Assembly: GCA_016196885.1 (NCBI GenBank)
Contig: JACPWU010000009.1
Coordinates: 1-32,000 of the forward strand
Origin: Chlamydiota bacterium
Lineage (GTDB): Bacteria; Auribacterota; JACPWU01
DNA: 32,000 nucleotides
Direction: 5' to 3'
Shown: positions 1 to 32,000 of the stretch, piece by piece
Layout of the letters: each line of letters begins with the position of its first letter
Position numbering within the stretch: the first letter of the stretch is position 1
Made by a program: the position numbers and the translations under genes
The notes under the pieces: model-generated
What the model was told of the DNA's origin: nothing
The model's input: only the letters and a program-made list of their open reading frames with translations
Database searches by the model: none

Positions 1-139
1 CTCCCATATAAAATTGCACGCCTTTTGATCTCTGATTTCACTTTTCTGTGCAATTCTACCACGCCCAATTCTATTCTTCTCTCCTTTTCTCCTTGTTTTA
101 TGCTGGTTTCGCCCTTTTGTCCCTTTTATCAGCAGACCC

Positions 140-376
140 TATCTATATGAATACGCAAACGATATTATCCCCATTGAAGTCAAAAGTGGTAAAAGTGGAA
201 CCTTGCGGAGTTTGCATCTCTTTTTAGCGGTCCATCCGGAGGCTCGTTATGGGATTCGATTTTCGTCTCATCCCTACTCCATCATTGATAAAATTGATTC
301 CAGACCCCTTTATGCAGTCGCTTCTTTGGCGCACGAAGATCAACGGGATAATTTACGAGCCCTGGCTAAACAATAA
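140..376 (+). pseudogene. C-terminal remnant of a DUF4143-type AAA ATPase (N-terminal ~300 aa missing)
   Basis: Frame 2 reads ...SRPYLYEYANDIIPIEVKSGKSGTLRSLHLFLAVHPEARYGIRFSSHPYSIIDKIDSRPLYAVASLAHEDQRDNLRALAKQ*. IPIEVKSG is the E-x-K part of the PD-(D/E)xK-like C-terminal module of AAA_14/DUF4143 ATPases. There is an in-frame TGA at 26-28, no P-loop region, and no start codon that gives a full-length product. Confidence 0.5.
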
Positions 377-377
377 A

Positions 378-515
378 CTTCAGATAATTCTCTATTATTC
401 AGAAGAACAATTGCACAAGGTATATCCCGAGATTGACGCTTTCTTTGCAACAAAAGAGAAATATGATCCGTCAGAGATTTTTGTGAATAAGTGGTATGAG
501 AAATACGCAAAATGA
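378..515 (+). pseudogene. possible C-terminal stump of an FAD-linked oxidase-type gene (tail of the 88-aa ORF 249..515)
   Basis: The tail LQIILYYSEEQLHKVYPEIDAFFATKEKYDPSEIFVNKWYEKYAK fits the YP....F......DP...F.N pattern at the extreme C-terminus of FAD-linked oxidases. The first 43 codons of the ORF overlap the ATPase stump in another frame and are unlikely to be coding. Confidence 0.25.
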
Positions 516-583
516 TTTTTTTATAATAAAATCCTTGCTTTTTTGTTTTTTTTGCTTCACACTGGAATCATAGATTTTTAGCG

Positions 584-767
584 AAATACCCTGCTATGTG
601 CGTAGGGAAGACAGATCTTTTAGCCAACAGCGACTAAAAAGGGAGCACTTCCTGGGTGATGGCTGGCAAGCCCGTAAGGGAAGCTAAAAGTCGTTCATAG
701 TGCGCCCACCTGATGAGGATAGCTCGCAAAAGATGTCTTTTCCACGGCAAGTGCGGGGTATTTTTTT
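584..767 (+). ncRNA. ssrS: structured ~185-nt RNA, 6S RNA-like
   Basis: The ends pair (aaataccctgc / gcggggtattt) and continue into a long irregular helix (gggaagacagatctttt / aaaagatgtcttttcc). Apical hairpins are cttcc...ggaag and ggct-ggca-agcc. There is an asymmetric internal loop on the 3' side, a T7 tract at 761-767, and no ORF. A 5-formyl-THF cyclo-ligase gene lies downstream, as in the classical ssrS-ygfA linkage. Confidence 0.45.
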
Positions 768-828
768 AAGGCAGAATTCAGAAGGCAGAATTCAGAAATC
801 AGAACAATAAGGATGTTATTTATTTTTT

Positions 829-948
829 AGGCATATGCACTTGACTCAAGTGTCGTCCATATGTAGTCGCCCCATTTATGGGGCCATGTATGGACTGCCC
901 GATAAATCGGGCGACTACGTTTGACGGTTGAGTCAAGTGCATAGGCCT
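829..948. repeat. 21-bp inverted repeats (20/21) forming a MITE-like shell around the REP doublet
   Basis: aggcatatgcacttgactcaa (829-849) versus ttgagtcaagtgcataggcct (928-948); the reverse complement differs at one position. Confidence 0.7.
863..918. repeat. REP doublet (REPIN-like), copy 1
   Basis: Two inverted 22-nt units, GTAGTCGCCCCATTTATGGGGC (863-884) and GCCCGATAAATCGGGCGACTAC (897-918), with a 12-nt spacer. Each unit is GTAG plus its own 5-bp/6-nt-loop hairpin. It is identical to the halves at 5905-5976. Confidence 0.75.
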
Positions 949-989
949 ATTATTTTTTATTCTGAATTCTGAGTTCTGGATTCTGTTTT

Positions 990-2342
990 ATGCAAACTCC
1001 TGATTTGTTCATACAAGAAGACCGCAAACCTTTCAAAATTTCTCATGATATGCCCTTGGCTTCTCGCATGAGACCTCGGAGGCTTGAGGAGTTTGTGGGG
1101 CAGGCCCATTTGATGGGGAAGGGAGAGGTTCTCGAGCGTCTCATTCATCAAGATGCCTTTGGCTCATTTATTTTTTACGGCCCTCCTGGAACGGGAAAAA
1201 CCACGCTGGCCCATTTGATTGCCCAAGTGTCACATCGTCGTTTCATACCCTTAAGTGCTGTCACTTCGAATGTGACGGATCTTCGCCGGGCCCTTGAGGA
1301 GGCCCGCAAATTCTTGAGTCGCGGGGAAAGAACGATTTTGTTTGTGGATGAGATCCATCGTTTTAACAAGGCCCAGCAGGATGTTTTGCTTCCTCACATT
1401 GAAAATGGAACCGTCGCTTTTATGGGAGCCACCACGCACAATCCTTTTTTCTCGATTGTGGCTCCCTTGGTGTCGCGCTCTCAGGTGTATCGGCTCAAGT
1501 CTCTCACCGTAGAAGAGGTTCGGAAAATCCTAGAAGCGGCTTTGAAGGATGAGGCGAGAGGCTTGGGGAAAAAGGGTTTGAAATTAGAGGAAGGTGTTCT
1601 GGAATATTTAGCCCATTTTTCTGAAGGCGATGCGCGACGGGCCTTGAATCTTTTAGAGATGTTGGATCAAATGCAATCCTCTGAATCAAAGGGACAGCCT
1701 CTTTCTAAAGAAATGGTTCTGAAACTGGTTCAAGAAAAACCCGTTCATTATGACTGGGATGAGGATGAACATTACGATACGATTTCGGCCTTTATCAAGA
1801 GTGTTCGGGGATCCGATCCGGACGCGGCGCTTTATTGGCTGGCCAAGATGCTGGAAGGGGGAGAGGATATTCTTTTTATTGCCAGGAGGCTTGTGATCTT
1901 GGCGAGTGAGGACATTGGGAATGCGGATCCTCAAGGACTGACCTTGGCAACTTCCTGTTTAAGAGCCGTGCAATTCATTGGACTTCCAGAGGCCAGAATT
2001 CCCTTGGCTCAGGCGACGGTGTATCTTGCCTGTGCCCCCAAAAGCAATGCGGCGTATCTTGCGATTGACAAGGCGCTAGAGGCCGTGCGGGAAAATAGGG
2101 TTCAGAAAGTGCCAGCGCATTTGAAAAATGTGAAGGCTCCAGATGAAAAGGGCTTCTCCTATCAATATTCGCATGATTTTGAAGGACATTTTGTGGAGCA
2201 GGATTATCTGGAAAGGCCACAAAATTTTCTTCAGTTGTCCGACAACGGTTACGAGCTTGAAATGGCAAAGAGGTTAAACGCATGGCGGAAGTATCCAAAG
2301 AAAACATTCGAAAAACCTTTCTCGAAGCCCGAAAAAATTTAA
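990..2342 (+). CDS. rarA: replication-associated recombination protein A (RarA/MgsA AAA ATPase)
   Basis: 450-aa ORF. N-terminal PLA.RMRP..L.EFVGQ.HL, Walker A GPPGTGKTTLA, VDEIHRFNKAQQD, and a C-terminal YDTISAFIKSVRGSDPDAALYWL block typical of RarA. Confidence 0.95.
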   Translation: MQTPDLFIQEDRKPFKISHDMPLASRMRPRRLEEFVGQAHLMGKGEVLERLIHQDAFGSFIFYGPPGTGKTTLAHLIAQVSHRRFIPLSAVTSNVTDLRRALEEARKFLSRGERTILFVDEIHRFNKAQQDVLLPHIENGTVAFMGATTHNPFFSIVAPLVSRSQVYRLKSLTVEEVRKILEAALKDEARGLGKKGLKLEEGVLEYLAHFSEGDARRALNLLEMLDQMQSSESKGQPLSKEMVLKLVQEKPVHYDWDEDEHYDTISAFIKSVRGSDPDAALYWLAKMLEGGEDILFIARRLVILASEDIGNADPQGLTLATSCLRAVQFIGLPEARIPLAQATVYLACAPKSNAAYLAIDKALEAVRENRVQKVPAHLKNVKAPDEKGFSYQYSHDFEGHFVEQDYLERPQNFLQLSDNGYELEMAKRLNAWRKYPKKTFEKPFSKPEKI

Positions 2343-2878
2343 GTGAAGATGAAAGGCGTTTTAAAAATCTCGCCATTCAGGAGCGATTTTTATCTTTGGA
2401 AATTTATCGAGCGGCGAAGAAGATTTTTTTTTATTGTTCCAAGTCAAGTGAGGTGGATACGCTTGTCTTAATTCAGGAGGCCTTGAAGGCGGGTAAAAAG
2501 GTAGCGCTTCCCCTTTGCCTCTCGAACGATCTTTTAGAGGCTCGATACATTGAGGATTTAGAAAGGGATTGTGAACGGGGCAATTTTGGCATCTTAAGCC
2601 CCAAGAAAAGCACTTTGAAAGCAGTGAAAGATGAGCTAGAGTGTTGGGTGATACCGGGGATCGCCTTCGATTTATCGGGGAATCGCCTGGGTTGGGGGAG
2701 GGGTTTTTTTGACCGATATTTGGCGGATTTGAAGCCGTCTCAGAAGAAAATCGCCTTGGTCTATGAAGTGCAGATTGCTCCGGCTCTCCCCGTGGATCTT
2801 CATGATGTCAAGATGGATGTGTTGGTGACAGAAAAAAGGGAAGTTTTTTTTAATCCAAAATCCAAAATCCAAAATTGA
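2282..2878 (+). CDS. 5-formyltetrahydrofolate cyclo-ligase
   Basis: 198-aa ORF. N-terminal K..IR....L..R..LS..ER pattern and the GWGRGFFDRYL motif. It overlaps rarA by 61 nt, and its last 8 codons are encoded by a tandem heptad repeat. Confidence 0.9.
   Translation: MAEVSKENIRKTFLEARKNLSEDERRFKNLAIQERFLSLEIYRAAKKIFFYCSKSSEVDTLVLIQEALKAGKKVALPLCLSNDLLEARYIEDLERDCERGNFGILSPKKSTLKAVKDELECWVIPGIAFDLSGNRLGWGRGFFDRYLADLKPSQKKIALVYEVQIAPALPVDLHDVKMDVLVTEKREVFFNPKSKIQN
2854..2874. repeat. tandem heptad (tccaaaa)x3 with no inverted partner
   Basis: Direct reading: tccaaaa tccaaaa tccaaaa, immediately before stop 2876-2878 and one nt before the rny ATG at 2880. Confidence 0.85.
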
Positions 2879-2879
2879 A

Positions 2880-4457
2880 ATGAGTGTATCTGAAATTTTA
2901 AAGAATCATTTGCCATGGGCGTTCTTGCTGACCTTGACGTCGGGCCTCTGGCTGGGCTATGCCTTGCGCTCATGGTTAGGGAGGTTGCGTCGAGGGAAGG
3001 CAGAAAAGGCGGCGGAGGAAATTCTTCAGGAGGCGGCTCTTCAGGCTCAGACCAGGCGCAAAGAGGCGGAGGTTGCGGCGAAGGAAGAATTTTTTAAGGC
3101 GAGGTCAGAGTTTGAGAAAGAGACGAAGGAACGGCGCCAAGAGATTTCGAATTTAGAAAAACGGGTGATCCAAAAAGAGGAAATGCTGGAGAAGAAATTA
3201 GAAGGCCTTGATCGAAAGGAAAATGATTTTCGTGCCAAAGAAAAATCTTTGAAAACGAAAGATGAAGAAATCGAGGCGAAGAAAAAAGAGTGGGAGGCCC
3301 TGATCGAAAAAGAGGGACTGCAGTTGCAGGACTTATCAGGCCTTTCTCGAGACGAGGCCCGTCACCAACTGCTTTCCAAGATCCAAGAGGAAGTTCAACA
3401 TGAAGCTGCCCTCGCCATTCGTCAGGCCGAAGCCCGCCTCCAGGAAGAAGTGGATCGGAAGGCCGGGTGGATGATTGTGAATGCCATGCAGCGCTGCGTG
3501 ATGGAGCATACCCAAGAGGCGACGGTAACGACGGTGTCTTTACCCAATGATGACATGAAGGGGAAAATTATTGGCCGCGATGGGCGCAACATTCGCACGT
3601 TTGAAGCTGCGACGGGCGTGGATTTAACCATTGATGATACGCCCGAGACCGTGGTGATTTCAGCTTTTGACATGGTGCGCCGCGAGATTGCACGTCTTTC
3701 TTTGGAGCAATTGATTCGAGATGGCCGTATTCATCCCGCCCGTATTGAAGAGGTGGTGGCCAAAGTAAAAAAAGAAATTGAAGAGACGATTCGGCAAGCA
3801 GGCGAGAAGGCGGTTTTTGAATTAGGGCTTACCGCTCTTCATCCTGAAGTCGTGAAGCTGGTCGGGCGTCTCAAATATCGAACGAGTTATGGTCAAAATG
3901 TGTTGGATCATTCGAAAGAGGTGGCCTGGCTGATGGGGGTGATGGCCTCTGAGATGGGAATGGATGTGAAGCTTGCCAGACGTGCGGGGCTTCTGCATGA
4001 CATTGGAAAGGCACTCAGCCATGAGGAGGAGGGGAGCCACGCCCTGATTGGGGGAGATTTGGCCCGTAAATATGGAGAGTCACCAGAGGTGATTGCAGGC
4101 ATTGCCGAGCATCATGGTGAGACGGAAGAGCAGACGGTGTGGGGGATTTTCACCCAGGTGGCGGACGCGATTTCTGCCGGGCGGCCGGGGGCAAGGTCTG
4201 ACACCGTTGGCAATTATTTGCAGCGATTGAATCAATTGGAGGAAATTGCAAATTCATTTCCGGGCGTGGAAAAAACTTATGCAATTCAAGCGGGTCGAGA
4301 ACTGCGCGTGATGGTGAAGCCTGGTGAAGTGAATGATGATGCGGCGCTTCTTCTCTCGAGAAATATCGCGCAAAAAATTCAGGGTTCTCTCCAATATCCG
4401 GGGGTGGTGAAAGTCACGGTCATTCGCGAAACACGAGCCGTTGAATTTGCGAGATAA
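2880..4457 (+). CDS. rny: ribonuclease Y
   Basis: 525 aa. N-terminal TM helix, long charged coiled coil, KH domain (GKIIGRDGRNIRTFEAATGVD), and HD domain (LLHDIGKA ... AEHHGE). Confidence 0.96.
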   Translation: MSVSEILKNHLPWAFLLTLTSGLWLGYALRSWLGRLRRGKAEKAAEEILQEAALQAQTRRKEAEVAAKEEFFKARSEFEKETKERRQEISNLEKRVIQKEEMLEKKLEGLDRKENDFRAKEKSLKTKDEEIEAKKKEWEALIEKEGLQLQDLSGLSRDEARHQLLSKIQEEVQHEAALAIRQAEARLQEEVDRKAGWMIVNAMQRCVMEHTQEATVTTVSLPNDDMKGKIIGRDGRNIRTFEAATGVDLTIDDTPETVVISAFDMVRREIARLSLEQLIRDGRIHPARIEEVVAKVKKEIEETIRQAGEKAVFELGLTALHPEVVKLVGRLKYRTSYGQNVLDHSKEVAWLMGVMASEMGMDVKLARRAGLLHDIGKALSHEEEGSHALIGGDLARKYGESPEVIAGIAEHHGETEEQTVWGIFTQVADAISAGRPGARSDTVGNYLQRLNQLEEIANSFPGVEKTYAIQAGRELRVMVKPGEVNDDAALLLSRNIAQKIQGSLQYPGVVKVTVIRETRAVEFAR

Positions 4458-4461
4458 AACA

Positions 4462-4556
4462 AGTTCAAAAGTTCAAAGGTTCAACGAAGGTTTAAAGGTT
4501 TAAAAGTTCAAAGGACTTCCCTCTTTTGAACCTTTGAACTTTTAAACCTTTAAACC
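4462..4556. terminator. octad-periodic hairpin (GTTYAAAR units) with a perfect 26-bp stem; putative terminator/processing site after rny
   Basis: 4489-4514 (ggtttaaaggtttaaaagttcaaagg) is the exact reverse complement of 4531-4556. The loop is 16 nt. Three more direct octads lie upstream (4462-4488), and the stem is followed by tgcttttct and ATG 4566. Confidence 0.7.
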
Positions 4557-4565
4557 TGCTTTTCT

Positions 4566-5783
4566 ATGCTAACACAAGAAAAAGTGAAAGTTTATACCGT
4601 CACCGAGCTGACTCGCGAGGTAAAGGCTGCTGTCGAAGGGACTTTCCCTTCTCTTTATGTGGAGGGAGAAGTGTCCAATGTCAAGATGCCCAGTTCCGGG
4701 CATCTTTATTTTACGCTCAAGGATGCCACATCCCAAATTCAGGCCGTGTTTTTTGCCTTTCGCTCGAAGGGGGTTTCTTTCACGCTTCAAGATGGGATGA
4801 AGGTGGTGCTGTTTGGATTTCTCACCGTTTATGAGAAGGGGGGAAATTATCAAATCAATGTGAAAAGGATGGAGCCTGCAGGAATGGGTGCCTTGCAGCT
4901 CGCCTTCGAGCAATTGAAGAAAAAGCTTTTGCAGGAAGGACTTTTTGATGCCAAACGCAAGCGCCCTATTCCCTGGGTCCCTTCAAAAATTGGAATTATC
5001 ACAAGTCCGACCGGCGCCGCTTTTCGAGATATTTTAAATGTGCTAGACCGACGGTTTTCAAATGTGCATCTTATCTTGGCTCCGACCTTGGTTCAAGGAG
5101 ATGGAGCGCCGTCGCAAATTGTGAGGGCGCTGGATTTGCTCAATGAAATGGACGAAGTGGACGTCATCATTGTCACGCGGGGCGGGGGGAGTCTGGAAGA
5201 TTTATGGGCTTTTAATGATGAAGGGGTGGCCAGGGCTATTTTTCAGTCTCGTATTGCGGTCATTTCTGCTGTGGGCCATGAAATTGATTGGACCATCGCC
5301 GATTTTGTTGCAGATTTAAGAGTGCCAACGCCGACTGCCGCCGCGGAACTTGTGATTACGAAGAAGTCAGATCTTTTGGAGACGCTCGTTCAGGCCAAAA
5401 AGAAAATGGTTCTTTTACTTTCGAATCGTGTGGGCTTTTTAAAGAAGGTCGTGGAAGGTTTTACCCAGCATCCTGTTTTTAAACGTCCTGGGGCCCGTCT
5501 AGAAATGTTATCTCAATCTCTGGATTTGGCGTTTGAACGATGCTCTCGGCAATTGATTCATCTTTTGGAGAGAAAGAAAGCGGCGCTTAAAACGCTCTCT
5601 ACGGGTTTGGATGCGCTCAGCCCTTTGGCTGTTTTAGGTCGGGGTTACAGCCTGACACGGATTTTGAAAACGCAGGCCATTCTTAAGAATGTGACACAAC
5701 TTAAAGTTGGAGAAGAAGTTGAGACTTTTCTTTCTAAAGGGAGTGTGGTGTCAGTTGTAAAGGACTTGAAAGTTACTCCATAG
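4566..5783 (+). CDS. xseA: exodeoxyribonuclease VII large subunit
   Basis: 405 aa. OB-fold N-terminus (VEGEVSNVK..SGHLYFTLKD) and core TRGGGSLEDLWAFNDE. Confidence 0.95.
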   Translation: MLTQEKVKVYTVTELTREVKAAVEGTFPSLYVEGEVSNVKMPSSGHLYFTLKDATSQIQAVFFAFRSKGVSFTLQDGMKVVLFGFLTVYEKGGNYQINVKRMEPAGMGALQLAFEQLKKKLLQEGLFDAKRKRPIPWVPSKIGIITSPTGAAFRDILNVLDRRFSNVHLILAPTLVQGDGAPSQIVRALDLLNEMDEVDVIIVTRGGGSLEDLWAFNDEGVARAIFQSRIAVISAVGHEIDWTIADFVADLRVPTPTAAAELVITKKSDLLETLVQAKKKMVLLLSNRVGFLKKVVEGFTQHPVFKRPGARLEMLSQSLDLAFERCSRQLIHLLERKKAALKTLSTGLDALSPLAVLGRGYSLTRILKTQAILKNVTQLKVGEEVETFLSKGSVVSVVKDLKVTP

Positions 5784-5904
5784 GTTTAGTAAAATTGCGG
5801 GGTTGTGTTCAACTGTGAAAAATGAGGTAACTCCCCCAACCCCTCTTGCTATGAAACATTCATGCCGACTGAGGTCGGCACAAAGGGGGATGAAAATCAC
5901 CCTT

Positions 5905-5976
5905 GTAGTCGCCCCATTTATGGGGCGGTCTATGACATTGGGGCATTGGGCATTGCCCGATAAATCGGGCGACTAC
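5905..5976. repeat. REP doublet (REPIN-like), copy 2
   Basis: The same two 22-nt GTAG-headed units as at 863-918 (5905-5926 and 5955-5976, both 22/22 identical) with a 28-nt spacer. Flanking ctt/aag extends the pairing. Confidence 0.75.
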
Positions 5977-6197
5977 AAGTCATCATGAGTCATTGTATAA
6001 GAACGGGTGGGGCTTTTATTGCATACGATGACCCCCAACAGGGTCATTGAAATGAAAAAATAAGAGGGGAGCTCCCTTTGTGTGATAGAAGGGTTTTTAG
6101 CCCTCCCCTTATTTCAAGCCCTTACAAGATTTTATAGTCCCCGCGGGATAGTCCCTGTGGGAAAGGGGAGTTGGAGGGGTTATGGTTGGAGGGAAAA

Positions 6198-6476
6198 ATG
6201 AAACAAAATTCAGGTTCTTTTGAAGAGGCCATGAAAAAATTAGAGGGGATTGTAGGCTTTCTTGAAAATGATGAGGTGAGCCTCGATGAGGCCTTAAAAA
6301 AATATGAAGACGGGGTCAAGCTCGTTCGATTCTGCACAAAAAAATTAGAAGAGGCAGAGAAGAAAATAGAGGTTTTAACGCGAGATGAAGAAGGAAAAGT
6401 GGTGAAGAAGCCTTTTATGGAAAAGAATGTTCGCGCTTCCAATAAGGGAGATGTTGAAGAGAGTTTGTTATTTTAA
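6198..6476 (+). CDS. xseB: exodeoxyribonuclease VII small subunit
   Basis: SFEEAMKKLEGIVGFLENDEVSLDEALKKYEDGVKLVRFC matches the XseB family. ATG 6198 is preceded by ggaggg. The ORF-track start 6171 is an upstream in-frame alternative. Confidence 0.9.
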   Translation: MKQNSGSFEEAMKKLEGIVGFLENDEVSLDEALKKYEDGVKLVRFCTKKLEEAEKKIEVLTRDEEGKVVKKPFMEKNVRASNKGDVEESLLF

Positions 6477-6490
6477 TCACAATTTAAAAA

Positions 6491-6562
6491 ATTTCCAATT
6501 TCCAATTAGACATTGCATCATTGGCGATTAATTTGTCATTGGTTATGGGTCATTTGTCATTA
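6491..6562. repeat. degenerate heptad-periodic inverted repeat (TTTCCAA / TGTCATT words) between xseB and dxs
   Basis: tttccaa tttccaa ttagaca ... tgtcatt ggttatg ggtcatt tgtcatt. ccaattagacatt (6502-6514) pairs 10/13 with aatttgtcattgg (6530-6542). It shares 12-nt words with the folC/rnc element. Confidence 0.5.
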
Positions 6563-6580
6563 GAGCGAAGGAGTTTTATC

Positions 6581-8488
6581 GTGTCCAAAATTTTAGAAAG
6601 AATCAATGGTTCACAAGATGTGAAAAGTCTTTCCATTTCTGAGTTGGAGATTCTCGCCAGTGAACTTCGCCAAGAAGTGCTTCGGGTGGTTTCCATCAAT
6701 GGGGGTCATGTCTCCAGCAATTTGGGTGTGGTGGAGCTGACCTTGGCGCTTCATTATGTGTTCAATACCCCTGCCGATAAATTGGTTTGGGATGTGGGTA
6801 ATCAAAGTTATCCGCATAAGCTCATCACGGGCCGTCGAGAGCCATTTCCCACTTTAAGAAAAATGAATGGGATTTCTGGATTCTGCAAAATCTCTGAAAG
6901 TCCTTACGACGCCTTTGGGGCGGGTCATGCCAGTACTTCTATTTCAGCGGCTTTAGGAATGGCGGTCGCTCGAGATGTCAGGGGCTCTGAGGAACGGGTG
7001 GTCGCAATCATTGGAGATGGGGCGATGACGGGCGGGATGGCCTACGAGGCCTTGAACAACGCAGGGGCGCTGAAAACAGATTTCCTTGTCATTTTAAACA
7101 CCAATGAAATGTCCATTGCCCCCAATGTGGGTGCCATTTCTCATTATGTGAATAAAGTGATTACGCATCCTCTCTACAACCGGGTCAAAGACGATTTGGA
7201 ACATTGGGTGGATCGGATTCCGGCGATTGGCCATCGGGTAGTGGAGACGGCGCATAAATTAGAAGAGAGCATTAAGAATTTGCTGGTTCCTGGAACTATT
7301 TTCGAGGGGCTGGGGTTTCGGTATTTTGGACCTGTGGAGGGTCATGATTTGGACGGCTTGATTAAAATTTTGAAAGACATCAAGGATTTGCACGGTCCCA
7401 TTCTCTTTCATGTGGTCACAAAAAAGGGAAGAGGTTACAAACCTGCAGAGGAGCGGCCGGATCAATTTCACGGCATGGGTCCTTTTGATTTGACAACCGG
7501 GAAGCCTTTAAAGGGATCTAGCGGAAAAAGTTTTTCCAATGCCTTCGGAGATGCCCTGTGGAGAGAGGCCGAAAAGGATCCTCGCATTGTAGCCATTACC
7601 GCAGCCATGCCATCGGGGACGGGCCTTGCAGAATTTGCCAAGCGTTATCCCAAACGATTTTTTGATGTGGGCATTGCCGAAGAGCATGCCGTCACTTTTG
7701 CGGGAGGCCTCGCAGCTCAAGGGCTAAAACCCGTGTTGGCGATTTATTCCACTTTTCTCCAGAGGGGATTCGATCAGGTGCTTCATGATGTCTGTCTTCA
7801 AAATTTACCCGTGATTTTTGGGATTGATCGAGCCGGGGTGGTGGGGGATGATGGACCCACGCATCAAGGCGTTTTTGACATCTCTTATTTAAGGCCCATT
7901 CCAAATTTAAAGATTGTTCAAGCTCGAAATGAAGCTACCCTGAAGACCATTTTGAAATGGGCGCTTCATGAAGAGGGGCCGGTCGCGATTCGTTATCCTC
8001 GCGGCAATGTACGCGAGGGTCTGGGGGATGACACGTGCCGGCCTTTAGATCAAGGGGGAGTGGATGTGGTGAGGAAGGGAAAAGACGTTGCGATTTTGGC
8101 CCTGGGGGACATGGTGTACATGGGATTAGAGGTGGCTGCCCTTTTAGAAAAGGATGGGATTTCGACACAGGTCATAGACGCTCGGTTTATCAAACCCCTC
8201 GATGAAGTTTTTCTCGAGAGGCTTTCGAAGGGGATCACGAAGTGGATCACTTTAGAGGATCATGTTTTGGCCGGCGGATTTGGAAGTGCGGTCCTTGAAT
8301 TTTTACAGGCCCGAAAAATTTCTGTGGAATTCATTCGGTTGGGCCTTCCGGATGTTTTTATTGAACAGGGTGTGCGTGAAAAGGTTTGGGAAGGCTTTGG
8401 TTTGTCAGCGCCTTTGATTGTCCAGAGAATTAAAAAAGAATTTGTAAAGGCTGTTTCTTCTACTGAAAAGATAGCGTACAGCGTCTAG
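6581..8488 (+). CDS. dxs: 1-deoxy-D-xylulose-5-phosphate synthase
   Basis: TPP-binding GDGAMTGGMAYEALNNAG plus transketolase-like pyrimidine-binding and C-terminal domains. I placed the start at GTG 6581 (aaggag ends 8 nt upstream). The ORF-track TTG 6521 start would translate the hairpin repeat. Confidence 0.95.
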   Translation: MSKILERINGSQDVKSLSISELEILASELRQEVLRVVSINGGHVSSNLGVVELTLALHYVFNTPADKLVWDVGNQSYPHKLITGRREPFPTLRKMNGISGFCKISESPYDAFGAGHASTSISAALGMAVARDVRGSEERVVAIIGDGAMTGGMAYEALNNAGALKTDFLVILNTNEMSIAPNVGAISHYVNKVITHPLYNRVKDDLEHWVDRIPAIGHRVVETAHKLEESIKNLLVPGTIFEGLGFRYFGPVEGHDLDGLIKILKDIKDLHGPILFHVVTKKGRGYKPAEERPDQFHGMGPFDLTTGKPLKGSSGKSFSNAFGDALWREAEKDPRIVAITAAMPSGTGLAEFAKRYPKRFFDVGIAEEHAVTFAGGLAAQGLKPVLAIYSTFLQRGFDQVLHDVCLQNLPVIFGIDRAGVVGDDGPTHQGVFDISYLRPIPNLKIVQARNEATLKTILKWALHEEGPVAIRYPRGNVREGLGDDTCRPLDQGGVDVVRKGKDVAILALGDMVYMGLEVAALLEKDGISTQVIDARFIKPLDEVFLERLSKGITKWITLEDHVLAGGFGSAVLEFLQARKISVEFIRLGLPDVFIEQGVREKVWEGFGLSAPLIVQRIKKEFVKAVSSTEKIAYSV

Positions 8489-8555
8489 CGTTTAGCGTAT
8501 AGAAAAAATAAATATTCCTTTCTGACCATCCGCTAACCGCTCCACGCTGTCCGCT
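8473..8555. repeat. heptad-periodic hairpin (AGCGTNN x4 / complementary arm), AGCGTAC family
   Basis: The left arm 8473-8502 (agcgtac agcgtct agcgttt agcgtat ag) pairs with the right arm 8526-8555, about 24/30 complementary. The left arm overlaps the dxs stop, and the right arm ends 8 nt before the tlyA ATG. Confidence 0.7.
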
Positions 8556-8563
8556 CAGGTCTC

Positions 8564-9301
8564 ATGCCTAAAAAAATTCGTATAGATCTCCTTCTGGTTG
8601 ATCGCCAATTTTTCCCAAGTCGCACCGATGCTCAGAAGGCCATTCTGGCTGGTTTTGTGAAGGCGTCTTCTCAGTTGGTTCACAAATCCAATGAGCTTTT
8701 CGATCCGGAGGTCCCCATTGAAATTTTGGCAAAGAGGCGTTATGTCAGCCGAGGGGGAGAAAAATTAGGAGGGGCCCTTGAATCTTTTTCCATTTCTGTT
8801 GCCGGAAAGACGTGTTTGGATGTAGGGGCATCTCATGGGGGCTTTACCGATTGCCTCCTTCAGCACGGGGCCGAAAAGGTGTATGCGGCAGATGTGGGAT
8901 ATGGGCAGTTGGATGTTTCTTTGAGGCAAAATCCAAAAGTAATCGTTCTTGAGAAAGTGAATGCCCGTTATTTTAAGGCAACAGATTTTCCCGAGAAAAT
9001 GGATTTGGCCACCGTTGATGTTTCTTTTATCTCGCTTGAAAAGATTTTGCCGGCTTTGATTCCGCTTCTTAAAGAGGAGGGCGTCGTTCTTGCCTTGGTG
9101 AAACCTCAATTTGAAGTAGGAAAGGGTCGTGTAGGCAAGGGCGGTGTGGTTCGAAGTGAAAAGGACAGATTAGAAGCAGTTGAGAAGGTGAAGAATTTTG
9201 GAATGGCCCTGGGGTTAAAATATTTGGGGACAGAAACTTCGACTCTCAAGGGCCCGGCGGGGAATGTGGAGTATTTTATTTATTTTCGTATTTTCATGTA
9301 A
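8564..9301 (+). CDS. tlyA: TlyA-family rRNA 2'-O-methyltransferase
   Basis: S4-like N-terminus (RIDLLLVDR...SR..A...I..G.V) plus an FtsJ-type methyltransferase domain (CLDVGASHGGFTDCLLQHGA). Confidence 0.92.
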   Translation: MPKKIRIDLLLVDRQFFPSRTDAQKAILAGFVKASSQLVHKSNELFDPEVPIEILAKRRYVSRGGEKLGGALESFSISVAGKTCLDVGASHGGFTDCLLQHGAEKVYAADVGYGQLDVSLRQNPKVIVLEKVNARYFKATDFPEKMDLATVDVSFISLEKILPALIPLLKEEGVVLALVKPQFEVGKGRVGKGGVVRSEKDRLEAVEKVKNFGMALGLKYLGTETSTLKGPAGNVEYFIYFRIFM

Positions 9302-9554
9302 TACGTCTACGTCTTTTGGGCAAATTTTGGTAAAAGTGAAATTTAGCCAATTCGAGTTGCGCGGTAACAACAGGACGATTCAGTTGCCAATCTCCTAAAA
9401 ACAAAAATTTCTTTGCCTCAGACTTGGTTTCATTTAGAAATCGGACATCATCCAGCAAAAAGAAAACTCAACTATAAAAAGCTCACTTATTTCTGAAAAA
9501 TCTTATGTCACATCTGCCCCAGTATTGTATGATATCCCCTTGGAGATGCTCTCA

Positions 9555-10172
9555 ATGGGTAGAATGAAGTTGATTCTTTTGGGTATGGGATTTGTTCTAT
9601 TTTTGGGTTTTTTCCCAAATCAGGTTTTCCCAGAAAAGGAAAGAATGATGAAAAAAGCGACATTTGCAGCCGGGTGTTTTTGGGGGGTGGAGAAGATTTT
9701 CGCGCAGTTGCCGGGCGTGGTTTCGACACGCGTCGGGTATTCGGGGGGAAATAAGCCTAACCCCACCTATGAACAAGTATGCATGGGAAACACAGGGCAT
9801 GCGGAGGCGATGGAAGTTACTTATGACCCTTCAAAGATTTCTTATGAGGAACTTCTCATCACTTTTTGGCAATATCACGATCCGACCACGCTCAATCGGC
9901 AGGGACCTGATCGGGGAAGCCAATACCGCTCCGTCATTTTTTATCACGATGAAGACCAAAAGGCAGCCGCCCAAAAATCCAAAGAGATTTTAGAGAGAGA
10001 AAAGGTTTTCAAGAATTCCATCGTGACGGAGATTGTTCCCGAGCAGCCTTTTTATCAAGCGGAAGAATATCACCAACAATATCTGAAGAAAAATCCGGGA
10101 GGGTATTGCTCTGGCCATCTACAGTCAGACCGGATTGAAGAGGTGTTAAAAGTCGTGGTTCGTCGTTCGTGA
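9555..10172 (+). CDS. msrA: peptide-methionine (S)-S-oxide reductase MsrA with a hydrophobic N-terminal (export/anchor) segment
   Basis: GCFWGVE active-site motif, and [16 protein letters not shown] ahead of the catalytic domain. The start is ambiguous (TTG 9525, ATG 9555 with ggag 9 nt upstream, ATG 9564). Confidence 0.9.
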
Positions 10173-10236
10173 AACGTATTTCGTTAAAGGAATTTTGCTT
10201 ATAAACGAGTGACGGTTCGCGAAATACGAACGACGG
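10152..10236. terminator. heptad-periodic inverted repeat between convergent msrA and the anti-sigma gene; putative bidirectional terminator
   Basis: A 10-bp perfect core (cgtcgttcgt at 10161-10170 with acgaacgacg at 10226-10235) plus alternative registers (cgtatttcg / cgaaatacg). T4 tracts flank it on both strands. The left arm overlaps the msrA stop. Confidence 0.6.
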
Positions 10237-10239
10237 CTT

Positions 10240-11064
10240 TTAAGAAATGACTTCATTCCCAGCCAGAGTTGCCAAATCCTCCACTTCATTTTGTTTCATG
10301 CGGCCCACGAAGACGCAGAGGTTCTGACCGTTTCTAAAAATGATGATTTTATAAGGCGGAACTCTGTAAAAATAATAATAAACATGTCTTCCCCGAACCA
10401 CTCTTTTTAAATTTTCTGGAAAATCGATGGCCGGATCTTTCAGAATAAAATGAGATAGTTGATGAGAGCCTCTGAAATAAAGAATCGTGGCAATAGGTTG
10501 TCCAGAGATGCGTTCGCCAGAGGCAAGACAAATGCTTCGAGGTGCATATCCTAATTTTTCCAAATTGTAATGAGAGATGTAAATGCCGGATTTCTGTGAG
10601 AAAAAAGCGCGTGCCCTTTCAAGATTTTCGTTGAACCCTCTTGGCATTTGCGAAGAAATTCCGCCATTTAAAAATTGTTTGTGGAGCTCAACAGATTGAT
10701 TGACCAGGGTATCGGCATTGAGCTTCTGAGGCCAGATGAAATAATAAGAGAGGGTGGCAACCAAGGTTAAGGTGGCTGCAATGGCAGAGCCCCAGATGAC
10801 AAGGTGTCTTCTCAAATCAAAGAAGTGAAGGATTTTCGCTCGAGGTGTGAGAAGGGGAGGTCTTATCTTTTCCCAAAGAACTTCAGGGACACTTGATTTC
10901 TTTAATTTTTCTTTGAAGAATTCTTGTAATTGTTTCTCGCCTTCAAAGAATTCGCTGCACGACGGACATAAGTCTAAATGGGTCAGGATTTCAAGATTTT
11001 CTTGAACGCCCAGCTCATTGTCTAAAAAGAGATAGAGTTGAAGTTTTGCCTCAGGACATTTCAT
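10240..11064 (-). CDS. membrane-anchored zinc-binding (ZAS-type) anti-sigma factor
   Basis: C3-x25-H29-x3-C33-x2-C36 (THLDLCPSC), one TM helix (VIWGSAIAATLTLVATLSYYFIW), and a ~150-aa extracytoplasmic domain. It has a 4-nt ATGA overlap with the upstream sigma gene. Confidence 0.85.
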   Translation of the reverse strand: MKCPEAKLQLYLFLDNELGVQENLEILTHLDLCPSCSEFFEGEKQLQEFFKEKLKKSSVPEVLWEKIRPPLLTPRAKILHFFDLRRHLVIWGSAIAATLTLVATLSYYFIWPQKLNADTLVNQSVELHKQFLNGGISSQMPRGFNENLERARAFFSQKSGIYISHYNLEKLGYAPRSICLASGERISGQPIATILYFRGSHQLSHFILKDPAIDFPENLKRVVRGRHVYYYFYRVPPYKIIIFRNGQNLCVFVGRMKQNEVEDLATLAGNEVIS

Positions 11065-11636
11065 GGCTTCACCTTGCCCTCCTGGGGGCGAACGATGCCT
11101 CTTTCCTTTGCATAAGAGAAAAGTTCTTCTTTTAAGAATTTTCGGGCCCTGAAAAGTCGAGACATCACGGTCCCGATGGGGCAGCCTACCACTTCGGAGA
11201 TTTCTTGATATGAAAAATCTTCTACCGTTGCCAAAAGAAAAACGAGACGATATTCTGGAGGCAAATGATCCAGGGCAACGCTTACTTCGTCTTCTACTTG
11301 GTCACGCAAAAGTTCAATTTGGTCCAATGAGAAAGAAGGCTGTTCTTTGACAATTTCTTCATAAATGGGTTCCACCGTCGAGAAATCGGTGAGGGGTGGC
11401 TCTTTCGATTTTTTGCGGTATTGGTTGATATAGGTATGGGTCATGATTTTAAAGATCCACGCCTTAAAATTTGTTCCTTTCTCAAATTTGTCGTAGTTGC
11501 GAAAGGCCTTCAAAATAGCCTCTTGAACGAGGTCTTTAGCATCAGCCTCATTGCGAGTCATTCGTAAGGCTGTGTGATACAATGGATTAAAATGTTCTTG
11601 GATCAGTGTCTCAAATTCTTGCATGGAAATCTCCAC
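11061..11636 (-). CDS. ECF-type RNA polymerase sigma-70 family factor
   Basis: Region 2 (DAKDLVQEAILKAFRNYDKF) and region 4 HTH (SYQEISEVVGCPIGTVMSRLFRARKFL). Confidence 0.92.
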   Translation of the reverse strand: MEISMQEFETLIQEHFNPLYHTALRMTRNEADAKDLVQEAILKAFRNYDKFEKGTNFKAWIFKIMTHTYINQYRKKSKEPPLTDFSTVEPIYEEIVKEQPSFSLDQIELLRDQVEDEVSVALDHLPPEYRLVFLLATVEDFSYQEISEVVGCPIGTVMSRLFRARKFLKEELFSYAKERGIVRPQEGKVKP

Positions 11637-11717
11637 TTAATGAAACAAAAAAAGAAGGGGATTTATTTCTCATAGTTTAATGGGTTTTAAGGTTTTTATC
11701 TCTTGTTTTTTACAATT

Positions 11718-11748
11718 GACTTACGACTCATAACGATCGACTCACGAC
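11718..11748. repeat. orphan single arm of the GTCGTGA heptad family (ACTNACG-type heptads)
   Basis: gacttacgactcataacgatcgactcacgac is homologous to the right arm at 15991-16015, including the junction to the start codon. No complementary arm lies nearby. Confidence 0.6.
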
Positions 11749-11755
11749 TGTTTTT

Positions 11756-14700
11756 ATGACACATCCGATTCTTAAAAATCTTCATTTTTTCGAAGAGGTC
11801 TTGAAAAAGGTCCACGAGGGTTCTCGCATTCAGATGAGTGGCCTTTGGGATTCTTCCAAGGCGGCCTTGGCAGCTTGTCTTGCGGATCATTTCCAAAAAC
11901 GGATTCTGGTGGTGACTCCAGGATTGGGAGAAGCCGAGAGATTCTATCGGGATTTTTCTTTTTTTTCTGGAATCTCATGCCACCTTTTCCCCGCTTGGGA
12001 AACCTTGCCGCATGAGAATGTGACCCCTCATGTGGATATTGTAGGAGAGCGCTTTGGGACCCTGATGACCCTTTTAGAATCCGAAAGACCTGAATGCGTC
12101 ATCGCCCCTGTCGAGACGCTGCTCTGGAAAATTCCTAGCCCAGAGTCATTTAAAAAAATGATTTTAAATTTATCTTGCGGGGATGAAATTCCTTTGCGCT
12201 TTTTAATGGAGCGTCTTGTAGAGCTGGGTTATTCCAGAGGGGCTGTGGTGGAAGAGAAGGGCCGTTTTGCAGTGAGGGGTGGCATTCTCGATTTTTATTC
12301 TCTGCAAGAGGATTTTCCCTACCGGGTGGAATTCGAGGCTGATCGCATTGTTTCTTTGAGGGTTTTTGATCCTCAGAGTCAGGTTTCTTTGAAACAAGTA
12401 GAACGGGCCAAGATTTTGCCTGCCTTTGAGTTGGAATTAAGACAAAAGAAAAATTTATCATGGGGAAATCTTTCGGATTTTTTTTCAAGTGATTTTTTGC
12501 TCGTCTTGGATGAGGCCGCAAATATTTTTGAAAAGGCGCAATCTCTGGAGAGGGCAAGCGATTTTGGGGTTAAGGTGTTGAAAAATCCCAGAGGTCTTGA
12601 GTTTTATCTTTCTGAGATGGAAGGGCCAGGGGGTGATGAAAAGATGGAGCGAATGGCTTTTTCTATCCAGAGGTCTTGTTCTTGGGAAGATTTGAGAGTA
12701 GAAAATTTGAACGAGGAATGGGGTGATCATCCTCTGCGAATTTTTTCAAAAATCGGCGAGAAGACGCGAGAGGGATTTCACATTTATTTTGTGGTGAAGA
12801 AAGAGGCAGAAGGAGAGAGGCTGAAGGAACTTCTTCAGGAGAAGAAGATGTGGAAAGAAGCCGTGCACCATGTTGTGGTCGGGGACCTTTCAAGGGGCTT
12901 TGTACTTCCCCTTGAAAAAAAGGCCATTCTTACCGACGAAGAAATTTTTGGGAGATTGAGGGTGCGTCCCGTTCGGACAAAGGTTCGTAAAAGTCTTCCC
13001 GTCCAGGAATATTCCCAGTTTGAGGTGGGAGACTGTGTGGTGCATGGGGTGCATGGGATTGCAAGATATCGGGGGGTGAGTCGTAACAGTCAGGGGAAGC
13101 GGGGAGAATATTTAACTTTGGAATATGCGAATCAGGCCAAGCTTTATGTTCCGGTGGATCAAATTGAACTGGTGGAGCGTTACATTGGGATCAAGGGGCA
13201 GGTCCCGCGGTTGAGCCGCTTGGGTCGGGGGGAGTGGGAACGCTCGAAGAAAAAGGCCGAAGGGGCGATTCACGATTTTGCGGCGGAGCTTCTGGATCTC
13301 CAGGCCAAACGCGAGGCTTTGGGGGGCTACGCCTTTGGGCGTGATACGCCATGGCAGAACGAGTTTGAGGCTTCCTTTATTTATGAAGAGACACCGGACC
13401 AATGGCAGGCGATTGAGGAGGTGAAGCGGGATCTGGAATCTCCTCAACCCATGGACCGCTTGGTTTGCGGCGATGTGGGGTATGGGAAAACGGAGGTGGC
13501 CATTCGGGCGGCTTTTAAGGTGGTGATGGAGGGAAAACAAGTCGCCATCCTTGTTCCGACAACGGTTTTAGCGCAGCAGCATCTTTACACATTTCAGGAG
13601 CGATTTTCGGGATATCCGATTCAGGTGGAAATGCTCTCGCGGTTTCGCAGCGAGTCTGAGCAGGGGAAAATCTTAAAGGACTTGAAAGAAGGAAAATTAG
13701 ATGTGGTGATTGGGACGCATCGCCTTTTAAATCAAGATGTGGTTTTTAAAGATTTGGGGTTGCTGGTGATTGATGAAGAACAGCGCTTCGGTGTTTTCGC
13801 CAAAGAAAAATTAAAGAAGATGAGGATTTCGGTGGATGTTTTAACGCTGAGTGCAACCCCCATCCCTCGGACCCTCTATTTGTCTTTGATGGAGGCCAAA
13901 GACATGAGCCTCATCATGACCGCACCTCAAAATCGCTTGCCCATAGAAACAGTTCTGGCGGCCTATGATGACCAGATGGTTCGAGATGCCATTGTTCGGG
14001 AAGTGGCGAGGGAAGGGCAGGTGTTTTTCATCCACAATCGTGTGGGAAGCATTTATCGCATGAAGGAAAGGCTCGAAAAATGGGTTCCGGGTGTTCATTT
14101 TGAAGTGGCGCATGGCCAAATGCCAGAGGATGAATTGGAAGAGGTGATGAAAAATTTTATAGAGGGGAAAATTCAGGTATTGGTTTCAACCAATATTGTA
14201 GAGTCGGGTCTTGATATCCCGAATGCGAATACCATTATCATAGATCGCTCAGAACATTTTGGGTTGGCGGATCTTTATCAATTGAGGGGACGGGTGGGGC
14301 GTCTCCATCGCAGGGCCTATGCCTATTTGCTTTATTCTCGAAATGGGATTTTGACGAAGGATGCCAAGCTCCGGCTAAAAACCATTGAGGACTTTAAGGA
14401 GCTGGGCTCTGGATTTAAGGTGGCCATGCGGGATTTGGAGATTCGAGGAGCTGGAAATATTCTGGGGCGAGCGCAGCATGGGCAAATTTCGGCCGTTGGA
14501 TTTGGACTTTATTGCCGGTTGCTGCAGGCTTCCATTCGTCGGATCAAAAAAGAGGAAGTGAAGGAACGCCACCCCGTGGGCTTGCAATTGGGGTTGGACC
14601 TCACTTTGCCGCCAGAGTATATTCCAGATGATTCTTTGAGACTGCAAATGTATCGCAAGATTTTTGAAGTGGACTCTTCGCAAAAATTGGTCCAGGTGTC

Positions 14701-14971
14701 TCAGGAATTGATAGATCGCTTTGGTCCACTTTCCGCACAAGTACTTTTGTTGATCGAGGCAGCTTCTTTGAAAAACTTGGCGCGGTCTTTGGGGATCACC
14801 CTGATTCAAATTTATCAGGGTAAGGTTTATTTTAAGAGGGGGTCCGCTATTTTAAGGATGGAGATATGTCCCCCTGCAAAGGATTCATTGTCTTTGGTTC
14901 GAGATTTACGAAAGTTATTGAAAGGGTCTAAGGTGTATGGTAGCTTGAGGTTAAGGAGGGGAAAGACATGA
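11756..14971 (+). CDS. mfd: transcription-repair coupling factor
   Basis: 1071 aa. RNAP-interaction CarD-like domain (FEVGDCVVHGVHGIARY), superfamily-2 helicase motifs (GDVGYGKTEVA, IDEEQRFG), and a TRCF C-terminal domain. Confidence 0.97.
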   Translation: MTHPILKNLHFFEEVLKKVHEGSRIQMSGLWDSSKAALAACLADHFQKRILVVTPGLGEAERFYRDFSFFSGISCHLFPAWETLPHENVTPHVDIVGERFGTLMTLLESERPECVIAPVETLLWKIPSPESFKKMILNLSCGDEIPLRFLMERLVELGYSRGAVVEEKGRFAVRGGILDFYSLQEDFPYRVEFEADRIVSLRVFDPQSQVSLKQVERAKILPAFELELRQKKNLSWGNLSDFFSSDFLLVLDEAANIFEKAQSLERASDFGVKVLKNPRGLEFYLSEMEGPGGDEKMERMAFSIQRSCSWEDLRVENLNEEWGDHPLRIFSKIGEKTREGFHIYFVVKKEAEGERLKELLQEKKMWKEAVHHVVVGDLSRGFVLPLEKKAILTDEEIFGRLRVRPVRTKVRKSLPVQEYSQFEVGDCVVHGVHGIARYRGVSRNSQGKRGEYLTLEYANQAKLYVPVDQIELVERYIGIKGQVPRLSRLGRGEWERSKKKAEGAIHDFAAELLDLQAKREALGGYAFGRDTPWQNEFEASFIYEETPDQWQAIEEVKRDLESPQPMDRLVCGDVGYGKTEVAIRAAFKVVMEGKQVAILVPTTVLAQQHLYTFQERFSGYPIQVEMLSRFRSESEQGKILKDLKEGKLDVVIGTHRLLNQDVVFKDLGLLVIDEEQRFGVFAKEKLKKMRISVDVLTLSATPIPRTLYLSLMEAKDMSLIMTAPQNRLPIETVLAAYDDQMVRDAIVREVAREGQVFFIHNRVGSIYRMKERLEKWVPGVHFEVAHGQMPEDELEEVMKNFIEGKIQVLVSTNIVESGLDIPNANTIIIDRSEHFGLADLYQLRGRVGRLHRRAYAYLLYSRNGILTKDAKLRLKTIEDFKELGSGFKVAMRDLEIRGAGNILGRAQHGQISAVGFGLYCRLLQASIRRIKKEEVKERHPVGLQLGLDLTLPPEYIPDDSLRLQMYRKIFEVDSSQKLVQVSQELIDRFGPLSAQVLLLIEAASLKNLARSLGITLIQIYQGKVYFKRGSAILRMEICPPAKDSLSLVRDLRKLLKGSKVYGSLRLRRGKT

Positions 14972-15936
14972 ATGGAAGAAGCAAGGAGAGATTATCCAAT
15001 TCATTTTTTGTTCTCTTTCTTTCCCTTTTCCTTTCATGCCTTTCTCTTTCCCACTCTGCTGTTGTCTCTCGCGTGGTTGCAGAAGTCAATGGAGAAATCA
15101 TCACTTCTCAAGAGTTGGATCAAGTGCTTCGGCCTCTTTACGCAAAATACAAAAGGGCCTATTCGGGAGAAGAACTGAATAAACATATGGAGGAGGCCAG
15201 GCGAGACGCCCTTTCTCAATTGATTGAGCGCAAATTGGTTCTTCAAGAAGCTAAAAAGCAAAACATTCAAATTGAAGACAAGAAAGTGGAGGAGCGTTTT
15301 CAGGCTGTTAAATCCAAGTTTGATTCGGACGATGAATTTTATTATGCCTTGGAGAAAGAGGGGATGACAACGGACCAGTTGAGAGAAAATATTCGAGAGC
15401 AGCTTTTGGTCAAGACGCTTTCTCGGCAAGAGATCTTGAGGTCTATCCATGTTCGTCCCAAGGAGGTCAGCGATTATTACAGTCAAAATACTCAAAGATT
15501 TTCAGAACCTGAAATGGTTCAAATGGGCCAGATCTTGGTCAAAAAAGGAGATCATGCCGAGGCCGCCAAGCAAAAAATAGAGGAGGCTCAAAAAAAGTTG
15601 AAAGGGGGGACTTCTTTTGAGGCGGTGGCCAAAGAATATTCTGAAGATCCTTACGCGAAGGAGGGAGGAGACATGCCCTTTTTCGCCAAAGGCAATTTGA
15701 TGAAGGAAATTGAAGATGAGGCCTTTTCAATGGAGGTGGGCCAAACGAGTGAAACCATCGAAAGCGATCTAGGGTATCATATTTTAACTTTGAAAGCCCG
15801 TAAGCAGGATCGGGTGAAGCCCCTTTCTGAAGTTTATTCTGAGATTGAGGAAGAACTTTATCAGCAGAAGGTCGAAGCATTCCACGAGAAATGGGTGGAG
15901 AAATTGAAGAAAAAGGCCCATGTGGTGGTGTATTAA
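14968..15936 (+). CDS. SurA-like periplasmic chaperone / parvulin-type peptidyl-prolyl isomerase
   Basis: Signal peptide (FFVLFLSLFLSCLSLSHS), a SurA-N-like helical domain, and a parvulin domain (GGDMPFFAKGNLMKEIEDEAFSMEVGQTSETIESDLGYHIL). It has an ATGA overlap with mfd. Confidence 0.88.
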   Translation: MNGRSKERLSNSFFVLFLSLFLSCLSLSHSAVVSRVVAEVNGEIITSQELDQVLRPLYAKYKRAYSGEELNKHMEEARRDALSQLIERKLVLQEAKKQNIQIEDKKVEERFQAVKSKFDSDDEFYYALEKEGMTTDQLRENIREQLLVKTLSRQEILRSIHVRPKEVSDYYSQNTQRFSEPEMVQMGQILVKKGDHAEAAKQKIEEAQKKLKGGTSFEAVAKEYSEDPYAKEGGDMPFFAKGNLMKEIEDEAFSMEVGQTSETIESDLGYHILTLKARKQDRVKPLSEVYSEIEEELYQQKVEAFHEKWVEKLKKKAHVVVY

Positions 15937-15939
15937 AAA

Positions 15940-16015
15940 CAGTCGTGAGTCGTGAGGGATGAGTCGTGAGTAAAAAATAACTCCTTTAAAACTCACGACC
16001 CACGACCCACAACTG
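15940..16015. repeat. heptad-periodic hairpin, GTCGTGA family
   Basis: The left arm 15940-15971 is cagtcgt gagtcgt gagggat gagtcgt gagt. The right arm 15991-16016 (actcacgacccacgacccacaactgt) has one heptad fewer. There is a 9-bp perfect apical stem, then about 13/15 pairs after a one-heptad bulge. It is followed by tcttt and ATG 16021. Confidence 0.75.
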
Positions 16016-16020
16016 TCTTT

Positions 16021-17016
16021 ATGAAACCCATCATTGCAATCACCCTGGGGGATGTGGCAGGTATTGGCCCTGAAGTTGTAGCCAAGGCCCTCGCTCGGGA
16101 CGAGATTTGGAAGGTTTGTCAGCCTTGGGTGTATGGCCCGCCAGGTGTTTTGGAACACACTTCAAAGTTTCTAGAGAAATCCCTTCGGGAAATTTTCTTT
16201 GGCAAATCCATCAAAGGGAAAATTTTAATTCGTCCTGTTGGAAAAATTTCTCTCGATTTAGTAGGTTCAGGCCAAATGAGTCAAGAAGTTGCCAAGGCAG
16301 CGTTAGATGCAGTCCATGCTGCGGCAAGAGATGCACTTGAAGGAAAGGTGCAGGCCTTGGTGACGGCCCCGCTTCATAAAAAAAACGTTCGTCAGGTAAA
16401 TCCTCAATTTTTAGGACATACAGAATTTTTAGCAGATCTGACTCAAACTCGCAGTGTTGTGATGATGATGGCAAGTCCTCGTTTGAAAGTGGCGCTTGTG
16501 ACCACCCATGTTCCTTTGAAAGAGGTTTCAAAAAATGTGACACGAGAGAAGATATTCAATGTTATTTCCATTTTTCATGAGGCGTTGGAAAGCGCGGGAC
16601 TCAAAAAACCCAAAATCGGTGTGTGTGCTCTTAATCCTCATGGCGGAGAAGATGGAGGAGAAGAGGAGAAAAAAAAGATTGGACCCGCAGTGAGATTAGC
16701 TCAGAAAAAAGGGATGAATGTCGAAGGCCCTTTTTCAGCAGATACCTTGTTTTATAAGGCATGGCAGGGGAAATACGATGGCGTTGTCTCAATGTATCAT
16801 GATCAGGGTTTGGCCCCTCTTAAAATGATGGCTTTTGATGAAGCCGTGAATGTGACGTTGGGGCTTCCCTTTGTGAGAACTTCTCCCGATCACGGGACGG
16901 CTTATCCTATCGCAGGGCGTGGCATTGCAAGCCCAGAAAGCATGGTTTCAGCGATTCAGATGGCTGCACGGCTTGTAAAAAGGGAGATCCGGCAAATTTA
17001 CAGGTCAGTTCATTAA
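16021..17016 (+). CDS. pdxA: 4-hydroxythreonine-4-phosphate dehydrogenase
   Basis: 331 aa. ITLGDVAGIGPEV N-terminus, NPHGGE, and HGTAYPIAGRGIA motifs. Confidence 0.94.
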   Translation: MKPIIAITLGDVAGIGPEVVAKALARDEIWKVCQPWVYGPPGVLEHTSKFLEKSLREIFFGKSIKGKILIRPVGKISLDLVGSGQMSQEVAKAALDAVHAAARDALEGKVQALVTAPLHKKNVRQVNPQFLGHTEFLADLTQTRSVVMMMASPRLKVALVTTHVPLKEVSKNVTREKIFNVISIFHEALESAGLKKPKIGVCALNPHGGEDGGEEEKKKIGPAVRLAQKKGMNVEGPFSADTLFYKAWQGKYDGVVSMYHDQGLAPLKMMAFDEAVNVTLGLPFVRTSPDHGTAYPIAGRGIASPESMVSAIQMAARLVKREIRQIYRSVH

Positions 17017-17111
17017 GTTCTATTCATAAATTCTGACAGTACTAAGGATAAAAAGGTTAAAAACCATAACCAGAAATATTATTCATGTAGGGTGGGATAT
17101 GGCCTCCTTAG

Positions 17112-17126
17112 TAAATACTACTTTAC
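17112..17126. repeat. 15-nt direct repeat taaatactactttac, copy 1 (copy 2 at 17265-17279)
   Basis: An exact 15-mer occurs twice, 153 nt apart, in the 293-nt non-coding region upstream of the DUF4143 ATPase. On the minus strand both copies are followed by a ggag-containing stretch. Confidence 0.7.
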
Positions 17127-17264
17127 CCACCTTCGCAATAAACTTTGAGGTTTTTGATAGAAAGATAGGCGTTGCTGGGTATGAAATTCTGTGATCAAGC
17201 AAAGTGGGGCTTCGGTGGGTTATGCTTGGGATGGTGCCTGAGTGTTTTAAGAATGCTCCAAATA

Positions 17265-17297
17265 TAAATACTACTTTACATTTGGTACACCAAATGT
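17265..17297 (+). promoter_or_regulatory. putative promoter/operator: TATAAA(T) -10-like box, direct-repeat copy 2, and a perfect 9+2+9 palindrome
   Basis: tataaat lies at 17263-17269. acatttggt-ac-accaaatgt (17278-17297) is a perfect inverted repeat that ends 12 nt before ATG 17310. There is no SD in between. Confidence 0.4.
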
Positions 17298-17309
17298 TAA
17301 GTTACGTTT

Positions 17310-18467
17310 ATGTTTGGTGGAGTTCGAAACCTTGAAGAAGTTATTCTCTCTGACTTAGAGAAGAAGTTTGTTTTTCTCTCCGGACCTCGGCAGGTCGGAA
17401 AAACCACGCTTGCCAAGAGAATAGTGAGGGAAAAAAAAGGGATTTATCTTCTCTACGACGATGAGGAAGATCGCCAGAAAATTCTGGCCAAGTCCTACGT
17501 GTCTCAATCTTGGGTCTGTCTCGATGAATTCCATAAATTCCCCCGATGGAAAAGTCAGATCAAGGGGGTCTACGACAAATATCATGAGTCCCTTCATCTT
17601 TTGCTAACGGGCAGTGCTCGGCTTGATGTGTTTCAAAAGTCAGGCGATAGCCTTTTCGGGCGATATTATTTACATCATCTGCATCCTTTGACCTGTGGGG
17701 AACTACGCTCTTCACATTTACCCCCTCTTTTGACAGATGTCGGCATGTTGCATGAGGGAGTAGACAGCGTGAAGCCTCTTTTAAAATTTGGAGGTTTTCC
17801 AGAACCCTTTTATACACATTCAGAGAAGGAACATCGTCGCTGGTCTAACGCGAGGCGGCATCTTTTGATTCAGGAAGAATTGAGAGAAATGACACAAGTC
17901 CATCTCATCGGTTTGGTTGAACAATTGATGCTGCTTTTGCCGGATCGCATCGGTTCTTTGTTTAGTTACCATTCACTTTCGGAAGATATTCGAGTCAGTG
18001 TTCCGACCATTCAGAACTGGATGGAGATTTTTCAGAGATTGTTTATCGTTTTTAAAATCACGCCCTATTTTAGAAAAATTGCGCGTTCGATTCAAAAGCG
18101 GCCCAAATATTATTTTTATGATTGGTCCCAAATTCCAGATGAAGGGGCTCGATTTGAAAATCTTGTCGCAAGCCATCTTTGGAAAGCGGCTCAGGTATGG
18201 ACAGATGTAGGTGAGGGAGATCTAGGGCTTTGTTTTATTCGGGACCGAGACCAGAGAGAAGTGGATTTTTTAATCACAAAAGACCGTAAACCTTGGTTTT
18301 TGCTGGAAGCCAAGTTATCTGAAACTCAAATTTCAGAAAATTTGAAGTATTTTTCCAGACGTCTCAATGTTCCGGCAATTCAATTGGTATTAAAGGAAGA
18401 TGTTGAACGCAGGGAAGGAAATATTTCTGTGGTCAGTGCCGACCGCTGGCTAGCTCATTTGCCGTGA
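17310..18467 (+). CDS. AAA ATPase with a C-terminal DUF4143 (PD-(D/E)xK-like) domain
   Basis: Walker A GPRQVGKTTLA, Walker B WVCLDEFHK, and C-terminal D-x-REVDFLI...WFLLEAK (D...E-x-K nuclease-like signature). Confidence 0.9.
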   Translation: MFGGVRNLEEVILSDLEKKFVFLSGPRQVGKTTLAKRIVREKKGIYLLYDDEEDRQKILAKSYVSQSWVCLDEFHKFPRWKSQIKGVYDKYHESLHLLLTGSARLDVFQKSGDSLFGRYYLHHLHPLTCGELRSSHLPPLLTDVGMLHEGVDSVKPLLKFGGFPEPFYTHSEKEHRRWSNARRHLLIQEELREMTQVHLIGLVEQLMLLLPDRIGSLFSYHSLSEDIRVSVPTIQNWMEIFQRLFIVFKITPYFRKIARSIQKRPKYYFYDWSQIPDEGARFENLVASHLWKAAQVWTDVGEGDLGLCFIRDRDQREVDFLITKDRKPWFLLEAKLSETQISENLKYFSRRLNVPAIQLVLKEDVERREGNISVVSADRWLAHLP

Positions 18468-18492
18468 AATTAAGTTTCAGGAAATTCTTTAG

Positions 18493-19368
18493 ATGGAATC
18501 GATAAAAATAGATTCTTTTCTAAGTCTGCAGTCAGTCAAAAAAATCCTTTCGGATGAGGATGTTTTTCCCCGTCGGAGATTTGGACAGAATTTTTTGGTG
18601 GATCGTCATGCGCTTGAAAAAATTGCTCAGGCTGCGCAATTAGGGACCGAAGACAATGTTCTGGAGGTAGGGCCGGGTTTGGGGGCTTTAACAGGACTTC
18701 TTGTGAAACAGGCAAAAAAAGTTTTGGCGGTTGAAATTGATGAGAAACTTGCATCATTCTTAAAAAATAGATTTCAGGTGAGGAAAAATTTCTCACTGCT
18801 TCAAGCCGATATCTTGGAAGCAGATCTGCCTAAGCTTTTGAAAGAATCTTTTGGATCCGCTCCTTTTACGGTGATGGGCAATCTGCCTTATCGCATTTCA
18901 ACCCAAATTCTATTTCGGTTTTTGGAGTGTTCGGTTCAACCCAGAAGCATGATTTTTGCTTTTCAATGGGAAGTGGCCGAGCGGCTTTGGGCTAGTCCTG
19001 GTACTAAAGATTATGGGGCTATGACTTTGACAGCCCAGTTTTATGCCCAGGTTGAGAAAGTGCTTAAGATTAAAAAGGCCTCTTTTTATCCTGCGCCTGA
19101 AATAGATACGGGTGTTGTGAAGTTCATTCCTCGAAAATTAGATTTGAAACTGACTTCAGAGGAGGAACAAAAACTCTTGCAATGGATTCGTTTTGGGTTT
19201 GCACAGAGGCGTAAAACGCTTAAAAACGCGTTGACAAATTCTTCCAGCCTCCCCTACACTGGGGAAGATTTTGATCGGGCTTTGAACAAAATTGGACTCC
19301 CCGTGAATGTGCGGGCTGAGAATTTGAAGCTGGTCGATTTTGCGAATTTGGTGAAAATTTTTAGGTGA
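18493..19368 (+). CDS. rsmA: 16S rRNA (adenine1518/1519-N6)-dimethyltransferase
   Basis: RRFGQNFLVD, VLEVGPGLGALT and GNLPYRIST motifs. Confidence 0.95.
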   Translation: MESIKIDSFLSLQSVKKILSDEDVFPRRRFGQNFLVDRHALEKIAQAAQLGTEDNVLEVGPGLGALTGLLVKQAKKVLAVEIDEKLASFLKNRFQVRKNFSLLQADILEADLPKLLKESFGSAPFTVMGNLPYRISTQILFRFLECSVQPRSMIFAFQWEVAERLWASPGTKDYGAMTLTAQFYAQVEKVLKIKKASFYPAPEIDTGVVKFIPRKLDLKLTSEEEQKLLQWIRFGFAQRRKTLKNALTNSSSLPYTGEDFDRALNKIGLPVNVRAENLKLVDFANLVKIFR

Positions 19369-19379
19369 GAGGTATTGAT

Positions 19380-19664
19380 ATGAAAGTTGAAATGAACATT
19401 GATGATGTGGCAAAGCTTGCCCGCTTAAAATTAAGCGCTGAAGAACGGGAAAAATTTTCATCTCAAATGTCCGATATTCTTTCCTACGTTCAGAAATTGA
19501 ATGCCGTAGATACGACGCATGTTCAGGCGGCTGATCATGTTGAAGCGGTTCAAAATGTCACGCGACCAGATGAGGTAAAACCCTCTCTGGATCCAGACTC
19601 TTTTTTGAAACATGCACCTCTCGGCCGGGATCAATTTTTCATTGTCCCTCAGGTGATTGAGTGA
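19380..19664 (+). CDS. gatC: Asp-tRNA(Asn)/Glu-tRNA(Gln) amidotransferase subunit C
   Basis: IDDVAKLARLKLSAEEREKFSSQMSDILSYVQKLN matches the GatC family. ATG 19380 has gagagg 7 nt upstream. The ORF-track GTG 19365 is an in-frame alternative. Confidence 0.9.
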   Translation: MKVEMNIDDVAKLARLKLSAEEREKFSSQMSDILSYVQKLNAVDTTHVQAADHVEAVQNVTRPDEVKPSLDPDSFLKHAPLGRDQFFIVPQVIE

Positions 19665-19682
19665 TTTTTTAAGGAAAAGCGA

Positions 19683-21143
19683 ATGAGTGAATCGTTGATG
19701 GATTTAACATTGCATGAATTGTCTGAGCTAATGCGCGCTCGAAAAATTTCCTCTCTGGAGGTCATGCAGGCAAAGCTTGCGCGTTTAAAAGAGAGAGAAC
19801 CTCAAATTCATGCCTATATTCGCTGGGATGAAAAAGCTGCAATAGAAGAGGCGCGCCAACGGGACAATGTCCAAGATCATCAAGGATCTTTATGGGGGCT
19901 TCCTATTGCCAATAAAGACATTATTTGTGTCGAAGGGGTTGAGACTTCTTGCGCTTCTAAAATTCTTTCAGGATATATTCCTCCCTACAATGCGACAGTG
20001 GTTGAACGGTTGCGGGGAGAAGGGGCTATTTTATTTGGCAATACGAATATGGATGAGTTTGCCATGGGGTCTTCGACAGAGACGTCCCACTTTGGGGTGA
20101 CCCGAAATCCCTGGGATTTAACTCGGACGCCCGGAGGATCGAGCGGGGGTTCTGCGGCTGCAGTGGCCGGAGGGCTTGCAATTGCTGCTTTGGGAACAGA
20201 CACGGGGGGCTCCATTCGTCAGCCGGCGGCTCTTTGTGGTTGTGTCGGACTCAAGCCGACTTATGGACGTGTGTCTCGCTATGGATTGATTGCCTTTGCC
20301 TCGAGTTTGGATCAAATTGGACCCATCACTCAAGATGTGGAAGATGCGGCTCTTCTTTTAGAGATTTTAGCGGGACATGATTCTAAGGATTCGACCTCTC
20401 TCAAAGTGGAAGTGCCTCGATACCGAGAGCATTTAAAAAAGGGAATTCGAGACATGAAGCTTGGCCTTCCCAAAGAATATTTTATTTCGGGTTTAGATCC
20501 TCAGGTGAAGGTGGCGATTGATGAAGCGATAAAAGTTTATACAAATTTGGGGGTGGAAGTTGTGGAATGTCAGTTGCCTTATACCGAATATGCGGTGGCC
20601 ACTTATTATGTTTTGGCGACGGCTCAAGCCAGCTCAAATTTAGCTCGTTATGATGGCGTTCAATATGGTTATCGTGCTCCAAACTTTTCTAATCTGGTTG
20701 ACATGTATTTTGAAACACGCTCGCTTGGATTTGGGCCTGAAGTCAAACGCAGAATTATTTTGGGAACGTATGCTTTAAGTTCGGGTTATTATGATGCCTA
20801 TTATTTAAAAGCCCAAAAAATGAGAACGCTCATTCGGCAAGATTTTGAAGAGGCTTTTAAAAAATGCGATGCGATTTTGACACCGACTTCTCCTTCGTGT
20901 GCTTTTAAAATTGGGGAAAGAATGAATGATCCTTTGACCATGTATCTTTCCGATATTTTTACGATTTCGGCTAATTTGGCGGGGATTCCTGGGATTTCGA
21001 TTCCTTGCGGTTTTTCGAAAGAGGGTTTGCCTGTAGGGCTTCAGATTTTGGGAAAACATTTTGATGAGGCGACGCTTCTAAGGACTGCCTATGCATTTGA
21101 ACAGGCGACAGATCATCATAAAAGAAAGCCCGTTGTAAGATAG
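19683..21143 (+). CDS. gatA: Asp-tRNA(Asn)/Glu-tRNA(Gln) amidotransferase subunit A
   Basis: Amidase signature [12 protein letters not shown]...[13 protein letters not shown]. Confidence 0.96.
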
Positions 21144-21155
21144 AAAAGGTATTTT

Positions 21156-22580
21156 ATGGATTACGAACCCGTCATAGGTCTAGAAGTTCATGTTCAGCTC
21201 AAAACAGCGTCCAAGCTTTTTTGCGGCTGTTCGACGAAGTTTGGAGCGCTTCCTAACGCGCAGGTGTGTCCGGTCTGTTTAGGCTATCCCGGGGTGTTGC
21301 CTGTTTTAAATGAGAAGGCTCTGACCCTTGCGGTTATGGCGGGTCTAGCTATGGGGTCGACGGTTGCTCTCTACAGTAAATTTGATCGTAAAAATTATTT
21401 TTATCCCGATTTACCCAAGGCTTATCAAGTTTCACAATATGATGAGCCTATTTGTCTCGGAGGAAAAATTGACATTGAGGTAGAAGGGACACGCAAAGAG
21501 ATTCGTTTGACGCGCATTCATTTAGAAGAGGATGCGGGGAAATCCATGCATTTCAAAGGCGACACAGGTGTGGATTACAATCGTACTGGAATCCCTTTGA
21601 TTGAAATTGTATCAGAGCCCGATTTAAGGTCTCCTCAGGAGGCCTATCAATACTTAAAAGAGCTGAAAACGATTTTAGAATATTTGGATGTGAGTGATTG
21701 CAACATGGAAGAGGGGAGTCTTCGCTGTGATGCGAATGTTTCTTTGAGGCCGGTAGGTGAGAAAAAAATGGGGACGCGAGCGGAAATCAAAAATCTGAAT
21801 TCTTTTCACAATGTTGAAAAAGCAATTACATATGAAATTGAACGCCAAAAAGAACTTTTGTCTCGGGGTGAGCGTATTGTTCAGGAGACTCGGCTTTGGA
21901 ATGCGGATGAAAGCTTTACGCGTTCGATGCGAAGCAAAGAAGCCGCCCATGATTATCGTTATTTCCCTGAACCCGATTTAGTTCCGATCGTCTTTTCTGC
22001 TAAAGAGATTGAATCCGTTCGAGTGAGTTTACCAGAGCTTGCCCAGAGGCGCAAAGAGCGCTTTATGAAGGATTTTGCTTTGACGGCCTATGACGCGGAG
22101 GTTTTGACGGCCCAAAAAGACCTTGCCGATTTTTTTGAGCGCTGCCTAAAATATTCTAAAAATGCAAAGGCGATTAGCAATTGGATGATGGGCGATTTAA
22201 TGAGAGAATTGAAGTTGAAAGATTTGGGAATAGCCCAGTCTCCTATGTCCCCGGAGCATATTGCAGGATTGATTGAACTGATGGATCAAGGAAAAATCAG
22301 CGGAAAAATGGCCAAAGATGTTTTTCTTGAAATGTTTGGCACAGGAAAATCTGCGCAAGAGATTGTGAGCGCGAAGGGATTGAGTCAGCTTTCAGATTCC
22401 TCTCAAATTGAGGGTGTGGTCAAAAAAGTGATTCAGGAAAATCCACCTTCGGTTCAGGATTACCGAAATGGAAAGAAGAATGCTCTGAGTTATTTGGTAG
22501 GACAAGTGATGAAGGCCACTCAGGGTCGTGCAAATCCGAAGATGGTGAATGAGTTGTTGGTGAAAGAATTGGAAAAATAG
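21156..22580 (+). CDS. gatB: Asp-tRNA(Asn)/Glu-tRNA(Gln) amidotransferase subunit B
   Basis: YEPVIGLEVHVQL N-terminus, NRTGIPLIEIVSEPD, and a GatB/YqeY C-terminal domain. Confidence 0.96.
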   Translation: MDYEPVIGLEVHVQLKTASKLFCGCSTKFGALPNAQVCPVCLGYPGVLPVLNEKALTLAVMAGLAMGSTVALYSKFDRKNYFYPDLPKAYQVSQYDEPICLGGKIDIEVEGTRKEIRLTRIHLEEDAGKSMHFKGDTGVDYNRTGIPLIEIVSEPDLRSPQEAYQYLKELKTILEYLDVSDCNMEEGSLRCDANVSLRPVGEKKMGTRAEIKNLNSFHNVEKAITYEIERQKELLSRGERIVQETRLWNADESFTRSMRSKEAAHDYRYFPEPDLVPIVFSAKEIESVRVSLPELAQRRKERFMKDFALTAYDAEVLTAQKDLADFFERCLKYSKNAKAISNWMMGDLMRELKLKDLGIAQSPMSPEHIAGLIELMDQGKISGKMAKDVFLEMFGTGKSAQEIVSAKGLSQLSDSSQIEGVVKKVIQENPPSVQDYRNGKKNALSYLVGQVMKATQGRANPKMVNELLVKELEK

Positions 22581-22660
22581 CGTACAGCGGATAGCGTTCA
22601 GCGTACAGGAAAAACACAATTCCTGATAAACTGAACGCTGTACGCTGATCGCTGAACGCT
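22579..22660. repeat. heptad-periodic hairpin, AGCGTAC family (second copy)
   Basis: The left arm is agcgtac agcggat agcgttc agcgtac ag (22579-22608). The right arm is ctgaacg ctgtacg ctgatcg ctgaacg ct (22631-22660), about 23/28 complementary. There is an inner cagga/tcctg stem. It starts inside the gatB stop codon. Confidence 0.7.
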
Positions 22661-22672
22661 AGGAGTTTTATC

Positions 22673-23524
22673 ATGGCTCTTTTTAAACGACCGAATTTTC
22701 TTCTGACCCAAAGCAAGAAGCGCGGTGTTCCAGGCGGGCTTTGGACCAAATGTGAAAGCTGTCAAGAGTTGATTTACAACAAGGAATGGGAAAATTCACT
22801 CAAGGTTTGTCCAAAGTGTAAACATCATTGTAGTTTGTCGGCTCCTGAACGTATTCGTCTTTTGGTGGACGAGGGCACTTTTGAAGAATTTGATCCCAAC
22901 TTGATTCCGTCGGATCCCTTAAAATTTAGAGGGCCTAAATCTTATCCTGAAAAAGTGCTTCAGGATCAAGCGATGACAGGTCTTAAAGAGGCGGTGATGA
23001 CAGGGAGGGGAAAGATAGAAGGTATTTCAACTGTTTTAGCCGTGACGGATTCTCGTTTTATCATGGGATCGATGGGCAGTGTGGTGGGGGAAAAAATCAC
23101 GCGAGCCATTGAGAAGGCGATTGAAGAGGGACTTCATGTCATCATTGTCTCGGGCTCGGGTGGGGGGGCTCGCATGTATGAAGGGTGTCTTTCTCTCATG
23201 CAAATGGCGAAAACCAGCGCGGCCTTGGCCAAATTGAGCGAAGCGGGTTTATTTTTTATTTCGGTTCTCACGCATCCAACCATGGCGGGGATTATGGCGA
23301 GCTTTGCCTCTCTTGGAGATGTGATTGTAGCGGAACCGCGGGCCCTTTTGGGTTTCACAGGCCCGCGTGTGATTAAGCAAACGATACAACAGGAATTGCC
23401 TCCCGGATTTCAGACCTCTGAATTTCTGCTCGCCCACGGCATGATTGATGGCATTGTCGAGCGCCCTGAATTGAAAAAGACGATTGCGAAGTTTTTGAAT
23501 TATTTTTCGTGGGGGAGAAGGTAA
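22673..23524 (+). CDS. accD: acetyl-CoA carboxylase carboxyltransferase subunit beta
   Basis: N-terminal zinc ribbon (CESC...CPKCKHH) followed by a carboxyltransferase domain (GSMGSVVGEKI). Confidence 0.95.
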   Translation: MALFKRPNFLLTQSKKRGVPGGLWTKCESCQELIYNKEWENSLKVCPKCKHHCSLSAPERIRLLVDEGTFEEFDPNLIPSDPLKFRGPKSYPEKVLQDQAMTGLKEAVMTGRGKIEGISTVLAVTDSRFIMGSMGSVVGEKITRAIEKAIEEGLHVIIVSGSGGGARMYEGCLSLMQMAKTSAALAKLSEAGLFFISVLTHPTMAGIMASFASLGDVIVAEPRALLGFTGPRVIKQTIQQELPPGFQTSEFLLAHGMIDGIVERPELKKTIAKFLNYFSWGRR

Positions 23525-23529
23525 AATTT

Positions 23530-23557
23530 AGAATTAACAATTAAAAATTAAGAATTG
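23530..23557. repeat. tandem heptads (ANAATTR)x4 with no clear inverted partner
   Basis: agaatta acaatta aaaatta agaattg, directly after the accD stop. Confidence 0.6.
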
Positions 23558-23589
23558 AAAAAAGTAAAACCTACCCCCTGTTTTTCAGA

Positions 23590-24906
23590 ATGAATACGAA
23601 TATCGAATATCAAAAGACTCTCTCCTGGCTAGACACCCGATCCCGCTTCGGGATGAAATTGGACCTTGAGAATATTCGAGAGTTACTCGAGGCCTTGGGA
23701 AATCCTCATTCCAAGCTCAATGTTGTTCATGTGGCCGGGACCAATGGCAAAGGCTCCACTTGTGCCATGATGGTTTCTATTCTCAGAGAGGCGGGTTACT
23801 CGGTAGGGCTTTACACATCTCCCCATTTAATTTCTCCTCGAGAAAGAATTCAAAAAAATGGGGAGTGGATTTCAGAAGGGCATTTTGTGAAGGGGATTTT
23901 GGAGATTAGATGTATCACTGAAAATTTGGAGGCGAAAAATATTTTCCCCACTTATTTTGAATTGATCACTGCCTTGGCCTTTTGGTTTTTTGCCCAAAAG
24001 AAGGTAGATTGGGTGGTTTTAGAAACGGGGATGGGGGGGCGTTTGGATGCGACCAATATTGTGAATTCTAAAACGCAAGTGATTACGAATATAGATTTAG
24101 AACACACGCAGTATTTGGGGAAAACCATAGGAGAAATTGCATCTGAGAAGGCGGGCATTATTAAATCAGGCTCTCATGTGGTCACAGCGGCTCAGGGAGA
24201 GGCACTGGAAGTCATTGAGGCAAGGGCGGATCTTTTAGGGGCTCGGGTATTGCGTCTGGGTCATGAACTTTCTTTTGAGAAAATAAACGCAGATTTAGAA
24301 GCTCAGAGATTTAAAATTCATACAACGCGCGATCATTATGATGTTTGTTTAAAACTTTTGGGTTCTCATCAGATGGAAAATGCTGTTTTGGCGGTAGCGG
24401 CTGTAGAGTGTTTGAGAGAAGGAGGCGCTTTAATCTCAAACGAAGCCGTTTTGTCCGGTTTAGAAAAGGCTTGTTGGCCGGGACGTTTTGAGGTGATTCA
24501 ACGGGATCCTTTGGTCATTTTGGATGCGGCTCATAATCCAGCGGGGGCTCAGGTTCTAGCTAGAACCTGGAAAAAATATTTGAAGAATGAAAAAGCCTTG
24601 CTCATATTCAGTGCCTTGAAAGACAAAGATGTAGAGGGAATGGTTCAGGAATTATCAAATATTGTGAGAGAGGTAAGATTAGTCCAAGTTCATCATGAAA
24701 GAGGGTTATCACTGGGAGAGCTTGAGGACGCTTGGGAAAAAGTTCTTCCCCCTTCTCAGATTCACGCGTCTTCTCTCGAGGAGATGTTAGAATTTATTCA
24801 CGACGACAATCGAAAGGCACCTCTTTTAATTACAGGTTCTATTTATTTGTTGGGGGAGGTGCTTGAGAAAATGTGCCAACGTCATAATGTGCCAATGTGC
24901 CAATGA
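23590..24906 (+). CDS. folC: bifunctional folylpolyglutamate synthase / dihydrofolate synthase
   Basis: Mur-ligase P-loop GTNGKGST, and the accD-folC order seen in many bacteria. The last ~12 codons lie in an octad repeat. Confidence 0.93.
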   Translation: MNTNIEYQKTLSWLDTRSRFGMKLDLENIRELLEALGNPHSKLNVVHVAGTNGKGSTCAMMVSILREAGYSVGLYTSPHLISPRERIQKNGEWISEGHFVKGILEIRCITENLEAKNIFPTYFELITALAFWFFAQKKVDWVVLETGMGGRLDATNIVNSKTQVITNIDLEHTQYLGKTIGEIASEKAGIIKSGSHVVTAAQGEALEVIEARADLLGARVLRLGHELSFEKINADLEAQRFKIHTTRDHYDVCLKLLGSHQMENAVLAVAAVECLREGGALISNEAVLSGLEKACWPGRFEVIQRDPLVILDAAHNPAGAQVLARTWKKYLKNEKALLIFSALKDKDVEGMVQELSNIVREVRLVQVHHERGLSLGELEDAWEKVLPPSQIHASSLEEMLEFIHDDNRKAPLLITGSIYLLGEVLEKMCQRHNVPMCQ

Positions 24907-24949
24907 CAAATGAATGATTTATGACATCGGCACATCGTTTTCGGCACAT
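24871..24949. terminator. octad-periodic inverted repeat (ATGTGCCA words) between convergent folC and rnc; putative bidirectional terminator
   Basis: The left arm is atgtgcca acgtcata atgtgcca atgtgcca atgacaaa (24871-24910). The right arm is tgacatcggcacatcgttttcggcacat (24922-24949). It is followed by T5 on the plus strand and T4 on the minus strand. The A.C mismatches on the plus strand become G.U on the minus strand. Confidence 0.6.
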
Positions 24950-24951
24950 TT

Positions 24952-25860
24952 TTATTTCTCTTCCAAAATTTTTTCATACGCTGCCTTCGCGGCATTCTTC
25001 TCTGCTTCTTTCTTGCTGGGGCCAGAACCGTGGCCGTACACCTCTCCCTTGATGGTGACCGTGGCCTCAAAATGTTTTTTATGATCCGGGCCTGTTTCAG
25101 AGATGATGGCGTAAACAGGATTGCTTTTGTGCTTGATATGAGAGACTTCCTGCAAAAGATTTTTGTATTCCTTCGTGTGGATTTCATGCGGAAGTTTTTT
25201 GAGCAATCCTTTGAATTGTGAGAGGATAAATTTTCGAGCAGAGCGTATTCCGCCGTCCAGATAAATCGCCCCCATCAGGCTTTCAAAGGCATTCGCCAAG
25301 ATCGAATCACGGCTGCGCCCTCCAGAGGCTTCTTCTCCTTTGCTTAAGAATAAATATTTGCCCAGGTCGATGTCTCGAGCCAGGATGGCCAAGGTTTCTC
25401 TTCGGATGAGCATGGATTTAATGATCGAGAGCTCACCCTCCTGATAGGTTTCAAACTTTCTGAAGAGAACGTCGGTGATCACCAATCCTAGAACAGAATC
25501 TCCCAAGAACTCGAGCCGCTCGTTGTCTTTGACATCCATTTTTTGGCCATCATAGACAAAGGATTTGTGGCAAAGGGCCTCGTAGGCAAGATGTTTATGC
25601 TTGAAGGGATGACGAATCAATTTTTCAAGTTTGGCGAGCAATTTTTCTTCGCTTTTTGTTTTCACGCTAAAGTACTTTACCAAATTGAAGGGGGTGGATT
25701 CAAGAGATGGTGAAATATTGTGTGTTCCCTCCCAAATTTGATACACTTCACATGATTGTGAGAATGAGGAAGCTATGTTTTCAAAAAGCCTCTTGATAGG
25801 GTTGATTTCCTTCTTTGCTATTACCTCCCTTTTTTCAGAGTCGCCTCTTGTGTATCGCAT
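24952..25860 (-). CDS. rnc: ribonuclease III (start uncertain: ATG 25860 or GTG 25665)
   Basis: ERLEFLGDSVL signature and a C-terminal dsRBD (FEATVTIKGEVYGHGSGPSKKEAEKNAAKAA). The 302-aa reading carries a ~65-aa N-terminal extension and overlaps the divergent tolC-like gene by 86 nt. Confidence 0.9.
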   Translation of the reverse strand: MRYTRGDSEKREVIAKKEINPIKRLFENIASSFSQSCEVYQIWEGTHNISPSLESTPFNLVKYFSVKTKSEEKLLAKLEKLIRHPFKHKHLAYEALCHKSFVYDGQKMDVKDNERLEFLGDSVLGLVITDVLFRKFETYQEGELSIIKSMLIRRETLAILARDIDLGKYLFLSKGEEASGGRSRDSILANAFESLMGAIYLDGGIRSARKFILSQFKGLLKKLPHEIHTKEYKNLLQEVSHIKHKSNPVYAIISETGPDHKKHFEATVTIKGEVYGHGSGPSKKEAEKNAAKAAYEKILEEK

Positions 25861-27058
25861 GGAAGACTTGGTCCAGCGGGCGCTTGAGAATTCCCAGGAA
25901 CTGAAGCTTTTGGACGAGGATATTCAGCGTTCTGAAAAGGAATTGAAAGTGACCAGAACCTCTTATTGGCCGCATTTGACGCTTCAGGGAAATTTGGGGG
26001 TGGATCTTTTTTCTCTGGAGGATTTTGACCCGAATCGCAACATGGGATCGGATCTTATTTTAGATTGGAATTTTTTTCAAAATGGACTGGTTTTTTATCG
26101 GGTCGAGCAGGCCAAGGCCCAGGTGGAATTAGCCCGTCTCCAAAAGAAGGCAAAAGAGATTGAACTGGCGCATCACATTCGAATTTTGATTTGTGATCTT
26201 TTGGAGAAACAAGAATCTTTGAAATTGCAAGAGGCCGAGCAGGATTTTACTCAAAAGGGGTTTGAAAAACTTCGGTTGGAATTTGATCAGGGCAATGTGC
26301 GCAGGAATGATCTTTTGAAGCACCGGATTGAAATGTATGAGAAACAAAATCTTTTGGATCAGGCTCGAAGAGAGTATGAAGCAAACTTTCAAAAGATTAA
26401 AAATGAGGCGGATGTGATTTCTGTGGAAAATATTGCTCCACCTGAAATTGAAACGGAGACTTTGCCTTATGAAAAATGTGTCCAGATGGTTTTGAAGTGT
26501 CGTGTGGAGATTCGACAGGCTGAGATTCAGTCTCAATTGACTGAGCGGGCCCTTCGGGTCTCCAAACTGGGTTTGTTGCCTCGCTTGGACCTTTTTGCTG
26601 GAAATGCGTTTGCCCTGGATGATGTGGGCCAGAATTCAGATCCCTTTCAATTTCGCACGGGGGTCATTGCCCGTTACCCCTTGTACGATGGGGGCGAGGC
26701 CCGTCTTCAAATTGTGCTTGCCCAAATGGCGGTCCGAAAGGCCCATTTTCAATTAGAGGAGGCTAAGAAAAAAGTTTTGGGGGAGTTAGAAAGTGCCTAT
26801 GGAGATTGGGAAGATGCAAAGAGGTTTTTCCAAACGGGAGAGCTTCAATATGAGGGTGTGATGCAGGAATTTGAAAAAACGCAGGGTGAGTTTAAACAGG
26901 GCCAACTTTCTCCTTATGAATGGGAGGAAAGCGAATTGAGTCTGAGAAGAGCCCAAGCGCATGCCTTAGGTTTGAGGCTAGCCGTGATTCGCAGAGAGGC
27001 TGCCTTGGCAAAAGTGATGGGACTGAAAAGTTTGGAAGAGATGGCGGATCCGCAATGA
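25775..27058 (+). CDS. TolC-family outer membrane efflux protein
   Basis: Signal peptide MFSKSLLIGLISFFAITSLFS with gaggaag upstream. Two OEP-type repeats with coiled-coil character, about 427 aa. Confidence 0.88.
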   Translation: MFSKSLLIGLISFFAITSLFSESPLVYRMEDLVQRALENSQELKLLDEDIQRSEKELKVTRTSYWPHLTLQGNLGVDLFSLEDFDPNRNMGSDLILDWNFFQNGLVFYRVEQAKAQVELARLQKKAKEIELAHHIRILICDLLEKQESLKLQEAEQDFTQKGFEKLRLEFDQGNVRRNDLLKHRIEMYEKQNLLDQARREYEANFQKIKNEADVISVENIAPPEIETETLPYEKCVQMVLKCRVEIRQAEIQSQLTERALRVSKLGLLPRLDLFAGNAFALDDVGQNSDPFQFRTGVIARYPLYDGGEARLQIVLAQMAVRKAHFQLEEAKKKVLGELESAYGDWEDAKRFFQTGELQYEGVMQEFEKTQGEFKQGQLSPYEWEESELSLRRAQAHALGLRLAVIRREAALAKVMGLKSLEEMADPQ

Positions 27059-28269
27059 CATTTCAGAAAAAATCTTGGTTTTTATGGGGGGGCATTCCTA
27101 CCTTGCTTCTCTTTTTTTCTGTGGGGGCTTGGGTGCGCTCATTCCGTGAGTCTGTGGCCCCGGAGCTAAAGGCCGTGGTCTCTCGTGGAAGTATTCGTCA
27201 GGTGATTCAGGGGGGAGGCACCTTAGAGGCAGATGAAATCAAATCCGTCCAATCGCCGCTGGAGGGAACGCTCAAAAATATTTTCGTTCACAGCGGAGAT
27301 AGAATTAGAAAGGGAAAAATTATTTTCGAAATTGGAAACGATCATTTTAAACAAGATCTCGCATTGGCTCGAGCTCAGTACGATCAAGCACTTTTGGAAT
27401 GGAAGAAAATGAAAAATCTTCCGAACGAGGCAGCGATGCTGGAGGCCAAAAATACCTTGGAGAAGGCCAAACAGGTGCTCCAAGAAACAGAAAAGGAGGT
27501 TCGAGATAAAAAAGACCTCTGTGAAAAGGGCTTTATTTCTCAAAAGGAATTAGAAGATGCGCAAAATTATTTGAGCACGGCCAAGACGGAAAAAGACATT
27601 GCCTTTTCGCGGTGGAGCGAAGTTTCAAAACCTTCCTCACAAGAGGATCGCAGCCTTAAGAAGGCAGAGCTTTCCAAGAAAAAAATGGAATTGAAAAATC
27701 TGAAGGCTCAGTGGAAGGGCCGTCGTTTCAAATCCCCGTTTAAGGCCTGGGTGGTGGATATTTCAAAGAAGGTGAATGAAGAGGTGGGTCGAGAGGATCC
27801 GATTCTAAGCTTGGTCAATTTGGAAAAACCCTTTGTGGTCAAGGGGGCACTTTACGAATCGGACGTGCATGAGGTGAGAGAAGGAGAGAAGGCCTGGATT
27901 AAAATGACGGGATCCCGTCAGAGGTTAAAGGCAGAAGTGACAGAGGTCTCCCCGATGGCGCAAAGCGTCGGGGGTGGAAGAAAATTCCCCATGAAATTGC
28001 GTGTTGATGGAAAAATTCGGGGCGTGCCTCGATTGGGTGTTGCGGTGGATTATGAAATTTTTGTTCAGGAGAAACAAAATGTTTTAACACTGCCGCTTCC
28101 TTTTGTGGTGCATGAAGAAAGTCAAAGAGGTGCCTGGGTTTTAAAGGGAGGAAAGGCTCGGTTCGTTCCTTTGGGATTGGGTCTGAGCGATGATGCAAAA
28201 ATTGAGGTGATGGGGGGAGTCAAAGAGGGAGAGGAAGTGATTTTGCCGCGAGCGAGGGTTGAGTCTTGA
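27055..28269 (+). CDS. periplasmic adaptor subunit (HlyD/MacA family)
   Basis: N-terminal TM anchor (WFLWGGIPTLLLFFSVGAW), biotinyl-lipoyl-like segment, long coiled-coil hairpin, and beta-barrel C-terminus. ATG 27055 overlaps the tolC-like stop (ATGA). The ORF-track start 26920 is inside the upstream gene. Confidence 0.88.
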   Translation: MTFQKKSWFLWGGIPTLLLFFSVGAWVRSFRESVAPELKAVVSRGSIRQVIQGGGTLEADEIKSVQSPLEGTLKNIFVHSGDRIRKGKIIFEIGNDHFKQDLALARAQYDQALLEWKKMKNLPNEAAMLEAKNTLEKAKQVLQETEKEVRDKKDLCEKGFISQKELEDAQNYLSTAKTEKDIAFSRWSEVSKPSSQEDRSLKKAELSKKKMELKNLKAQWKGRRFKSPFKAWVVDISKKVNEEVGREDPILSLVNLEKPFVVKGALYESDVHEVREGEKAWIKMTGSRQRLKAEVTEVSPMAQSVGGGRKFPMKLRVDGKIRGVPRLGVAVDYEIFVQEKQNVLTLPLPFVVHEESQRGAWVLKGGKARFVPLGLGLSDDAKIEVMGGVKEGEEVILPRARVES

Positions 28270-28281
28270 AGAAGTAACCCC

Positions 28282-28342
28282 CCTAGCCCAGCAAGGAAGG
28301 CTGCACTGCCACTGGCAGTGCAGCCTTCCTTGCTGGGCTAGG
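28282..28342. repeat. perfect 61-nt palindrome (29-bp arms, 3-nt loop), CCCAGCAAGGAAGG-family copy A
   Basis: cctagcccagcaaggaaggctgcactgcc-act-ggcagtgcagccttccttgctgggctagg. I checked the arms base by base and they are exact reverse complements. Confidence 0.9.
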
Positions 28343-28350
28343 TAAAAAAA

Positions 28351-28420
28351 CATCTACTACCGCGGTCGGCTTTGCATTGCCACTGGCAATGCAGCCTCCC
28401 TTGCTGGGTTGGGGGAGTTA
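28351..28420. repeat. CCCAGCAAGGAAGG-family copy B (module L - 9-bp hairpin - module R)
   Basis: catctactaccgcggtcggc / tttgcattgcc-act-ggcaatgcag / cctcccttgctgggttgggggagtta. It is the inverted partner of 30429-30485. Confidence 0.85.
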
Positions 28421-28440
28421 TTTCATTATCCTTGTCATTT

Positions 28441-29196
28441 ATGTCTGAAACCATAATCTTAAATTCCATTGAAAAAAAACTTGAGAGACCTCAAATCTCT
28501 TCCCCTATTCTCTGTGAATTAATCGCTGTTTCAAAAGAGTATTCACTCGATTCTGGAAATGTGATGGCTCTCAAAGACATCCATTTTCGCCTTTACGAAA
28601 AAGATTTTTTATCCATTTTAGGACCGAGTGGCTCTGGGAAAAGTACCTTGCTTCACATCCTGGGTCTTTTGTCAAATCCATCCAAAGGAAGAATTTTCTT
28701 TAAGGGACAGGATGTTTCTTGTTTGAGCGAATGGGCTTTGGCCCGATTGAGAGGCCAAAAAATCGGTTTCGTTTTCCAGGCCTTTCATTTGCTTCCCTCT
28801 CTCAATGCCTTGGAAAATGTAGCGCTTCCTCTCATCTATCAACGGGTCAGTGGGGGCCAGAGGAAGAGAAAGGCACTCGAGGCTCTTGAAAAAGTGGGGC
28901 TTGCAAGGCGTTCGCACCATTTTCCCAGGCAGTTATCAGGGGGAGAGTCTCAGCGAGTGGCAATTGCGAGGGCCTTGGTGAGTCAACCTTCTTTAATTTT
29001 GGCGGATGAGCCCACTGGAAATTTAGACACTCAGATGGGAAAAGAAATTTTGGGAATGCTCAAAATGTTGAATGAAGAAGGCAAAACGGTCGTGGTTGTG
29101 ACACATGATGTTCGGATTGCGAATGAAGCCAATCGGATTCTCTTTTTGAAAGATGGGAAAGTAGAGAGTTTGAGTTCTAGAGGTGAGGCGAGATGA
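28441..29196 (+). CDS. ABC transporter ATP-binding protein (MacB/LolD-type)
   Basis: GPSGSGKSTLL, LSGGESQRVAIARAL and ILADEPTGNLD. I placed the start at ATG 28441. The ORF-track TTG 28372 start would translate repeat B. Confidence 0.93.
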   Translation: MSETIILNSIEKKLERPQISSPILCELIAVSKEYSLDSGNVMALKDIHFRLYEKDFLSILGPSGSGKSTLLHILGLLSNPSKGRIFFKGQDVSCLSEWALARLRGQKIGFVFQAFHLLPSLNALENVALPLIYQRVSGGQRKRKALEALEKVGLARRSHHFPRQLSGGESQRVAIARALVSQPSLILADEPTGNLDTQMGKEILGMLKMLNEEGKTVVVVTHDVRIANEANRILFLKDGKVESLSSRGEAR

Positions 29197-30404
29197 AATC
29201 CCACCTGATTTTTTACGATCATTTAAAAACGGCTTTTCAAATGGTTTCGACGCATCGGCTGAGATCCCTTTTGAGTGTGGTGGGGATTGTCTTTGGGGTT
29301 TTGACCTTGATGGTGACGCTGTCTATTGGAGAGGGGACACGTCGAAAAATCATGAAGACGATTGAGGCGATGGGATCCAATTTAATTTACGTCTCTTCGC
29401 ATGCAGGGATGAGTCAGGACGCGGGTTTCGAATACATTCCATTGACTGAAGCAGAATGTCAGCGTTTCAAAGAGGTGAAAGGAATAGAGGCCTATGCCCC
29501 CATTTTAAGCTCTGCCTTTTTGATGCAGGCCTCCACCTTTCAGCAGGTCATTCCCGTGGAGGGGACGACGCCTTCTTATCAAAGGGTGAGGGATTTGGCT
29601 CTCGATCAAGGCCGGTTTCTCGCGGATGAGGATGTGTTAAAGGAATCACGCGGGGTGGTGATTGGAAAAGATCTCGCCCAATTTCTTTTTCCTTTTCAGA
29701 ATCCCTTGAACCAAAAAGTTCACCTTTGGGATGAAAGTTTTAAAGTGGTCGGCGTCCTTCAGAAAAAGGGGCGGACTTTTGGAGTGGATTTTGACCGCGA
29801 GGTTTTAATGCCTCTTTCGACTCTACAGCAAATTCAGGGAAAAAGAGGGGAGGTGCAGGGGGCTTGGATTCGGACCCCCCGCGGGGATTTGACGAAGCAG
29901 GTGATGAGACAGATGGAAATTTTACTTTCCCGTAAAGATGTAGAGATTTGGGATCAGGAGGCACTTCTTTCGAAGAAGGATCGCATCACGCGGGCCTTTA
30001 AATGGTCTTTGGGATCCATTGCCTTGGTGAGTTTATTGATAGGAGGCATCGGGGTCATGAATGTCCTTTTGGTCTCTGTGGCAGAGCGGATTCGTGAAAT
30101 GGGGCTTCGAAAGGCTGTGGGTGCGACCTCCAGAGATATTCTTTTTCAATTGATATTTGAGTCTGTCTTTTTAACTCTGACCGGGTCTTGTGTGGGCATC
30201 TTGTTGGGGCTTGTCACGGGAGATTTCATCGCCTGGCTTTTGAATACCCTGCTTCCGAGCACAGAAAAGTGGGAAGCGGTTTTTTCTTGGAGTTCAATCG
30301 GGGTTGCATTTCATTTTTCTCTATGGGTGGGACTTCTTTTTGGTCTTTATCCTGCCTGGAAGGCGTCCAGGCTGGATCCGTGTGAGGCGTTGACGTATTT
30401 TTAA
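29193..30404 (+). CDS. ABC transporter permease (MacB periplasmic core + FtsX domain)
   Basis: 403 aa. N-terminal TM helix, a ~220-aa periplasmic domain, and a C-terminal 3-TM FtsX-like module. It has an ATGA overlap with the ATPase gene. Confidence 0.92.
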   Translation: MKSHLIFYDHLKTAFQMVSTHRLRSLLSVVGIVFGVLTLMVTLSIGEGTRRKIMKTIEAMGSNLIYVSSHAGMSQDAGFEYIPLTEAECQRFKEVKGIEAYAPILSSAFLMQASTFQQVIPVEGTTPSYQRVRDLALDQGRFLADEDVLKESRGVVIGKDLAQFLFPFQNPLNQKVHLWDESFKVVGVLQKKGRTFGVDFDREVLMPLSTLQQIQGKRGEVQGAWIRTPRGDLTKQVMRQMEILLSRKDVEIWDQEALLSKKDRITRAFKWSLGSIALVSLLIGGIGVMNVLLVSVAERIREMGLRKAVGATSRDILFQLIFESVFLTLTGSCVGILLGLVTGDFIAWLLNTLLPSTEKWEAVFSWSSIGVAFHFSLWVGLLFGLYPAWKASRLDPCEALTYF

Positions 30405-30428
30405 AGTAATGGGTCCTGTCCCTCCTCA

Positions 30429-30485
30429 CCCAGCAAGGAAGGCGTTTCTTCCAGTGGAAGAAACAGCCGACCGCGGTAGTAGATG
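30429..30485. repeat. CCCAGCAAGGAAGG-family copy C (module R' - 9-bp hairpin - module L'), inverted relative to copy B
   Basis: cccagcaaggaagg / cgtttcttcc-agt-ggaagaaaca / gccgaccgcggtagtagatg. L' is the 20/20 reverse complement of 28351-28370, and R' is 13/14 to the complement of 28395-28408. Confidence 0.85.
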
Positions 30486-30607
30486 TTGTTTTCCATTTAA
30501 CGGTCGACGGCATCGGTCTCGAAATAGTTTTTGATCATGATTCTTGGCGTAAGTCTCGACCTGCTGGCGCTCGATGGGGGACCCCCAGTCGGGCCACCCA
30601 CTACTTT

Positions 30608-31675
30608 TCATCGTTTCGCCATTTGCCTTCTAAAATTTTGAAAGTCCTTCTCCAGTTGCTCAGGGGTTGTCCTTAAATTTCTCGCCAAGATTGCGATTTG
30701 AGTGCTTTCCTCTGGGTGGTTCTGGACCTGTTTCAAAAATTGATAGAAGCCGGTTTGTCGGGGCGATTGCATGAGATAATAAATGAGACACCAGGAGGTG
30801 GCATAGGCATCGAGGGCCTGGTTTTCATTCAGACCGAGGAAACTTCGAATGCTCATCAATTCTGAAACCTTCATGGGTGGAAGGTAGGCCAGGAGAAGCA
30901 TGTACTGGCGATGGGGAAGACCGATTTGCGCCTTTTCACAATAGACCGCCCAGCCTTCCAGAAGCCAGCTCGCCACATTTTTCGGGAGGATGTTGTATTG
31001 TGCCGAAAGTTGATGGGTCGCTTCATGGCGCATGAGGCTGAGGGTCTGGTCCATTTGGCCTGTCAAAGTCGGCAGGAGAATTTCTTGGTAGCGAAAAGGG
31101 ATTTTGACATGGGCGAGGGGAGAGGTGCTTTTCGTGATGTCGAGCGCATTGTAGAGATAAAGCCGGTGGTCTTTGAAGTTGTAGAAACCGCAGACCCACT
31201 CAGGGACACGGTTTTTTCGGCGGAATTCCTGAAAGGTTTTTTCAGAATCAAAAAAAACCACTTGAAGACCCAACCCGCGTTGGCCAGAAAGAAGCATGGA
31301 AAAGGTGCCTCGAAATTGAGTTTCAAAGGAGAGTAAGGTTTGAAGTGCATTCTGAAAGGCGAAGGATTTTTTTTCCGTGAGAATGGAATAAACAGGAGTT
31401 TTTACAAAAGTGAAGGATGGAAAGTCTTGTTTAAATTCAACATCTTCTAGGGAGATAAATTTTTCAGCTACCTGGGCCTCCATCGCCAATCCATGGCGCA
31501 GTTGAAGTGTCTTTTCATCCCAGGTTTGGGAGGTAGGATGGGAGGGGATGACAGATTTTTTGAAAGCGACTTGTAAGCTACGTGTGGAAGATTCTTCTTT
31601 TTTTCTGTTTTCGAAGAAGAGGCCTGTTCCTACGATAACAGCTATTAAAGTGGTTAGCCTCAATAAAGTTTTCAC
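30608..31675 (-). CDS. secreted/anchored DUF1570-like putative metallopeptidase-fold protein
   Basis: N-terminal hydrophobic anchor (LRLTTLIAVIVGTGLFF) and an HEATHQ motif in MRHEATHQLSAQ, as in DUF1570/peptidase-MA-like proteins. Confidence 0.75.
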   Translation of the reverse strand: MKTLLRLTTLIAVIVGTGLFFENRKKEESSTRSLQVAFKKSVIPSHPTSQTWDEKTLQLRHGLAMEAQVAEKFISLEDVEFKQDFPSFTFVKTPVYSILTEKKSFAFQNALQTLLSFETQFRGTFSMLLSGQRGLGLQVVFFDSEKTFQEFRRKNRVPEWVCGFYNFKDHRLYLYNALDITKSTSPLAHVKIPFRYQEILLPTLTGQMDQTLSLMRHEATHQLSAQYNILPKNVASWLLEGWAVYCEKAQIGLPHRQYMLLLAYLPPMKVSELMSIRSFLGLNENQALDAYATSWCLIYYLMQSPRQTGFYQFLKQVQNHPEESTQIAILARNLRTTPEQLEKDFQNFRRQMAKR

Positions 31676-31750
31676 TTTAATTTCATTTTAGCACATTTTT
31701 TTTGATAAAATTGAAAACAGACAGAAATATTCATAACCTTATGATGTTTT

Positions 31751-31823
31751 CATCCTGAGGAGTGGAACGACGAAGGGTCTTGATTGAAAAACAAGATCCT
31801 TCGTCGCTGCGGCTCTCAGGATG
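31751..31823 (+). promoter_or_regulatory. 32-nt-arm hairpin in the leader of the glutamate dehydrogenase gene
   Basis: catcctgaggagtggaacgacgaagggtcttg (31751-31782) pairs with caagatccttcgtcgctgcggctctcaggatg (31792-31823). The structure is a 9-bp stem, a 7x7 internal loop, and a ~16-bp stem with one G.U and one A.C. It ends 2 nt before the aggag SD (31826-31830). Confidence 0.55.
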
Positions 31824-31841
31824 ACAGGAGACGGGCGGAAC

Positions 31842-32000
31842 ATGGACGCTTTTGAAACGACAAATATTTATTTCCACCGTGCTGCAGATCTTTTGGGTTT
31901 GAATGAAAGGGTTCGTACCCTCCTTCTCAATCCTTCCCGTGAGGTGAAGGTTTCCATTCCCATTGAGCGCGAGGACGGGACCCTGGCCCATTTTGTGGGT
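31842..32000 (+). CDS. Glu/Leu/Phe/Val-family (glutamate) dehydrogenase, N-terminal 53 codons; continues past the window
   Basis: MDAFETTNIYFHRAADLLGLNERVRTLLLNPSREVKVSIPIEREDGTLAHFVG matches the conserved GDH N-terminus (...A...L.L......L..P.RE..V..P...DDG....F.G). aggag lies 11 nt upstream. Confidence 0.8.
   Translation, partial: MDAFETTNIYFHRAADLLGLNERVRTLLLNPSREVKVSIPIEREDGTLAHFVG

Follow-up and report, generated by a model that had tools for sequence, protein, structure and literature searches.

What kind of element is an intergenic hairpin whose two arms are built from tandem 7- or 8-nt words, and what keeps it at the boundary between two genes? The question is raised by the spacer between rny and xseA in a groundwater Chlamydiota MAG, a chlamydia-like bacterium, of which a 32,000-nt stretch of DNA (the window) was analysed. 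An earlier note on this stretch described the spacer as the exemplar of a class of hairpins that recur between genes. An assembly artefact is excluded, as a separately made Logan assembly and the contig of the NCBI MAG have the identical sequence.

The exemplar hairpin occupies the rny–xseA spacer (4462–4557) and consists of three parts.

4463–4514, + strand: left arm, six GTTYAAAR octads with a 3-nt insertion in the third
4515–4530, + strand: loop, GACTTCCCTCTTTTGA
4531–4557, + strand: right arm, four YTTTRAAC octads

The left arm begins 5 nt 3' of the rny stop codon (4455–4457), and the right arm ends with a gap of 8 nt to the xseA ATG (4566). Positions 4463–4512 read GTTCAAAA GTTCAAAG GTTCAACGaag GTTTAAAG GTTTAAAA GTTCAAAG, and the six octads named in the earlier note can be read directly at 4463–4514. 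The lag-8 self-match of this arm is 0.71, a value reached by none of 2000 arm shuffles. As had been claimed, 4489–4514 is the perfect reverse complement of 4531–4556; the true perfect stem is one base pair longer, with 27 bp (4488–4514/4531–4557). The predicted fold has an energy of −39.9 kcal/mol (RNAfold; z = −5.65 against shuffles). The numbers of units in the two arms are unequal (six octads on the left and four on the right, 4462–4557), and the expectation that periodic arms allow multiple pairing registers was borne out by alternative registers among the inverted pairs.

Further hairpins and arrays are distributed along the window as follows.

770–804, + strand: left arm, NNCAGAA x5, directly 3' of the 6S RNA gene
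959–985, + strand: right arm, ATTCTGA x4 (TTCTGNN), 4 nt 5' of the rarA ATG (990)
2852–2878, + strand: single arm, AATCCAA x3.4, in the 3' end of the MTHFS gene and 1 nt 5' of the rny ATG
6490–6561, + strand: two unrelated single-arm period-7 arrays, AATTTCC x2.6 and GTCATTN x4, in the xseB–dxs spacer
8472–8555, + strand: dxs–tlyA hairpin, YAGCGTN x4.4, a loop starting AAAAAATAAATATTCCTTT, and NNCCGCT x4; z −5.2
10152–10237, no strand assigned: hairpin of the convergent pair msrA/anti-sigma, TTCGTNN-type heptads with A-run and T-run flanks; z −6.7
11716–11750, + strand: weak single arm, GACTNAC, in a divergent spacer, 5 nt 5' of the mfd ATG; reached by 7 of 2000 shuffles
15941–16013, + strand: surA–pdxA hairpin, AGTCGTG x4.4, loop AAAAAATAACTCCTTTAAAA, and ACNCACG x3.3; z −4.6
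22578–22660, + strand: gatB–accD hairpin, YAGCGNN x4.4 and CTGNNCG x4.3; z −7.3
23523–23561, + strand: AT-rich single arm, AATTAAN, in the accD–folC spacer
24870–24950, no strand assigned: hairpin of the convergent pair folC/rnc, left AATGTGCC octads; z −3.3

The window contains seven two-arm hairpins, each of which lies 3' of a gene or RNA 3' end. The list of recurrences in the earlier note was accurate for 770–985, 8473, 10152, 15940, 22579 and 24871, which are two-arm hairpins, but not for 6491–6562; this stretch, read in the note as an AGCGTNN hairpin, contains no AGCGT and folds no better than shuffles (z +0.35). The single-arm versions placed near 2854, 11718 and 23530 are found at 2852–2878, 11716–11750 and 23523–23561. 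Stems are 25–35 bp long with moderate GC content, and loops measure 10–25 nt. A typical element is an imperfect palindrome of 75–100 nt, extending to 215 nt where other palindromes are nested. In this largest case (770–985), the arms are 154 nt apart, and of the two palindromes nested between them, one is a GTAG-tagged REP doublet; the fold energy is −113.2 kcal/mol. The true GTAG REPs of the window, at 863–918 and 5905–5976, are elements separate from the periodic hairpins.

The position that had been claimed for these elements, over the upstream stop and close to the next start, agrees with the gene ends: the dxs, gatB, msrA and folC stops lie inside left arrays, and right arms end 4–13 nt before a start. 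The dxs stop (8486–8488) is located within the third heptad of the 8472–8555 hairpin, and the first two heptads encode the dxs C-terminus EKIAYSV*, which can be aligned with EKNLAISG* and EKDFAFSG* of relatives. The gatB stop (22578–22580) is the first TAG of its array, and the stem of this hairpin consists of 6-bp helices with 1x1 mismatches between them. The msrA stop (10170–10172) is found inside the left arm of the 10152–10237 hairpin. The folC reading frame crosses the entire left arm of 24870–24950 and stops at 24904–24906; the right arm of this hairpin pairs, yet is itself non-periodic. T runs of 3–5 follow most window stems, and a T-run directly before the ATG is also present at hairpin-less genes of the window. 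The Shine-Dalgarno frequency is low (2/9 vs 9/14).

Long intergenic hairpins with arms of tandem 7- and 8-base words are real and far from chance. A lag-p detector identified 15 arrays in the window (ten of period 7, four of period 8 and one of period 6), and 100 dinucleotide shuffles gave 1.27 ± 1.07 arrays overall, to which period 7 contributed 0.27 and period 8 contributed 0.13. The comparison with shuffled controls that the earlier note had proposed, run on the window, thus yields 14 arrays of period 7 or 8 against 0.4 expected, an enrichment of about 35-fold. TRF agrees with the detector on the window arrays, and periods 5, 6, 9 and 10 are not enriched over shuffles in the window. The lag-7/8 self-match lies above all 2000 arm shuffles in 12 of 14 arms, the exceptions being the right arms 10203–10237 (52/2000) and 24922–24950 (603/2000). 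Six hairpins (the exemplar and those at 8472, 10152, 15941, 22578 and 24870) fold with z values of −3.3 to −7.3 against shuffles. Among Rfam covariance models at the gathering threshold, only 6S RNA passes and no family covers the hairpins; at permissive E-values, the hairpins match only eukaryotic miRNA-precursor models, below threshold and at chance level. No convincing −35/−10 pair was seen by inspection of the AT-rich loops, and a consensus scan of positions 1–20000 found no promoter-like site in the hairpin loops that it covered.

The words themselves are only partly specific to the locus. The claim that the word differs by locus is correct in that at least four unrelated word families are present and most hairpins have private words, but the hairpins at 8473, 10152, 15940 and 22579 form one related family. 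The elements at 8473 and 22579 are ∼84% identical over the flank, left arm and loop start, with an alignment score of 38 against a shuffle maximum of 17. The hairpins at 10152 (reverse strand) and 15940 have xxCGTxx words and a loop core in common with them. By their sequences, these four of the seven window hairpins are homologous. The loop core, A5-6TA..YTYCCTTT (AAAATTCCTTT on the minus strand of 10152–10237), is common to the four hairpins and to one in the relative L161 (68% RNase Y identity), which also carries the words AGCGTAC and AAATCCA. The loop-core pattern is not rare in the window (16 matches vs 13.8 expected) and is unusual only in its concentration within loops. Neither the conserved loop core nor the words that recur in this relative are predicted by pure local slippage, and they hint at recognition by some factor. 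An interpretation of the core as an anti-Shine-Dalgarno mimic or reverse-strand ribosome-binding site was rejected, as no start codon lies downstream on the reverse strand and the motif is not rare. A HutP/TRAP-like NAG-N4 reading of the AG-containing heptads was likewise discarded, since AG is missing from several of the words and there is no sign of a protein of this type.

Comparison with relatives indicates how the elements arise. The gene order rarA-MTHFS-rny-xseA-xseB-dxs-tlyA-antisigma is kept in syntenic Chlamydiota relatives, in which the spacers measure 14–60 nt. In the syntenic region, one relative (L163) has a sole periodic hairpin, located after rny, and another (L165) has none. 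Since the same junctions are short in relatives and carry few or no such hairpins, most window hairpins appear to be lineage-specific gains. The orthologous position 3' of rny differs among four related genomes, which have an octad hairpin, a GGAGTNN single arm, a GAANNAN hairpin and nothing, respectively. This word turnover, the unequal unit numbers, the shifted registers and a perfect two-unit duplication of 14 nt (768–797), present in the left arm with no mirror in the right, all support the proposal that the arms grew by slipped-strand or tandem duplication. The nearest relatives show 63–68% RNase Y identity, and searches of genome and metagenome contigs for closer strains returned nothing above 59% RNase Y identity. 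The protein cluster contains a single organism, assembled twice from the same sample, and hence one strain.

The distribution beyond this lineage was surveyed in 740 spacers of other phyla, taken from other rny loci, using crude ORF calls as gene calls and with a false-positive rate of 0.5% as estimated on shuffled spacers. Periodic hairpins were found in 46 of 510 co-directional and 6 of 113 convergent spacers and in none of 117 divergent spacers (0/117 vs 52/623, Fisher p = 2e-4). They are present in Desulfobacterota- and Omnitrophota-labelled contigs, with hairpins at 15 of 36 Desulfobacterota-labelled loci. In 51 cross-taxon co-directional cases, the hairpin starts at a median of 4 nt past the stop (43% overlap it) and ends at a median of 13 nt before the next start. 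These data suggest one positional rule, namely that the hairpins occur only in spacers that contain a gene 3' end and extend from the stop codon almost up to the start codon that follows. The hairpins are concentrated right after rny, the RNase Y gene (18/73 vs 34/667 elsewhere), which suggests a hot spot at this junction; a neutral model gives no explanation for the enrichment.

The survey also bears on selection for RNA structure. A greater stability on the sense strand (27 of 38 hairpins, p = 0.012) was set aside as evidence, as the hairpins had been picked by sense-strand folding. With a strand-symmetric Watson-Crick ascertainment, there was no sense-strand preference in the survey (18 vs 15), and the picture within the window is mixed too. 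A G·U strand bias is thus lacking, and with it positive evidence for selection on RNA structure; this absence of strand preference is as expected for young DNA-level palindromes. The G- or purine-rich 5' arm (G>C in 16 of 20; purine-rich 13 vs 4) was rejected as evidence of transcription direction because it is true of both strands of a palindrome, and the argument is further weakened by the non-independence of the lineages.

Several explanations other than slippage-grown palindromes have to be weighed against these observations. The hairpins could be Rho-independent terminators, acting bidirectionally at convergent pairs, with the periodicity incidental. Stems with an upstream A-run and a downstream T-run (CTTTTAA after 10237, TTTTTA after 24950 and GTTTT after 985), the presence of hairpins at both convergent pairs as well as immediately 3' of the 6S RNA gene, the hairpin-free divergent spacers and the classical GC hairpin plus T-run at the rny-downstream position of Bacillota all fit this reading. 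The stems and loops, however, far exceed terminator norms (a GC-rich stem of about 5–14 bp and a loop of 3–8 nt), TTTT is located within 10 nt 3' of the stem in just 14% of the 51 cross-taxon cases, and a consensus terminator scan called none of the five hairpins lying within positions 1–20000. Moreover, the next start 4–13 nt on leaves no room for a promoter, the spacers of only 14–20 nt that relatives have at the same junctions imply operons, and the T-run before the ATG is not confined to hairpin-bearing genes. Stem length and T-run frequency support the earlier view that these are not ordinary intrinsic terminators, and we regard termination as an unlikely primary identity. Mobility, in the form of MITE- or REPIN-like non-autonomous elements with heptads as subterminal enzyme-binding repeats and slippage as a secondary process, would account for the two copies that are alike with their flanks included, for the loop core kept across loci and two genomes, for lineage-specific presence at otherwise conserved junctions, for a REP-like distribution (PMC3733652) and for the coexistence of GTAG REP doublets, one of which is nested in the 770–985 loop. 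Target-site duplications, terminal tags, defined ends and a transposase or RAYT gene are nevertheless absent from the window, the 8472–8555 array grades into the native dxs end without an insertion boundary, and most hairpins have private words. Judged by the hallmarks of MITEs (terminal inverted repeats with target-site duplications and near-identical copies), the window offers only one pair that is ∼84% alike, and mobile elements are an improbable explanation.

A further possibility is that the heptads are iterated putative sites to which a protein binds sequence-specifically, on DNA or RNA, the inverted pair providing two platforms. This reading has been proposed for Geobacter (PMC2700814), for the Beggiatoaceae TAACTGA repeats (PMC4679880) and for Nostoc heptamers (bioRxiv 10.1101/2022.06.06.494920). 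It is in keeping with units made of a 5-nt core and 1–2 variable positions with phase-clustered variation (P = 0.013), with single-arm arrays just 5' of starts, with the fit of the ATTCTGA arm (959–985) to the Geobacter consensus MTYCTGA and with the recurrence of AGCGTAC and AAATCCA in the relative L161. The phase clustering was rejected as proof of a recognised core, as 14-nt block duplications account for most of it. Against recognition, the seven hairpins of these 32 kb draw on no fewer than four unrelated word families, the word is completely different between genomes at one orthologous site, and divergent (promoter) spacers are avoided. Binding to iterons would not require complementary arms, and no candidate binding-protein gene adjoins the hairpins. 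Binding sites, for which the candidate proteins would be a global regulator, IHF/HU, S1, Csp or a HutP/TRAP-like ring protein, are a very unlikely reading.

We consider it probable, with limited confidence, that the hairpins are simple-repeat palindromes of the REP/STRR type that grew by slippage and are tolerated only at cistron ends. Through slippage at replication or tandem duplication, each arm would gain and lose units separately from the other. A periodic arm could re-pair in a shifted register, which would make changes cheap and allow stems to lengthen. Some copies may have spread to new sites, giving rise to the xxCGTxx family and the loop core conserved within it, and in this lineage, most elements would be recent gains into formerly very short operon spacers. 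The element would be transcribed with its flanking genes, and the predicted RNA stem of 25–35 bp would begin at or within a few nucleotides of the upstream stop and end 4–13 nt before the next start. Such a stem would be a block to 3'-to-5' exonucleases, and RNA polymerase may pause or, in part, terminate there. Folding would also keep the stop and the next start adjacent, so that translational coupling could survive an insertion of 90 nt; we propose that only palindromic insertions are tolerated at these junctions because this adjacency is kept. The periodicity would be a mutational signature and not a recognition code. Co-transcription, RNA folding in vivo and effects on decay and translation are all inferred.

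The same features could instead mark a selected, cross-phylum class of intercistronic control elements, in which the stem sets the survival of the upstream message and the coupling of the downstream gene, units retune stoichiometry, the site after rny serves RNase Y feedback or processing and the loop core is recognised. Gain or loss of a 7-nt unit would shift the register or stem length on short evolutionary time-scales, the conserved placement after rny in Chlamydiota, Omnitrophota and Desulfobacterota would tie the hairpin to the principal nuclease of mRNA decay in the cell, with possible cleavage by RNase III or RNase Y, and recognition would fall on the common loop core (A-run ... YTYCCTTT). 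We rate this reading as quite unlikely. If the positional rule holds genome-wide, whether the hairpins are a by-product or tune operons becomes directly testable. In practice, the elements lengthen ORFs (dxs, msrA and folC), muddle the calling of starts and stops and break short-read assemblies.

The hairpins of the window belong to an already described, poorly understood kind and are a new instance of a known design. This design has been reported piecemeal in cyanobacteria, Geobacter and Xanthomonas under three readings (stem-loop, G-quadruplex and regulator site), and the window and survey together suggest that these are one phenomenon spanning at least four phyla. The earlier note, which recognised no described element class and offered the cyanobacterial STRRs as the nearest analogy, was too cautious on both counts; the same architecture is on record in these three groups, and the STRRs are the same kind of thing. 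The words of STRR1–3 are CCCCAGT, TTGGTCA and CAACAGT; none of these words occurs as an array in the 32 kb. Among the long simple repeats of bacteria, heptamers are the most frequent, which has been put down to polymerase slippage (Mrazek 2007, as cited in PMC4679880 and PMC4692102).

STRR heptamer hairpins lie between hupS and hupL in filamentous cyanobacteria, where transcript stabilisation or translation coupling has been proposed (PMC2670836), and the P6b hairpin of the Nostoc trnL intron consists of degenerate heptanucleotides (PMC3488679). As in the window, degenerate tandem 7-nt units are present in both pairing arms, the location is intergenic or intercistronic, length varies by unit number and other small elements are inserted in the stem-loop (PMC2670836, PMC3488679). 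The window has the heptanucleotide arrays in non-coding DNA and the inverted hairpin-forming arrays of STRRs, but its at least four unrelated word families in 32 kb differ from a few conserved many-copy words. The host is a Chlamydiota MAG and not a heterocystous or filamentous cyanobacterium: its protein MBI3265702 bears the label Chlamydiae/Chlamydiota bacterium, and the contig is assigned to GCA_016178005.1. Octads occur besides heptads, and the hairpin takes up the spacer completely, from one gene's stop codon to the start codon of the next.

Geobacter metallireducens contains 24, 21 and 8 paired tandem octa- or heptanucleotide sites of classes 1–3 (GTTGCTYN, TCTCCGTS[Y] and MTYCTGA), with one pair between proB and proA (PMC2700814). 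These are likewise intergenic inverted pairs of 3–5 tandem 7–9-nt units at variable distance, with several word classes per genome, and the window arm ATTCTGA (959–985) fits the class 3 consensus MTYCTGA (PMC2700814). In contrast to the window loci with their mostly private words, they form alignable families of 16–48 sites retrieved by nucleotide BLAST, and the authors read them as putative sites of IHF/HU or a regulator, an interpretation that involves neither a hairpin nor RNA (PMC2700814). In Xanthomonas, GGGAATC arrays form 70–75 convergent inverted pairs per genome that are capable of stem-loops, and within one and the same spacer, these intergenic heptamer arrays vary widely in length and sequence from one close relative to another (PMC4692102). 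The words GGGAATC of Xanthomonas and GGGGAYT of Nostoc are each a single G-rich word used genome-wide and studied as a G-quadruplex former, whereas the window words are not G4-prone. The TAACTGA repeats of marine Beggiatoaceae, cyanobacteria and Bacteroidetes comprise 169 direct sets and one indirect set (PMC4679880). They resemble the window single arms at 2852 and 11716 in placing tandem heptamers a few nucleotides before starts, together with a low Shine-Dalgarno frequency, but use one fixed word, nearly always in direct repeats, and hence form no hairpin.

REPs lie in transcribed extragenic DNA near ORF 3' ends (PMC3733652). REP, BIME and REPIN elements match the window hairpins as imperfect palindromes that lie at the 3' ends of ORFs and avoid divergent spacers, in their proposed roles in mRNA stabilisation or termination and in their patchy, lineage-specific abundance (PMC3733652, PMC3116915). 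They differ in having non-periodic stems of 5–13 bp, a conserved sequence, a terminal, unpaired GTAG or CGTC tag and a RAYT that accompanies them; the hairpins built from heptads exceed them 3–4 times in length, show internal periodicity, lack a tag and mostly have sequences of their own.

The octad-repeat hairpin in the rny–xseA spacer (4462-4557) has unequal arms, with six octads in the left arm (4463-4512: GTTCAAAA GTTCAAAG GTTCAACGaag GTTTAAAG GTTTAAAA GTTCAAAG) and four in the right. As the earlier note described, the left arm consists of octads and 4489-4514 is the exact reverse complement of 4531-4556; the perfect stem that includes this match spans 27 bp (4488-4514/4531-4557), a length sufficient for an RNase III substrate. 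The RNA fold has an energy of -39.9 kcal/mol (z = -5.65 versus dinucleotide shuffles). Several alternative pairing registers are open to the hairpin arms. The sequence is the same in the NCBI MAG contig and an independent Logan assembly and is thus not an assembly artefact.

Chance does not account for the periodicity. A lag-p self-match detector identified 15 arrays in the window, with a period of 7 nt in ten, 8 nt in four and 6 nt in one, versus 1.27 +/- 1.07 in 100 dinucleotide shuffles (0.27 for period 7 and 0.13 for period 8), and no enrichment over shuffles was observed in the window at periods 5, 6, 9 or 10. Tandem Repeats Finder gave a concordant result, and the self-match of 12 of the 14 hairpin arms exceeded that of all 2000 shuffles of the same arm. 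Besides the octad hairpin, the following loci were resolved.

Periodic hairpins and arrays in the window
770-985: two-arm hairpin, fold -113.2 kcal/mol (raw energy), starting 7 nt after the 6S RNA gene
2852: single-arm array, period 7 significant
6491-6562: two single-arm arrays, unrelated to each other
8472-8555: real two-arm hairpin, z within -3.3 to -7.3
10152-10237: real two-arm hairpin, z in the same range
11716: single-arm array, period 7 significant
15941-16013: real two-arm hairpin, z in the same range
22578-22660: real two-arm hairpin, z in the same range
23523: single-arm array, period 7 significant
24870-24950: real two-arm hairpin, z in the same range

Six further two-arm hairpins proposed from sequence inspection are thus real, and the single-arm loci proposed at 2854, 11718 and 23530 were borne out. 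The seventh proposal, an AGCGT hairpin at 6491-6562, failed; the region contains no AGCGT word and folds no better than shuffles (z +0.35).

The hairpins combine periodic arms and strong stems with tandem duplications that are independent in each arm. The stems are built from 5-7-bp helices in series, separated by 1x1 or 2x2 mismatches on the degenerate heptad positions, and the predicted fold of 22578-22660 displays the pattern ((((((.((((((.((((((. An A-run and a T-run bracket most stems and prolong the pairing. The left arm at 768-797 carries a perfect 14-nt duplication of two units that is absent from the right arm. This unmirrored duplication, the unequal arms and the turnover of words support the slippage signature that had been proposed for these arms.

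The arrays extend into the upstream genes. The dxs stop (8486-8488) and the msrA stop (10170-10172) each lie inside a third heptad, the first TAG in the adjacent array serves as the gatB stop, and the entire left arm of 24870-24950 is read through by folC. The next start codon is located 4-13 nt beyond the right-arm ends. The first two heptads of the 8472-8555 array specify the Dxs C-terminus EKIAYSV*, which can still be aligned with the relatives' EKNLAISG* and EKDFAFSG*, indicating that the array grades into native sequence without an insertion boundary.

The word had been thought to differ by locus, which holds for three hairpins (NNCAGAA, GTTYAAAR and ATGTGCCA) that are unrelated to one another and to the rest. 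The other four of the seven window hairpins form one dispersed family, since they share xxCGTxx words (AGCGT, GTCGT, TTCGT; 8472-8555, 22578-22660, 15941-16013 and, on the minus strand, 10152-10237) and a loop core, A5-6TA...YTYCCTTT. The core occurs at 8503-8520, 15972-15986 and 10187-10196 (minus strand), and the loop of 22578-22660 (AAAAACACAATTCCTGA, 22609-22625) is only a near match. Hairpins 8472-8555 and 22578-22660 are ~84% identical over the upstream flank, left arm and loop start (local score 38 versus a shuffle maximum of 17). The same core is found at about 16010-16035 (minus strand) in a hairpin of the syntenic relative L161 (RNase Y identity 68%). The core is similar to the anti-Shine-Dalgarno 3' end of 16S rRNA, and its complement is similar to a ribosome-binding site.

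Other repeats and genes adjoin these elements. The 6S (SsrS) RNA gene (585-763, plus strand; Rfam RF00013, 79.5 bits) is followed by rarA and a 5-formyl-THF cyclo-ligase gene. This neighbourhood is reminiscent of the linkage between ssrS and ygfA in E. coli. Hairpin 770-985 contains two nested palindromes, 828-854/923-949 in its loop and, within that, a GTAG-tagged REP doublet (GTAGTCGCCCCATTTATGGGGC ... GCCCGATAAATCGGGCGACTAC; 858-923). In the second doublet copy (5902-5979), the loop itself contains a small array of CATTGGG heptads (5936-5955). At this copy (5676-6004), a ~126-nt rearrangement or indel, probably due to assembly or strain variation at the repeat, interrupts the otherwise >99.97% identity between the window and contig JACOUD010000075.1 (L081) and alters the called xseA C-terminus (405 versus 385 aa). 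The palindrome family CCCAGCAAGGAAGGCTGCA, without heptad periodicity, has three copies between HlyD-like and ABC ATPase genes (28282-28342 and 28373-28424), as a perfect palindrome with 30-nt arms and an inverted repeat with 52-nt arms. Non-periodic palindromes also lie upstream of an AAA_14/DUF4143 ATPase gene (17258-17317; 29-nt arms, 79%) and near the window end (31750-31824; 36-nt arms, 78%). Two ribonuclease genes, rny (2880-4457) and rnc (24952-25860, minus strand), adjoin hairpins 4462-4557 and 24870-24950, respectively, which may be coincidence.

The window RNase Y is MBI3265702 ('Chlamydiae bacterium', JACOUD010000075.1, GCA_016178005.1), and no RNase Y closer than 59% identity was found in species-representative genomes or JGI metagenome contigs. 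Three loci with 66-68% RNase Y identity (L161, L163 and L165) were compared, and the gene order rarA-MTHFS-rny-xseA-xseB-dxs-tlyA-antisigma-ECF sigma is conserved in each of them.

Spacer lengths and the site after rny in the window and its relatives
rny-xseA spacer: relatives 23-59 nt, window 108 nt
xseB-dxs spacer: relatives 14-19 nt, window 104 nt
dxs-tlyA spacer: relatives 18-44 nt, window 75 nt
Site after rny, window: octad hairpin
Site after rny, L161 (11535-11566): single-arm GGAGTNN x4.5, unstructured, z +1.7
Site after rny, L163: GAANNAN hairpin, z -3.3
Site after rny, L165: nothing

L165 contains no periodic hairpin at the syntenic locus, the only one in L163 follows rny, and L161 has one in the tlyA/antisigma spacer and some arrays. 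Because the relatives' spacers are short with few or no periodic hairpins, most window hairpins are gains of the window lineage into formerly tight operon spacers. The site after rny undergoes rapid local turnover, as the four genomes differ completely there. The array in L161, the closest relative, repeats a Shine-Dalgarno-like GGAG motif four to five times, once every 7 nt, and lies 20-50 nt ahead of the xseA start.

For a cross-taxon search, about 150 additional rny loci were fetched. The same architecture was found in Desulfobacterota-labelled MAGs (L011, L012, L014, L016, L020, L039, L041, L090 and L097), in Omnitrophota (L008 and the complete chromosome L017), in Auribacterota and in unlabelled metagenome contigs. 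Automated scoring, which required a period-7/8 array taking part in at least 14 MFE pairs, was positive in 7.5% of real and 0.5% of shuffled spacers.

Share of spacers carrying a periodic hairpin, by label
Bacillota: 1.6%
Desulfobacterota / 'delta': 10.3%
Omnitrophota / Auribacterota: 22%
This window: 31%

The elements are confined to spacers that hold a gene 3' end. Survey genes come from crude ORF calling, the lineages are non-independent, and the direction of the results is firmer than the p-values: periodic hairpins occurred in 0/117 divergent, 46/510 co-directional and 6/113 convergent spacers (Fisher p = 2e-4), in 0/44 divergent versus 52/205 other spacers within positive loci (p = 2e-5), and directly after rny in 18/73 loci versus 34/667 other spacers (odds ratio 6.1, p = 3e-7). 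The rny-adjacent hairpins include those of L008, L011, L012, L014, L016, L017, L020, L039, L041, L083, L085, L087, L090, L097, L128 and L163 and the window (4458-4565). In the co-directional cases (n=51), the hairpin starts a median of 4 nt past the upstream stop, overlapping it in 43%, and ends a median of 13 nt ahead of the next start. The word of the post-rny hairpin is different in nearly every lineage, and Bacillota have an ordinary GC hairpin and T-run terminator at this position. By eye, heptad hairpins (AAGCTCA, AAGGTNN, AGGCNNG) in Desulfobacterota-labelled contigs adjoin apparent rRNA/tRNA genes (L016 15962-16036 and 19300-19391; L020 16155-16230 and 19510-19592; L041 16055-16133; L014 19423-19496), one of them just upstream of an apparent 5S gene.

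A selected RNA fold should place G.U pairs at mismatches on the transcribed strand. An apparent sense-strand signal (27/38) was rejected as biased by ascertainment, the hairpins having been picked by folding the sense strand. Under strand-symmetric ascertainment the counts were 18 versus 15 (p = 0.6-0.7), with no sense-strand effect, and the strand comparison within the window was mixed. With the effect gone, there is no positive evidence that the sense-strand RNA fold is selected, and the palindromes behave like young repeats at the DNA level. G-rich 5' arms (16/20) were discarded as a sign of transcription direction, a property true of both strands in any palindrome.

On balance, and with some hesitation, the hairpins are read as slippage-grown palindromes that are tolerated at gene 3' ends and form an RNA stem. 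Replication slippage would add and remove units, and a periodic arm would re-pair in a shifted register, making unit changes nearly neutral and allowing stems to lengthen. Among the long simple repeats of bacteria, heptamers are described as the commonest, an abundance attributed to polymerase slippage (Mrazek 2007, as represented in PMC4679880 and PMC4692102). The elements would persist only where promoters stay intact, and tight operons could tolerate a palindromic insertion because the folded RNA would hold the stop and next start adjacent. The transcribed stem may be a barrier to 3' exonucleases, perhaps a partial terminator. De novo initiation downstream would depend on a ribosome reaching the upstream stop, with which the frequency of SD-like motifs is consistent but only suggestive (2/9 hairpin- or array-preceded genes versus 9/14 others, p = 0.09). 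Among the start regions inspected (rarA, xseA, mfd, pdxA, AAA14, gatB and folC), many genes lack an SD-like motif but have a T-run right before the start (TGTTTTATG, GTCTTTATG, CGTTTATG).

It is unlikely that the hairpins are classical terminators, as a U-tract is mostly missing across taxa (TTTT within 10 nt after the hairpin in only 14% of the 51 co-directional cases), no space is left for promoters, and operon synteny speaks against this role. Heptads serving as protein-binding iterons would be a distinctly improbable explanation, given words that are too variable and the lack of hairpins in promoter spacers. Neither ends nor target duplications are present and most words are private, which makes primarily mobile MITE- or REPIN-like elements a doubtful identity.

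Although the earlier note recognised no described element class, such elements have been described piecemeal, and the hairpins represent a known but poorly understood kind of element, now in Chlamydiota. Within the scope of the survey, three points are new: one positional rule that spans phyla, complete avoidance of divergent spacers, and a hot spot after rny. The same architecture is seen in the STRR heptamer hairpins between hupS and hupL of filamentous cyanobacteria (PMC2670836) and in the P6b stem of the Nostoc trnL intron, which is built from degenerate heptanucleotides (PMC3488679). In each Xanthomonas genome, GGGAATC arrays form 70-75 inverted pairs in convergent orientation (PMC4692102). 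Geobacter metallireducens has 24, 21 and 8 opposite-strand pairs of tandem octa-/heptanucleotide arrays, one of them between proB and proA, read as regulator or IHF/HU sites (PMC2700814). The window arm word ATTCTGA (959-985) fits its class 3 consensus MTYCTGA (PMC2700814) and has CTGA in common with the Beggiatoaceae TAACTGA repeat, which could be convergence or chance. The single-arm arrays resemble those TAACTGA repeats, which lie just upstream of starts (PMC4679880). The hairpins are not STRRs in the strict sense, because words and phylum differ. They are distributed in the genome as REPs are (PMC3733652), but they are not REP members because they are untagged, much longer and periodic. 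The window hairpins work like both STRR and REP elements.

Follow-up and report, generated by a model that had tools for sequence, protein, structure and literature searches.

Short, putatively REPIN- or MITE-like hairpin repeats in the untranslated gaps of a tolC-macA-macB operon of an uncultured Chlamydia-like bacterium

Introduction

A REP unit is a short imperfect palindrome that carries a GTAG (or CGTC) tag at its foot, and REPIN/RAYT systems consist of many dispersed extragenic copies together with a single-copy Y1 (HUH) transposase gene that is flanked by repeats. REPs are found close to ORF 3' ends, where the adjacent genes are unidirectional or convergent, are sometimes nested in longer palindromes, and form families with subsets that have different stems (PMC3733652). 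The spacers of REPINs keep hairpins, in which compensatory changes are 'common', and on excision the REPIN unit takes the form of an asymmetric hairpin that carries a 5' tail (PMC3116915). In a different type of arrangement, the dif modules of Acinetobacter plasmids, genes lie between XerC/XerD pdif sites of opposite orientation (PMC6449649, PMC13141974).

Here we describe three repeats, A, B and C, in a window of 32,000 nucleotides (the whole stretch of DNA analysed) from the MAG of an uncultured, Chlamydia-like member of the Chlamydiota. The repeats are located in a tolC-macA-macB(ATPase)-macB(permease) operon, the genes of which, with the convergent neighbour, are as follows.

25775..27058, plus strand: OEP gene (Pfam OEP), TolC-like outer membrane efflux protein, first gene of the operon
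27055..28269, plus strand: MFP gene, MacA/HlyD-like membrane-fusion protein; the start at 27055 is the one recorded in the assemblies
28441..29196, plus strand: MacB-type ABC ATPase gene
29193..30404, plus strand: MacB-type permease gene (MacB_PCD and FtsX)
30608..31675, minus strand: DUF1570 gene, convergent with the permease gene; copy C lies between the two 3' ends

With moderate confidence, we interpret A, B and C as members of a hairpin-repeat family restricted to this lineage. Its short non-coding elements, of about 65-85 nt, resemble REPINs, REP dimers or MITEs and would have entered the untranslated gaps of a tolC-macA-macB operon that is itself ancestral.

Results

Architecture of the repeats

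The elements and their modules are listed below.

28278..28342, no strand assigned: copy A, a CCCC 5' tail followed by a palindrome at 28282-28342
28342..28424, plus strand: copy B, comprising L, hairpin and R
28342..28371, plus strand: L module of copy B, GTAAAAAAACATCTACTACCGCGGTCGGCT, directly after the MFP stop codon in the variant L028
28373..28393, plus strand: hairpin of copy B, TGCATTGCC-ACT-GGCAATGCA; above the GGC/GCC foot lies a TT bulge (28371-28372)
28394..28424, plus strand: R module and extension of copy B, GCCTCCCTTGCTGGGTTGGGGGAG, with a TTATTTC tail; a terminator-like pyrimidine/purine hairpin
30420..30499, minus strand: copy C, comprising L, hairpin and R, inverted relative to B
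30420..30443, minus strand: R module and extension of copy C, reverse complement GCCTTCCTTGCTGGGTGAGGAGGG
30444..30464, minus strand: hairpin of copy C, GTTTCTTCC-ACT-GGAAGAAAC, read on the minus strand
30465..30499, minus strand: L module and extension of copy C, reverse complement TAAATGGAAAACAACATCTACTACCGCGGTCGGCT; the AAATGK start is that of the B junction in L028

A constant R module and a CC-ACT-GG apex are common to all three copies, and B and C additionally contain an L module of 21-28 nt. The R module GCCTTCCTTGCTGGG, allowing up to two mismatches, is present four times, at 28287-28301(-), 28323-28337(+), 28394-28408(+) and 30429-30443(-), against a chance expectation of 0.11; the L module ACATCTACTACCGCGGTCGGC is found twice with zero mismatches, at 28350-28370(+) and 30466-30486(-) (chance expectation 0.00), and 27 of 28 positions match between B and C when the flanks are included. 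As the initial annotation of this DNA had stated, B and C are inverted with respect to each other, with the R modules directed toward the ABC genes and the identical L modules outward. The L module ends with GGCT and R begins with GCC, so that the foot of the hairpin is a conserved GGC/GCC, which in B and C is accompanied by a T bulge of 1-2 nt. The R module extends to about 24 nt, GCCTYCCTTGCTGGG-YNR-GGRGGRG, with a predicted pyrimidine/purine hairpin of its own. B and C are asymmetric, L being unrelated to the complement of R. Signatures of the element are CTACCGCGGTCGGC, GCCTYCCTTGCTGGG and GGC-N7-9-CCACTGG-N7-GCC.

Each of the copies (3/3) contains the 9-bp stem with the CC/ACT/GG apex that had been proposed for it, namely TGCATTGCC/GGCAATGCA in B, GTTTCTTCC/GGAAGAAAC in C and TGCACTGCC/GGCAGTGCA in A. 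The further observation that the stems differ and are nevertheless perfectly paired was borne out by the alignment of the three cores: 33 of the 33 pair cells are Watson-Crick, G-U pairs are absent, and six of the nine stem pairs are altered on both sides, compared to none altered on one side only. When the partner was shifted by 1-3 columns as a control on this alignment, pairing fell to 36-61%. Between B and C, the flanks are 96-100% identical and the loop is unchanged, whereas the stems differ at 5 of 7 positions. Copy A had been regarded as a third stem variant, and its stem indeed differs from that of B, but only by a single compensated pair; C alone is truly different, and the number of independent stems is therefore effectively two rather than three. 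The proposal that the structure is under selection, or that one arm is copied from its partner, is a reasonable one, but only two independent stems bear on it.

Comparison with relatives

The order and orientation of the OEP, MFP, ATPase and permease genes are unchanged in all six relatives analysed (6/6), none of which carries the repeats, and no L or R module was found in their operon loci. Gene junctions in these relatives are 5-81 nt. Specifically, the MFP-ATPase gap is 171 nt in the window compared to 11 nt in L016, 81 nt in L014, 11 nt in L024, 5 nt in L025, 13 nt in L029 and 18 nt in L031, and the gap between the permease and DUF1570 genes is 203 nt in the window compared to 84 nt in L024, 99 nt in L025 and 0 in L031. 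Given the same gene order and orientation in relatives without the repeats, the ABC pair is ancestral at its present position. The short junctions and the lack of repeats in the relatives further show that A, B and C are, relative to these six, lineage-specific insertions into this ancestral operon. A foreign origin of the ABC pair was rejected on its G+C content, which is the same as that of the neighbouring genes. All elements are positioned past stop codons, between unidirectional and convergent genes.

Insertion polymorphism of copy A

Copy A is a perfect 30+1+30 palindrome, R'-TGCACTG-CCACTGG-CAGTGCA-R, with arms that are 100% complementary. It is missing from L028, a sequence from Logan (SRR12113417) that shows zero mismatches to the window from 28342 over about 1.39 kb; just outside B, the MFP tail of L028 is strongly diverged from that of the window and of a different length. 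At the site of A, the window contains two GTAA motifs and L028 one.

28274..28277, plus strand: GTAA, which together with a second GTAA, on the right at 28342-28345, may represent a 4-nt target duplication enclosing A

Base 28342 is also the last paired base of A. Because A is absent from L028 and GTAA is found on both sides of A in the window, copy A is, as far as these sequences tell, a recent indel, present in one and absent from the other of two sequences that agree completely from B onward. The A-less junction reads CCTGAAATGTAAAAAAACATC; the left boundary of the indel is only approximate, as the left flank of L028 has diverged and its empty site matches inexactly. B and C show no evident target duplication. 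The arms of A differ from the right half of B at 5 of 41 aligned positions, and because A differs from both B and C, a recent A needs a template that is neither of them. A protein search with the MFP for the lineage of the L028 variant returned only the query and a 43% relative, at a cut-off of 1e-60 that is too strict for fragments.

Predicted RNA folding

The elements occupy untranslated gaps of a single operon, and their predicted folds are stable: −65.3 kcal/mol (z = −13) for copy A, z = −10 for the whole A+B gap, and −114 kcal/mol (z = −13) for a four-way junction formed by B and C in one RNA. Such folds would suit a functional RNA module in which the matched, inverted B and C are kept so that L/L' and R/R' pair around macB in the polycistronic transcript and, with the hairpin of A, provide sites for RNase III processing or for stability and thereby determine the MacA:MacB ratio, an arrangement resembling the flanking stalks of rRNA. 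The unlike stems of B and C would then force two local hairpins instead of one long duplex, and an effect of REPs on mRNA stability is known (PMC3733652). However, any inverted repeat pair gives a fold of this kind in silico, and pairing that is entirely Watson-Crick, with zero G-U pairs, is the outcome of a DNA palindrome, not of RNA-level selection alone. Moreover, A is polymorphic, L016 lacks the repeats although it has the nearby RNase III gene in the syntenic position, and the operons of the six relatives, with element-free junctions of 5-18 nt (81 nt in one), imply that the element is not needed for pump function. We consider a functional RNA module unlikely.

A scan for intrinsic terminators flagged the R-module hairpin of B at 28396-28417, which is followed by TTATTTCATT, and the left arm of A on the minus strand; the regional total was 9 compared to a shuffle expectation of 9.3. 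The central hairpins have no T tract. A sigma-54 promoter was rejected because of the wrong GG/GC spacing.

Orientation and the question of an invertible cassette

The inverted repeats of about 75 nt around a 2.0-kb segment, with their conserved hairpin apex, have the geometry of a cassette, and the initial annotation had suggested an invertible or excisable cassette. In such a macB cassette, a site-specific recombinase acting on the inverted B and C would flip or remove the segment. The switch from divergence to identity in L028, which coincides with the outer edge of B, could be read in the same way. The remark in that annotation that no recombinase is nearby holds over about 39 kb: the Pfam domains of window ORFs of at least 100 aa represent housekeeping genes only, as do the gene tables of the extension L021/L027, and neither contains a recombinase or transposase, including an integrase or Y1 (HUH) transposase. 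An inverted junction would be recognized as GGGCTAGGTAAAAAAACATCTAC...R joined to GGAGGGACAGGACCCATTAC or, in fuller form, as ...GGTAAAAAAACATCTAC-hairpin-GCTGGG joined to TGAGGAGGGACAGGACCCATTAC; a single orientation is found in the window, GCA_016178005.1 and the Logan sequences L005, L022 and L028, with four assemblies or unitig sets covered and every assembly or unitig across a junction in agreement. Furthermore, the genes are ancestral in place judging from six relatives, B...C is surrounded by neither a target duplication nor a direct repeat, and inversion would separate the ABC genes from the operon promoter. With the ancestral gene order, the single orientation in assemblies and the lack of a recombinase within 39 kb, the cassette finds no support and appears extremely improbable.

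A related possibility is that the L-hairpin-R elements serve in recombination or processing and mark the limits of a macB module that can be exchanged; Chlamydiota would then have a chromosomal, hairpin-based counterpart of dif modules. Behind this reading are the at least 1.39 kb of 100% identity inward from the outer edge of B between two co-occurring lineages, with a diverged MFP tail outside, the predicted ability of B and C to form a four-way junction, and stems that might, under a constant apex, give each copy its own 'address'. As in dif modules, a small set of genes, here transporter genes, lies between inversely oriented short sites. However, a pdif site measures 28 bp and combines two conserved arms of 11 nt with a 6-nt spacer that varies, whereas here 9-nt variable arms enclose a constant 3-nt loop, and the present locus is chromosomal and lies within an ancestral operon, with no sign that the module has moved. 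We regard such an exchangeable module as very improbable. The elements share with attC sites the conserved outer boxes, the variable paired inner stem and the bulged bases on one strand, but there are no RYYYAAC/GTTRRRY cores at their ends, the orientation of B and C is inverted and not direct as in attC, the constant modules are far longer, and no integrase was found in the window. Both attC and dif sites proper were rejected because of the wrong architecture.

Search for additional copies

The repeats are also present in the NCBI assembly GCA_016178005.1 (JACOUD01) and in Logan unitigs of three runs, and these independent assemblies rule out an assembly artefact. The three known copies all lie within 2.2 kb, and neither pattern nor covariance model searches revealed others in the remaining roughly 37 kb of the source contig. 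The initial annotation had envisaged collecting all genomic copies and building a covariance model; a model of the hairpin and R, run on 147 kb (the window and all Chlamydiota loci), recovered A on both strands, B and C, and no others. In GTDB representative genomes and JGI metagenome contigs, the hairpin+R pattern gave 12 matches, all of them hairpin-less, high-GC chance matches; the L module yielded two matches in IMG/VR, both by chance, and the A+B gap had no blastn match in PLSDB. The concatenated six-frame translations of A, B and C had no match in the protein collection at E<=10; a known 35-aa product of L022 was likewise missed, probably because the long artificial query cost too many bits.

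The confinement of all known copies to 2.2 kb, with none elsewhere in 39 kb of contig or in the public collections scanned, would be compatible with a purely local origin, in which one of B and C was derived from the other by a local inverted duplication or template switch, and A by fold-back copying, with neither a genome-wide family nor transposition. The exact complementarity of the arms of A is expected from fold-back synthesis. However, near-identical flanks of B and C combined with unlike stems and the same loop are not the pattern of duplication followed by drift, and A, although recent (polymorphic and perfect), is unlike both B and C. In addition, four further palindrome families with 2-3 dispersed copies each occur in the window, and one Logan unitig ends inside B with an exact 30-nt overlap, implying a branch of the graph at this point and hence another copy or variant. 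A purely local origin thus seems quite improbable. Because no copies were detected in the collections scanned or the rest of the contig, we infer rather than demonstrate a dispersed family, on the basis of three copies in about 39 kb of contig.

Discussion

Our preferred interpretation of A, B and C, as hairpin repeats inserted in an ancestral operon, rests on the comparison with relatives, the recent mobility of A, the variable but paired stems, the richness of this genome in repeats and the known parallels. The closest are REPIN/RAYT elements and MITEs. The present repeats and REPINs are both short extragenic hairpin repeats that follow stop codons and lie between unidirectional and convergent genes, and both have stems that vary yet remain paired (PMC3116915). 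In copy A, a spacer hairpin is enclosed by two conserved modules in inverted orientation, with 30/30 complementary arms, and what the A-less variant lacks is a hairpin that carries a short tail at its 5' end, as in the excised REPIN intermediate. Genuine GTAG REP doublets are present in the window as well. There are also clear differences: B and C carry L in place of R' and hence lack the symmetry of REPINs; the loop and closing pairs are invariant and the stem variable; and the foot, GGCT.../...GCC, has no GTAG/CGTC tag, GTAG occurring only inside the complement of L, 13 nt off the foot. The more conservative reading of the initial annotation, REP/BIME-like punctuation, fits well, given the placement after stop codons, the one indel copy, the GTAG REP doublets in the window and the precedent of REPIN spacers (PMC3116915).

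Similarly to MITEs (Correia/NEMIS, RPE, ERIC), the elements are small and non-coding, have terminal inverted symmetry and, in the case of A, show insertion polymorphism among close strains, possibly with a GTAA target duplication. A further likeness is to the capacity of MITEs to insert in or beside other repeats and to alter mRNA processing. Unlike MITEs, B and C have no clear terminal inverted repeats or target duplications, no cognate IS or transposase was found within about 39 kb, and, at 65-85 nt, the elements are at the low end of MITE sizes.

The elements would be copied in the form of single-stranded hairpins, by an enzyme whose gene would lie in another part of the genome and which would recognize the constant loop, foot and flanks, such that the stem need only be paired. 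Alternatively, one arm might serve as the template for the other and so generate the palindrome. Both routes would account for stems that differ and yet are always perfectly Watson-Crick paired. The inverted bracketing of the two macB genes by B and C is most likely incidental: with two occupied gaps among about 27-30, adjacency is expected by chance in ~7% of cases, and either orientation is equally likely. A probable side effect of the hairpins is on the shape of the mRNA; in particular, A would be a 29-bp duplex of the kind cut by RNase III and could uncouple the expression of macA from that of macB.

If this interpretation is correct, environmental Chlamydiota harbour a family of small, mobile palindromic repeats that had not been described before; a narrow literature search found no earlier account of such elements in this phylum. 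Copy A would provide a clean natural case of a very recent insertion within an efflux-pump operon, and the combination of a constant loop with a variable stem a useful handle for finding the copying enzyme and for asking whether hairpins tune the subunit ratios of a tripartite pump. The locus does not indicate a new kind of genetic switch.

Additional palindromes are abundant in the window, with a long palindrome in nearly every intergenic gap and the four other families mentioned above. The GTAG-tagged REP doublets, located at 858-923 and 5902-5979 and at 16091-16158 of L027, are nested within longer palindromes; in the window, the REP tag is thus found in this other family (862-923, 5902-5979) but not in A, B or C. 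In Rfam, A, B and C have no match at the gathering score, with sub-threshold miRNA hairpin models on A only. A 6S RNA at 585-763 is the window's only Rfam match at the gathering score.

Results

Three hairpin repeat copies, A, B and C, accompany a macB-type operon. A and B occupy the 171-nt gap between the genes for the membrane-fusion protein (MFP) and the ATPase, and C, on the other strand, lies within the 203-nt gap after the permease gene.

Features of the operon and its repeats (L and R, constant flank modules; R', reverse complement of R; B and C are written from L to R)
25775-27058, operon, TolC-like outer membrane protein gene
27055-28269, operon, MacA/HlyD-like MFP gene
28278-28342, copy A: R' - TGCACTG-CCACTGG-CAGTGCA - R
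28342-28424, copy B: L - (TT bulge) - TGCATTG-CCACTGG-CAATGCA - R
28441-29196, operon, MacB-type ABC ATPase gene
29193-30404, operon, MacB-type permease gene
30420-30499, minus strand, copy C: L - (T bulge) - GTTTCTT-CCACTGG-AAGAAAC - R
30608-31675, minus strand, DUF1570 gene, convergent, 3' of the operon

The L module, ACATCTACTACCGCGGTCGGC, occurs twice with no mismatch (chance expectation 0) and, together with its flanks, is identical between B and C at 27 of 28 positions. Four occurrences of the R module, GCCTTCCTTGCTGGG, were found at no more than two mismatches, compared to 0.11 expected by chance; its extended form of about 24 nt is GCCTYCCTTGCTGGG-YNR-GGRGGRG. Within A, positions 28282-28342 form a perfect 30+1+30 palindrome (-65.3 kcal/mol, z = -13). 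The initial annotation had described constant modules around variable but paired stems, and this description is correct: in the alignment of the three cores, all pair cells are Watson-Crick (33/33), and six of the nine stem pairs have changed on both sides and none on one side only. Its further proposal, selection on structure or copying of one arm from the other, is reasonable. However, because the stems of A and B are separated by a single compensated pair, accounting for two of the 5 differences over 41 aligned nucleotides, the independent stems are really two, and the pattern is suggestive of selection, short of statistical proof.

Gene order and orientation of the operon are unchanged in six relatives, several of which also share the upstream (Mur ligase, RNase III) or downstream (DUF1570, GDH, cNMP-binding etc.) synteny. 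The best homologues of the permease show 58-63% identity, and two of them are named Chlamydiae or Chlamydiota at source. The MFP-to-ATPase gaps of the relatives measure 5, 11, 11, 13, 18 and 81 nt, against 171 nt in the window, and the permease-to-DUF1570 gaps 0, 84 and 99 nt, against 203 nt; neither module was found in the loci of the six relatives. The ABC pair has the same G+C content as the neighbouring genes. Taking these lines of evidence together, A, B and C are lineage-specific insertions into an old, otherwise compact operon, and the arrival of the two ABC genes is not due to the repeats.

Beyond the conserved EG..V.LP motif, the C-terminal tail of the MFP (28198-28269) is of a different length and sequence in each relative (corresponding ends compared in loci L014, L016, L024, L025 and L029), and this variable tail is the insertion site of the repeats in the window's lineage. 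Glutamate dehydrogenase (31842-32000, and 13381-14470 of L027, an extension of the window's contig) is split into two ORFs, one of 285 and one of 81 aa, with no gene called, and is intact, at 409 aa, in the relatives L024, L025 and L031; a pseudogene or an assembly frameshift is possible.

The window sequence is also on record at NCBI (GCA_016178005.1, contig JACOUD010000075.1) and in Logan unitigs of SRR12113387, SRR12113416 and SRR12113417. One Logan variant, L028 (SRR12113417), matches it with zero mismatch over about 1.39 kb, from 28342 through the ATPase gene into the permease gene. Left of 28342, the final paired base of A's palindrome, L028 reads GGGAGGGGAATTGTTTGGTTTTCGGACAGCCTGAAAT and is devoid of copy A. 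The extra DNA of the window is flanked by GTAA (28274-28277 and 28342-28345), which is single in L028. The insertion consists of CCCC and a perfect hairpin of 61 nt, and so has the form of a hairpin carrying a short tail at its 5' end, as reported for the excised unit of REPINs (PMC3116915). Because A is both perfect and polymorphic, it is a recent indel. Once A is removed, B directly follows the MFP stop codon; in L028, stop codons immediately precede L, the start of which (AAATGTAAAAAAACATC) is closer to that of C (AAATGGAAAACAACATC) than the window's is.

The L028 flank is far more diverged than its DNA to the right (about 78% identity to the window over the first 18 nt, judged by eye) and resembles the end of an MFP gene that has diverged; over its last ~40 nt, that gene is strongly diverged, and it is shorter by 10 nt there (L028 1-41 versus window 28228-28345). 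Either a recombination breakpoint or a chimeric unitig could account for this sharp mosaic at the outer edge of B.

The sequence of A differs from those of both B and C. The template of a copy that is recent yet unlike B and C should lie elsewhere in the genome, and this missing local template is the main argument from which we infer a dispersed, active repeat family.

Discussion

The initial annotation favoured an invertible or excisable cassette, the macB pair bracketed by the inverted copies B and C. The bracketing itself is not compelling because two occupied gaps among some 27-30 would be adjacent by chance with a probability of about 7%. Furthermore, the ABC genes, once inverted, would be separated from their operon, the orientation is identical in every assembly crossing a junction, and no direct repeat flanking B...C was found. 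The annotation's own remark that no recombinase is nearby holds throughout the 32-kb window and 7 kb beyond, where neither a recombinase nor a transposase domain was detected. Given these findings, an invertible cassette is improbable, and the small chance left to it comes from the position of the switch between identity and divergence in L028, right at B's outer edge, and from a Logan unitig broken inside B. At this break, the end of L022 and the start of L005, both SRR12113387 unitigs, share exactly 30 nt at 28363-28392, part of L and the hairpin, which indicates a de Bruijn graph branch arising from another copy or variant.

The closest known kinds of element are REPINs or REP dimers and bacterial MITEs. 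The elements cannot be firmly assigned to the RAYT-REP system: A, B and C were tested for the GTAG/CGTC tag and lack it, and the RAYT-REP symmetry is found in A only. The architectures of attC and dif were also tested on the elements and are not theirs, and Rfam gave nothing above threshold for them.

The comparisons show that the elements have been inserted, that A is polymorphic and that the stems vary while staying paired; propagation probably proceeds via hairpins, either through a RAYT or IS200 style enzyme that would read the constant loop, foot and flanks or, alternatively, by fold-back copying of one arm from the other. The stems observed, all perfectly Watson-Crick and with no G-T intermediates, are what either route would yield. 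REPIN spacers likewise have paired but variable stems (PMC3116915), and stems differ between subsets of REP families (PMC3733652). In RNA, A corresponds to a 29-bp duplex, a size cut by RNase III, and a transcript containing both B and C could fold into a four-way junction. Consequent effects of the elements on macA/macB stoichiometry are plausible but unlikely to explain why the elements exist, because the relatives manage without them.

The main value of this locus is that a recent insertion has been caught in the population; it also points to an extensive palindrome biology among environmental Chlamydiota. Long palindromes, often nested and of differing sequence families, are present in nearly every intergenic gap of the window, so that the family of A, B and C is one of many in a lineage prone to repeats. 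Classic REP doublets with a GTAG tag (GTAGTCGCCC[C/G]ATTTAT[G/C]GGGC) occur at 858-923, 5902-5979 and L027 16091-16158, two of the three nested within TAGGCATATGCACTTGA arms; some REP dimers are known to be nested in longer palindromes in exactly this way (PMC3733652). The REPIN-like character of these doublets implies that the Chlamydiota genome has a RAYT-type system. The doublets (GTAGTCGCCCCATTTATGGGGC ... GCCCGATAAATCGGGCGACTAC) combine an 'a' unit and a 'b' unit, one compensated stem pair apart. The longer armed palindromes containing the nested doublets span 764-989 of the window and 16038-16196 of L027. The former (226 nt, -113 kcal/mol), in which CAGAAnn heptad repeats form a third layer around the palindrome, lies just downstream of a 6S RNA gene (585-763, plus strand; Rfam RF00013, 79.5 bits).

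Palindromes with arms of 7-8 nt tandem units (GTTYAAAR, YAGCGTN, GTCGTGA)
Window: 4458-4565, 8464-8563, 15937-16020, 22570-22672, 31750-31824
Relatives: L024 7195-7325; L025 7140-7290

The relatives show an analogous palindrome architecture in the same places, with unrelated sequences. Scans for the repeats in large collections (GTDB representatives, JGI metagenome contigs, IMG/VR) returned chance matches only. A second inverted repeat pair, 11716-11762 and 15928-15974 (47 nt, 81% complementary), brackets a 4.2-kb two-gene unit of mfd and a SurA-like gene; arms of the same orientation run right up to the mfd (11756) and pdxA (16021) start codons, as ...ACTGTYTTTATG.
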